A DNA stretch of 63,420 nt, the filler included, from Folioceros fuciformis (lineage: Eukaryota), in the NCBI GenBank assembly GCA_049999805.1. It is 12 parts of 12 records of this genome, joined end to end, with 100 filler letters (N's around TTAATTAATTAA, not from the genome) between each part and the next. Parts side by side here need not be neighbours in the genome. Positions count along the whole stretch, not along the records: positions 1 to 4,036 come from JBNGIO010001863.1; 11 more parts are not named here. The stretch is one strand, 5' to 3'. This document shows, in pieces, positions 1 through 63,420 of this stretch (position 1 is its first letter; each line of letters starts with the position of its first letter). The translations under genes and the position numbers were made by a program. Under the pieces are notes generated by a model. The model saw only the letters and a program-made list of their open reading frames with translations. It was not told where the DNA came from and did not search any database.

Positions 1-680
1 TCCTATAACCCATTGCAAGGAAAGGTAACATCCTATCCCATTCACTTTTATCCATTACTAAGCAATATTTCCTCAAAGTTCTCTTACACGTTTTTACTGT
101 TCTTTTTGCTAAACCATCAGCCTTTGGATGATTTCGAGAAGTAACCCTATGATCAATAAGATATTCGCTTAAAAGTTCATCAAACTCCCCCATAAACTCT
201 GTGCCCTAATCTGTCAAAACTTCAGCACAAGCTCTTAACACACTCAATACATGATTGAGAAATGCCTCCTTGATTACTGCCGCCTTCTTCTCTCTCTTCT
301 TCTCTTAGGGTACCAAAACTATCCACTTTGAGAAATGTTCTATCATTACCAACACATATCTAAATCCTCTACGAGAAACTGGTAACTCTCCAGCCAAATC
401 CAAACTCCATCTATAAAACATTTCCCTAATAGAACGGATGAAGCTGAGAAGTCTTACCTGAAAAACTTCCTTTCACTCTATCACACACTTCACAAGTAGA
501 TACAACCTTCTCTACTACATCCATCATTCCTTTCCAATAATAATTATTCATGAGCAAACTTAACGTTATCTTTGTACCAAAACGCCCTAACTCTTCATGG
601 ATCCTCCATGCCAAACCTATCTTGTCTTCGATTTTAGGCACCTGCTTCATATTTTCCCTAAACAAACAATTTATCATCAA
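1..680 (-). pseudogene. Gypsy integrase (zinc-binding region and core), partial
   Basis: ORF 426-680 RIHEELGRFG...YYWKGM...CEVCDRVK, continuing by manual translation as WSLDLAGELP...IEHFSKWI and TSRNHPKADGLAKRTVK. Confidence 0.88.
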
Positions 681-2210
681 CCCACATGTATCTTCTAGCT
701 CGATTTGTCACTCTATCATTTTCCTTCACGGTCAACATTCTTTTATTTGCCCCCATCATTATACGATCCATTGTATTATGATCCTCCCAAATATCTATTG
801 TTGCCAAAGAATTCACTGAATCTACAAGATTCACTAAATAGGCACTTGGTGTCCACTTAGACACCACTAGATTACACTCCTTACTAACATTTTTATCAAA
901 ATCCTGTATAGAAACCATTGTATCCACCGAACTCCATAGCGGATTCCTTGACAGCACATCTGCATTAGCATGCTTCACTCCTGCTCTATGTTCTATAGAA
1001 AAATTATACTCCTGCAACATGAGCACCCACCTCGCTAACTTGCCTATTAACTTTTCACTTCTCATCAACCACTTCAAAGGCTGATGATCAGGAACTAATT
1101 CAAACTGTGTTCCATACAAATATGGTCTTAAGTGTGACACCGCCCACATTACAGCCAAGCATTCTCCATGACATGACAAATAATTGCTCTTAGTGGTATC
1201 GTTACTCTTGCATGCATAAGCTATCACATGTTCTACACCTGCTTCATCATCCTCCGCGAATACTGCCCCCAATCCAAGTTTTCTCCAATCAGTGTACAAC
1301 TGAAACTTCCTATCAAAATTGGGTCTTTTGAACAACGGTTTAGTCATCAACATACTCTTGATCTCCTCAAACGCCTTTTGTTGATCTTTTCCCCAAACCC
1401 ACACAACTCGTTCTTAAGCAACATTGTCATAGGTCTCACCATCACACTATGATTCGCTACAAAATTGCGATAATAATTTACCAATCCTAGAAAAGACCAT
1501 AAGGTCCCAACATTTGAAGGTGGAGTCATCTTTGCTATTGCTTCCACCTTGACATCACATGGCGCTGTACCTCTAGGAATCATTAAATGACCCAAATATG
1601 CATCCTCTAATGACCCAAATATGCTATCCTAGAGGATGCGAACTTGCACTTCTGTGGATAACAAGTCAACCCCACCTCCATGAGCCTGTCCAACACCAAT
1701 CTAACATGCTCCTTATGCTCCTCCACCTTGCTACTAAAAATTATCACGTCATTAATGTAACACCTTGCAAAAGACAACTCCCTTAATGCATGATCCATCG
1801 CCCTTTGAAAAGCACTAGGTCACCTCATTAAGTGGTCTATAATCTCCACACATCCTTTACTCTGTCCAATTACCATGTACATCTTTCTTTGGTGGAAGCG
1901 CTGTAGCCACTGCATACTCTGAAGACCTAATCAACCCCGCTTCCAACAAACTCTGACACTTCTTGTCAGCTATCTTATTCTCCACCTTGCTCAAACGATA
2001 TGGCCTCCTAAAAACTGGCTCCTTAAGACGAATCTTAAACTTAAACGTCTTGTGTCTACCCAATTCCTCATTAGAAAAAGCAAGCACTTGTCTTCTATCA
2101 TCTAAAATTTTTGCAAAATCTTTGCTATCCTTGACACTGATCTCCTCAGAAATATCCCAACCAAATTCCGCTAACTCTCGTTTCTCACAAATGTTCACAC
2201 CATCAACCAA
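658..2210 (-). pseudogene. Gypsy reverse transcriptase and RNase H, frameshifted and internally deleted
   Basis: ORFs 1857-2210, 1607-1798, 1347-1595 and 658-1404; YIND in place of YxDD, FLGLVNYYRNFV, RNase H motifs. Confidence 0.92.
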
Positions 2211-2399
2211 ACCAGTACTATTTCTAACTTTATGTCCAACTCCGTCATCTTTCCACCCACCTTCATTTGCTTATTCCTATTAAAATCATCATCTCAACTT
2301 CCCTCATCCTCTTGGTCTCCCCCCCCAGTTTATAGCTTAGTGTCCTCAATTGATTAACATGAACCTATTGTTTTCAGCCTTGCCTTCAAAATAAATTTC

Positions 2400-3380
2400 C
2401 ATTTATGCTTCCACTCCTGATAAATCTTTATCGACATCATAAGCCACTTAAGAGTATTCAAATCCATAGCTTGCCCAAGCTTTTTATTTCTCTGATTACA
2501 TGTTATACCCTTTACATAAGTAGAATCTTTTTCAAAGCCCATTGCTCTTTCCCTCTCTATAGGTGATGGGACATCCCATATATTCCTCTTGATATCAAAT
2601 ACCATTCCAGGTCCATCCCCCTTAAATGCATTAGCATTTTTGAAATAAACAAATGTTGGCAATGCCCTTCTAAGCTCACCCTTTTTGTTTACACAATAAA
2701 AAGGTTGCCTATCGTCCAAAACCACCCGTCTGCTCACTCGCCCTTCATCTAAGATCTGATCAATTGTAAGCTCCTCATTCACATGCCAGCAATTTGCATG
2801 TCTCTGTAACAAATGCTTAGGCATCATATTATTCCAAAAATAGTGAAGCTTGTGAGCCCTTAATCCAAACTACACCACATCCAACCTTATGGGTTCCCCC
2901 AAACAATACTTGATCTCCTCAAAATCCTGTCTCAATAGAACCCTTCTGTCCATCTGAGAATCCACATTCTCAATTAAATACCCACATTTCTTCTTTTGAT
3001 GTGTTTGTATAAAATTTAAAATCCTTACTAGCTCATAAAATAGCACAGATCTATAATCCATTAGCCCCTTTCCTTTTCTTATCATCGAGTGTCCCTAGCT
3101 CAATCCGTCACTACAAGATCAATCTCCTCTACCATATGAAATTGTGCTGACCCAATGAGTCCAACATCTTGTGGCCAAGTTGAAAATGACTTTTTTCACA
3201 ACCTCAAGTCTCAACTGCTTTGGGTACTTTCTATACAACTTAAACAATCTAGCCTTTGCAATTGTCTAACAAACCTCATCTGGGTCACAATAAATGTACT
3301 GCTTAACTACATAACCAGCAGCCAGCATAGCCTCCAAACCATATGCAATTCCAGCAAACAACTCAAGCACAACCAATCCA
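2400..3380 (-). pseudogene. C5 cytosine DNA methyltransferase domain (DNMT3-like linear motif order) embedded in the retrotransposon pol; decayed
   Basis: Manual translation: motif I VLELFAGIAYG (3338-3370); II YIYCD; III WPQDV; IV IDLVV..[damaged PC]..GHS (~3085-3125); V GLMDYRSVLFYELVRIL; VI YLIENV (ENV 2963-2971); VIII FGLRAHKLHYFWNN (~2830-2870); IX PIERERAMGF; X LGQAMDLN (~2455-2480). Confidence 0.9.
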
Positions 3381-3698
3381 CATGCAGACAAACTCAAATT
3401 CACAAGTTAATATATTGTACACATGTTCCAATTTACATATTGCCTGCTTTGTACAAGTTTGAATCTTATCATCTAACTGAAACTCAATCAGCCTCTTTTC
3501 TAGTTCTCTAAAAATTCCAATTAATGCTCTATCAACCTCTGCTTTCAACGGATCCTCCTTTTGCTCAACATCACTACATTCTTTAGTACACAACTTTTGC
3601 ATATGACGCGCAACCCACAACTTATCATCCTCATCCTCTTCATCCTACCCTTCTAAAGAAATCGCCATATTTACAACACACGCATCTTGCCCTTCCTC

Positions 3699-4036
3699 CT
3701 ACAACTGTAACTTGAGTGAAATTGTTGCCAAAATCATTCCATCCCCTTGTTGCCAACCTAGACAAAAATAAAACTCCTCTGTCCATGAATCCACACCTCC
3801 TCCTGGCATAAACAGAGCCTCCATATCTAAGATGACATCAAAATTTTCAGACTTGATAATCAAGCACCTCATTTTTATGGTAGTCTTCTCTTCAATTTCA
3901 GGCTTAAAGCACAACTGCAACTTCTCTTTAGTCTCCTCCATCACCGCCTCCAAACCTCCATTAGCCATTCTTATCTTCCACTTGGTCTCCTGTATATCCT
4001 TTCTCCTCAAACCCATTGCATACGTTGTACTAATGT
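3699..4036 (-). pseudogene. Retropepsin-like aspartic protease, C-terminal half
   Basis: KIRMANGG flap-like motif and FDVILD(G) motif; the catalytic D(S/T)G would lie beyond the contig end. Confidence 0.7.
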
Positions 4037-4136
4037 NNNNNNNNNNNNNNNNNNNNNNNNNNNNNNNNNNNNNNNNNNNNTTAATTAATTAANNNNNNNN
4101 NNNNNNNNNNNNNNNNNNNNNNNNNNNNNNNNNNNN
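4037..4136. other. Artificial contig spacer (first of 11)
   Basis: N-run, TTAATTAATTAA (stops in six frames), N-run. Also at 11636-11735, 14214-14313, 19861-19960, 33670-33769, 38914-39013, 44398-44497, 46113-46212, 49011-49110, 51202-51301 and 60809-60908. Confidence 0.99.
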
Positions 4137-4958
4137 TTTACGGCCGGAAGTGGAATATATTGAGGGCAGCCGTATTTCGTTACTGGAACGCCTGGGCACA
4201 AGTGCCTCTACCCTTACTGCTTCGGCTACCGGGGTCGTGGCTTTAGCTACTGGCACCGTACCTCCTCCACCGGTAGCCCCTTCAACTACCTTGGGCGTCG
4301 CGAGACTACCGATAGCCCCCCCGGCTACCGGTTCATGACTACCAATAGCCGCTCCGACTACCGGTTCTGGAACTGGACTACCGGTAGTCCTTTCGGCTAC
4401 CGGCGTCGTCATCTGACCACTACACCCAGCCTTGCCCTTTCCTTTTACTCGCTCTCTGGCCTCGTCCTGCTCTCGTTTGTACCTATCCGCCAGCTTCTGA
4501 GCTTGTTCCATCGCAGCCATCTCCTGCTCCTGGGCCTTGGCCACCTCCTGCTATATTTCCAAATTAGTCTCATGGGCTACCCTCACCTGAGCTAGGAGCG
4601 ACTCCTGTTGCTCCATCAGCGCCTAGATCTCTGCCTTGGCCTAGCGTGCCTCTTCCTCTGCTTGTGCCTTGCCCTCGCTTAGGACCCGCCGCTCTTCTTC
4701 CAGGAACCTTCGTGCCGTTTCAGGCTCCGCCAGCTGTCTCCAAGTTTCGGACTCCTTTCCTCTTGCTTTTGCCTCCCCACTTCGGGCCTCGGCCTCCTTC
4801 TCCGCCTGCCTCCTCAGCCAGGTCAATGCCCTAGCCACCTGGTCCAACACGTCCGCTTGTGCCTACACCATGGCTGAGGTTAGTCGTGGCAAATCCACCT
4901 CCTGCGACTCCATAGGAGCCATTGCCCTCTTGGTTATCTTCCTCCCCAGCACCACTCG
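4137..4958 (-). pseudogene. 3' part of the host element's long ORF (coiled-coil, then low complexity)
   Basis: ORFs 4641-4850 and 4137-4544 are E/A/R/Q-rich and separated by TAG stops; the frame continues from 9124 once the Copia and one TSD copy are removed (..ELEKIRVVLGRKITKRAMAP..). Confidence 0.6.
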
Positions 4959-5142
4959 TGCCGAACCCTGTTCATACTCGTATCAGTGTTTGATATTTCT
5001 AGTCTAGACATTATGAATAGTCATGACGGTTCACACTGTGGCTATTTAAGGCCTACTCTGTAATCACAATGTATCTTGCACTCTAATTTATAAGCTTTGC
5101 TGTTTTGCTCTTACATGGATATCGATCCTACATAGTTTAGCA
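4959..5142 (+). repeat. 5' LTR (184 bp)
   Basis: TGCCGAACCC...GTTTAGCA; no difference from 8940-9123 seen by eye. Confidence 0.97.
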
Positions 5143-5154
5143 TGGTATCAGAGC
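5143..5154 (+). promoter_or_regulatory. Primer binding site (initiator tRNA-Met)
   Basis: TGGTATCAGAGC directly after the 5' LTR. Confidence 0.95.
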
Positions 5155-5863
5155 AGTGAACTGATCCATGTGAGTAAAAACGCTTAACATGCGAATCTAA
5201 CAAGATGACTCCGCTCTCTGAATTCTACTGCGGGATCCGCTGGCATGACCTTGCAATGAGGTTGAAATCTTTGAATCGACAGCTGAGCCATGGAGGAATG
5301 TCCACGTGATCAATTTTTTTTCAAGTGGCAAATCCCCTATAACCCGACTGTCAACCCTGCAATCCACTCGTCACAAAATGGTGCCTGAGGATCTCTGCAC
5401 TGGAGACACCTCCCAATCTGTCAGAGCGAATGCTTGTGCAACAACACTCAGAGATGAAACCTTGTGACTCACACAAAGCAAGGCATGATCAATCATGCCT
5501 TCACGCGAACGACACAAGAGTTGTACACCTACGCCTTCTTCTACTTCCTCTTGGCAACTGTCCGGAAATTCAAGAGAGTTGCACAGCTTGTCCAAGTGAC
5601 TTGCGGTCTTCTCCAAAAGATCAGCACATCTTGCAGGAAGGCTGACTGATCAGGAACGAAATCTCGCAAAATAGCAAAGGGAAAACAACACACCATTGTT
5701 CGATTTTGCATACCTCAACTGATTGGGTTGGAAGGTGTGTCGTTGGCCTGGAAGGCATTCTCCGGGCCTAATTCGCCAAGAAGATTCTGATGTTCAACTT
5801 ATGGCAGGCGTGTTCAAACAGTTGGCACAAGTTGCGGCGGACTGAGAAATATGGTGGTCCACC

Positions 5864-8500
5864 ATGTCCAGCCCACCTTGGGATTCCAGCCCACCAGGCC
5901 ATCATCGGAACCGCAATCCTCGGAACCCACAACCCGGCGGGCGTCGGCCGCTGAGGGGTCGCGGACTCAATAGTCGCCCCGCTTCGCCAGATTCAGAACC
6001 TCCGTTTCCAGAGTACCTCTCGTCAGACTCGGAACCAGGGGGTTCCAGTTCAGACGAAACGGTAACTGACTTAACTGCCAATACCGTTTCGCCACACGAT
6101 ATTTTCTTGGCAACTCGAGCTCCACTTCCTGGACGCTCACCTAGTTCTAGCCCTCTGCGTTCACCAACGAGGCAACACCAACAACATCAGTCAACTATGG
6201 CTGTAAATAATTATACAATTAACAACTTCAAGTATGACTTCAGAGATAAAGACAGATTTAACGGCACTCATTTTGAAGTCTGGCAGCAGAGAGTGAAGGG
6301 CATCCTTGAAGAAATGCAAGTTTGGGAGGTCGTCAATGGTACAGCTCTCAAACCTGCTAATCCTCCAGAAGATGCTGCTGCTTGGGTCGCCAAAGACCTT
6401 AAAGCTCGAAACTTTATTCAATCTGCACTTGACCTGAGTATGATGTCGCATGCTCGGGAGGCCACTTCCTCTAAGGAGATATGGGATTCACTCTGTCAGC
6501 TGCACCAACGAAAGAACGTGTCATCGTTGATACATGCCACACGTGAATTCTTCAATTGTAAAATGAAAGACAATGAAACTGATCATGTAAGTGAAACAGA
6601 ATATGAAGATCCGGAAACTGAACCAAGCTCTCAGGTGGAAGTACCTGTAGCAGAGACTGAGGATGATAACCAACCTGAAGTACCTTTGTCTAAACCCAGG
6701 AGGTCCAGTAGGGTACATACCAAATCCCCGTCTGAGTGGAATCAGGTTCTATACGGCTGGGAAACCAATATGGTCACTTCATCTCATCCCTCTGTGACTC
6801 ATGTCGGTACCCTGAGTAATCATAGAAAGTGCCTTACAGCTGCCCTCATGTCAGCTCAACAGCTTGGTGAGCCGACTACGTTTGCTGAAGCTATGGATTC
6901 ACCTGAAAGACATGAGTGGCAAGCGGCAGTCTTGTCAGAATACACCTCATTGATGGAAAATCATACATGGGATCTGGTTGATCTTCCCAAAGGAAGAAAG
7001 GCACTTACCGGAAAATGGGTCTTCAAGAGAAAACTTAACCCTGATGGGTCAGTTGCTCGCCATAAGGCCAGATACGTCGTACATGGTTACAAACAGATAG
7101 AAGGGTTAGATTATAATGAAACCTTCAGCCTTGTGGTGCGATCATCATCAGTACGCATGCTTCTGGCCATGGCAGCCAAGAGAAGATATGTTGTTCATCA
7201 AATGGACGTGAAGACTGCTTTCTTGCATGGAACCCTTGAAGAAGAAATCTACATAACTCAGCCGGAAGGGTTTGAGGATAAGACCCAACCTCATAAAGTC
7301 TGTCGACTCAGACGAAGCCTCTATGGGCTGAAACAGGCTCCTCGACGATGGTACCAAAGAATGCATGAATTTCTGATCAAATGTGGCTTTGTACAGTCAG
7401 ATGCCGACACCAATGTGTATGTACTCATAGAAGGTTCAGAAATGTCCATTATGGCCTTGTATGTCGATGATACACTCCTGTTTGGACCATCAGAGAAGTC
7501 GTTAGAATGCATTAAAACCATGCTTAAGTCTGAATTTTCTATGACAGATCTTGGGACTCTTACTTTCTTTCTGGGAGTACATATTCATATTGATCTGATT
7601 GCTGGCATAATTTTCCTGCATCAGGCACATTACATTGCACAAATGTTAGAAAGGTTCATGATGACCAAGTGCAAACCTTATGGAACTCCACTTGCAGTGG
7701 GGGAGAAGTTTACTTCAGCAATGTCACCAATAACTGAGGATGAAAAGAAAGAAATGTCACAGAAACCTTACAGCATGGCAGTAGGGTGTCTTATCTGGTT
7801 AAGTGGTTGGTCTAGGCCAGACCTAGCCCCGGCAGCTCGAATCTTCTCGAAATTCCTCTCTAATCCTGGCATACAACATTGGCATGGATTACAGAGGACG
7901 ATCAGATATCTGAAAGGTACCACCTCATTGGGTCTCCAGTATACAAGAGCTGACTCACCTTTAACCTTGGTATGCTACACTGATTCAGATTGGGCAGCAG
8001 ATGAGGACTCTCGTAAGTCAGTTACTGCAAACTGCTCTGTTCTCTCAGGAGGTGTGGTTAGTTGGTCTAGCAAGTCTCATACCGTAGTAGCACTGTCTTC
8101 AACAGAGGCAGAATACACTGCTGCAACTGCAGCAGCTCAGGAGACAATATACAACAGAAGATTCCTTGGGTCAGTAGGCTGTACTCAAGAGGAACCAACT
8201 CAGATTTGGTGTGACAATCAATCAGCCATAGCCTTGGCTTACAATCCCGTACATCATGCTAGAACGAGACATCTCGATGTGAAACAACATTATATTCGAC
8301 AAGCGGTTACCAGTAAGCAAGTTACCTTGGGGTATATCTCGACTGAGCATAACTTGGCTGACCTGTTTACAAAGCCGTTGCCCAAGGACAAACATCAACA
8401 ACTCTGCTACCAGTTAGGACTTCGAGACCCTCCTAACATGAAGGGCATCAAAGAAATCAAGGAAGTCAGTATCGTGAGGAGAGGGAGCAACATGCAGTAA
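5864..8500 (+). CDS. Copia polyprotein derivative: partial Gag fused in frame to RT and RNase H (878 aa)
   Basis: Gag DRFNGTHFEVWQQRV...KEIWDSL; RT KWVFKRK, QMDVKTAFLHG, SLYGLKQAPR, YVDD; RNase H DSDWA, SSTEAEY, CDNQSA, ADLFTK. No CCHC knuckle, protease or integrase motifs. Confidence 0.93.
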   Translation: MSSPPWDSSPPGHHRNRNPRNPQPGGRRPLRGRGLNSRPASPDSEPPFPEYLSSDSEPGGSSSDETVTDLTANTVSPHDIFLATRAPLPGRSPSSSPLRSPTRQHQQHQSTMAVNNYTINNFKYDFRDKDRFNGTHFEVWQQRVKGILEEMQVWEVVNGTALKPANPPEDAAAWVAKDLKARNFIQSALDLSMMSHAREATSSKEIWDSLCQLHQRKNVSSLIHATREFFNCKMKDNETDHVSETEYEDPETEPSSQVEVPVAETEDDNQPEVPLSKPRRSSRVHTKSPSEWNQVLYGWETNMVTSSHPSVTHVGTLSNHRKCLTAALMSAQQLGEPTTFAEAMDSPERHEWQAAVLSEYTSLMENHTWDLVDLPKGRKALTGKWVFKRKLNPDGSVARHKARYVVHGYKQIEGLDYNETFSLVVRSSSVRMLLAMAAKRRYVVHQMDVKTAFLHGTLEEEIYITQPEGFEDKTQPHKVCRLRRSLYGLKQAPRRWYQRMHEFLIKCGFVQSDADTNVYVLIEGSEMSIMALYVDDTLLFGPSEKSLECIKTMLKSEFSMTDLGTLTFFLGVHIHIDLIAGIIFLHQAHYIAQMLERFMMTKCKPYGTPLAVGEKFTSAMSPITEDEKKEMSQKPYSMAVGCLIWLSGWSRPDLAPAARIFSKFLSNPGIQHWHGLQRTIRYLKGTTSLGLQYTRADSPLTLVCYTDSDWAADEDSRKSVTANCSVLSGGVVSWSSKSHTVVALSSTEAEYTAATAAAQETIYNRRFLGSVGCTQEEPTQIWCDNQSAIALAYNPVHHARTRHLDVKQHYIRQAVTSKQVTLGYISTEHNLADLFTKPLPKDKHQQLCYQLGLRDPPNMKGIKEIKEVSIVRRGSNMQ

Positions 8501-8928
8501 CCTACCTAGCCACTTCCTTTCCTCTTCCCTTAGACAAATTACGAGTCGGAACGATATGCAGAATAAGGTCTTCTTTTTAGTGCTACAACATCGTTCTTGA
8601 AACCCTATACTGCAAGGAGCAATCAAACACAGAAGACAGAGAACTGATGCGCTCAAGGAGCTCATGAATCTGTGAGCTTAGGCGGGCATTTCCTTCTCAC
8701 GCAACATCCTTCCCTTCCTCGCCAAGCTAGCCGGATTACACCGCACAGCAAGAAGTGTAACGAGACTGCCATCACAAGCTGGCGACTGTGGAGCAATGTG
8801 AGAACCTGTGATGAATCAGAGTGCTCAGAGTGCTACGAAGAGCAGCGTGCCGAGAGTGGTTAAGGCCACGAAATTAGGGCCAGCAGCCAATAAGGGCAGC
8901 CGCCACAACTCAGCATAATAGTTCTAGA

Positions 8929-8939
8929 CTAAGTGGGGG
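8929..8939 (+). promoter_or_regulatory. Polypurine tract
   Basis: CTAAGTGGGGG directly before the 3' LTR. Confidence 0.8.
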
Positions 8940-9123
8940 TGCCGAACCCTGTTCATACTCGTATCAGTGTTTGATATTTCTAGTCTAGACATTATGAATA
9001 GTCATGACGGTTCACACTGTGGCTATTTAAGGCCTACTCTGTAATCACAATGTATCTTGCACTCTAATTTATAAGCTTTGCTGTTTTGCTCTTACATGGA
9101 TATCGATCCTACATAGTTTAGCA
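8940..9123 (+). repeat. 3' LTR (184 bp)
   Basis: Direct repeat of 4959-5142, followed by TSD ACTCG. Confidence 0.97.
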
Positions 9124-10282
9124 ACTCGTATCTTCTCCAGCTCCCCTGACTACAACCTATCCACCTGAGGAATTTTCCTAAAAACATCCTCCCATTTTGG
9201 AAAGGCTTCATGCTCCAAAGCGCACCCCTTCCCTGAGGAGGAGCCACTTCCATCGCTGGCATCTACTCCTGGGGTGCTTCCAGTTCCTCTTCGTTCGGTC
9301 CCTGCTCTGCCGACCCGTGGTCTGCTAGTTCTTGAACAGCTCCCTACTTCCCCTCAGCCCGTTCCAGGTCTATTTCCTGTGATGCCGACCCGCTTCCTTT
9401 TCTGACAATCTGACCACTGGGCCGTCTCCTCTTGGCGGGAGCCTTTTTCCCTGACCTTGCCTTTCTCTTCTGCCTGGCGGGGGTCCCCTCCTCCGAGCTA
9501 TCTGCATCACCTGATTCCCAGCTGCTAGAGTCGGCTCCCGCTGGCTCGACGAGCTTCCACTTTACATCTCTGATTGGTCTCCACATGTGCAGTGAGGCAA
9601 GCGCTTCCAGCTCAGACACGAGATTAGCATAATAGTAGATATGAATTAGAAAGGGAGAAATCATTGAAGGTCGGGGAGAGGACAGGGTTAGATTTTGCCT
9701 TTCCTCGTCCATCCTGGCATACAGGATTTTCCCCTAGTCCACCTTGCTCCCCTTGACCACCTCGTGCACAAACAGGAGCATCTGGTCGGACAGATAATCC
9801 TGCTCGCGAACTTGCAAGAAACATAGGAATCACCTGGCCAGACCCATCAGCTGAGGGTTGGCCATGTCGTGGACCAGCCACCCATTGGCTTCCTTCTATG
9901 TGCATGGTTTGAGTAGCCATTCGGCCTCCACCGTGCCACCTTGTTTCTTTAGGGACTCCAGCACCAGTCCTCCCTCCTCCTGCTGGTCGCGGTCATACAC
10001 TTGCCTTACCAGCTCCAAGATCCATGCCTGGGGTCTCTCGCAAATTCCCTCTTCTCGGACAGGCTCTCTCATTTTCAGGGCGCACTCCCTAACCAGCTGC
10101 GGCGCCGCATGATTCCACCTTTGGGTTCTGAACCTGAGGCCTAATTCTCCGACCAGTCCTCTATCTCTGACCCTCCAGTGCTCCATGTTGGGCCACAGGA
10201 GCACATCAGTTCTCGGTACAGGGGAGTCTCCCTCTTGCTCAGGTAACGTTACTCCAGGTAGCAACTCTGGCCGTGACCTCAT
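9124..10282 (-). pseudogene. 5' part of the host element's long ORF
   Basis: ORFs 9896-10282 and 9344-9712 joined through stops (..KVD*GKILYARMDEER..SMISPFLIHIYY..), then acidic and NLS-like stretches (RQKRKAR, KRRRP). Confidence 0.6.
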
Positions 10283-10989
10283 CCTGCCTGATTCTTCCTC
10301 GTAATCCGAACCTTGCTGCCCTCCTACGCCTGTGGTCCTCCACCCGCTCTGCTGTACTGCCTAAGCTTCTTGTGGAGGCAAAACCCCGGGCACTGATTGC
10401 CGACGGGTTCCACCTTTAGTGGCCACACTTATCCCACTGTCGTTGAGACATTGGGTTTCGTTCCCACGAAGGAGCGATGGGGTTCCTTGCTGCTGTGGAT
10501 GGAGGGTCGGACTTGATCAACTCGATGATGGATTCGAGGGCTCCCCTCCAGCTCCGATCAGGCGTAGGACAGGCCTCGCTGTCCGGCGGTCAGCTGCACC
10601 TCTCTCGGTGCCCACAAACTCACTCTTGTCACTACAACGACTCTAACCTCTCAGATCTGCGTCTTCCTTCACTCACTTCACTCACTCTCTCGCTCCAGCA
10701 CCAACACCAACAACTACCAGCAACCAGCAACGACACCACTACCTTGTACACTTCCCTACGGACTCCTCCTACCCGGCACGAGTCACTAGACTAACCCCAA
10801 ACAAAAGGAAGAAGGGAACACACTCCCCTCTTGGGTATCTCCTCCCCACAACCTTACCAGACACCATGAGACATGGCCGGCCTACAGCACTTGACCAAGC
10901 AAGGAACAAGAGTGGACAGGTCGGGAGGAAGACACACCCTTTACAATCAAGAGCTAGGGGCAAGCCCCTTCACCCTGGTCATTACACCT

Positions 10990-11153
10990 TGTGATCCTAC
11001 CAGACACTATACAACCGGCAACACGCTGCCCGCGATCCTACCAGACACTGTACAGCCGGCAACACGCTGCCTGCGATCCTACCAGACACTGTACAGCCGG
11101 CAACACACGGCTTGCGATCCTACCAGACGTTGCACAGCCGGCAACACACTGCA
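10990..11153. repeat. Tandem repeat, 4 x 41 bp
   Basis: Unit close to TGCGATCCTACCAGACACTGTACAGCCGGCAACACGCTGCC, starting at 10990, 11031, 11072 and 11113. Confidence 0.92.
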
Positions 11154-11987
11154 GGTCCTAGACCAAGCAGGCACAGACCACAAGAGCTCAAGAAGAGAGG
11201 ACCTCCAAGAGCTCACAAAGAGATAGACTGGCTCCCAAAAGTGAATGACTCCCTCCTCCTACAGGCTCACCTGATCTTATAGGAGCCTCTCTCTCTCTCT
11301 GACTTCACCTCTCTCTAACTTGAGAAATATTATTTTAATAGCCTATCCGGCTGTCACCAGCCACTTATTTAGACTTCTAGCACAACCTGCCACCAATGAG
11401 CTCCTGGCCCTACCACCACAAGGATCTACCACCTCTTAGACTATCCTGAGACTTCAGAGGATGTCTGATCTTCAAAGGTCTGCGGACGCCGCCTCTTCCT
11501 TGCTGGATGGTCGCCCGCTAAGTCTTCCCCTGCAACTGTTCACCTTGGTGGCTGAGCCAGCCTCTAGGGGAGGAGCATGCGCAATGGGAAAGGTAGAGAA
11601 GAGGTGGGAAGGAGTGGGATCAGCAGCCGGAACCTNNNNNNNNNNNNNNNNNNNNNNNNNNNNNNNNNNNNNNNNNNNNTTAATTAATTAANNNNNNNNN
11701 NNNNNNNNNNNNNNNNNNNNNNNNNNNNNNNNNNNATATATATATATATATATATCACCATTCTTAGAACCTTGATACTCAGGGCCTTACTTACAAGAGG
11801 GTGGAATATTATATTACTTGCAAACTATTCTTTCAAATCTTCTATGATAAAATATTTTTTTTAAATAATAATAATAATAACTTGAAGTGATTGGTACACT
11901 ATTTAAATTTAAAAAAAAAATGAAACTTGTATAAATTCAACTTTTTGTCCAAGTAGGAGGGTCTTGCATTCATTGTCTTGAGTTCAT

Positions 11988-12518
11988 ATGGCTTTATTTT
12001 TCTTCTTTGTTTTATTCTTACCTTTAATCATGCAAATAGAAAGTAGAATATTAATGCAAAGTAATACCTTACATGAGACACAATTTGATTTTGGTTGGAT
12101 TTTCAATCAAGGTTCACATCATTTAGAAATGTTGGAACAAGGAAAGTCACTTCGTTATGGTGAATCTCTTGTTGTAGGGGACTACATTTTTGGGCCGAAT
12201 ATTGATTGTGTGCTCGTATTACAAACTAAATCTGACCCAGAAGATCCAATCTGGACATCATTTCCAAAGGTAACTACAACTTGGAGAGATGGTTGCAAAG
12301 TCACTCTACAAGAAGATGGAAATTTGCTTCTCTCAACCTCGACAATTAGCCAAGTTTGGGCCTCACAAAGCGGGACAGGAAACACTGAAGATTTTACCTA
12401 TCAACTTCGAATAATAGAAATCGATGCTTTCGCGTATCTTGTCATAGACTCCATTAATATTGCAACCCAACAAGTTCAACATATATGGTCTTCTAAAAAC
12501 TATAAAGAATTAAATTAA
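11988..12518 (+). CDS. Secreted bulb-type (GNA/B-) lectin domain protein
   Basis: Hydrophobic N-terminus MALFFFFVLFLPLI; LEQGKSL..GESL; CVLVL..PIWTS; CKVTLQEDGNLLL..VWASQS; intronless. Confidence 0.75.
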   Translation: MALFFFFVLFLPLIMQIESRILMQSNTLHETQFDFGWIFNQGSHHLEMLEQGKSLRYGESLVVGDYIFGPNIDCVLVLQTKSDPEDPIWTSFPKVTTTWRDGCKVTLQEDGNLLLSTSTISQVWASQSGTGNTEDFTYQLRIIEIDAFAYLVIDSINIATQQVQHIWSSKNYKELN

Positions 12519-13039
12519 TTATTCACACATTATATATTTGATTCAAAAACAAGATCACGGATTAATTATGTCATATGAGAAATGTCTTTTGATTAAAAGG
12601 TATTGTATTTGGTGTATCATTCAAAATCTTGCAAATATGTTCACATGAAATCAAAATGGTAGTTGAATTTTCATTGAACTTAAATGTGTTTTAAATTTTT
12701 GTTAAATATGTCTCATTTTACAATTGAATGTAACATAAATAAGATTTGCATATATTTGCTTTTAATTTGGTAGGATTGCATGATTTCTTAGTAAGAAGAT
12801 TCCTTTGACTTACCGTAAAAAATAGTTAGATATTTTTGTATTTTAGGCTAAAAGGCCATTAGGTAGAAACCATAATAGAATGATGTCAGAGAATAATATG
12901 AGTTAGTTTTTTATGGTGAACCGTCATTCTCTATTATTTTATTTTATTTTACCTCACTTTTCGTCAACTCCACAAGGTGGTCTCTAACTTGTTTAAAGCC
13001 AGATGAAATCTCTTATCAAATGAACGCATCCATAAACGG

Positions 13040-14213
13040 GTATCAAGTAGATATATATTCTGAAGAACATATCACAAAGTTATTATATCCATAACAAAGA
13101 CAATGAGGGCAATTCTGAAAGCCATTGGTGACGACAATGATAAATGAAAATATAAGACATTTACTTGTAGCGCGGGAACCAACAACAATAGAGTGGAGCT
13201 AGCATACTATAACACAAACCCTTTGAATCTAGTAACAAAGAGTTAGCACGTAAGGAGGGCATACCTTATACTAATATGGTAGCCATAATTGAAGCAACAA
13301 AGTACAAAGTATCTTACATGGGATGCACATATCAGAAAAGTGGATGAGTCTTAATTTGGAAAATGTTTTCTTGAAGAGATTACAAAGGAGCATTCGTAAG
13401 GATTCAAAGGGGCACTCCTACTACTTTGAATGATAGCCGTAAGAAGTGTGAAAGCATTGCGGATTTAGCGTCATTGTCTTTCCATAAAAATGTATATGCT
13501 GCTCTCAGCTTCCAAGCGTGTGAAACCCAATTCCATTAGTAAGGCATGAAACACTTCATTCCACGCACGAGAGGATTGTTCAAGGCCATAAATTGTTTTT
13601 AAAAGTTTACAGACTTTGTTAGGCTCTTTAACATATCCTTCTGGTTAAGCCATGTAAATATCCTCATCTAAGGTACCACTGAGGAAGCAGTTTTAACATC
13701 TAACTGATGTACTAGAAGCTTGTGGTGTACAACTAAGGCTAGGAGTATTCTTATGGATGTAGACTTGACAACTGGGGCAAACGTCTCGTTGTAATCTAGC
13801 CTAGCTATTTGACTATATCCTTTTGCCACAAGGCGAGCCTTATGTCTACCTACACTACCATCAATGTTGAGTTTCTTCTGAAAGACCCATTTACAAGCAA
13901 CTGGTTTACGACCAGGAGGGACATATACTAAAACCCAAGTCTTGTTGCTAATAAGAGATTGATTCTTAGACTCAATGGCCTTTTGCCAAAATGAGGCTTC
14001 ATGCTCTTCAATAGCTTCTCTATAGGTGGCAGGTTCACCTCACAATTCTACACTACTAAGAACATGGTCAAGTGGAAAATGATGTTCCTCTACAACAATG
14101 CTAGCAACATAGGGAGGTTCTTTCCACTCTGACCTAGGAGGTCGATGCCTTGTAGAATAACATAAGGCTTGAGGTGGCTCTTCATTGGCTTCAATGACTT
14201 CATCCTGTGGAAG
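13040..14213 (-). mobile_element. Degenerate Copia reverse transcriptase remnant
   Basis: Manual translation KTWVLVYVPPGRKPVACKWVFQKKLNIDGSVGRHKARLVAKGYSQ..DYNETFAPVVK..HQLDVK, with many stops and frameshifts. Confidence 0.88.
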
Positions 14214-14313
14214 NNNNNNNNNNNNNNNNNNNNNNNNNNNNNNNNNNNNNNNNNNNNTTAATTAATTAANNNNNNNNNNNNNNNNNNNNNNNNNNNNNNN
14301 NNNNNNNNNNNNN

Positions 14314-14389
14314 AGTAAAACCCGGAGTGCTCGTCCAGAATGAATCCCGGCTCGGTCAGGCTCTCCGTCACAAACTCGCCGACTTCCAT
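14314..14389 (-). CDS. Possible 5' end of a gene with an OCRE-like start, cut by the contig end
   Basis: MEVGEFVTESLTEPGFILDEHSGFY resembles the GF..D..SG.Y start of OCRE repeats; only 25 codons are visible. Confidence 0.25.
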
Positions 14390-15564
14390 CACCACCCCTA
14401 CTTTAAACAACCCATCCAGAGACTAACGGTAGGAAAAATAGAGACACGGTGCCCGTGCAACCCGTTCTCCAAAATCAGCGATGCCGACGCGTGCGGTGTG
14501 AGTGTGAAGGGGAGAAAAGCTCGTGGTCCCAGGAATAAGACGGTACAAAAAGCCGCGGGAGGCGTCGGCTGCGGCACCCATTCTGAGCATAACCAGGTCA
14601 CCCACAGCACACGTGTGCGCGATTCTTTCTCGGCATCCACTCCACCTTCTCGTGCAATCCTCGCAGTCCGATCTCCCAGCGCAATCCTTGCAGGAAGACG
14701 TGGGCGTTGGACTCTGACTCTGCTCTCTCGCTGAAGCACCTGGAACAAGCGCTTAGGGTTGACAAGTGGACTTGCAAGACGTGATGGAACTTTCTTCCAC
14801 ACCAGCTGCATGCCCCGGCAAGTGCTCCAGCCTCTTTTACGAGAACGGCCCTTGGAACGATGTCTCGTAAACGCAGGCAACCCACCATGCCCATGCTGCA
14901 ACAGCCAACACGCAGCTGCTAGGTATGTTCATAGGTGGGTGGTGTGTATGTGGGAAATTCATCCTGGCAATGTCTGTGTCCAGTCCTTTCCAAGTTTGCC
15001 GAGCTGAACTGGCAACCACGCTTGTGGCGGCCAAAGACCTGCATGGACAAACTCAACGTCTGGTCTCACAAACTCTGTCTAGCGCTCTTCGTTGGAGAAG
15101 ATCCCAATTCTACTACTGGAGCTACATGGGTGCATGCTGAGATCCGCAGTCCGACAGGTTCTCAGGAAGGAAGGGTTCGTGAATTTTGCACGTTCGCGTG
15201 TACTGGCAAGCGTGCCGCAGGCAAGGCCGTTGTCCACATATATGTACAGAAAAGACTTCCGGGAAACACGTATGCGAAAACAGTGCGTAGCAATGTGTGG
15301 AAGGAGCCGTGACGGCCGGTAATAGAACCTGGCGCACGTAACGCTTTACGCTGACGCATTATAACCTCCTTAGCACCCAGTGTAATTGAGTTGCAGCCGT
15401 GGGCCGTACTAGCCCGGTCGGTTCTCACTCACCACGCCCCGACCATGGACAGCGATGGCCTGCCTGGCCGCGCCCGGGGAATTGTAGGCTCCGGGCGTCA
15501 AGGATTTCATCGCATTGTGGCGTCAAGCGAGGGTGGTACACAGGCTGCGGAATTGGCGACGGAC

Positions 15565-16850
15565 ATGGCGGCGGATGCGCCTGCAAGAAAGGAGAAGCAG
15601 GACGAGGCAGTGCAGCTGGAGGATGAGGAGCGGGCTAGGGACGAGGTTGCTCGGGATGGCAATGCGAAGGCCGTGAGTGAGGACGAAGCAGAGGGGAACA
15701 ACGGGGACTGTGGCAAGAAACAGGATGTTAATTCCAAGCATCACGAGGCCCGCAGGTTGAGGTCGCCTTCTCCAGCTGGAAAGCGGAGACGCTCGGCTTC
15801 CCCGGGGAGGAAGAAGGAGTCGGCTGCAAGGAGGAGGTCGCCTTCTCCGGAGCGGCGGAGGGGTTCCCCGTCGCCCCCGGTTAGAAGACGGTGCCGTGAT
15901 CGAGGTAGGAGGCGCTCGCCATCTGTAGAGGATAGGAGGAGAGCGCAGCGGGACAGGTCGAGGTCTGTCTCTACGTCTCGATCGCGGTCAAGGTCCAAGT
16001 CACGGTCCAGGTCCAGGTCCAGGTCCGGCACATCCAGGTCCAAATCGCCTCCTTCAAGATCTGCTCGCGCGCTTTCGCCAAGCCGCAGAGAAAGATCGCG
16101 GTCCAGGTCACCACGTGATTATCGGCGCTCTCCACGGCGGAGAGATTATTCCTACGGGTACTCCGCAGTCCCATCTCAAGCTTGTCGATGATCCGACACT
16201 CGGATGGCTAGGGTTTTGCAATTGAGCAAGTTACACTGGTTTTGCCATGGGCGATGCAGGTCTCACATTTGGTTTCTGTTGAGTTCAGGAGGAGATATTC
16301 TCCAAGAAGGAGCTCTTCTAGGTTTCGGGGGAAGCGGCGATCCCCCACGAGGAGACGGCCCTGGTCTCCTCCAGCCAATAGAAGTAATGGTGTGGGAAGA
16401 CCAGGAAACAATCTATTCATCGCTGGCTTCAACTTCATCACAACTGAGCGGGATCTTGAGAGAAAATTTTCGCGATACGGACGGGTGATGGATGTCCGAA
16501 TTGTTCGTGACAGGCGGTACGCACTTTGGCAGGCGATCCTCGTTCCTTTCCTTCATGCAAGAACTTAGTTGTAGCTGTCGCCTGCATGTATAGGTGCACG
16601 GTGTAAAAAAGGGCGTCACATGTTTTCATCTTAACCTGGGGTCTCACTCCGATAGTATGCCTCTCATTTGGAAAGTGTAGACTGACTTCCTTGTAGCCGT
16701 GGATCCAGATCAGGGGAGTCCAGAGGATTTGGGTTCCTTACTCTAGAAAGAGATGAAGATGCGGATGCTGCGATAAAGGCTCTGGATCAAACTGAGTGGA
16801 ATGGGCGCATTGTGCTGGTTGAAAAAGCAAAGACTCCAACCCGCTTTTAA
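15565..16850 (+). CDS. SR45a: SR45a/Tra2-like serine/arginine-rich RRM splicing factor (3 exons)
   Basis: RS-rich exon 1; exon 2 PGNNLFIAGFNFITTERDLERKFSRYGRV; exon 3 SGESRGFGFLTL..WNGRIVLVEKAK, stop at 16848-16850. GT-AG introns at ~16158-16289 and ~16517-16708. Alternative in-frame ATG at 15445. Confidence 0.88.
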
Positions 16851-19472
16851 AGAGTGTCTGTGCCCTCTTTCAGTTGTGTACTTGCGCACATTTAAGGACA
16901 CCATCGTTTACTGCACTCTGCAAAAGACCTTTGGAAAGGGTTTTTTGATAACGTAGCTAATCTTTGTATTGGTGACTCCAGCAGGAGTAGACTGAGGAAC
17001 AAACTCTGGTGAACTGCAAATCTAATCAGAGCCTAGGAGTTTGCTCATATTTCTGGGTGTACAACTCATATTCCATCCCACTCAACAGTCTCGGTTGTTG
17101 GTGAATGGCGAGTACCTTACTGCCCTGGAGTTCCCCCCGCTTCATCTTGTGAGCCTTTGCATTGGTTCGTGCTCTCGTAACTGGCTTGTTGATCACATGA
17201 ATGCGCCTTTCCGTCACTTGTTGGGGTTTGTCACCTCCTGAAAGTCTGTATCTGTCAGAACTAGCTTGCCGTATTCAGTGTCCACTCCCAACGCTGTAGT
17301 GCTTCTTCTTTTTTTTTTTTTTTGCAGCTAAGTTCGTTGGTGTTTCGTTTCTTTTGAGTCAGCAGTTCTGGTTAACCAAATTGGAGTGGTGAGCGTGTGT
17401 AGAAAGTGGCTAAGTCGGCTTCGTTTTGACTCTACTCAGTGGGTCTGTTTTGCTTTGCATGCAATCCTCTTACAGGAGGCCAAATTCAGAGTTCCGTACC
17501 TTACCCATTTGCTCTCGGGACCCCTGTTCCCAGTCTTTGCTGAGGCTCTTCCACATCCTGTATCTGGAGCTCCCTGTACCATTCTGCAGCTGCACGTTTC
17601 ACGTTGAGGGTTATGAACATGACAGTGCACTGGCGCAAGTCGGTTGCATATATCGCACGTACACTGGAACAGTTGTTTGCCTTTCGAAGATCGCCTGATT
17701 GCCATGCAAGCCTGTTGTTTGTTGACTGGGAGCGAATTGCATACAAGCGGTACAGTAATGCTAAACTTCACCTGAGTGAGAAAACTCTGGTTATCAAGAT
17801 TTGTGCTTGCAGGATTCAATTGTCGGTCCCTTGTGCGTGAAGCTTATTTCTGGGATGTAAGGAGATTTTATGATGCGTTGCCCATGTACCATACTTATGT
17901 GGAACTGGTTGTCTCCAGTTTCTGCGACATTTGTGCCCATTGCTTGATCATCTGCTGGAAGAAGCAGACAGCATGGTGCCCGCCGTCTGACTTGGTGAAG
18001 CCTGAAGCTTTCACCAGTGGGATGTCCAGAAAACGTCAGTGTCTCCTATTCGAACACAAGTTGAACTTGTGTAGGCTATAGCGTCTCAGATTTCTGTACA
18101 CGTGAGATGAGGAAGAAGGAGGTATGTGGTGCGTGCTTTGATTTTCTTTGTGTACTCGCATGGAGGACTCTAGTCTACAGTTATGATTTAGTGGTTGTCG
18201 TTAACAGTCCTGACAGAAGAAGGACTTTGTGAGACACGCTCCCATCTTCTTCTTAATATGCATGGATGGTTAGCAGACGCCACAGGTTTGGTGCTTCTAG
18301 AAAAGTAGGACTGGACGAACAAACTCAACACGAACATAACGGGGACCCTTCCAAGTCTTTGTTTGGTTGAAAGTTAGCTGTCTCAGTGCTTGTGCCCTGT
18401 ACCACGGGGTTCATGGGTCGCTGAGATCTCTCTGCAGCAAGTTGAGGGTCAAGAAGGTGGATTAGTTACTGTTGTAGCGCCTCATCATGTGCTTGTGCAT
18501 TTACAGATGATATATGTATTGAAAGTGGTGGTGGAAGTTGATTGGGTGTTTTAGTGTCCCCAAGAAATTGCGCGTCGTGGGCGTCCTCATGTTTCACATG
18601 CCAGTCATATTCTTGCTGTTGGACACGCCTTGGATGGAGCAAGACCTGTGAGTTGCTGGTGCCTCCACCTCCGAGGGCTGATGGTTTGGATGCCTGGTGT
18701 TTGCGAGAGTTTGACCCGTAAGATCATCCTTGTGCAGTGGTTGTGCATTGTGTGGTGAGCTGATTGGTATCTGCAATCAGTGTAGTGGTGGTGAGTGCGA
18801 CCATGTGTCGGACACGTGAGAAGCATGCTAACCAATCCCGTGGTGGTTGTGAGAATGTCTCGGGGGGTGAGAGAAAAATGTGAAGGTTGGGACGCGGGGT
18901 GGGGGATATTGGGACAAGAACAGCTATGGCTAGATATTTAGTGTATGCCCTGAAGTAAGGACAAGCGGCCAGATTCTGTGGTGAAGGTCCAACTCCCGGT
19001 ACCATAGTGCAGCCCAGCCAATTGAAGGTTCCTTTTGTCATGGCTCACCCGTTTCGTTCCCGAAGCATTGTTCCAGATCCTCTTGGACATGGGCAATTAT
19101 GGGACTGTCCAGTACACTCTAACCCCGGCCACTGGCTTGGGTATCACACGTAAGTGGTGATGTGAGGAACTTGGTGTCGACGGCTTTCATCACCTTTCTC
19201 TTGTGAGCAGAGGAACCAGAGAAGAAGAGGCGACTGTACTCCCTGTCAGGTCGTGCGCATTCGTTTGTCTGGTAGCGCTGTCGTGGAGACAGATCAGAGC
19301 CCGCGCTGATTGGGACCCATGAGCCTTTGTGCCACAACAGCTCACACATTCTCGACGCATCAGAGCTAGCCACGGAATGGCTGTAGCCTCTGTGTTCACA
19401 CACATTCTACAAACAACTTTGACTGAGATCCGGGTCCTTAGACATGGCCGTGACCTCACTGAAGCCGTGACC

Positions 19473-19580
19473 TCACTGCAGCCGTTCCTCCTCACTGACC
19501 CGGGAGATGCTCTCGCTTTGAGGTGATGTGTCCGTGAGAGCGAGGTCCATCCAGTCCGGATTCCGTGGCAAGAAGGTCTC
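19473..19580 (-). CDS. Last exon of the GNAT acetyltransferase whose exon 1 is at 33079-33375
   Basis: After acceptor TGTGTAG: ETFLPRNPDWMDLALTDTSPQSESISRVSEEERLQ*, matching the SYVS-(D/E)TFLPRNPxW C-terminus of At1g77540-type proteins; phase 0 on both sides. Confidence 0.82.
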   Translation of the reverse strand, partial: ETFLPRNPDWMDLALTDTSPQSESISRVSEEERLQ

Positions 19581-19960
19581 CTACACACAAGACCACAAAG
19601 AGGGAACAGATGCATGGGCAGCCTATTGGCGACTCGACGGAGCTACACACACATGTACACGATATGACAAGGCCGCCGGGTGAAGGCCTAAATCTTTCTT
19701 TCCCTCCCACGCTCCAAGTACAGCAGTGGCAGTACAATCATACAAGCACAATGCTTACCACCCCAGACTCGTCGTAACAGCCCAACCTCCCCCTTGGAGC
19801 CTTGGACACAGATTGTGCATTCGAAGCACGTAAGGGCAGGCGGGAAGGGAGGGGAGGGGANNNNNNNNNNNNNNNNNNNNNNNNNNNNNNNNNNNNNNNN
19901 NNNNTTAATTAATTAANNNNNNNNNNNNNNNNNNNNNNNNNNNNNNNNNNNNNNNNNNNN

Positions 19961-21538
19961 AAGATTCCACTCAGGCTTTGGCCGATTAAGAGTGTCGACA
20001 GCCTCTCGCCCACTAATGAGCTCAAGAAGGAAAACCCCAAAGCTATACACATCACTTTTCTCACTCATTTTTTTTTGGTTGGAGTAGCATCTGCAGGCAA
20101 TGTTGAAGTTAGATTACCTGGTTCTGGGCATGCAACAGCAGCATAGGGGAGAGGTGGACACTCACTCAGGATCAAGAAACCCTGACACTTTGCCGATTAC
20201 AGTAGAGGATGTTTCTGGGCCGTTCGCAATAAGTTTGGAGAGACCATAGTCTGTGACTTTAGCAATCAAGTTTTCATCGAGCAATATATTGCTGCTCTTG
20301 AAATCTTTGTGGACTAAAGGCGGTACTCTTCCGTGCAGGTGTGCGAGACCTGAAGACACAAGTTAGAACCTGGAAGGTTTGTGCAAGAATTGGAGGTCAC
20401 ACCAGTCAGGCTGAGAGCGCTTCGGACCTTTTGCTGCTCCTAAGGCAATGGCCAGTCTTTGCTTGAAGTCCAGCTTCCCTAAGGCATTGCCTTTAGAGTC
20501 TGCATGGTCGCAGAGACAACTGTTGTTCAGCCTACGGCAGACAGCATTGGAACAAAAACTAGGGGAAAGTAACCCACGGGCCTCAAGAGCAGGTTACACA
20601 CCATACAGGTGGTTGCAAACACTCCCATTTGCCACGTAGTCATACACGAGCATCTGCTGGTCATTCTCCTGGCAATAACCCAGCAGACGGACAAGGTGCC
20701 TGTGGCTGACGTGAGACAAAGTTTTAGCCTGCAAGAGAAAAACACACACACACACACACACACATCCCACAACAAATAAGCGTCCATGGGACTCTAGGGC
20801 TCGATCGCCAAAAGCTTGAACTCCAATGCCCTTTTACGAACCAACCTCCGTAGAAAACACATGGCTGGCAGCTCCCGGCCTCCTCTTGACCACAATGGTC
20901 CCGTCTTCCAGCAAGCCCTTATACACTTGTCCAAATGCACCTTCCCCAATGAGCATGCTGTTGCTAAACTTCATGGTGGCCTGCTCCAACTCTTCGAAAG
21001 CAAATTGCCTTGCCCGATGAGCCTCTGCCACAGCTGTTAAAGCCCCTCCTAGCGAGTGCATATCTGGCCCCTTCACCCAGTCCACTGCCAGCATTACCTG
21101 CCCGTCAGCACACCAAAGCAGCACACACGAACCCAAACCAGCGCCGGGCCAAGACGCGAAGCTTCACCTTGAGCAGAGGGATCGGACGACGCGGTATCGG
21201 AATTGCTGCTCGGCCAGCTCCTGGCCCGCAACAGACAAAGCGAGACGAGAGCAATAATGACTCCCACGAGCACGACGGCACCTGCCACCCCGCCGGCGAT
21301 GGCTCCCGCATGCGACACCCCTCCTCCTCTCCCATCGCTTAAATTCAACGTTGCGGCTATGGCTGGGGCCAGGGTAGGGCCGAAGGAGAGATTAAAAGTA
21401 GCAGCATCCAACACATAAACAGATTTCGGATTCTCACCGACCCTGCGCACACAGTCTCAGACACATCGACATCACACAAGTGCACAACGTTCATCCTCCC
21501 CCGTTCCAATTGCCGTGCTCCAAACCCGGCACTCACAT
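19961..21538 (-). CDS. Membrane-anchored receptor-like kinase with almost no ectodomain; 3' end truncated, start uncertain
   Basis: [88 protein letters not shown]; at least 6 GT-AG exons. Confidence 0.9.
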
Positions 21539-23386
21539 GATCGTGGCACTCCGCTCCTGGCGCCAGCTCGGCTGCGCGGCACTTCCCGAGCCGGTGCGCC
21601 AGGCGCCTGTATAGACACGGCAGGGAAAGTGAGCACGCACACAGAATTAGAGCCGCAATTCCACGACTCCGCGAAGTCTGCGCGGAGCCATTTCGCGCTG
21701 TGCCCCGCAATCCGAGTGCCGCGACGACAACATGGGGACGCCAACATCATGTAGGGACGAGGGCGGGAATGGCAACCGCACGCACCTAGACCAGCGTGCC
21801 GCATTGTAATCCATGCGCGGGCGCGAACATCGGCATGAAGCAGTTCACCGTGTCCCGCTCTGGCTCTCGCCCGTGCAGCTGCCAAGCAGCAGCAGGGGGA
21901 GCGAGGCCGGCGCCATGTCTGGAGCTAGCTGTTCCCGTTCCGGATTCCCGAGAGAGACCGCACCGGAGGCCGGAGAGCCTAACACCAGCCGGAACCGCAG
22001 TTAGTTAAGTGTCTCCCGCGCTCCGTCGAGATATATAGGCCAAATGATCACGCCGCCCCAAGATTGGGGCCCCTGCTAACCGGAGTTAGTTACGAGGCAT
22101 CATGGGCCCCCCGGTACTGTTACGCGCGGGCCATGATGAGGCGCCCGCCGCGGGATTAGTGTGGCCGGAAACTGAATTGGGATGTGAAATTAAAATTACT
22201 GTTAGCCGGCTTCTGATTTGAACGCATTCATGAGCAGCTAAAAGTGAGGTCCTTGTGGCAGACCAGGCAGCGCGCGCATTAATTTACAAGGCTTGTGGAC
22301 AGGCTCGCGTATGTCAGGCTGCCGCACTTGTGGTACTGTACGCCCCACTCTGTTGCACCGCGCAGAGGCCAGACCCTCCGCCAGCGGCATCGGCACCGCC
22401 AGCGCAAGTGCCAGTGCCAGCGCCAATACTTGTACACACTCCTCATTGCATTCATATGTATATCCGTGGGTAGGTACAGTACACTGGTGAGAGCTCGCCT
22501 TTCTCTTTTCACGACTCATTCACGCCTTCCCTTTTCCATCGGGCGTTCCAAGCATTCCATCTGGAGGTGCAAGCTCTCAATTCTGAACGAAGCTCCTGGA
22601 GACTCGAGCAACCGGCCAGTCAACCAGCCAATGCATGGCCCCGACTTGGTTAGGGTTTGCCAGTTTGGGCGGTCGGGGTAGGGATGAATCTTGATTCAAG
22701 TTTTTCGAATGGCGGGCAATCCAGGGTCGGATATGGAGCTGGATGGAGAAAATGTGTCGAGAGGGGAGGAGCTCTGTGGCGGGACAAATACCTTGCCTGC
22801 GACACACCTTGGATGCCACTTCGCCTGACAAGTACTGCCATGTCAGGATCATGGGAGGTTACACGAACCAGCTGCACGTTTCATGTTGGGCAAGAATGTA
22901 CTGTATGTATATATACGTGTGTGTACGTACTGAACGCGAGGCTGTTGACTGTATCATCATCCAACGGCGCGATTACATGGCGATCGCCGGTCATGGCCTC
23001 CTGAGACAACAGTATCTGGTGTGCTAGCCTTTACTGAGGAGAGGAGAATGTGTAGTGTGCAGACGGGGCCAGAAGACCGGTGGGGTGCTGTGACGAAACC
23101 GTTGCAGAGTGCCACTGCCACGCTGAACAAACCAGGTTCCAACCAGATGTTGTTGGATACCATGTCAAGCCCCTGCCCATGCTGTTTAGGAAACGAGGAT
23201 AGAGATAAACCTCGGTGCACAGAGGCGAGGTAGGCCACAGCGAATCGGATATGGGCATACAACTAGCTGGCAGCAGCAGGCAGGCCAAAAGCGGGTTGGA
23301 AAAGGTCATGGGAGGCCGTTACACATTACACTCTGCTGAACCATTACAGGCTCCTCCGTGTCAAAATCAGACGTTACGTTCACTGC

Positions 23387-26300
23387 TTACCAGCTGGGAG
23401 AGGCGTTTTGATGGACGCCATTAGAGGTTGCCGTTTTGGGGACAGCTAACATCCTCAGCAAGCCAATCACATCTTCGGCTGACTGTAGAGAGTACCTTGC
23501 GTCAGAGCGCTTCCGGCCTACAGCGCAAGAGAAGTAATTCTCGTCCTGTAAATCCCTTAACGCCCATGCCGAGTCTCGTACTCCAGCTTCCTCCTCCGCT
23601 GTTTCCAGGTCTGTTTTCCGGTCCTTCGCCAACATGCTCCTGCCGTGATCCGGCGATGCATATACCTTCCCCCGAGAGGTTCCCAACTTGCTTCCTGCTT
23701 TGGCCAGCATTCTTTCAGTTACCTTGGCTGAAAGCTTACGATCCCCAAAGATCTTGTTATTCTCCGTCTTCCCATTGTTGGTCGGCACCTCTCTGTCAAG
23801 AGGTCGATCTGGCTCAAAATACGTGTAGATATCTTCGTCCTGCAATTCAAAAAAATCCCAGCTTCAGATCGGCGTGATCGACGACCGGTACCCCTCATGC
23901 AAAATTTTGCATCGGGAGACCACCATGCCTTGCGAACAGAAGACATCTAGATCCTAGGTCAGGAAATAGAACCAAACCTTAGGCAGGAAATGGCCCAGCA
24001 CCATTACGTAGTCAATTCGACTAGTCATCTTCTTTGAATGAACTATTCTAGTTAAAATGCGTTCAATCGCAGCACCCTGCCACATTTTCAAGTGCAAGTT
24101 AGGCACCCATTTCGACCATCGCAATTGTGCATTGCTTGCAGCCACCTGCAGACCCTTTCCCCTGTACCTTGGAGACACCAACAGGTCGAACTTCAACTGA
24201 TTTGCTGCCCTGCACCACATCAACTGCAGCATTGGAAATGGGCCCTGTGTACAAGTGCTGCAACATATCCCGTGCTTGCACCTTACCAAACTCCACATCT
24301 GGGCATTTCACTGGAACATGATCAGTCACTTAAAGAGCCCTCTGCCGAACATCTGCTACATGAGTCATAGGAAGGGATTCCCGATGGCAAACAACCCGTT
24401 GGATACCTGCAAACTTATAGTTCCACACCAGCGAAGTGTCCCGAAACTCAACGTAAGACCGAGGTGTCCGTTCACAAAAGTACTCAAAAACAAGCTGAAC
24501 AAACCAACACCCAGCAAATATCAGAATGGATCAATGCCAGCCCAGCTATGTCCATCACAGGTGTAACTACACCTGAAACATTCAACAAACATTTCACCTG
24601 TACACTTTCAAGCCAGTCCAGGTTGACGTGCTCTGGCATTGTCATCATCCATGAACCTTTAGTATGGCGGAGAAACATTCCATTCTCAGCAGCCAACCAC
24701 ATATCAAATTCTCCAAAAGCCTGAAACGAGCCACAGCGTTGTATAAGCAGCTGAGCAGCAGGTTGACATCAACTTGTGCACCCCATGGGATAGCAATTAC
24801 CACCTCATCCAAAACAGGCCGTGCACTGCCACTAAGTAGTAACACAGTTGTCTGAGAATCAGCCGACAGAAGCGCAAGCACCTCCTTCAGTCTCGAGTGG
24901 GCTTGCAGTTTCATCTCTTTGATCTGATCAGCACCTTTGCGCCCCAGATCCTCCACGTGAGCTGTCATGGTGGAGTTGAACCCCTGCAAGTGTGAAAAGA
25001 GTCAGTATCATAAGAAAGCAGAATGAAAACAAGTTAACATGCAACATTTTGCCACACAGTATACACGGAAGGCGCAAATCACCAGAATGAGCAGACGATT
25101 TTTAGCCCGCGCGAATCTATCCACAGCCACTTCCATTGGGAGTTGTGGAGGTGCATTCTTTGTTCGCAGCTCAGCCTCCACAATAGTATCATTTAACTCA
25201 CTGTATCCACCAAATCACACAGTTCCTTCAGCAAGCGTATTCCTTCTCCTACACAGTTCTTGGTAAAACCTATCTTCTTGCACCTGCCTTAGGTGGAAAC
25301 CCCTGACACCCTTCCAACCCTAGAAGACTCACAGAAGCCTACTGGGAAGGTGGCATAGAACCAACAAGATATTATTTAGCTTGATACCTTGAGAAAGCAG
25401 CTTCCACGTCCAAGACAGGACTTAGATTGAGCCACTATATGGTCCATTTGTCATTGTACCCATTACTGCCTTGGGCAGCTTTGGCCGACTACTAATTCGT
25501 TCTGTTTTTAACATCCTACTGCAGACTGATGACACTCCTTATCCTTTCCCCAAGGAAACATCTTGGAAAGCAAGCCATCCATAATTGCAAACTATCATCA
25601 GGAAGTCAGAAAAAGGAGCAGTCATCATCACAGAGCCACAATCAGAAAGCATACGCATGAGGCTCTGGTTTCTAGCTTCTTCACCTCACAAATGTATCTG
25701 CCCAAGCCTGAGCTGTATGGGTTGTCACATGAGAGTAAATGTGGCGGTGCCGTTCTTCCCTCTCATCATCCTTCATCGTCAAGGCATCTTGGATCGAGTC
25801 AGCAACTTCACTTATGTTCCAAGGATTTACGAGCATGGCTCCAGCGCCCAAGGACTGAGCAGCTCCAGCAAACTACATCCCAATTCTTAGATAAGTCTCG
25901 GGTTTGCATCTCAACTTGGATACTTTAGACCATGCAAAACACGACCCCACAAACACATGGTTCACGAGAAACTATTACCTCGCTTAAGATCAACACACCC
26001 TTCTTGGAGCTCTGGCAAGCCACAAACTCATAGCTTACGAGGTTCATACCATCACGTAAGGATGTGACGAGTACCACATCTGCGGAAAGCCGAAACACCC
26101 GGTTAGCCTCACAAAAAGCAGAGCTAGACTGACCACTTAGGCTTCCACGCCAAGAAGGGCCAGCTGCCCACAATCCGGAAACTTCTCTTACGTGAAACCA
26201 AGACCAGCAACATGAGGAACTTGCAAGACGTTTAGGTGCTTGTGGCCAACCTGCCACCGCATACAGTGAGCACAACTCCCTGAAGGGTAGAGAACAGTCC

Positions 26301-28915
26301 TGCACACAGCTTCTTCGTGAGATATTTTCAATTTATCTCATTTGCACGTACTCATCATTCCCCTAGCCACTGGGCAGCACAATTGAGGGCACATCAGCAC
26401 ATTTGCATAATCCCATGCACAGCACCGATGCGCGTACCAGGTAGCTGATGGGAAAATGTGCAATTTTCCCAAAACGCCCATTTATACGTCCCACAATTTC
26501 GTGAACCTGGCTTGCCAGACGTTGATCTGCAAGACAGTATCTAAGGTGAGGACAAGCAGACAAGATCCCTATGAACCTTTGAAATTCTTTTCCTGTCTGT
26601 TAGTTGTGATGTAAGCATGCACCCCTGCCACTGCTGAAAGCGATCAATTTGTACCCTTTACTAAATTACAACTCAAAGCGAAGTACATCGTCTTACATTC
26701 ATGGACATCAGTCCTTGTTGGTACGGCAATTTGAACAAGCAACACCTTGTCCCGCCACTCCTTATTGTCCTCCAGAAATTGTTCATATGCTAGGAGCTTC
26801 TGGGGAATCCCCTTTATCATATCCAGCCTGTCAACGCCCAACATTACCTGACACCGAAGCTCGACAACTTAGTGGTGAGACAGTGCACATCCCAAAGAAC
26901 TCCAGAGTCAGAGGCAAACAATCTGACATTCATCACTAAAAGCCCCATGACCAACAGCTGGTAGCCAAGGTAGTCTTGACAAAACATAGTGCACAATATG
27001 TTCCAGTGATTCCTGCATTCTCGAACAAGGTAGTTACCTTCTTCCCAGCAAATCGGGCCTGCAAATCCCTGATGTTGGATTTCACTTCCTCTGTCTCGAG
27101 AGCTTGGATGAACCTTTGAGGATCGATCCCGATGGGAAACTGCAAAAGCCATTCTCGCCAGTTCTTAGGATACCCATCAGCACTTCATCGGAAGGGCGAA
27201 AAGAGAGGATTCCGCAAAGCATAAACATCACTGCCAAGAGAAATTAATGGATAAAGAGGTCATACCGCTGCAACCCTTGTGAGTCTGCCTTGATCTTCCA
27301 CACCCTCCGGGGTTCCCTCCAGTCCAAGAATGCGAGTGCAAGCACTGACAAAATGCCTAGCATAGTCGTAGGTGTGGAATCTGCAGCCATAACGGACTCC
27401 TATGACAGTGAGACCACAAAATCCTAGAAGCCGCAGCATTGAGAGAAGTAGATCAGAAGAGGTAGCACCTACCCAATCAAGTCAGCCGTCAATACTGCTT
27501 TGAGCAATTCGGAGCGTAAGGGGAGAGTCCGATAAATCTCAGACGACGGAAAAGGAGTATGAAGAAACCACCCAACTTTCATGTGATTATTGAGCTGCTT
27601 CAGACACTTAGGGAGGAACATAAGGTGATAGTCATGGCACCAAACTATATCTCCCTCCTGGTATTGGGAGAAGACAACGTTTGCGAACTGCTTGTTGGCC
27701 CGGAAATAGGCATCAAACTGGGACTGCAAACTGTGCGTGGCAGCGAGCCTGTCCTCCTGCGGAAGGCCAATGTAGTGGAACAATGGCCATAGTACGTTGT
27801 TACAATATCCATTGTAGTACTGATCCAGAGTCTCTTCATCCAGGAAGACAGGAATGAAACCCTGCACGCACAATGAGATGAGCACACGCCCAGAGAAAAA
27901 CAAAAGCCTGGGAAGCCGCCTCCTAAACTGCAATTCAGCGCCCGACAGACAGAAAGACAAAAAAAATGCTTGTTCCATGAGAGAAACAGAATGCGAAGCA
28001 GCGCGTCTCTACCTTTTCCTCCAAAGCGGACGACAGCTCCTTCCGTCCGTCCTCGTCAGGGACGTAGACGCCCGGCCAACCAATCCACCTGGTTTCGAAA
28101 TTCTGCCTAACACCTTCATCAAACAAACGGAAATCTATGAGTACAGCAAGGCAGCGCTGCGATCCAGCAGCAACAGGCAGGGTCAGGACCACGAGCGAGA
28201 GCGCGGGGCAGTTACGGGACAGATAAGGAAAACAGCAGGCAGTACCAAGAAGAGCGCTGACAAGGCCACCGGCGCTGAGCTCCAGGGACCACGAGTTGTC
28301 TGGATTCCTGATCGCAGACACGGGCAACCTGTTGGCAACCACGATCAGGCGTTGGGTTGGTTCGGCAGACGGCAGCTGCTGCTGCTGATTTTGGGTGCCA
28401 TTCTCCTTTCCGAGCTCGCCTCCCTCCAAGTTGTCCAACCCCTTCCAGTAGTCGACACCCGTGGCCTCCTCCTTCCCGGCGACGGCGCCGGCACCGGCAC
28501 CGGCGGCGACGTCCCCCACCTGTCGGACCCAGAAAGGCTCGTTGGCGCCCACCCTGCTCTCGCAATCCTCGAGATCCTTGTACCGGCCGCCGCTCCTGCG
28601 CAGTTCCCTGTCGCGCAGCAGCCTGGTAATCCGCGACGGATTCACGGTGTTGTGGCTTCCCTTGAGCGCGGCCGTGAGGTCACGCACCACATCATCCGTG
28701 AGGGACGAGGTCCTAGGCAGCGGCAGCGCGGGTGTGTGCTGATCCAGCTCTCCTGAGCCGGAGAAGGAGAAGCGGCGGGTTAGGCCCGACACCGGTCCTG
28801 GGCCTGGGCCCGGGCCGGGCCCCGGCACCGGCCCCGGCCCTGCCGCGGCCTCCTCTCCCTCCCATTCCCTTCCACGCTGCTGCGCGCTGCTGCGAATGTT
28901 CAAAGGGTACGGCAT
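23387..28915 (-). CDS. TPS1: Class I trehalose-6-phosphate synthase (TPS plus degenerate TPP domain), multi-exon
   Basis: [131 protein letters not shown] (MPYPL) at 28915. Confidence 0.96.
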
Positions 28916-30484
28916 ACACGCTGTCGGGTACAAGCAGGACAGAAATCACAAAGTGCGGGGCGGAGCGGGCCGCGACGGAGGCTGCGGGGCTGTGCTACCC
29001 TGCCAGCTCGCTCTCGCAGGCACGCAACTGTTTCACAACAAACATGGCACGCGCCCAACCATTCCCTTCCTCCTCCCTTTCGCCGGATCGCTCCACCTCA
29101 CTAGTCCTCTTCTGCCGGCCAGCGCGCGCACGCACTCTCTCTCACACACAAACACACACACACACAAGCCACAATTTGACTCCACCCCACTCGATTCGAC
29201 TCCACAGAATTCACACAGGGCCCCCCAATTCCTCCGCCTCCTCCCGATTCCTGGCACCCTCCCCGGCAAAGCTGCAGGTGGGGCGGCAGAGCGGGTACTA
29301 TACCCGGCCGGGCCGACAGAGGGCGGAATTGCACATGTCAAACGCAGCCGGACGGGAAGCCCAGACCCAGGCTCCGGCTCCGCACCCAGCCGGCCACCCC
29401 GGTGGGCGCCAGAGGCAGAGGCAGAGGCGCCTCGTCCGCCGGCGCCGTCTGTTGCCACCCGCACCGCTCACGCACCATGCCACACCTCTCCTCCGCTTGC
29501 TCCCTTACACTCCCGCACCAGGCACCAGGCCAGGAAAGGAAGAGCCCAACGAAAGGGGCCCCTCTCCCCCTAAAAAAAGGAAAAAAAAAAAAAATCGAAT
29601 TGTCACGAAGCTGGTGCAAACAGGAGCGGCAGAAGGCCTGTTCTCGAGACAGACAGACAGACAGACAAGCAGCAGGAAGAAGAAGAAGAGAGGAAGGTGG
29701 AGACCGGAAATCTCTTCGGTGTTCCGCTCCCACCAGACTCAGGGAGAGCAGCAGCGCGAGTGCAGGGAAGCGGGGAGCCGAGGGGCGCATAAATATGCGC
29801 ACAGGAGCTGTGGAGAGTGCAGAGACAGAGGCAGAATAGAAGGAGCGGCAATGGGGGCACGGAGCTGCAGGCTGCAGCAGGAAGAGGAAGGGGAAGAGGC
29901 AGAGGAGGAGGAAGTGGAGAAGGCGCAGCAGGAGGAGGCGGGAGACAGCTGGGCCAGATTCCCAAGAGAGTGGTTGCCGTTCCTTATTTCTTCTCCACTC
30001 TATTCTACTCCACTCCACCCCACCCCTCTTCCTTCTTCTTCCCGCCTTTTACCCTTTCCCTTTTTTTTTATCCGCATCCCTTTTTTTCTCCTTTCTCTCT
30101 CCCTGAAGCCGGAGGCCTCGAGACGAGGGCATGGACTAGGACTGCCTGAGAGCCTGAGCCTGTGCCTGATGAGCCTGTGCCTGTGCCTGTACAGGCGTGT
30201 GCCGAAACCCGAGCCTGAGCTGGAGCTCGCTCAGGCCCTGGAGGTGCGGTGCGTGCACTTTCTTTTCGCTTTCGGCTTTCGGCTTGCGGCTTTCAGCTTT
30301 CCTCTTGGACGTTGACGAGCTCGCCTAACATCCCTTCACCAGCTCAGCTCTCTTGTTCCCCGCCGCGTCACTGTAAGTTCAGTCACATCCCTTCCTTCCC
30401 TTGTAAAAAGGCAGGGGATAGTCTAGAACTGGGAGTGGCAGTGGCATCCTTCTCTTCCAGTGATTCTCTCCTCTATTCTCTTCT

Positions 30485-30523
30485 CTGGTCTGGTCTGGTC
30501 TGGTCTGGTCTGGTCTGGTCTGG
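30485..30523. repeat. (CTGGT)n microsatellite in the low-complexity region upstream of TPS1
   Basis: Seven perfect units plus one partial unit. Confidence 0.9.
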
Positions 30524-33078
30524 ACTGCTCTGTTCTACTCAGCTCTGTTTCACGCACGGGTAGACGGATAGATAAGACCGGGTCCGTGCCACACCTACCA
30601 CACTCACTCTTCGGATGGTCTGGCCTTCTCCTGCCTTCTTCTCCGTCCCCTTCCTTCCCCTTCCCCGTCCTTCCCCTTCCCCGTCCTTCCCCTTCCTTGC
30701 CTGGCCTTTCCCTTATTTTTATCTCAGGCATCATTCATACATATGCAGAGGGAAGGACTAGGTCCTCGAATGCGCTCCTGGAAGTGCTTGGCGAGACGAG
30801 TCCCAACGACCAGCAACTCATGAACGCCTCTGATTCAGCACAGCCCAGGCCCCAGCTCCAGTCCCAGCCCAACTGCCTATGCACGTGGACCCGCCTACCG
30901 GCCTACCTCGCCACACAAACACGCCTCACAACCTGCTTGTACTGCCCCCCCCCCTTTTCTTCCTTCCCTTCTTCCTCCCTTTCCATGCTTTACCAGCATC
31001 GCATCAAATCGTACGTATCATTCCATCGTATGTACATATCGTGATGGAGCCGTAGACTTACCACTTTATCTCATTCTGCCAGGCAGCCAGGCCTGACCGA
31101 TGCCGTCACCTCCCGACTCCTTGGAATCTTCGTTTGCTTTTGCCGTAAAGCACCAAGAACACGGGGTCGGCTCCAGTCCAGTCGGTACCACAATAATCCA
31201 TGTATGTATCTATGTACAGATCACTTTATTAACCTCACAGTGCAACCTTTGAATGCATGTCATACTATACTTTAAAATGGAGTGACCCAACTCAATTAAG
31301 CTAAACTTTAGAAGCCAGCTCACATAAGGATAAGCTCAACTTCAGAAAGCTAAGCACGTCCTCCTAAGAATAAGCTCAACTTCAAAAGCATGCTCAAGAA
31401 GGAAGGAAGGAAGTTATTGATCTACATCGCAATCACCATCGAATAGCGAATTTGAAAAGAGATGTTTTCACTTACAAAGTGTCCTATCAAGACACCTTAC
31501 CTTCCCCTTGTCAGAGACGATAGGTAGTCTGCTATGATGAACAAATGGTGTGTGACCCAACTATGTACGTAACTTGCAAGTCAGCCAACAAACGGACTAG
31601 ACCAAACTCGAACTAGACCAATCAGACCTGGACTTGGATACACCTGCAACACAAAAATGGACTTGTACATGCCAACAAACAGATTGGACTGGACCAGACT
31701 TGTACATGCTCATTGCACAGATTTGCAAATCTACCTGTCACCCAACGCAACGAACTTTTACATCTTCTAATGCTTCCACCTACCATTGTGGCACATCTCT
31801 CGCCTAGCCAGTGGTCTAGTACAAGAAAGAGAATCAACTTTATGGATCTCTCACCTAACCATTTTGTTCAAGGCGGAGGTAGGCCACACTTGTTTCCTAT
31901 GAAGCATCCATCCATCATTTTCACTCTTCTGCTTTTTAGTACCTGGTACATGTCTAGAGAAAATATCAGTCTTCTTTTGCAGGCATAAACTGCAATGGAC
32001 AAACACATCATCTAATAGTAACACACTTCAAATCCATGAAAGGAGTGGTGGTCTGGTTGTGTTTGGATGGAAATCATTGAAATCCTTACACCTCCTTCTG
32101 AATGTAAACTTCAATGGGGTTGTCACCAAAATAACATGAAGGAACTAAGTTTAGAAACTTGGTTGTAGATACGAATTGTCTACTCTACTTTACTTGAGAG
32201 AAACAACGTGGAAAACTTGTTTACCCCCAAACAGGGTGAGTCGGGACAAGTCACATTTGCAGGACAAACCACCAATGTGACTGGGCCACCAGAGGCACCA
32301 CTGCCGACAAGAATCTCGAACATACCGTAGTATGTCGTGATGTAGATAAAGAAAATGATGTTGGCGGAACTTAGTTATAAACAAATGAACATGACAAAGA
32401 AAAACAAAGAATCCTAGTACAAGAGGGCGAATGTGCTCGACAAGGAATGAACGAGGTAAGAAAGAAACGCATCTAGGCGGTCCATTCCCCAGCATCAATC
32501 CCCCCTGGCTGCAAACCCAGCTCAGCTCAAAGCACGCCAGAAATTCTCTGTTAGAGTGGGGTGAGCAGGGCAGGTATAAAGGCATCTAAAACGTCATGGC
32601 ATTCGCCAATGGGAATTCTTGGGACCTATTCAACACCGTAGTGGCGGTGTTGTGGTGGATTGTGTTTGTCCTATTGTGTTGTGGTGCACAAGCCAATCAG
32701 ATGCCACGAAATCTAGTAACATAATGGTGGCGCATGTACATGCGTGTGAGACACAGATAGACAGACTGTGTGTGTGTGTGAATTCCCTGGCCAACCTTCC
32801 AGGGAATACGTCGCCAATGCACGTAGATGGCAGGCCAGGCCCCGGCCCAGGCCCCGCCCCCCCCCCGCCCCAGCCTCAGGCCCAGCCCCAGGCCCAGGCC
32901 CAGGCGCATCTGACGTCAATGACTCACACTCTCAGGGTAGAGTCAATCCGGTCGTACTTGTGACCCAGCAGGCAGCACTGCCATTCGTCCGCCATACCCC
33001 GCAGACATACTCCTCCCCGCCGTCGGGTCAGCTAAAATCGTGGCCGGGATTCGCGATCCGACGAGCGAGGCGATAACC

Positions 33079-33375
33079 ATGGCCCTGACAAGCCGAGCAT
33101 CAGCTACTCCAACAGCAGCAGCGGTAGCAGAGGCGGAAGCTGGGATTGTGTTGGATGTTGCCCGGCACCGCTTCCAGACGCTGGACGGCAAGGCATATCT
33201 CGACTACCGGGAGGTGGCTGGAGGAGCTGTCGGCAAGGCGGCGCTGGAGCTGGTGCATACCTACGTGCCGCCTAGCAAGAGAGGCGGGGGCCTGGCATCC
33301 AAGCTGTGCCGGGCAGCTTGCGCGTACGCTAGGGAACGGGACCTGCGTATCATTCCGACCTGCTCCTACGTCTCG
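33079..33375 (+). CDS. GNAT acetyltransferase (At1g77540/YjdJ type), exon 1
   Basis: RFQTLDGKAYLDY, LELVHTYVPPSKRGGGLASKLC, IIPTCSYVS followed by donor GTAAAA. Confidence 0.9.
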
Positions 33376-34290
33376 GTAAAATCCCTAACCAGGCCTGCCC
33401 TGCCCTGCTTCATCACCAGCGCCTGCACCTGCACCTGCACCTGCGCTGGCCACCTGCTGACAATACATGTGCCTGCTGTGAGTCTCACCAGGTTGCTGTG
33501 TCCCGCGGCCTGCGTCATAGATAGAGATATGTGTGCTCCTGCTGCTGCCACTGGCGTCGGGACACCCTGCTTCCTCCTACTCTGTGTTAGGTGTGGGGCC
33601 GGCGATGCCGTCTGCAATTGCCCTGCCCTGCCCTTCCCCTCCCTTCCCCTCCCTTCCCCTCCCTTCCCCNNNNNNNNNNNNNNNNNNNNNNNNNNNNNNN
33701 NNNNNNNNNNNNNTTAATTAATTAANNNNNNNNNNNNNNNNNNNNNNNNNNNNNNNNNNNNNNNNNNNNCTATAGCGCCGTCCCGATCGTAATGTCCAGC
33801 TGCGAGCACTTCCAGGCTCCGACGACAGGAGTCAGGCTGGAGTCCTCTTGCGCTCTCGCCGTCAATCACGTGAACTCTCACGCGTGACCTCTTAGTGAAA
33901 TGGAGTTCAAGGTAAGCTGCACTTTTTAGCGAGCGAAGTGAGGCAAAGCAGGCTTCAGCCAAGCGCCTTCGCACGGAACCCTCGTAACCACGTCTTTGCT
34001 TCCGAGTTGTTCCAATTGGTCGCTGCGAGGAGCTGGAAGGTCGGGCTTCTGTCAGATGTGGTTACGATTGTTGTTTGCAGGCGCATCCGGAGTTGGCAGA
34101 AATGGGGGAGGAGTCAATTTAAGCCATGATGGATGGAGTTTACTGGTTTTGTGGACTGTTGGGGGCGACGGTCAGTGCCTCCCCGCACTCGATTTCGCAG
34201 AAGCTTGACCAGAATGCAGCTCTGGGCTTGAAGTCGGCACCCAGAGAGCAGTGTAATGAAAATGTGAGTCTGCTGTTGTGCTCTGAAGAC

Positions 34291-35788
34291 ATGGCACGCA
34301 GGGGCAACGCTGTGGTGTTTGAGAAATGTGTTGCCTTTGTGTTACTGCTGATCAGTGCAAGCAGTAGTGCGCTTGGTTCCCCACTTTTTCCCGCCTGTTT
34401 TGTGTTTGGAGATTCTCTGGTGGACCCAGGGAACAACAATTTCCTGCCCCTCTCGCTCTCCAAGGCTAGCTTTCCCTACAATGGAATGGATTTTCCAGGG
34501 GGCCAGCCTACAGGCCGTTTTTGTAATGGCCGCACTGTCGTGGATGTGCTATGTGAGATTACTTTGTGGTGATTGCAGTAACCTCCATTGGTGTAGGCGC
34601 TCTAGCAGAAAGAAAGGTTTTTTACTTTGTGTGGTGTGCCTTGAACTTGCAGCCCAGCTCATTGGTTTCCAGAATTTTTTGCCTGCATACCTGAACCCTA
34701 CAACTACGGGAGCCCAGCTGCTGCAAGGCGTGAACTATGCATCAGGTGCTGGAGGGATTCTCAACTCCACTGGAGCAAATTTTGTGAGTTATCTTGTGCA
34801 AGTTGGGTTTGTGCATGTCGTTTCCGGAATGTTTTGGGAACTGACGACGTTGATGCCTGTCTTCAGATCCAACGTCTTTCGTTGGAATCTCAGATGCTAT
34901 ACTTTGAGGAAACTCTGGCCAGGATCAGAGCTCTGGTCGGAAGCCCAAAGCAGGAGCAGCTTGTGCGACGGGCCCTGTTTGTGGTGGTGATAGGAAGCAA
35001 TGACTACGTCAACAACTACTTGCTGAGTGACAGTGCCACTAAGGCTGAATACCCAGATAGTCAAGACTACCGTCGGCTTCTTATCACATCCTTCCATGCC
35101 CATCTCACCGTAAGTGGCTTCCCAAAGCCCGTAGCAGTAACGTACCTACCCCCATATCTGTGCCGCTTCTGAAGCTTTAGTTCACACTTGCAGAAGCTGT
35201 ATAGCTTGGGAGCGCGGAAGGTGGTGGTAACCGGGATCGGGCCACTCGGTTGCATACCACAGCAGCTGGCCACCAAATACGTCCTGAGCGGTCAGGCTGC
35301 ACCACTTGGCGAGCCTTGCATCAGCACGGTCAATAAGATGGTGACGGACTACAATTCCGCCCTGCAGGCCATGTTGACAGCTCTGAACGCCCAGCTACTC
35401 GACGTAACATTTGTGTACGCAGACTCTTATAATACCGTGCTACGCATAGTCCAAGACCCTGCATCCTATGGTACTTTCGTCTACCCGCGTGGCTCTAAGT
35501 AGTCAAGTTCAGGCTCTCACGGTGCAGGGCAGAAATGACAGGTGTCGTCTTGTTTGAATAGGCTTGCAAGTCATCAACCGGGGATGCTGTGGAGGAGGCC
35601 CTTTGAACGGAGTCCTTCCCTGCGACCAGTACTTGGGTGCCAGCTTGTGCGATGAGCGATCCAAGTTCCTATTCTGGGACGCCTTCCATCCCTCAGACGC
35701 TGCCAATGTTATCATGGCCACGGGCTTGTTCAATGGCACCGGCCAAGATGTGAGACCCATCAATGTCCGGCAGCTTGCTCGCGTGTGA
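34291..35788 (+). CDS. GDSL esterase/lipase 1 (5 exons)
   Basis: Signal peptide; FVFGDSLVDPGNN; TGRFCNG; GVNYASG; IGSNDY; GPLGCIP; FWDAFHPS. Confidence 0.95.
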
Positions 35789-36546
35789 AAAACCTTAGAT
35801 CCTTCTTATGCAGGTCTTGACCTGGGTGAAGTGCAGCTGATCCCCTGGATCCCCCTTTTACTCTCATGAGAAACTTGTCTGAAGACTCAGATTGAGGCTG
35901 GAGCATGATGGGCGCTGAGCATCATTGTACCGAAGTCAAGCCCAGCAACGGAAGCTTGGCCAGATTGAGGATGCATGGCATTGCATTTGGAAAGGGAAAA
36001 CGAAGCCAAGTATGTACTGCTGAGCTCGTAGTTTAAATGCGAGAGTTCGGGTGTGAAAATTTTGCGGATTTGTACAAAACAGCTGCGGCTGCTTGTCCAT
36101 GACGGCTGGAACAAATTTGATCGGGCGGTGGGACAAAATTAAGTGAGAGCAAAGCTGTGTACAAGGTACATGCAGCTAAGAGAGTGAAGCATCGATGAAT
36201 TGAATAGCATGTTGCTTTCCGCCATTACTCCACGTCAGCCAGTGCGTAGGGAACTCGCGTGGCCTGCCACCCTCTTTAACTTTACGCAGGCTGGAAACAG
36301 CCAACCTCTGCCTCCTTCAAAGCCCCCTCACTCTTGAACTTGTGCCTCCATTTTCCGGTTTCCCACCTTCAGACTGCAACTGTCTCCACCTTCCGTGGCT
36401 AGCGGCTGCCTCTCATTGCTTCCCTCCCGCGGGATCGTGTGATGAGTGATGAGAATGCTCCTGCAGGAGGTTCCCAGTAGTACTCACGTCGAGTGAGGGA
36501 AGGAATTGGAGATTTCCCTCGACCAGTACTAGAGTAACCAAGATTA

Positions 36547-38152
36547 ATGGACGGCCCACGAGCAAGGGAGCCGCGTGAGGCGGTGCTCCTGCTGTTACTG
36601 CTGCTGTTGTTTTCGAGCAATGCGGGGACACTAGCAGCTCCCCTGGTGCCGGCCTTGTACATTCTGGGCGACTCCCTGGTGGATCCAGGCAACAACAACT
36701 ACATCCCTCTGGCGCTGGCCAAGGCCAACTTCCCCTACAACGGCATCGACTTCCCGCAGGGCTTCACAGGTCGCTTCTGTAACGGACGCACCACCTTCGA
36801 CGTCGTCAGTAAGTGCAGTGGTGGGATGATCATGTATCGGCGCTTCCCGGACTTTCTCTTCCATTCCTCCCTTCCAACAGATTGTGTGGCTTGTCCAGCA
36901 AGTCTTCTGGGTTTCTCGAGATACCCACCACCTTATCTGGATCCCGCGGTGCAAGAGGGCAAAGATCTCCTGCAAGGCGTGAATTTCGCATCTGCAGCAG
37001 CTGGAATTCTCGACTCCACTGGACTCAACTACGTATGCAATTCTCAGGCTGTGCAGTGCATCTGTGCAATGCATCCTCTCCTGCCGGGCAAATCTTTCCT
37101 TGTCATTAATCTGGTACTAATCCTGGTTGCATCCACCACAGGCTGAGCGGGTGCCTCTCAACAAGCAGCTTCACTTTCTGGAACACAACACGCTTCCGAC
37201 TCTCTTGAACGATTACTTCAACGGCGATCAGGCTCAGTTCCAAGCGTACCTGGCCAAATCCCTGTGGACAATCGTGGTCGGAAGCAACGACTACATCAAC
37301 AACTACCTGCTGGCCAAGAGCCCTTTGCGCGCCCTCTCTCCACAGGCTTTCCAGCAGCTTCTCGTCACCTCTTACCAATCCCAACTGGAGGTACCCATCA
37401 CACTCTCTTCTCCAAAATCTCAGTCTGAAGTAACTGTTCTTCTTGCATCTTCTGTCCGCTCATCATCGGACCCGGTATGTGTTTGCCGCTCGTGGCGCAG
37501 AGATTGAGAAACTTGGGGGCGCGCAAAATCATCGTGGCTGGAGTGGGCCCCTTGGGCTGCATCCCCTCCCAGCTCTCCAAGAACCCACAAACCAACGGCG
37601 CCTGTGTGGCTCCAGTCAATCAAGTCGTGGTCAATTTCAATGCCGCAGTGAAGGCCATGTTGGAAGGCCTCAATTCCAAGTACGCCGGTTCCTCCACCTT
37701 CCTATTCGCCAACACGTACGACACGGTCTTTCCACTCATCAACAATCCCTCCCTCGCCGCGGCCAATGGTACTCCAGGACCTCTTCCTCCTCCTCCGGGA
37801 CCATGGCACACCTGCATCTCTTTCAACAATGGCCATGACGCAGTGTCGATCCTCTGCATTAGACTTTGCAAGTATTATGAACTTTGCATTTCATCATCTG
37901 ACAATGCACAAATTTCCTCTTCCAGGCTTTCAGGTGACCAACATAGGATGCTGCGGCTCTGGAGCTTACAACGGGGTCACTCCTTGCGCCTATTTCCTAG
38001 GGGCCACGGTCTGTTCCGACAGAACGAAATACATCTTCTGGGACGCATTCCACCCCACAGACGCTGTTAATATCATCATCGCCAATCAAATTTTTTCTGG
38101 AGGGCCGGAAAGCATCAGCCCTATCAACGTTAGACAGCTAGCTGCAATTTGA
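36547..38152 (+). CDS. GDSL esterase/lipase 2 (5 exons)
   Basis: Signal peptide; ILGDSLVDPGNN; TGRFCNG; GVNFAS; VGSNDY; GPLGCIP; FWDAFHPT. Confidence 0.95.
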
Positions 38153-38719
38153 TACACGGTATGCACACGGACATTCGCAAACGCTGCGTTAGCTAGCTAT
38201 GTACCACATCTGTAACACTTGTTATGCCTGCGCTTCCCTGGGCATTTGCAATTCAGATATTGCAGATCACGTTCGCTCTCGTTCCTGACTGCAGCTTACA
38301 ACGAAAACCTACTTATGGTACACTTCGCACCTATGACCGTAAGCCTGTAAAGCCGAGGAGGGAAAAATTGTTGCACATACCCAAACATGCATTCGCAAGC
38401 TGGGGTTCTTGGAAAAGCTGCAAAGGCACGGAGTGTCTGCAAAACTGGTGCCAGCCTGTAGAAGTGTGGTGAAGCAGATGAACAAAATTTTACAGGAGTG
38501 CCAGGGGATGCCACCAACTACTTGTTCCACCTCATGTCGTCATGACGTCGATCGCCAGAATCTGGAACGAAGACAAAGAGACACAGCAACATCACACAGG
38601 CTGTTCGGGGACTTCTGACAAACCAGCAATGTGCCATCCCCGTGACCGAGCAGACCCGGCAGAGTGCAGGGCCGCTCGCGTGAAGGTGACGCGGCATTCA
38701 CGCAATGGCAAAGCTTGCT

Positions 38720-38913
38720 TACCTTTGCCCTTCCAGATGGCCATGATCACCACTGCCAGCACGACCACGGCCAGACCTCCTCCGATGGCGGCAGCAGCAG
38801 CGTGGTTATTGCGGAAGACACCTCTTGGTGAGGCCCGGGGGGAGTTGGCCAAGGAAGCGCTCTGGCCGGGAGCTATGCCCGCCCCGACGGGTGAGGACTG
38901 GGAAGGCGGAGGG
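38720..38913 (-). CDS. Fragment of a Pro/Ser-rich single-pass membrane protein
   Basis: PPPSQSSP...AAAAAIGGGLAVVVLAVVIMAIWKGK then donor GTAAGC; 5' end cut by the contig end. Confidence 0.5.
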
Positions 38914-39013
38914 NNNNNNNNNNNNNNNNNNNNNNNNNNNNNNNNNNNNNNNNNNNNTTAATTAATTAANNNNNNNNNNNNNNNNNNNNNNNNNNNNNNN
39001 NNNNNNNNNNNNN

Positions 39014-39454
39014 TTTGTCATCCATGGTGGGACATCGAGGGTGGAGCCTGGCCTGGACCTGGTTGTTCACAACAACAGATTGTTCCTAATAGGAAAGGTG
39101 GAGGGCGAGAATGCGGAGGAAGACGCGTTCGAGTACTTCCCTATCATGTCGGGATGTATCGTGTGGGAAGTGGTGGAAACTGAGCCAGATCTGAGAGTTG
39201 GCTCTGCCCGCCGGGCACCCTCCTACTTTACGGAAGATTGGGCCGGTGCATTCGCTGGCCGTGACGGGTTGCTCTACATCCAGCTGTCCGACACCAGCCC
39301 CAGAGTTGTGGTGTGTGACCTATGGACAGCACCATATTCCTGGTGGCTGCTCCCTCCGTCGCCGGCAGCCGAGCAGCAATGTCATGGGGGTGTCTCATTC
39401 GTCACCATGCCTGTCGAACCTGAGCTTGATGCTTTCGTGGGCAGCCAGAGTTGA
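39014..39454 (+). CDS. C-terminal fragment of a plant F-box (beta-propeller type) protein
   Basis: LVVHNNRLFLIG..IVWEV..GLLYI..VVVCDL..WWLLPPSP..VEPELDA is the typical C-terminal pattern; the F-box itself is not in view. Confidence 0.68.
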   Translation, partial: FVIHGGTSRVEPGLDLVVHNNRLFLIGKVEGENAEEDAFEYFPIMSGCIVWEVVETEPDLRVGSARRAPSYFTEDWAGAFAGRDGLLYIQLSDTSPRVVVCDLWTAPYSWWLLPPSPAAEQQCHGGVSFVTMPVEPELDAFVGSQS

Positions 39455-41162
39455 TGGAATGGTTTCCCGTGGCATTGGCTGGGACGCCTTTGTCCTTGGG
39501 ACCCAATGGTGGGAGGTAGCATAGCGTGGCATACAGTTACGAGCAGAACACTGCAGATATCGGCGAAGGTGAAGCTGTCGACGGGTGCTGACCTCGATTT
39601 CCATGGCGACAAAATGATGAAATGGGTCCTCACTGTACATACACCCAGGCATGGAATCTGAGTTGACGTAGTTGCTCTCAGCTTTCAGACCCAACTTTCC
39701 TTTCCTTGCTGACGAACAGGTCACTGGTCGGAATGGTTTGAACAAGCGAGGGTTCTTCACTGTGTTCTCAATGCAGGGATGAGTTTTGAGTGACGACTGT
39801 ACATACGCTGCGGTCACGGAAACAGAGTTGCTTGAGGCACGAGGACTTGGGTACGCAACTAGCTTGTGCAAACCATTCCGACTGTGTAAACCATTCCGAC
39901 TGTGTGTGCTTTTGTTGCACATGAAGTTGTTCTTCGGAAAACGACAGATGTGCATGAGGACGCTGTCTTCAGGATTCGTGCCGGAATTGGAGCATGCAGA
40001 CAGTGTGCAGCTGACTCCCCGGGGAAACTTCACTTTTCCATGGGCTGTACGGTGAAGCAACTAGTCGTCACTGACCGTACGCTTCCTATCTTTCAGACAA
40101 TTTTTGTGTTCCTGTCGAGGACAAGGAAATAGGTTTGAACACGTAGGCTGTACGTCGCCTGTCGGTCTGTAGACAAACCGTTCGCAATAAAGGGAGCTGT
40201 TCTCACCTTCCGGACATAAATTTTGTTTTCGTTCTGTGAACAAATCATTTTCCGCACGCAGAGGAGCATTATCACCTATCTCTACCTCGGTACTAAGCCT
40301 CTGGCCACGTCCAACATTTGCTGTGGCCGGCAACTTAGTCATGTGTAGACTGCAGAGGTTGGACATGCGGAAGCTTGATCATGGTTTTACCATCACAGAT
40401 TACTTGCTTAAATGGCTCTTCCAAGAATGGTTTGGGGGACGGACATTACTAGCATTCTCCTGAGTGAATTTGTAAAGATATCGTAGTCTCCTGAATGCAT
40501 TTGTCAAGATATCGTATTCTCCTGAATGCATTCGTAGTCTCAGGTGAGGTGAGCGTGCAGTGTCGATATGGATGATTCTAAAATAATTGCTGCAAACGTA
40601 TTGTGCTGACAAGCATACTCTGATTAGGTTTTACTCGTAAACTGGGAGACTAGACCGAAGGGTGTGGGGTGGAACGACTGCTGTGGGGGTGGAACGAATG
40701 GCCCCCACACCAGCTACATGACGCAAAAGGCAGCGCAAACAAGGTCAGCGCACACCTGTGCATCCCTGAATTCGTACATGCGTCCAGACATAACACGCAT
40801 GTTACGTTAGACCTCCAGAAAACCAAAGATTTACCCCGGAGTGACACAGATGGCCCGAAACGCAGGTGCAATGACAAGACGCGTAAGGGCACGAGCGAGG
40901 TAGAATGGCCTCAGACGAAAGATGGTGATAAATTTTCAACAGGAACCTTCAGACGTTTTGGGACTATAAGTGCATCATTGGCCATGTCTCCGTCACTGCA
41001 TGCGAGACAATCAAATCTCATTCACTTCATGCCCAGAAACATCACAAAATAACAGCTAGACGCAGAAAAATCACACCACAGGAAGACGCTAACATCTCAA
41101 GGAAGGCTCAGGGCAGACGCAGACATCCACTGCACAAGACTTTCACGCAGGACTTAATGAAC

Positions 41163-41520
41163 GAAGTTGTCAGCTGGTAGTGCATGTTGTATCATCACAA
41201 GATGTAAGAACAGGTCTATGGATTGATCATCATCCAACTTCGGTCTAGAGACGAAAGCAACTTCACATCAGCCTGGAGAGGAAAGCACCTCCTCATCAGT
41301 CTGGAGAGGAAAGCAGCTCGCTCAATGGGCAATACAGGCATGAACCACAGTGTAGGGGTAACAAACTCGAGAGACAACCCACAACAAAATAACGCACTCG
41401 ACAGAGAAGAACACATATACTACACATAACTGTAAATGGAGAAGTTGTCCGCTGGTAGTGCATGTTGTGTCATCACAAGACTTAAGAACAAGTCTATGAG
41501 ATCATCATCCTCCAACTTCG
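41163..41520. repeat. ~80-bp direct repeat pair (41163-41242 and 41441-41520)
   Basis: GAAGTTGTC.GCTGGTAGTGCATGTTGT.TCATCACAAGA..TAAGAACA.GTCTATG...CCAACTTCG occurs twice. Confidence 0.85.
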
Positions 41521-42252
41521 AAGGGCCCAACGCTCAACACAGGCATCCAGCAAGATGCAGAAGTCCAGAGGTCAGAAACTCAAGAGAGAGACCATGTTTA
41601 CCCCACTCATGTTAGAGAGCGTCACGCACTTAACAGCCTGCGACCATAAGTTGAGCTCATCAAACAAAGGGTTCAGACAAAACATTCAGAAGCTGTGCGC
41701 TGGCTTGGTGCAACGCCACGGCACCGGTCGGTACCTGGCGCCAGGACACCAGCAACTCTCTGGAACACAAAGAGGCCGCACATCGGCGGACATGCCTAAC
41801 CACCTAAGGTCAGACAACGCAGACGAAAGAACGGACAACACGCACGCAAAGGGCAGCAAGCGCGGAGACATGGAACCTAGAAGGCACACAGACAGACCTG
41901 ATCCGTCGTCCAAGATCAGGACACGCTCAGAACTCCAGAGCCAAGCCGGGACCAACCCTCCTTCCTGAGGCACACGAGGTTACAGCGACATCCTCCAAAG
42001 AAAAGGGTAAGCGCAGTACAGCACCCTAAGCCGACCCCTTCGTCGTTATAAAGCCCATATACCAGATTCTGGGGTTTTTTTGGCTTTATTTTATTTTATT
42101 TTAGGGTGTTTTAGAAAATTGTTAAAAAAAAAACTTTCTTTCAATAGCAAAACAATCAAACGGGGCACCTGTGGCACCTCCCTTAATGGGCCCTCTGAGG
42201 GTACTTCCAATGGGTCCCAATTAGACAGGTTCAAGTGTATACAGGACGGAAC

Positions 42253-43725
42253 CCACCAACGAAGGGCTATCTGCCTTGTTCACCTTCGCGGTGAACAAGG
42301 CAGATAGCCCCTTACCAAGGATGTGTGCACGCAAGGTCCTCTTGTCAACCTTGCGAGGCTCCGGCGACATGTGGAAGAGCACTATCCAATCGCACGTGTG
42401 GTCAGCCCTTTCAGACGGCCACAGACTGCAAATTTAGTGACGGCCTTCCGTCATACATAGGCTGCGTTGTCGGACTTCATGTCGGCACATGTTCAGGCAG
42501 AATTGTTGCCTAGTTGTCTGAATCTCCAAGATACGAGAGACATCACTCTTCAAATCACTCCAATTCGGCGTTTGCTTTCGGTACATCTCAAGAAACTCTT
42601 ACCACTGCTAAGCCCTGATAAACTCCAGCGAGGTATGTACTGTATGGTAAAGTACGTATCGTGGGCGACAACTAGCAAGCAGAATTTGGAAATTCACTAT
42701 CCACACCTCCACATCACTGTAAACAGATGCATAGGAAATGCGGCTTCATCTGTGTGCAGATACAGATACAGACGCGGCTATTTGTTGCTGACAAACCCAC
42801 TTATTGATCACCACCGCTACATGCAAACCATCAGTGGTATTCGAGGGTCACGCCAGGCGCCATTCGTCACGACAAAGTAATCGAAGGCACGAAACCCGAA
42901 GCGCCAGGTTGACCTTGTCATGTCGTTGATCGCGTCATGCTAAGCACAGTGTCACCGACCACACCTCACTTCGGCGTGTTTACTGTCCACAATCTGAGCT
43001 CTAATAATAGAGTGCCTGGCCGTAATGCATGCCGATCATTGTAACCTCAATCCGTAACTGGTTGTATTCAAGCTGTATACATCTACTGGCGCAAATTTGA
43101 AGGAGACACCAAAGAAGGCGTGTCCTGGAAGCCATGTCATGGAAGCCACCAAAGAAGGGTGTCCTTCGGGGGTGAACAAGACAGAGAGATCCTTACAAAG
43201 GATGACACCCATATTCTTTTCCACAAGCTTGTGAGGCTCCGTGGAAGAGCACAATCCAATCGTGCAAGTCTTCAGCCCCTTCCGACGGCTACGGACTCCT
43301 CAAGGTCAGTGACCACCTTCCGTCATCCATACTGTGCTGTAAGTGTCGTTGCACGTATTCAGGCAGAATTGTTACCTCCTCTCGGAATATTCGAGATGGG
43401 AGACATTACTCCTCAAATCACTCCAATTCGGCGTTTTTCTGTACGTGTAGGCATGGTCTTGACACCGTTTTTGTTGTCAGCACATGAACAAACCTTGTGA
43501 AACAAATTACGTACGGATGTATGTGCTTGTACGTGTCGTGAGTGACGACAAGCAAGCAGAAATCGAAAATTCACTGTCAACACTTCGGCATCACCCTACA
43601 CAGATGCGCAGGATGCGGCTCATCTGTCATCTGATACAGATACAGACACAGCCATTTGCTGCTGGCCGACCAACTTATTGATCACCACTGATACACGCAA
43701 ACCACCAGTGGCCTTCGAGGGTCAC
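42253..43725. repeat. Diverged ~600-bp direct duplication (42253-42851 and 43146-43725)
   Basis: Collinear shared blocks GTGGAAGAGCAC, TTCAGGCAGAATTGTT, CAAATCACTCCAATTCGGCGTTT, ACAGATACAGAC, ACTTATTGATCACCAC, TTCGAGGGTCAC. Confidence 0.88.
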
Positions 43726-43755
43726 AGGACTCCAAGCCCATTAAACGCAAATTCG

Positions 43756-44397
43756 TCAGTGCCAGTGACGGGTGACAACCCACTTGGTGCTAAATTTCCA
43801 GTGGGAAAGCCTATAAATCCCATTATCAAAGACCGGAACTCTGGAGGAGAACCCGACATACGATTTCTCATTCACGTAATCCGACAGCTTCAGACTGGAG
43901 TATTCCAGGTTCAGCTTCGCCTTCTTCTTGTTCGGCTTCCCGTTAGCAGACACGTTTTGAAACTTCACAGACAGATACTCCTTCCTGGCATCGTAATCGA
44001 TGAACACCCCAATCTTCCGATCGATGAAGCTCAGCCCGTCCCACAGGAAGCTGCTCACCACCGAGTCCACGCTGTTGATGTCCAGTCCAACGTGCGGAAT
44101 CTGCGGGTCCCAGGTCTCTTCCGCCACGCGGGAGGTGTCGATCTCCACGGCCACGGTCTTTGTCTTCTTCCCGCGCAGGGACTTGCCCGTCGCGGGATCG
44201 ATCTTGAACAAGCCGAGACTCTCAGGCCCGCTGTTCCCCACATCCTGGTTGGGGGTGTTGGCGAAGGCGAATCCCCCACCGAACAGCACCCGCACGGTCC
44301 GCTCAAAGTCGCGGTCGAAGTTGACCACATACTCCGTGGAGAAAGAGGCCGCGAGCTTGCTCTTCTTCTTGTACAGCCGCACCTTCTTGTTGTACGT
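43756..44397 (-). CDS. Legume (L-type) lectin domain protein, 5' truncated
   Basis: SFSTEYV, GGGFAF, VAVEIDT, PHVGLDINSVDS, IDYDA, YVGFSS, WKFST; stop follows the domain, with no TM or kinase. Confidence 0.88.
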   Translation of the reverse strand, partial: TYNKKVRLYKKKSKLAASFSTEYVVNFDRDFERTVRVLFGGGFAFANTPNQDVGNSGPESLGLFKIDPATGKSLRGKKTKTVAVEIDTSRVAEETWDPQIPHVGLDINSVDSVVSSFLWDGLSFIDRKIGVFIDYDARKEYLSVKFQNVSANGKPNKKKAKLNLEYSSLKLSDYVNEKSYVGFSSRVPVFDNGIYRLSHWKFSTKWVVTRHWH

Positions 44398-44969
44398 NNN
44401 NNNNNNNNNNNNNNNNNNNNNNNNNNNNNNNNNNNNNNNNNTTAATTAATTAANNNNNNNNNNNNNNNNNNNNNNNNNNNNNNNNNNNNNNNNNNNNCTC
44501 ATAAAGCGAGTCCCGTTAACACACGTCGTCGAACGAAACGAACAAGAACTCAAGAGATCCGCAGGGTCAATGCCAGAAGGCTCCTCTTTTTGTTTTTTGT
44601 GTGGTGCCACACTCTCATTTAGATCAATTTTGTTAGATCCTGTAAGAAAAGAAGCGCGATAACCCGTTGCAACAAAGTCAAGGTGAGCGCTTACTTATGC
44701 ACATAACCGCATTGCCACAAAATTGAACTTGCATTATGAGACTCTTAAGAACATGACCTCTTGAGCGCGTCGAAGGTGGCCGGAGGTGTTGCTGTCTTCA
44801 AGTACTCCCTCTTGTACCATTTGGCGGCGGCTCCTCGCAGAACTCCATAGAACAGCTGCACGCGCTGTGCGTCATTCGCCTCCTGATTCGAGATGGTTAA
44901 CTGTTCAAAACGCTCCACAAAATCGTCAGGGTCCTCATATCCTTTCTTCTCTCCATACAGGGGATATGA

Positions 44970-46112
44970 CTACTTAGTAGTCATAGCAACTGGAGCAGCA
45001 TTCATGACTGGCGCAGTGGTTTGAGTTATAGCAGTAGTTTGTCCGGCTACCAGTCCAGGTCTGACCTTTGTTCCTACAAAGCCTGCCTGACCAGAACTGG
45101 GTTCGCGAAACTGACTAAGTTGATGAGGTTGGCCAGGCTGGATCACAACACCTTCCAAGGGTCGTCCCCGAGAGCATTCAACACCAAATACCTCTTCCTC
45201 TATCTCCACTTATTCTACCAGCGGTCGTACTTCCTCGATGGCTGGACCCTTTGGTTCTCCCTGACTGGCGGCTGTTCCACACCCACGTTGTGATCTTCGA
45301 GACACTCGTTGGGATCGTTCCACCGCCTGGCGCTGTCGCCTTTCCACAACTGGTTCCAACAGCTCGGACTCTGAATTACTGTTTCCCCCCCGCGGCATCC
45401 ATCAACCACTTCTACTGGCTCCCTTGGCCTTACTGGTCCTTCCTCAAGCCCTTACTCAACTGTTAGTTACTCACCTATGTGTGTAACAACTATTCATTCC
45501 CCGGCAATGGCACCAAAATGTGGGGTTAAAATATGGTACCCGAGGGTACCGCGAGGTCCACACAAGCCCTCTATGTCGTTGTAGCTTTGGGATTCGATCC
45601 CAAGGGAATGATTCATGTTAAACTACACAGGTTAGCTTCTAAAGTCAATTAGCACCTAAACTCGACTGACCCACGCACACACGTCCAGTGCTCGGTCCTT
45701 ACCCAGCCCCCTTACTTCTCCCACCAGACGACTCTCCTACCACCTAGTCGCTCCAGGAACTACCCCCCCCTGGACTACTCTTGGTGGCCCACCGGACTAC
45801 CCTCCGTTCCCCAATGGACTACTACCGTCGTCTTTCGGGCTACCACTCGTGGGCCCCACTCTCTCTCTCTTTCTCTCTCTAGGATTTTCTCTCTCCGAGT
45901 CGTCCCTTCCCGACTGTTTTCTCGCGCTTTCCCTTTTACGCTTTCCTTCCTTGGTTCTCCACAAAATTGCCTCTCACCCTCAGGATCAAACGCACAAACA
46001 TATGAACAGCAACAATCTGCCGGTCGCCTTCCACCCGTGTGATTTCACACTCTAGATACACCCTTTGCAGTCTCAAATCAACTTCCTCACAGTCTCTCCA
46101 GTCTCATCGCGA
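44970..46112 (-). mobile_element. 5' part of a Gypsy (Athila-like) element: LTR end, PBS and decayed start of an ORF
   Basis: LTR-type ..CCCCACA end at 45519, PBS 3 nt later, then broken ORFs 45210-45398 and 44970-45209. Confidence 0.65.
45498..45515 (-). promoter_or_regulatory. Primer binding site (tRNA-Asp type)
   Basis: TGGTGCCATTGCCGGGGA versus the Athila-type TGGCGCCGTTGCCGGGGA; two transition mismatches. Confidence 0.75.
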
Positions 46113-47821
46113 NNNNNNNNNNNNNNNNNNNNNNNNNNNNNNNNNNNNNNNNNNNNTTAATTAATTAANNNNNNNNNNNNNNNNNNNNNNNNNNNNNNNN
46201 NNNNNNNNNNNNCCAGTTGGAGGAGCTTGCTGTCGGAAGACTTGTGCAGGTCGTGCGCAGGAGTGATGCCTTGGCTGCTCTCCCTCACGGTGTCCCACAT
46301 GCCGGACTCGTCACTGTGTTGAGAGCCAGGAAGAGCAGAGTCCGGAGGATGCATTCTGGAAGAGGGAACCTTGGCGGTAGGAGTCTTGGCCCAGGTTGGT
46401 ACAGCTGCAATGTGGATGGTGGTTGAAGCAGCCAGCCATATCTGATTGTGGAGGCTGAGTTGGAGGACTTGTGTGACCTTGTTGATGGCAGGAAGGAAGA
46501 CTGAGTCTTGCGGGTGGTGGGAAGAGTGAGAGTGTTGCCGGTGGTCGGCCCTTTTCAGAGGACTATGTGAGTGAATCCATGTATGCGAGGAAGCCGGGTT
46601 AGTTGACAGCATCAGAAGTTCGTACCCAGTAGAGGAATGTAGGAAAGCCTGTACAGTGATTTGGACCGGTTTGGCGGTGGGCTTATGCTCAACGTCGGGA
46701 CAAGCACCTGGGCCCACCACATGCCATCCACCTCACCCGGCTTATTCTAAACCTCCGGACAAAGTTACGAGGCACGGCTGTCCAAGCACGTGGGCCCCAC
46801 CACAAGCCATCCACCTTGCCATGCGGATGCATACCATGAGGCCAGCCGTACAGGCGTGCGCTTCACCGTCGCGCACTCCCGTGTAAGACCACCGGCTACC
46901 GCGGCGTTGCTTGTAACCTCTTTATCCGAGGATGTATCGCTACTCGGGATCCATTGGAATGTAGAAATACTTACCTGCTGTTCCTGCGGGGACGCGGAGT
47001 CTTCGTGCTCGTTCCGGTCGGGAGGCCAAGAAGCAACATCGCGAAGCCTTTGAGCTCTCTCGGGTCGAGAGGTGAAGAGGCAACGCCCCTAAGCATCCGT
47101 GCTCGCTCCGGTGAAGAGGCCACGAGGCATTGCATGCAACACTCGAGAACGAGAGGAACTGGGTGTGGGGTGCCACCATTTTTCAAACCTTCTCACAGAA
47201 ACAAGCAACGCTCTTTTGTCTCTTTACCTGAGCGACAATTTCTCTGCGATGATTGTGGTTTGGTGGAAGGGCGAGAGTCTACCTCAGCAATCAGGAGCAG
47301 TTTCTTTCGTGCATCACAGTTAGCGTGAGAACAACTCTGATGGTTAGCACCCTCCACAGGACGATCAACTCGTCACGTGAGGAGCGCCGACACGTTGAGG
47401 ACGGCTGCGAATGAGGGGCCAACCCTAGGAAGAGAAGGCACCACTTTCAAACAAATTGCAGAGTTGCAAGCACACGCCAGAAGATAGGACAATTTTATCA
47501 ACCAACTTGCCGACATCATCAAGGATCTCCATCTGCTGTGTCAAGGACACTTTGTTGTGGACAACATGTAGGAGTCGGCCGCACTCGTCCTCTAGTGTCC
47601 TGCACCCTCCTGTAATTTCTCACCACGTTTATATCGGATTGGTCAGCATCAGATGATGAATTCAGTGATGCTATATACTTCCTTTTTGCTGATGAAACCA
47701 CTTACTCTATTTGGGATTTCTCACCTTGCAATCTGTTAGAGCTTGAGAGGCAGAGAGGCAGAGACAGTTACAACTTGTTCTTAGCAGTGTCCTACCACCT
47801 GTAGTGTCTACTCCTGCAGCT

Positions 47822-48075
47822 ATGTCAAATCCAACCCCTTTGCCTCCTCTCAAAGTAGAATGTAGAGACAAAGATAGATTTAATAGTGTGGATTATAATA
47901 TTTGGGCATTGACACTAACCCATATCCAATAAGAAAATGAGCTTATTCAGATATGGATAAGACCCAAACATGAAAGTTCCTCCAAGAAATGTTGATGAGC
48001 AGCTTGAGTGAGAACGTAGAGATAGATGTGCTTGGTCTATTCTTATTGCTGCCTTGGATAGCAATATGATTATGT
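47822..48075 (+). pseudogene. Degenerate Copia gag N-terminus related to the 4959-9123 element
   Basis: MSNPTPLPPLKVECRDKDRFNSVDYNIW...RRDRCAWSILIAALDSNMI versus KYDFRDKDRFNGTHFEVW...AKDLKARNFIQSALDLSMM. Confidence 0.72.
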
Positions 48076-48211
48076 GGAAAGTATTTAAGTATATCTACTA
48101 GGATAAAAGCTCAGCATCCCTAGTACATGTCTACAGGAAATTGAAAGGGTCTTTACAATGAACTGTAAGTACTCATATAGTTTACTAGAAAGTGGTTTGT
48201 TAAGTTGGCAT

Positions 48212-48318
48212 ATGTCATGGCAAACAGAACAGATGGTTTCTTTGCAAATGTCATGGCAAACAGAACATCTGGTTTCTTTGCAAATGTCATGGCAAACAGA
48301 ATAGATGGTTTCTTGCAA
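48212..48318. repeat. Tandem repeat, 3 x 36 bp
   Basis: Unit ATGTCATGGCAAACAGAACAGATGGTTTCTTTGCAA. Confidence 0.9.
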
Positions 48319-49110
48319 ACAGACTAAGATAACTTCATTTTTCTAACTCTTGCAAAAAGAGAGTAGAATAACTTCATTTTTCCAACTAAGGTTGTGAGAA
48401 GAGACTATTAGAAAGCTCTTTTGCAGAGGTCGTACAAAGTCACAAACTTTAACCTTATAGAATACAAGAAGTATGAGTGTGCTTATGCGCCTAAGAACAA
48501 AAGAAGCCCTTGCTAGATAAATCTTGCAAATTCGTATATGATTCCATGTTGATAATGATAATAAGGCCAATTAAGTTTCAATTTTAGTTAGTACCTTTCT
48601 AAGCAACACTAAAAGAATGATTAAAGCATAAGTTACTTTACATATTAAGTCCATGGTTCAAGTTTATGTCAAGAGTAACGCTAATTCTAATTATCAAAAT
48701 GAGATGATTATTTAGTTATGAAAAACATTTTGGAATATTTAAAATGAATTTAAAGGAATGTTGTTCTTCTTCCCCGGCCTCTTCCCCTCTGTGATCCCTG
48801 CCACGACGGTGCAGCTCCCGCCTACACGTTTGAGCAACCCGATCCCAGCACCAGGACTCCGCGCACTTGTGCCTCCTCCCAGAATGTGCCTACCATTCAC
48901 CAGGGAGAAGCAAACTGCAAATTCTCGAGCGCCAACGCCGACAACCCGCTAAGTCTGACTTCTCCATAACCTACGCCACACCAAACCCCCGCACCACCAC
49001 ACCAGACCTANNNNNNNNNNNNNNNNNNNNNNNNNNNNNNNNNNNNNNNNNNNNTTAATTAATTAANNNNNNNNNNNNNNNNNNNNNNNNNNNNNNNNNN
49101 NNNNNNNNNN

Positions 49111-50823
49111 CTCCAAGACGTGCTATGGTTGGTTGCCGACCTTGCTAAATTCTGTGCAACTTACACAAGTTGTTCAGCTCAGCAGGTTCACCCCAAGCTG
49201 TATGCTTTCCTGTAGGAGCCGGTTGGAAAGCCACGTCAGAAGCATGGGGAGCTTGCACCAGCAGAGCAGGAATCTCGTAAGTTCTGCACGAAGTACGCTA
49301 AACATCAAGCAAGCACAGGCTTCTTCGAGGTCTCCATGATGATCATCTCGAAAATTGCCGTTCATGTTAACTTCTTCCAATAGTTTGCTGCTGTTGATCC
49401 TGAAGTCTTCCCTGAAACAGAAGTTACTGCCCAGCGCTCTAGCAGATTTTCAAAACAAGCGACAGGTAAGAATTCATCTGTTGCAGCCAGCTCATTCCAA
49501 ATGCACAAATGCTATGGCATGCAGAAAGGATGGGCTGGCCCCAAGGCTTGCCCGAGAGACAGACAACGGTGTGACCCTCAAAAATATGTAGGCCAGTGAA
49601 AGAGTTTCAACTGTATGGAAAGCTGCCCTCGAAAAGGAAAGACTAGTCGTAAGAAAAAAAGAAGAGCACAAGAGACAGAGGTTGGTGACCACCCACACTC
49701 GCATTCCTGAATGTTTAACAAGCTGGAACAAACTAAAATAGTCCCCATGCTCGCAGAATGCTGCGTCAGGAAAGCGAACGGAAGATTAAGGAAACCGCAG
49801 AGAAGCAGCGCATTCGGCAAATGCAGCAGGAAGCTATAGAGAAGCACCTGAAAAAGATAGCCAGCCTGGTACGATTTGAATCCTCCTCTGAGACTGATGC
49901 GACACGAAGGTCCGTACTACCTCGATCCTCCTCATACGAGATTCGAAAATTCCATGGCTACAGAGGGAAAAGAAGAACTTTATGGATGGAAAAGGTCGTA
50001 CACGAAGAAAAACAAGGCGAGTTCTCAGTTTGTTGCCAGTTATACTCCCAGAGTAGGACGATCATGAATCCAAAAAAATGCAACTGACGCACGATGCAGG
50101 TATATGGAGGCTGCAGCAGTGTCTCCAGAACGGACAAATGACAAGCAGGAAAACAAAAAGGCGGGACACACAGCTTGCGAGTACAGACCATGCACCTTCA
50201 GCTGCAGTACTTTTCTTGACAACAGAGACACAGGATTTATTAGCATTCAAGATTTCGAGCGTAATCACTGACAATGGTCTGCCGCAGGAACATACTTGTG
50301 AACGAAAGACGAAGACTCCACCACCAGCCTCCTGGTTTCATACAGACTCCCATGGAAGTCATAAAAGAACAGCTACAACACACTGCTGCGATGGTAAGCT
50401 GCACAATTCCAGCGTCGTCTGGGAGACCTGACTGTGCTCTTTCCTAACGAAAGGACTGTTGTACGCGCAGATGGAGAGGAGACGACATCTGGCCGAAGTC
50501 AATCGCAGCCTTGAGAAAACCAGGTTGGTAAGCTACGTGCAAGATGAGTCGTGCATTTCCGACATGCACCAAACAACTGTTTCGCTGCCTGTTGGCACAG
50601 GTACAGAGCTGCCCTCCGGTCCATCCGGTTGCAAAAGATGCAACAAAAGATAGTACTACCTCCCTTATGCAACTGTGGGCATGATGTCAGCCCCTTCAGC
50701 CCAGCTTACATCCGAAGTTGCAATAAAACCTGCCACCTCCATCAGAACCTGCCTGAATACAAGCGTCTCCTCACGGCTGCACTAGAGTCCCTGGTAGAAG
50801 AAATGGACAGGAACCAGCCATGA
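49111..50823 (+). CDS. Multi-exon coiled-coil protein, CCDC15-like; 5' part truncated or uncertain
   Basis: Short GT-AG exons with E/K/R/Q-rich sequence; last exon RYRAALRSIRLQKMQQKIVLPPLCNCG..SCNKTCHLHQNLPEYKRLL resembles the ALR..LPPLCxCG..C..NC..N..Y..L tail of CCDC15 as recalled. Confidence 0.6.
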
Positions 50824-51301
50824 CATGTCTCCGTGTCGGGTACTGAACATCAAAGTCGCTTCATTGATGCAACAACATTCGCCCCTCTCTCGGCACAGAC
50901 CCTTACATGCGTTGTTAGAGTTGAGAATCAGAACAGGGAGTACACACAATTGAGTTCTCTAGTTCTTCCTTGCAGCCATCCCGTAATTGCGCGCTCAGTT
51001 TCCTTGTGTCAAAAACTGCATGCAAGCGGAGATAGTTGTGTTCCCTGGCTTGCTCTCCAGGGATACTGCAGCATAGAGCAGGAAAATAGGCGGGCCGCAA
51101 CTTTCACGAGGGAGAAACAGGAAGCGGGTGAGGTTCCTGCGCGGAGGCTGTGGGTGGCGGCGGCGGCGGCGGGTACGAGGTGCCCCCGCCCCCGCGCACA
51201 CNNNNNNNNNNNNNNNNNNNNNNNNNNNNNNNNNNNNNNNNNNNNTTAATTAATTAANNNNNNNNNNNNNNNNNNNNNNNNNNNNNNNNNNNNNNNNNNN
51301 N

Positions 51302-52448
51302 TGCGCAGTGGGCGGCCCGGCAAGCAGGTGCAGCTCTCGGAGGCGGAGATCCGGCAGCTGTGTCTCGCGTCAAAGGAGATCTTCTTGTCACAACCTAATC
51401 TGCTGGAGCTGGAAGCGCCTATCAAGATCTGCGGTGCGTGGGGGTGGAATTGCCGCGCAGGGGTTTGAGGGTGTGGGGTGTGGCTTGGTGTGTGTTGTGC
51501 ATGGTGTGGATGTGAGGTTTCGAACGTGGATGGAATTGCTGCTGACGGCAGGTTTGGGTTGTTTGTTTTGTGTGCGTGAGCAGGGGATATACATGGACAG
51601 TACTCTGACCTGTTGAGGCTGTTTGAGTACGGAGGGTTTCCGCCGGAAGCAAATTACTTGTTTTTGGGAGACTATGTGGACAGAGGGAAACAGAGCCTAG
51701 AAACAATCTGCCTACTTCTCGCCTACAAAATCAAGTACCCTGAGAATTTCTTTCTGTTGAGGGGCAATCATGAATGTGCTTCCATCAATCGAATATATGG
51801 CTTCTATGATGAATGCAAACGTAGATTTAATATCCGGTTGTGGAAGACGTTCACAGATTGTTTCAACTGCTTGCCTGTGGCTGCCCTGATTGACGAGAAG
51901 ATTCTGTGCATGCATGGAGGACTGTCCCCTGAGCTGAAGAACCTGGATCAGATAAAGAAAATAGCGCGACCTACAGACGTGCCGGACACAGGCCTGTTGT
52001 GCGATCTTCTGTGGGCTGATCCTGATAAGGAAGTGCAAGGTTGGGGGGACAATGATCGAGGGGTATCATATACTTTTGGTGGCGACAGCGTTTCGGACTT
52101 TCTTCAAAAGCACGATTTGGATCTCATCTGTCGAGCCCACCAGGTCAGTACGCTGCTCTGCCCTCTTGGCTTTCGAGCCCCGCTTGTTGGTTCATGGCAA
52201 CCTTACTCACTTTTTGATGCAGGTGGTGGAGGATGGCTACGAATTTTTTGCAAAGAGGCAGCTCGTTACCATTTTCTCGGCACCGAATTATTGTGGCGAA
52301 TTTGACAACGCCGGAGCTATGATGAGTGTGGACGACACACTTATGTGCTCGTTTCAAATTCTGAAGCCGGCAGAGAAAAAGCAAAAGTTCGGTGCCTATG
52401 GAAACCAAAATTCGGCCAGACCAGGCACTCCGCCCAGGACTGTGAAGG
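51302..52448 (+). CDS. PP1: Ser/Thr protein phosphatase PP1 catalytic subunit (TOPP); 5' truncated, last exon not located
   Basis: [68 protein letters not shown]. Exons ~51302-51433, 51584-52143 and 52223-52448. Confidence 0.97.
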
Positions 52449-55400
52449 TTAGTTATGCTGCCTTTTTCGGCTGAGCATGACACATTTGTAAGCTTTTGTA
52501 AAGAAAGCTGGACGTCTTCACTTGTAGCTGCATCGCCCGCCCTCAGTAATTGAGGTTGTGTGAAGGGGTGGAATCCTTAGGATTTTCGTGAGTTGGCCTC
52601 TCCACTGCGAGTCTCTTCTTTCCTGTCACTGTCCATCACATTGAGCCGGAGTGGGATGTCTAGTCTGACTCCTGTGTGCAGACCACTATAGATGTTGTAA
52701 GACCTAGTCCAGCGATCATAGCTTTGTGTTGGGCTAGGAGGGTGTTTTTGACTAGTGCATCTCCAGAGGACTTCTACCAGTTGGAATGTATTTCAAACCT
52801 CATTGTCGTCCGTACGATACTATGACTCGTTTTTCAGCAAACCTGCGTTGTATCTCATTGTTGTGCTGTGTAGCATTGTCTTGCAGGCTTATGCTGTGGA
52901 ATTAAGTAGTCACTCTACCAAATTGAGCAACTAGACGACTGTTTATCTTGTTGCTGAAATCCTTCAAGTGTGTTTGTTGTGGCGACTAATTGACTAGGGG
53001 ATTGTGGCTTCATTGTTGAACTGTCTTGCAGCCGTACCAGAGTGGCAAGGGCTAGTTGGTAAGATGTTGAACGTCTGGCACACATCCAAGCACTACTGGT
53101 GCCCAGTGACCTGTCATTGGCTGCAAGTAGGATGACAGCCTGTGGAAATATCATGGTTATCTAGCTTCCATGAAGGAAGCAGCTGGAGAGTGGCCAAGAA
53201 ATTTCTTCACAGGCCCATGTAGTAGCCTAGGATCTTGGAGCTGGAGTAAGTGCCATGGTGGGCACTTTGGAGGCTGCAACTCTTCTCTCTACAGGCGCTG
53301 TGCAACCGAGAGGATGCGGAGGGTGGTGATGATGGGAGCAGTGGAAAATGTCCCCGCGTAGAACACCGGCACCAGGAAGCAGGCCTTCAGTTCTCGCATT
53401 TGTATGTGTACATTAGTGAGCGCAAGCAAGCACACGTGCTTTTCTTCAGTCAAAGGTTCTGCTGTCGATTTCTTCTTTGCTCACTGACGTGAAAAGTGAG
53501 CGTTCCAAGTTCTACTCGAATTTGTCTGTTCCGATGTATCTTAGCAGCGTCTGATTGTCCAGAAGCATTGATGTCCTCTTCCCTCCCTTTCGTGATAGGT
53601 GGATCTTTCCGTGTGGTGTGTAGTCCTGTAGACGTGTGCCGTTGCAAGAACTCAGCTAGCTGACTGAGTTTTGCCTGCACAGGCTGATGTAGCTGTGTCC
53701 CAAGCAAGGCAGTCGTGATTATGATCAGTGTGGAGTGCTTCTTGTCAGGGATCAAATGTGCAGTGTCCGTCGAATGTCGTGGTTTGTGATCGTCCACCCA
53801 TGAATGTCTTGCATCAGCAATCATCACGACACTTATTTTTTGATGCGCGTCTGGGCATCTGCTTCCTGCGCTGAAAGCAAACCCTACGTCAAGCTCTCCA
53901 ACGTGGTCGCCTGTACGTCTCTTCTCTCCCTGGGCTTCGCTCGGCGCGTAGCCTGTCAACAGCCCTTAGGCTTTCCCTAAAAGCCGACCTGTACGTCGTC
54001 AGGAGTGAGGTCTCGGCAGAAAGAATTTCTTCGTCCCGCCTTATTTTCCCTTTTGCGCGCCGGAATTTTGCATGGGCAGATCACTTTATGTTATATACAC
54101 GTCTCCCTTTTAGCGTCGGATTAGAGCACCATGGAAATTCCATTTCAAAATTCTGTCTTTGTCTCTATGCACATTTTCTTCCAAAGAACTTACACAAGCT
54201 GTATATTTCTTCCTTCTTAAAAGTCATACAAGCCTTTCATTGAAAGGCTGGTGTGGTTGAAGTCCGGGGTGGACTGGTAGTCCCGAAACGTTCTGACACG
54301 ATTTCGTGCCTAGTTCACGTGCATGGAATTTGCAGGACCCTACTGGGACTGGAACGAGGGCAGTGTTGTCAACAGCTCATCGTCAGCGGACGAAGATTCA
54401 TACATGTGTTGTTCTCAAGACCGGAGAAGAGCGGATGATCGCAGTGGGCGAGGGGCGTGCCTAGGCACCTTGTCCACTGTCCGTGCTCCAGATTGCTCTT
54501 CTTGTCCGGATCCGTCTTGCAATCGTGTCGGAGTAAATGTGGACGCTGGAGTGGGACTCAATGGCGCCACAGTGCAGACCTTTTCTCCTTGTGATTGGCC
54601 GGTTTTGACGGGACGGAACAGGTGAGGGCACTCATCCGTCGAGTCACTCGCCTCCCGGTACCCGCACCAGCTCGGCAGCAGCTGGAGCCGGGCCCATGGC
54701 GCATCCACCTGTCCTGTCTGCACCCCGGGTTGTGCATGTACATACTTGGCCCTAACCGGACGGGGCTCTGTTGAGGCCGGGGCGTTGTGTGGCACAATTC
54801 CTCGTCGTAGGGTTCTCTGGAAGGGCATCCATGGTGAGCAGGACAGCTGCCCCGGCCACTTACCTACCAGAAGGACGGGACGAGGAAACGGCAGTGCGTA
54901 CATGTAGTACATAGTGGGTTTGCGACGCGCCTGTTTGGAAGCCTGATGGACCAGTGAGATCATCTTAATGTCCAAGCTTGTGCGCTTGGACCGAACCCCA
55001 CCAGCAGGAACCAGTACAACAACTTCGACTGCAGGTGGACACGCAATGCGACGCGGAGTTCATCCTCCCAGGTCCCACTTCTAGAAGGAGGTGCCGTGAC
55101 ATGAAAGGAATGTTGACGCTTCCAATTCGGCGGTAGGTTGGGTGCTTTCGGTGGGCCCTTCTTTACACTGTTTTTGACTGCAGCCACCTCGTGCAAGCTC
55201 ATGCAGCTGACAGCTCCAGAGGCCATGCTTCACCTGGTGACAAAAAGCGGCTCAAGATGGTCCGCCCTCTTTTGTTTTGCATTTCACCACGTCTGGGTTT
55301 ACGTGAAGGCGTAACGTACGTGATGGTTTTGTTCGTCCATCTACATGTGTATGCATCTACGTATGTATGTACATAGGCTGGACTCTCTGACACACTCCAC

Positions 55401-55643
55401 TCTCGGCGTTGGATGACTGTGCAGGCTCCACCGCCACCCAGCCACCCAGATCTGGAATCTGCTGAGTGTCAAGTGTTCGCGCTGTGATTGATGCTGATCA
55501 GAATCTGCCTCGGCCCAACCTGGTCAAGACACAGAAATTTCTTATAACTCTTGCTGCTCATTCAACTGAGAAATGTACAGTAGCCAGCCTGATTGACAGG
55601 GAGAAAATGTCAAAGTAGATACAAGGCTGCAACGAAAAACCGC

Positions 55644-58600
55644 TCAGCACAAGCCATCAAGTTTGTTCTGCTTTCTTTCCCACTTTCCCTCTCTCCGACC
55701 ATCCCTTTCCCTTCTCTCGACCACTTGCCTGGGCCTGGTGGACCGAGGGCCTGGTCTTTGACTGCCGCTAAGACTGTTAGGGTTGTTGAGGTCCATGCCC
55801 AGTCCACCCTCTGACTCTCCGACGCTACTCCCATCATCTCGCATTCCATTACCATCAAGTCCCTCATCGAAACCCCGGTCCTCATTCCGGTCCCTAGCAT
55901 GCAACAAGTGCAGAGATTGTCCAGGATATGCCTTGCTTGACAAGGCAGCCGGATTTGTGCTAACTGAGGCTGCGGCTGACGTAGCTGGAGCTGCTGCCAA
56001 TGCTGACGTCGACATACTCAAGGTGGACGTCTGGGCACTACTGAATCCACCTGCTGTTGGAGTTGCAGGAGGAGTTGTTGCACTGCTACCACCACCACCA
56101 CCATTACTTGGTCTCGAACCCCCCTCTCTATCCCTTTCCCGATATCGCTCCCTTGGCCGGCTACAACATGCCAGGAGACAGGGTGTGGGACAGAAATAAC
56201 CAAGTAGACCATCTAGCCCAGTACTCCAGGTGAATGACAACATTCACAGGCTGCTGTGGCTGACACCTACCTGCTCGGAGCAGTGCTTGGAAATTCTCGT
56301 CGAGATGGCCGCGTTGCACTTGATTCCCTTTGTTCTATGTCTCGTTGTAGTTCTCTCTGAAAATGTCCCACTTCCAAACCTCAAAATCCATACACCCACG
56401 TACATCAAGCAACAATGACTGCAAAACTGGATCGTTCCTCGACGACTACACGACCGTGGAGATTCGGATCATATCCTCATGCGTAACAACAAACCAAAGC
56501 CAACAGTCTCATTTTGCTACCTGATTTCGTCTCTCTGCCTCGATTTCAAGAGCATACTTAAGTTCTCGGGTCTTAGCCTTCTCTCTTTCTAGGGTCCTTT
56601 GTCGTTCAATCTCCTTCTCAGCTTGTGCAGCTCGTTCACTTCACACAGCCACCTCAAACCTCAGACTTCGAGAGCGCACAAATTTCATGCGGGAAGCCTA
56701 ACGGAAAGGATCTGCTGCATTGTACGCTGTGCTACAAGACCAGCTCTTACCTTTCCAGCTGCTGAAGAAGCTGCAGTTCTCGCACCTTTGCTTCTTCTGC
56801 AGCTGCTTGTCGCTGATGGCGTAGGAACCGTTGCCGCTCTCTCCGTGCACTAATTTCTGCACGACGAACAGACCTGTCCCTGTCCAGAGAAAATGAGCAG
56901 TTAGTCCACTGTCATATTTTGTTCAAACACTGGGAGGTTAGGGAGTACACACAAAACGTGGAACGTACAACGATAGGATCTGTGACCGTATCTCCATCAG
57001 CTGCTGCTTTGAACCCGATGCTGGTACTGCCGGACAATCATGTCCTTTCCATCAAGCTCAATGCGGCGTTATTTCGGAATGTACTCATCAAACCAGACAA
57101 AAGCAGCCTAACCTGGGGCGGATGCAGCAGATATCGAGTAGGCACGTTGACAGGAATCTGCTAGAGTCTGCTCTTCCTTCGCTATCTCCAGCTCAATTTC
57201 AGCGTCCTCCAGATCCTTTAACATCTAACGTAGCTCAGAAAGTATGACATTGACCTGAATTCTCAAATACTACATGATGACTTAAACTGACACACACCAT
57301 CGCTTCTTGCAAGGATGCAGCTGTGCGTGCATCCACCTTGAGACGCGCCCTGTCCAGCCTTGACAAAACCTGAGCAAAGTGGGACAGTCACGGGTATCAC
57401 CAAAGGCATCACTTCAAACAAAATCTTGGAAGTTTTTATCCCCTGGAGTAACACTTAGCACTATAAAAACATATACCTCCAGCACAGCCACACGAACCGG
57501 TGCATACTCTGCAACGATCTCGTCTGATCTGTTGGCTCCTGAGAGAGCCTGTCTAATACTCTGCAGTCATTACGACACAAGACATGTTACAGGGGTGCTG
57601 CCTGTTCCATGGTGGCATCAAGGTCCATTTTGAATGACCGTGTGACAAAGAAACAGCACGGACAAAGGTCAAATGAATCCCATACACACACCAGCTACTC
57701 ACCTGTTTCGCAGAATCTTCTTGCTCCTGCAGAAGGAGTAGTAAAGCTCGAGACACAGCGCGCTCTGACTCCATGAAAACACCCTCTGTGCAAATTCAAA
57801 TGAAACATAGGGAAACCACACCACCCTAAACTTCAGCCTAGGAAACTATGACTCCTCTTTTGCCTAGAGCACCAACCTTTGCTGACAAGAAGCGCCAAAG
57901 CCAAGCAACAAAACATGACAACCACACTCACCAGGCTTAGCTTGCGCCAACGCTCTGATGCTCGTCCACACTCTATGAGGGACTGCATCAAGATCACCTG
58001 CTGATGAATAAAGACAGACTTTGGCAAACACGGACAGAGCGAGTTTTGTAAGGGGCCCCGAGCTGAATATCTGGCCAGCATGGGTGAAAGGTGGAAGTAT
58101 CCCATGAATTGAACTCAAAAGGGATCTCAGTTGTGAGGGCAGGGCCAAAGGTATCAATTTGAGTAACACCTCCATCGCCTGCTTCCTCAACCCCAGCAGT
58201 GGATCAGCAGCTGCTGCCGATGATACCTTGCTCCAGGTTGATGCAGCAAGCATACGAGTGAACTCCTCTTTAGTACACTTCTCTGTCTCAGCTTGCATAC
58301 TGTCTGTATACTCTGCTGGGTCATGGTACACGCTCAACTCCTCAACCACGTAATCATCTATAAGTACAGAAAGTTGCTGTAAAGCACTAGACCGTTGTTC
58401 AGGTTCTGAATGCTCCAACATTGTACACAGCAGGTGAATCAAGGGCATAGCAGTTGCTTCATAATCTGTCTGTTGGGACAACAGAAGAGCTTGTGACAAC
58501 CACTTGCTTGTCCATAGCCTCCATGCAATGCGTGGGGCATGACTGCATTGGTGATGAAGTAACTTGCAAAATATTGGGAAGGCCTCTGCTACATAACTTG

Positions 58601-60802
58601 AAGAAGGTACTGACAAGAAATAATCTACAGCTACACCAGCAACCTGCCAACAGTGAAGTTGCTGCAAGTGTATGATTTGTTGTACAAAGGCTTGTGGATC
58701 CACCGCAAGTGATGACTCCACTTGACCACTGGCATTGGTCTTCAAACCACTTTCTGTTTGTATGACATCACTGTCACTGCCAGCATGCAGAACACTGGAG
58801 TACAGAAGACATGACGCTCCAAGACGACTCACGTTGGCTGCAAGGTGTGGATGCAGCTTCCATGCTGCCTCAAGTGATGGTGCTAGGGTCATCACCAATT
58901 TCTGAATTTTCGACCTGAACTCTGTTTCCAGTCGAACGTCACTTGTCCTACCTCTCTTGTACAAGTCAGTCCTATCCCTGTCATATACAAGTTTCTTGGT
59001 TTCCCCTTCTGCGTCTTCAAAGGCTTCATGGGGCTCGTTCTCATCAGATGATACTGGTTCAGCCTCCAAATAGTCGACTCTCCTCACATGCTCATCATCC
59101 TCTCCACCATTCAATGCTACAGAAGACGCGCTCGAGGGCGTATTAGCTTTGGAGTGGTCCATTACGTCAACTACGGCTTCTAGCTCACCACTCTCTCCAG
59201 GTCCTTGTATCGTAGCAGCTCCAACTGTGCTCTTACTTTCCAAAATAGATTTGCACTCTTCTAGAATCTTCAAGAAGGAGCATAGATATACATGCAATGA
59301 TTCTGTATTGTCCTGAACACTGAAATCAGTCCACTTGAGAAGAGACGACAGAAGGTCATTTCTCCACCCTATTGAGAGGTCTGATAATACATAACCTGCG
59401 AGAAACAGCAGGAGTGCCTTACGTGGCCCTACTCTGTCACCTTGGTCCTGGCTAACTGGACCCAGTTTCAGATGTTCGAGAAGAGTTTCAAAGCATAACT
59501 TCTCAAAAGTGACGGAGGGCACGTGGAAGTCCCCATGAGGCTCGAATGCGGCAGCTCTGGCTGTAGAATGAGATATGACAGGCTTTAACGCCGCCATCAA
59601 AGAGTGGAGCAAATCCACGTCACAAAAGGAACTACTACTCAATGCAAGGACCACCTCAATTACTCTGGGAAGCTCAGGTACAACAACGTCAAGGTGTTCC
59701 GCTATGATGACCTCCAGAAGCCGCAATATAACATACCGGGTATTCACAAGGGCAAATCCCTTGATTCCTATTATGGAGTTGGGTGCATTAGACAACGCAA
59801 AAGGATCCCGGCAAAACCCAGAGAACCAAGTTAGGATGTCAGGAACAGCAGTACGAGGGACCACCTTCACTTGAAGGCACACGGAGTTAAGTATACTCTC
59901 TGCAAAGGACCTGAATTGAGACTTAAGATGTGGAAACACTGCATCCAATTCTGGATAGAGGAACTTCACAAGCCCACTTCGGTCCACCTCATCTGTTTCC
60001 TGCACAGCAGAATGCGCATGAGACTGTGCAGAGCTGCCAGCAGCTTTGATCAGGATCCCCACGTGGAGCTCCTCATCCTCAGCCTTTTGTAGTCCTTCTA
60101 CTGAGACAAGCTCATCTGAAAATATGAGCAGCAACCTGCTTAACTCCGTGAGATCAGTTATGAGAGAAAACCCAGTGTTGTGAGAACATTTGGCAAACCG
60201 AGACATTGCCATCCAGCCAACATAGCGGACAAGGGGACGGGGTGACATGGCGAAGTCTGGAATTTTCGCTAGCCAAGCTGCTGCAGGGACTAACTCCTTG
60301 TGAACAAACATGTCCCTCATGCCATTAGAACTTGCATGATCATCTTCTGGCGAGCCCCCACTTGACACAAGTACTAATCTACGCAACAATGCCCACTGTC
60401 TCCGAATGCCATGTGCTTTGAAAGAATCCTGAGGTCCAGTGCCATTGTGGACTTCATTGTGGTACACAAGAAGAGCGGTGTTCAAACGCTCAGCTGTCTG
60501 GAGAATAACCTCTATGATATCTGTAGGTAGTGTTGCAAGTTCTGTTGCTGATTCCAGAACGAACAACAGTCCATGCAGCAGGACTTCATACATATTGTGT
60601 CTCTCCCTCTGTAATTGCCGGACAAGGAAACGACAAAGTAAAGTTTGATATTGACGCACAACGGTAACAGCGTCCCTTGCTGATGCATCTTCCACGGAAA
60701 CACATACTCGATTGAAAAGCTCCAACAGCCGGACGTCATCCCCGTCTGCATCTGCATCATCTGCCGCTACTGAAGTACTTCCTGGCACAGCACTATCCCA
60801 CT
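55644..60802 (-). CDS. Large plant protein of unknown function (helical/ARM-like body, coiled-coil, disordered tail); 5' truncated
   Basis: ~2.9-kb open exon (57932-60802), several small exons (RQRFLRHQRRAAAEE..., ELERLRTRELK...) and a last exon ending RERDGRREGKWERKQ. Confidence 0.82.
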
Positions 60803-60908
60803 CTGCAGNNNNNNNNNNNNNNNNNNNNNNNNNNNNNNNNNNNNNNNNNNNNTTAATTAATTAANNNNNNNNNNNNNNNNNNNNNNNNNNNNNNNNNNNN
60901 NNNNNNNN

Positions 60909-63420
60909 AGACTAAACACATTAGTCTAGGCACATTGGGCTTTAATAACCCTACAACCGCCCCCTTAAAGGCCAATTACCTTGATAGGAGAGTGATCTAC
61001 CTCATGCCCATGAGTGTCCGAGCTTGTGCGAATTGCTCCGAAGAGAGCCCCTTGGTGAGAACATCTGCAGGGTTCTGACTGGTGTGATCTTTGACAAGTT
61101 GTACCTTCTTGTCTTCCAACACCTCTCGAATGAAGTGATACTTCACTTCCACATGTTTGGTCTTCACATTAAACACTGGATTCTTCGCCAATTGGATAGC
61201 ACTCTGGCTATCACAATGCAACACTGGCAGCTCAACCTTGATCCCCAAATCTCCCGCTAGACGAGCAAGCCACATGGCTTCCTTGCACGCCTCAGTCGCT
61301 GCAACATACTCGGCCTCTGTGGTAGATAGCGTTATGCAGGATTGCAAACGCGATCGCCATGAAACTACACCTCCAGTGCACATGAAGACATAACCTGATG
61401 TGGACCTCCTTTTGTCTATATCCCCTGCATAATCAGCATCCGTATATCCCACGACAGATGCATCTTCATTACCAAAACATAAGCACAAAGCTTTTGTACC
61501 ATTCAAGTACCTCATAACTCCTTTCACTGCCTCCCAATGCTTCCTGCCATGGTTTGACATAAACCTACTAACCACTCCCACTGCAAAGGCAATGTCAGGA
61601 CGTGTAGCAATCATTGCATACATCAAACTCCCTACAGCTGATGAGTATGGAACCTTCTCCATTTCAGCTTTGTCCTCCGCAGAGCTTGGGCAATCCTTGC
61701 TAGACAGTTTCACATATGGAGGCAACAGAGTACTTAATACCTTCCCCTTCTCCATATTGAAGCGTTGAAGCACCTTGTTAATGTATTCAGTCTGAGACAA
61801 GTACAGCAAACGCTTCTGTCTGTCTCGACGAATACACATGCCAAGAATGTGGCTTGCCTCTCCCAAGTCTGTCATGTCAAAGCGACCATTCAACTTTGAC
61901 TTCAACGTTGAAATCTCATCACTGTTAGTCCCAGCAATTAGCATATCATCCACATAGAGGACCAGAATGAGCAAGCTTCCATCCTTAACTTGCTTCGTAT
62001 AGAGGCAATGATCCTCATTGCTACGCTTGTAGCCTTGAGAAAGCATAAATGAGTGGAACTTGAAATACCACTCCCTGGGTGCCTGCTTCAAACCATAAAG
62101 GCTCTTCTTTAACTTGCACACCAAATTCTCTTTGCCTTTCTCAATGAAACCCTCTGGTTGTTGCATGTATACCTCTTCCTGGAGATCACCATGCAAAAAT
62201 GCTGACTTCACATCCATCTGGACAAGTTCCATGTCGAGCCTTGCAACCAGACCAAGAACACATCGCAAGGTGGTCATTTTGACAACCGGTGAGAAAATCT
62301 CATCAAAGTCAATACCTTGCTGTTGCTTAAAACCCTTCGCAACCAATCGTGCCTTGTACTTGGGTTTGCCATAATGGGGTATGTCCTTCATCTTATACAC
62401 CCATTTGCATGGCAACGCCTTTTTGCCCTTAGGTAACCGAATCAATTCCCAAGTTTGGTTCTTGTGGAGTGAATCCATTTGCGATTGCATCGCCTTCTCC
62501 CACTTGTCCTTGTCAGTCACTGACATGGCCTCTTGGTAACAAGAGGGTTCCCCACAATCCGTCAGCATGACATAATCAAGAGATGCAACATACCTGTTAG
62601 GAGGACGTGAAATCCTTCCTGACCTGCGAAGTACTGGCGCCTCGACCGGAGCTGGTTGCACTCTCTCCTCTTGTACAAGTGGAGGAACTTGTTCCTGCAC
62701 ATCACGACGTTCAACCTGCGCAGGACGGTCAAATCCGTCTTCTTGGAAGACCACCCGTCGCACCTCCACAGTTGGAGTAGGTTTCTTGTGCATCTTGGTC
62801 TCATTGAAGAATACGTCATTGCTGCGAACTATCCTCTTGGCTTCTGGATCCCATAGACGGTATCCCATCTCACCAGATTCACCATAGCCAAGAAAAATAC
62901 ATTTCTTGGACTTGGGTGCCAACTTGTCCCGAAACTCCTTCGGAACATGGTAGTATGCCTCGCAGCCAAATACTCGTAGATGCTTATATGACGGCTGGTT
63001 TCCAGACCACATCTCTTCTGGAACCTGTTCATCCACAGCCCTATTAGGAGATCTGTTAATAAGATGCACCGCAGTAGCCACTGCTTCTGCCCAAAATCCG
63101 TTAGGCAATCCAGAGTTTGATAACAAACTACGCATCCTCTCCTAGATGGTCCTGTTCATCCATTCGGCCACACTATTCTGGGGAGGAGTGTACGGGGCAG
63201 TCAATTCTCTCCTGATTCCCTTGGAATCACAGAAAGATTGAAAAGCCTTCGAAACATACTCTCCTCCATTGTCTGTTCTTAGACATTTCAGTCGCAGGCC
63301 AGACTGATTCTCCACAAGGGTGACGAACTTCTGAAACACTGTCTGAACATCATCCTTTTTCCTCAAAGGATAAACCCACACCTTGTGTGAGAAATCATCT
63401 ATGAAAGTGACAAAATAGGA
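60909..63420 (-). mobile_element. Ty1/Copia (Tnt1-like) element: integrase-RT-RNase H, PPT and start of the 3' LTR
   Basis: LRTDNGGEY, APYTPPQN, KARLVAKG, QMDVKSAFLHG, YVDDML, DADYAG, STTEAEY; PPT AAGGGGGCGG then TGTAGGG at 60955. Confidence 0.96.
60997..63420 (-). pseudogene. Copia pol with one in-frame stop in the integrase
   Basis: ORFs 63142-63381 and 60997-63135 are in the same frame, separated by TAG at 63142-63144 (NRTI*ERMRSLL). Confidence 0.9.

What the first reader, a model, noticed from the sequence alone, without database searches (positions are those of the whole stretch)
2400..3380. Ty3/Gypsy retrotransposon carrying its own cytosine DNA methyltransferase between protease and RT
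Seen: C5-MTase motifs I, II, III, IV, V, VI, VIII, IX and X are collinear and intronless on the pol strand (VLELFAGIAYG; GLMDYRSVLFYELVRIL; YLIENV; RAHKLHYFW; ERERAMGF; LGQAMD). They sit between the protease (3699-4036) and RT (starting ~2210) and are decayed like the rest of pol. The ORF track splits the domain and misses motif I. Established: plant DRMs have permuted motifs (VI-X before I-V), so this linear order is not a captured DRM2. DNMT-bearing retrotransposons were reported in dinoflagellates and the charophyte Klebsormidium (de Mendoza et al. 2018, cited from memory); I do not recall a characterised land-plant family. Inference: the MTase is a polyprotein product packaged with RT/IN that could methylate new cDNA or alter host methylation.
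Basis: partly seen in the sequence, partly recalled or inferred. Interest (0 to 1): 0.92.

Follow-up and report, generated by a model that had tools for sequence, protein, structure and literature searches.

The report
Decayed Gypsy retrotransposon carrying Dnmt3 methyltransferase
A broken copy of a jumping gene that once encoded its own DNA cytosine methyltransferase sits on a 4-kb contig; this kind of element is already known from streptophyte algae, but here it belongs to a little-described branch that also left a relic in the liverwort Marchantia.

Summary
On the minus strand of 2357-3406 lies a Dnmt3-like C5-methyltransferase (MT) domain with collinear motifs. It sits between a protease remnant (4031-3738) and RT/RNase H/integrase (2168-2).

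The window is 12 contigs joined by spacers, and this element is all of contig 1 (1-4036). There is no gag, no LTR and no link to host DNA.

The copy is dead:
- four in-frame stops in the MT domain;
- a probable compensated frameshift pair that removes the catalytic Cys codon;
- both motif VIII arginines replaced;
- at least seven frame changes along pol.

It is not a one-off. Hundreds of diverged contigs in the holding sequencing runs cover all of it, the MT region included. 33 database proteins share the order PR-MT-RT-RH-IN. Those with an organism name are Closterium spp. and one Marchantia polymorpha relic.

Intact relatives keep the catalytic residues, show dN/dS of 0.13, and fold like DNMT3A/B. 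In two of them MT is in a Gag-PR-MT frame ahead of a single UAG.

The kind is known (KnitGypsy-Dnmt3, de Mendoza 2018). The host is a streptophyte, but a land plant is not shown. Verdict: new member of a known kind, moderate interest.

The parts
1..4036 (-). Contig 1 of the window: an internal pol fragment of a Gypsy-Dnmt3 element (PR-MT-RT-RH-IN), cut at both ends. No gag and no LTR.
   Evidence: Spacers N44-TTAATTAATTAA-N44 delimit 12 contigs. The contig is collinear by tblastn with intact relatives P0273, P0018 and P0169. GC is 0.392. The coding strand is C 11% and G 28%.
3738..4031 (-). C-terminal part of the aspartic protease; the contig end cuts off the rest.
   Evidence: tblastn: P0257 residues 780-877, 37% identity, E 6e-16; P0253 792-882, 38%, E 1.5e-15. 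Those residues overlap Pfam Asp_protease_2 / gag-asp_proteas in P0257 (763-852) and P0253 (768-857). Pfam on the window piece itself gives no family at E<=1.
3407..3737 (-). PR-MT linker, decayed: a frame change between PR (frame -3) and MT (frame -1), with stops.
   Evidence: Frames of the tblastn segments. Eight stops lie in the MT frame upstream of residue 99.
2357..3406 (-). Dnmt3-like C5 cytosine methyltransferase domain (350 codons), motifs I to X collinear, 4 in-frame stops, inactive.
   Evidence: Motif I reads ELFAGIA, VI IENV, VIII RAHKLHYFWNN (both Arg replaced), IX ERERAMGF, X LGQAMD. The last two are the commonest forms in type B (14/30 and 12/30).
3100..3197 (-). Stretch of the MT domain that is out of the nominal frame; it ends at the destroyed motif IV (catalytic Cys codon lost, Gln codon now TAG).
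   Evidence: With a profile built without the window, only the frame offset by 1 matches here (hmm positions 73-102, score 6.6, E 4.5e-4 among 3 frames); the nominal frame gives no hit. Other copies lack one letter at 3197 (table 4). At motif IV the window reads SDGLSXGHS where relatives read AGW(P/E)CQGHS.
1407..2168 (-). Reverse transcriptase, in three different frames with 1 stop.
   Evidence: RVT_1 8.4e-13 on 1607-1819. tblastn to P0273 and P0018 gives 2168-1818 in frame -3, 1819-1610 in frame -1 (47-56% identity) and 1607-1407 in frame -3.
661..1401 (-). RNase H / tether region, an intact 251-codon open frame (658-1413).
   Evidence: RT_RNaseH 3.4e-31 and RT_RNaseH_2 1.5e-26. Used for the backbone tree.
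2..707 (-). Integrase: H2C2 zinc-binding domain (about 707-432) and rve core (430-2, 2 stops). It runs off the contig end, so any C-terminal PHD finger cannot be seen.
   Evidence: Integrase_H2C2 2.3e-11, 44.1 bits. rve 4.8e-10, 40 bits, on the read-through with X at stops. 57-59% identity to P0273 and P0018.
4037..4136 (.). Artificial spacer between contig 1 and contig 2; not biology.

Best explanation
Contig 1 is an old, dead copy of a multi-copy Ty3/Gypsy LTR retrotransposon family. Its polyprotein carries a Dnmt3-derived cytosine-5 DNA methyltransferase between protease and reverse transcriptase. I call this order, PR-MT-RT-RH-IN, 'type B'.

Shown here:
- the domain order;
- the Dnmt3-type fold and sequence;
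- membership of the type-B clade;
- multi-copy status in the source sample;
- inactivity of this copy.

Shown for intact relatives, not for this genome:
- the catalytic residues are conserved;
- the domain is under purifying selection;
- in two metagenomic elements the MT is the C-terminal part of a Gag-PR-MT frame, separated by one in-frame UAG from RT-RH-IN-PHD.

Inferred: in active elements the protease releases the MT inside the particle or cytoplasm in Gag-like amounts. It then methylates the element's own new cDNA, or chromatin at the insertion site. This would let the new copy enter the genome already marked, as camouflage, copy-number restraint or protection from deamination. These roles were proposed by de Mendoza et al. 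2018.
For: Domain identity:
- PDB phmmer: DNMT3A 2.2e-6.
- Profile against PDB: DNMT3A 5e-25, DNMT3B/C about 1e-22, DRM 1e-17 to 1e-13, M.HhaI and DNMT2 about 1e-9.
- The AF2 model of an intact relative's domain (L001; pLDDT 94.2, pTM 0.92) best matches DNMT3B/3A/3C chains (E 5e-20, TM 0.69/0.80-0.83).

Architecture:
- tblastn of fetched proteins on contig 1 gives 33 proteins in type-B order, 113 in the other order (type A: RT-RH-MT-IN-PHD), and 52 with MT but undetermined order (first set).
- Intact P0018 reads zf-CCHC, PR, MT, RVT, RH, IN. P0273 reads PR, MT, RVT, RH, IN, PHD.

Clade:
- In the MT tree (170 rows, FastTree) the window lies in a starred (97) set of 41 rows. These are all 29 type-B rows, 11 rows of unknown order, and the window.
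- In the RNase H tree (48 rows, IQ-TREE) it lies in a 14-row group with no type-A or MT-less row: 8 type-B rows, 5 rows too short to type, and the window. Support is 81/87. The group includes Marchantia polymorpha Mp_1g20900.

Family trait:
- At >=80% likeness, 422, 361 and 374 contigs of runs X1, X2 and X3 lie on contig 1, in all 30 bins.
- Diverged pieces lie across 2379-2934, 2942-3042 and 3150-3366.

Relatives look functional:
- Motif IV Cys in 29/30 type B and 105/107 type A. Motif VI Glu in 30/30 type B. Both motif VIII Arg in 30/30 type B.
- dN/dS between L001 and L003: MT 0.128, RT-RH-IN 0.059.
- PF00145 is above its cut-off in relatives (for example 51.1 bits against 22 for L001 ORF1).

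This copy is dead.
Against: - The window's own MT read-through does not reach any Pfam family.
- The best database identity is only 36-39%.
- No gag, LTR, primer-binding site or target-site duplication is on the contig, so 'LTR retrotransposon' rests on pol homology.
- No intact copy from this organism was seen. The runs could only be laid, not fetched.
- Contig 1 is not linked to host genes and differs in GC and strand skew.
- The type-B grouping in the RNase H tree is only 81/87, and the MT tree is FastTree only.
- dN/dS comes from one pair with saturated dS (1.2-1.4).
- No Klebsormidium sequence was available for comparison.
- No methylation activity of any Gypsy-Dnmt3 has been shown. The yeast test of the K. 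nitens domain was inconclusive (PMC5890265).
Confidence: 0.85

Rival explanations
1. The element is real, but contig 1 comes from another organism in the sample (for example an alga living on or with the plant-like host). It would then say nothing about the host of the other eleven contigs.
For: - Contig 1 has GC 0.39 and GC skew -0.43, while 10 of the other 11 contigs have GC 0.46-0.53.
- No host sequence is on the contig.
- Of the 30 relatives' clusters looked up for names, only 7 carry an organism name, and all 7 are the alga Closterium.
- The window is a set of short unlinked contigs.
Against: - The family is present as hundreds of diverged contigs in three runs of the sample. That is easier to get from the main genome than from a minor contaminant.
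- A type-B relic lies on a 30.6-Mb record (the longest contig listed for that protein) of the land plant Marchantia polymorpha, so a plant host is plausible.
- TEs often differ in composition from genes.
Confidence: 0.18
2. The MT domain of this lineage is a non-catalytic pseudo-enzyme family-wide, acting as a structural or nucleic-acid-binding module.
For:
- In type B the Pro of the classical motif IV Pro-Cys is often Glu: AGWECQG in 14 of the 28 type-B rows shown.
- The yeast assay of the K. nitens domain gave no methylation (PMC5890265).
Against: - Catalytic Cys in 29/30, ENV Glu in 30/30 and both motif VIII Arg in 30/30 type-B rows. The motif I Phe and Gly are kept in 27/30 and 28/30.
- dN/dS is 0.13.
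- The confident DNMT3-like model includes the target-recognition part.
- The authors called the yeast result inconclusive, because human DNMT3B also failed.
Confidence: 0.1
3. A one-off event: a host DNMT3 fragment inserted or transduced into a single Gypsy copy, or a chimeric assembly.
For: Only one copy is in the window. The contig is short.
Against: - The same order PR-MT-RT-RH-IN occurs in 33 independent database proteins.
- Diverged copies in the runs cover the MT region and its borders.
- Logan contigs of X1 and X2 match across 1527-2422 and 3245-4036 with 0 differences (table 8).
- The window's MT is nested in the type-B clade.
Confidence: 0.02
4. The stops and the C-poor coding strand are an artefact of chemically converted (bisulfite-type) reads entering the assembly.
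For: - One run of the same sample (X3) shows G>A at 303 places against A>G at 23.
- The coding strand has C 11% against G 28%.
- At least two of the four stops sit where relatives have Gln.
Against: - Runs X1 and X2 hold 92% and 78% of the contig's words. Their differences are symmetrical (C>T 234 / T>C 208; G>A 131 / A>G 130).
- The remaining coding-strand C are mostly CHH (324 of 450), and CpG o/e is low (0.39) rather than enriched.
- Frameshifts and Arg>Lys/His changes cannot come from C conversion.
- The other contigs have ordinary composition.
Confidence: 0.03

Closest known systems
KnitGypsy-Dnmt3 of Klebsormidium nitens (de Mendoza et al. 2018, PMC5890265; abstract, passages and Discussion read)
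   Same: A non-rearranged Dnmt3-type DNMT without introns inside the Pol polyprotein of an LTR Gypsy element of a streptophyte. The key residues are conserved and Ka/Ks is below 0.2 in intact copies, like the type-B relatives here.
   Different: - The position of the DNMT within Pol of the K. nitens element is given only in a figure I could not see, so I cannot say whether it is type A or type B.
- No K. nitens sequence was compared.
- Its DIRS-like repeat layout cannot be checked on a 4-kb fragment.
- The window copy is dead.
- Supplements were closed.
Type-B elements of Closterium spp. and of metagenome contigs (P0007, P0160, P0106, P0012, P0025, P0080, P0091, P0064; L001, L003; P0018, P0273), and the Marchantia polymorpha relic Mp_1g20900 (P0216)
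   Same: - Same order PR-MT-RT-RH-IN.
- Same MT clade (97).
- Same RNase H group (81/87).
- Same motif IX and X variants.
   Different: - Only 31-39% identity in MT (FastTree note) and up to 57-59% in RT and IN.
- Those relatives (except Mp_1g20900) are open frames; the window is riddled with stops and frameshifts.
- None of these elements appears to be described in print. Searches found none.
Type-A Gypsy elements, RT-RH-MT-IN-PHD (for example P0004, P0006, P0015; mostly unnamed metagenome proteins; a Pleodorina starrii protein at 24%)
   Same: Related Dnmt3-like MT domain with the same motif set. A PHD finger at the end of integrase is also seen in type-B P0273 and L001.
   Different: - MT lies between RNase H and integrase.
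- The RNase H backbone forms a separate clade (100/99).
- Motif X and motif I variants differ.
Canonical DNMT3A/3B/3C and plant DRM2
   Same: Best sequence and fold matches are DNMT3 catalytic domains, with collinear motifs I-X.
   Different: - No PWWP or ADD domains.
- Embedded in pol.
- Only 21-23% identity to human DNMT3 in the structural alignment.
- DRM matches only through its permuted half, so this is not a DRM capture.
SymbioDIRS-Dnmt3 / SymbioLINE-Dnmt (dinoflagellates) and EpiLTRs of Cymbomonas and Euglena (bioRxiv 10.64898/2026.05.21.726589; passages read)
   Same: Retrotransposons that captured a cytosine DNMT. For SymbioDIRS the domain is Dnmt3-type and was shown to methylate CG de novo in yeast.
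   Different: - Different backbones (DIRS, LINE, chromovirus-like).
- The EpiLTR DNMT is sister to DNMT4 and sits at the 3' end of pol, together with an adenine methylase.

Membership tests
C5 cytosine DNA methyltransferase, Dnmt3 class | Motifs I, IV, VI, VIII, IX and X in collinear (non-permuted) order | tested here: met
   Collinear alignment to DNMT3A over query 110-324 and 376-427. The profile matches DNMT3A in three collinear stretches. DRM matches only its permuted half.
C5 cytosine DNA methyltransferase, Dnmt3 class | Catalytic Cys of motif IV (Pro-Cys) | tested here: not met
   The window reads SDGLSXGHS where relatives read AGW(P/E)CQGHS. The Cys codon is lost and the Gln is a stop. 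Relatives: Cys in 29/30 type B and 105/107 type A. The copy fails this feature; the family meets it.
C5 cytosine DNA methyltransferase, Dnmt3 class | Motif VI Glu-Asn-Val and motif VIII Arg-x-Arg | tested here: inconclusive
   ENV is present in the window (IENV). Both motif VIII Arg are replaced (RAHKLHYFWNN). Relatives keep them in 30/30.
C5 cytosine DNA methyltransferase, Dnmt3 class | Reaches the curated Pfam PF00145 score | tested here: not met
   Window read-through: 0 families. Best piece: 11.6 bits against 22. Intact relatives pass: P0005 45.5, P0273 47.9, L001 ORF1 51.1 bits.
C5 cytosine DNA methyltransferase, Dnmt3 class | Closer to Dnmt3 than to other DNMT classes | tested here: met
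   Profile E-values: DNMT3A 5e-25, DRM 1e-17, HhaI and DNMT2 1e-9. The Foldseek matches listed (ranks 1-50) are all DNMT3A/B/C entries. No tree with canonical DNMT1/3/4/5/6 was built, because no such sequences were at hand.
Ty3/Gypsy LTR retrotransposon | pol order PR, RT, RNase H, IN, with Gypsy-type RT_RNaseH and H2C2-rve integrase | tested here: met
   The MT domain is inserted between PR and RT.
Ty3/Gypsy LTR retrotransposon | Long terminal repeats, gag, primer-binding site, target-site duplication | not testable with these tools
   Contig 1 ends inside PR and inside IN. The longer Logan contigs could not be fetched. L001 and L003 have a gag-length N-terminus but no terminal repeats within the contigs.
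Streptophyte Gypsy-Dnmt3 elements (KnitGypsy-Dnmt3) | Intronless Dnmt3-type DNMT inside Pol of a Gypsy element in a streptophyte genome | tested here: inconclusive
   The domain and backbone are met (above). Other contigs of the window carry streptophyte genes, but contig 1 is not linked to them.
Streptophyte Gypsy-Dnmt3 elements (KnitGypsy-Dnmt3) | Sequence kinship with the K. nitens elements; DIRS-like repeat layout | not tested
   No K. nitens sequence was returned by any search. The figure and supplements were not available.
Type-B (PR-MT-RT-RH-IN) lineage defined here | MT upstream of RT, and MT and RNase H each grouping with other type-B elements | tested here: met
   97, FastTree; 81/87, IQ-TREE; moderate.

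The most novel reading that the evidence does not exclude
Type-B Gypsy-Dnmt3 elements are an old, streptophyte-wide lineage. They make a de novo methyltransferase in Gag-like amounts: the Gag-PR-MT frame comes first, and RT-RH-IN-PHD is reached only by read-through of a UAG in a CAR-YYA context.

The lineage crossed into land plants. It left a relic on a Marchantia polymorpha chromosome-scale record. If the host here is an embryophyte such as a hornwort-grade lineage, it also left a high-copy family that the host now keeps methylated at CG and CHG.

Land-plant genomes would then have been exposed to transposon-encoded Dnmt3 activity. No paper found here reports that.
Probability: 0.3. Interest if true: 0.7.

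Novelty: new member of a known kind. Interest (0 to 1): 0.45.

Why it matters
Cytosine methylation is the host's main weapon against transposons, so transposons that carry their own de novo methyltransferase are a rare inversion of the arms race. So far they are documented in print for dinoflagellates, one charophyte and a few protists.

This work adds four things:
- Such elements come in at least two architectures with related MT domains.
- The PR-MT-RT form occurs in Closterium, in many environmental contigs and as a relic in the liverwort Marchantia.
- Intact members keep catalytic residues under purifying selection.
- In two intact members the MT sits in the abundant Gag-PR frame, ahead of a single in-frame UAG.

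These naturally intact elements are ready material for testing whether a retrotransposon methylates its own cDNA. The window copy itself is a fossil and has no function.

Tried and rejected
- **Whole-genome search.** No genome is held for this window, so intact copies, LTRs and copy number in the organism could not be sought.
- **Other copies in the window.** tblastn of the read-through and blastn of contig 1 against the window found none.
- **RNA evidence.** No RNA holder is listed for contig 1. Run X4 (guessed RNA) laid 0 contigs. Neither says anything about expression.
- **Pfam on the window.** The PR piece and most MT pieces gave nothing.
- **Metagenome loci from alignment A1.** I used the single protein P0251 instead.
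- **Terminal repeats in L001 and L003.** None found.
- **First RNase H tree.** The filter was too strict and left 17 rows; I discarded it.
- **Rfam on the window.** Only one snoRNA was found, which gives no help on taxonomy.
- **Earlier notes of this scan.** Nothing was found for this genome or sequence.
- **Strand-specific C-to-T hypermutation.** I considered it as the cause of the C-poor coding strand and left it open. Differences among copies in X1 are symmetrical. Intact relatives show only a mild skew (C 18-24%, G 25-28%). They are too distant to polarise changes.
- **Host placement by tree.** I rejected it: without an algal orthologue, a hornwort and an outgroup alga attach to the same branch. 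Only distances are reported.
- **ESM Atlas.** The nearest cluster is PF00145-bearing and 'commonest Streptophyta'. This is a lead only.
Full report
**What the window is.** The 63,420 bases are 12 separate contigs joined by N44-TTAATTAATTAA-N44 spacers. The finding lies on contig 1, which is only 1-4036. The proline- and glycine-rich frame beyond 4137 and the Ty1/copia frame at 5846-8500 belong to contig 2 and are not part of this element. No whole genome is held for the window.

**Observation.**
- Pfam does not recognise the window's own sequence. The 476-residue read-through gave no family at E<=1. Of ten separate pieces, only 2870-3094 gave PF00145, at E=0.19, below the cut-off.
- Other searches leave no doubt. 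PDB sequences gave 26 hits, 25 of them DNMT3A/B/C catalytic domains (best 2.2e-6).
- An exhaustive phmmer of 1.84 billion representatives gave 712 hits at E<=1e-3, 381 at <=1e-10 and 84 at <=1e-30, though the best is only 36% identical.
- A 15-row profile led by the window scored DNMT3A 5e-25, DNMT3B/C about 1e-22, DRM 1e-17 to 1e-13, and M.HhaI and DNMT2 about 1e-9. DRM matched only through its permuted half.

**Surroundings.**
- Upstream, 4031-3738 aligns (33-38% identity, E down to 6e-16) to the part of intact relatives that Pfam calls an aspartyl protease.
- Downstream come RT (RVT_1 8.4e-13), RNase H (RT_RNaseH 3.4e-31, an intact 251-codon frame) and integrase (Integrase_H2C2 44.1 bits; rve 40 bits on the read-through).
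- The order PR-MT-RT-RH-IN is therefore real.

**State of this copy.**
- The tblastn segments change frame at least seven times between PR and IN. They carry four stops in MT, one in RT and two in IN.
- Inside MT, a profile built without the window matches only the frame offset by one between about 3197 and 3100. The nominal frame gives no hit there.
- Other copies in the runs lack one letter at 3197 (table 4).
- The stretch ends at motif IV, where relatives read AGW(P/E)CQGHS and the window reads SDGLSXGHS. The catalytic Cys codon is gone and the Gln codon is TAG.
- Both arginines of motif VIII are replaced.
- This is a fossil.

**Is the domain a family trait?**
- Contig 1 is held by three runs of one sample. 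X1 holds 92% of its words, X2 78% and X3 6%.
- Laid at >=80% likeness, 422 contigs of X1 lie on it: 34 at >=99%, 23 at 95-99%, 99 at 90-95% and 266 below 90%. X2 gave 361 and X3 374.
- These lie in all 30 bins, with diverged pieces across the MT region.
- The family is therefore multi-copy and diverged, and its other copies carry the domain.

**Relatives and architectures.**
- I compared the fetched proteins with contig 1 by tblastn. 113 have MT between RNase H and integrase (type A). 33 have it after PR and/or before RT, like the window (type B). 52 could not be ordered (first set).
- Pfam on 12 relatives confirmed this. In ten, integrase plus a PHD finger lie downstream of the MT match.
- For type B, P0018 reads zf-CCHC, PR, MT, RVT, RH, IN. 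P0273 reads PR, MT, RVT, RH, IN, PHD.
- In a FastTree of 170 MT domains the window falls in a starred (97) set of 41 rows. These are all 29 type-B rows, 11 of unknown order, and the window.
- In an IQ-TREE of 48 RNase H regions it falls in a 14-row group with no type-A or MT-less row: 8 type-B rows, 5 rows too short to type, and the window. Support is moderate (81/87). This group is apart from type A (100/99) and from animal Gypsy elements (97/91).
- Of 30 clusters looked up, 7 carry an organism name, all Closterium spp. and all type B.

**A relic in a land plant.** A protein returned by the RNase H search, Marchantia polymorpha Mp_1g20900 (612 aa), is listed with a longest contig of 30.6 Mb. 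It holds the N-terminal half of a type-B MT domain, including the motif I (FGG) and motif IV (WPC) regions (local profile E 2e-34), directly followed by RT and RNase H. In the RNase H tree it sits with the metagenomic elements L001 and L003 (99/93). A type-B relic therefore exists in a land plant.

**Do intact relatives look functional?**
- Two metagenome contigs (L001 of 9,317 nt, L003 of 8,399 nt) carry open type-B elements.
- In L001, ORF1 (976-5082) contains PR and PF00145 (51.1 bits). One in-frame TAG follows. ORF2 (5086-8226) has RVT, RNase H, integrase and PHD.
- The stop is followed by CAG TTA in L001 and CAA TCA in L003. This fits the UAG-CAR-YYA leaky-stop context of plant viruses. 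That motif is recalled from memory and comes from no call.
- Between L001 and L003, dN/dS is 0.128 for MT, 0.059 for ORF2 and 0.20 upstream, with saturated dS.
- Across type B the motif IV Cys is kept in 29/30, the motif VI Glu in 30/30 and both motif VIII Arg in 30/30. Type A keeps the Cys in 105/107.
- An AlphaFold2 model of the L001 domain (pLDDT 94.2, pTM 0.92) is closest to DNMT3B, 3A and 3C (E 5e-20, TM 0.69/0.80-0.83).

**Mechanism.**
- Shown: the architecture, the conservation and the fold.
- Inferred: in active elements the MT is made with Gag and PR and is freed by PR. It then acts on the element's nucleic acid, most likely the new cDNA, or on chromatin at the integration site. In some members a PHD finger on the integrase sits alongside.
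- The possible pay-offs come from the Discussion of de Mendoza et al. 2018: self-marking to avoid recognition as foreign DNA, protection from deaminases, and self-restraint.
- None of this was tested here. Their yeast assay was inconclusive for the K. nitens domain.

**Host.**
- Other contigs carry intron-containing plant-type genes: trehalose-phosphate synthase, GDSL lipases, PP1 and a legume-type lectin. I named these by eye.
- A 980-residue exon (57867-60806, minus strand) is 42% identical to liverwort orthologues, 40% to a moss and 37-38% to a lycophyte and conifers. Marchantia against moss is itself 44%.
- The host is thus a streptophyte about as far from liverworts as mosses are. A hornwort-grade embryophyte and a zygnematophyte-grade alga both fit.
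- Contig 1 is not linked to these genes and differs in composition (GC 0.39; coding strand C 11%, G 28%). A second organism cannot be excluded.

**Comparison with what is known.**
- Gypsy-Dnmt3 elements were described in Klebsormidium nitens (PMC5890265).
- A 2026 preprint refers to them as 'streptophytes (Gypsy-DNMT3)' (10.64898/2026.05.21.726589).
- A 2025 paper mentions DNMT3 members inside retrotransposons of streptophytes and dinoflagellates (PMC12344493).
- Five full-text searches turned up no report of such an element in a land plant or in Closterium, and none of the PR-MT-RT order.
- The K. nitens domain order is given only in a figure, and supplements were closed, so type B may or may not be the published architecture.

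**Verdict.**
- The thing is a dead member of a known kind of element.
- The surrounding family (type B, its spread to Closterium and Marchantia, and the Gag-PR-MT frame ahead of a UAG) is the part worth following up.

Noticed in passing
window 1-4036, against run X3: Run X3, from the same sample as X1 and X2, differs from contig 1 by G>A at 303 places against A>G at 23. X1 shows 131 against 130. All 30 of the 30 listed G>A places are CHH cytosines on the coding strand, where 72% (324 of 450) would be expected. X3 behaves like a bisulfite- or enzyme-converted library. The pattern suggests that the family is methylated at CG and CHG but not at CHH. Only the 30 best-supported rows were visible.
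   Followed up: partly
window 1-4036: The strand asymmetry is extreme. The coding strand has C 11% and G 28%, and the third codon position in MT has C 7%. Intact relatives L001 and L003 show only C 18-24% and G 25-28%. Differences among copies in X1 are symmetrical. The cause is unexplained.
   Followed up: partly
L001 5083-5091; L003 4661-4669: A single in-frame TAG separates Gag-PR-MT from RT-RH-IN-PHD. It is followed by CAG TTA in L001 and CAA TCA in L003. This matches the UAG-CAR-YYA read-through context known from plant viruses (recalled from memory). Other type-B proteins (P0018, P0273) are one continuous frame.
   Followed up: partly
P0216 (Marchantia polymorpha Mp_1g20900): This annotated 'hypothetical protein', listed with a longest contig of 30.6 Mb, is a relic of a type-B element. 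It holds the N-terminal half of the Dnmt3-like domain with the Pro-Cys motif, then RT and RNase H.
   Followed up: partly
database proteins P0004, P0006, P0015, P0021, P0024, P0047 and others: A much larger set (113 of the fetched proteins) has RT-RH-MT-IN-PHD. Some carry an extra G-patch (P0024) or a Tudor domain (P0047). Almost all come from unnamed metagenome contigs. One distant member is from the green alga Pleodorina starrii. Here 105 of 107 type-A rows keep the Cys.
   Followed up: partly
window 5846-8500 (+) and 60997-63141 (-): Two Ty1/copia pol frames lie on contigs 2 and 12. The first (884 aa) runs from a gag-like N-terminus straight into RT and RNase H, so it may lack protease and integrase. 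The second (714 aa) has the integrase end, RT and RNase H. Both were named by eye.
   Followed up: no
window 27469-28945 (-), 34352-38152 (+), 43756-44445 (-), 51580-52474 (+), 57864-60808 (-), 41164-41240 (-): Host-type genes with short introns: trehalose-phosphate synthase, several GDSL lipase-like exons, a legume-type lectin domain, a PP1 phosphatase and a 980-residue exon of a large conserved plant protein. These were named by eye except the last, which rests. There is also a SNORD33-family snoRNA (46 bits).
   Followed up: partly
window 11736-14213 (contig 3): Besides contig 1, this is the only AT-rich contig (GC 0.34). It has a 178-codon frame that looks like a bulb-type lectin (by eye). 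Its origin was not examined.
   Followed up: no
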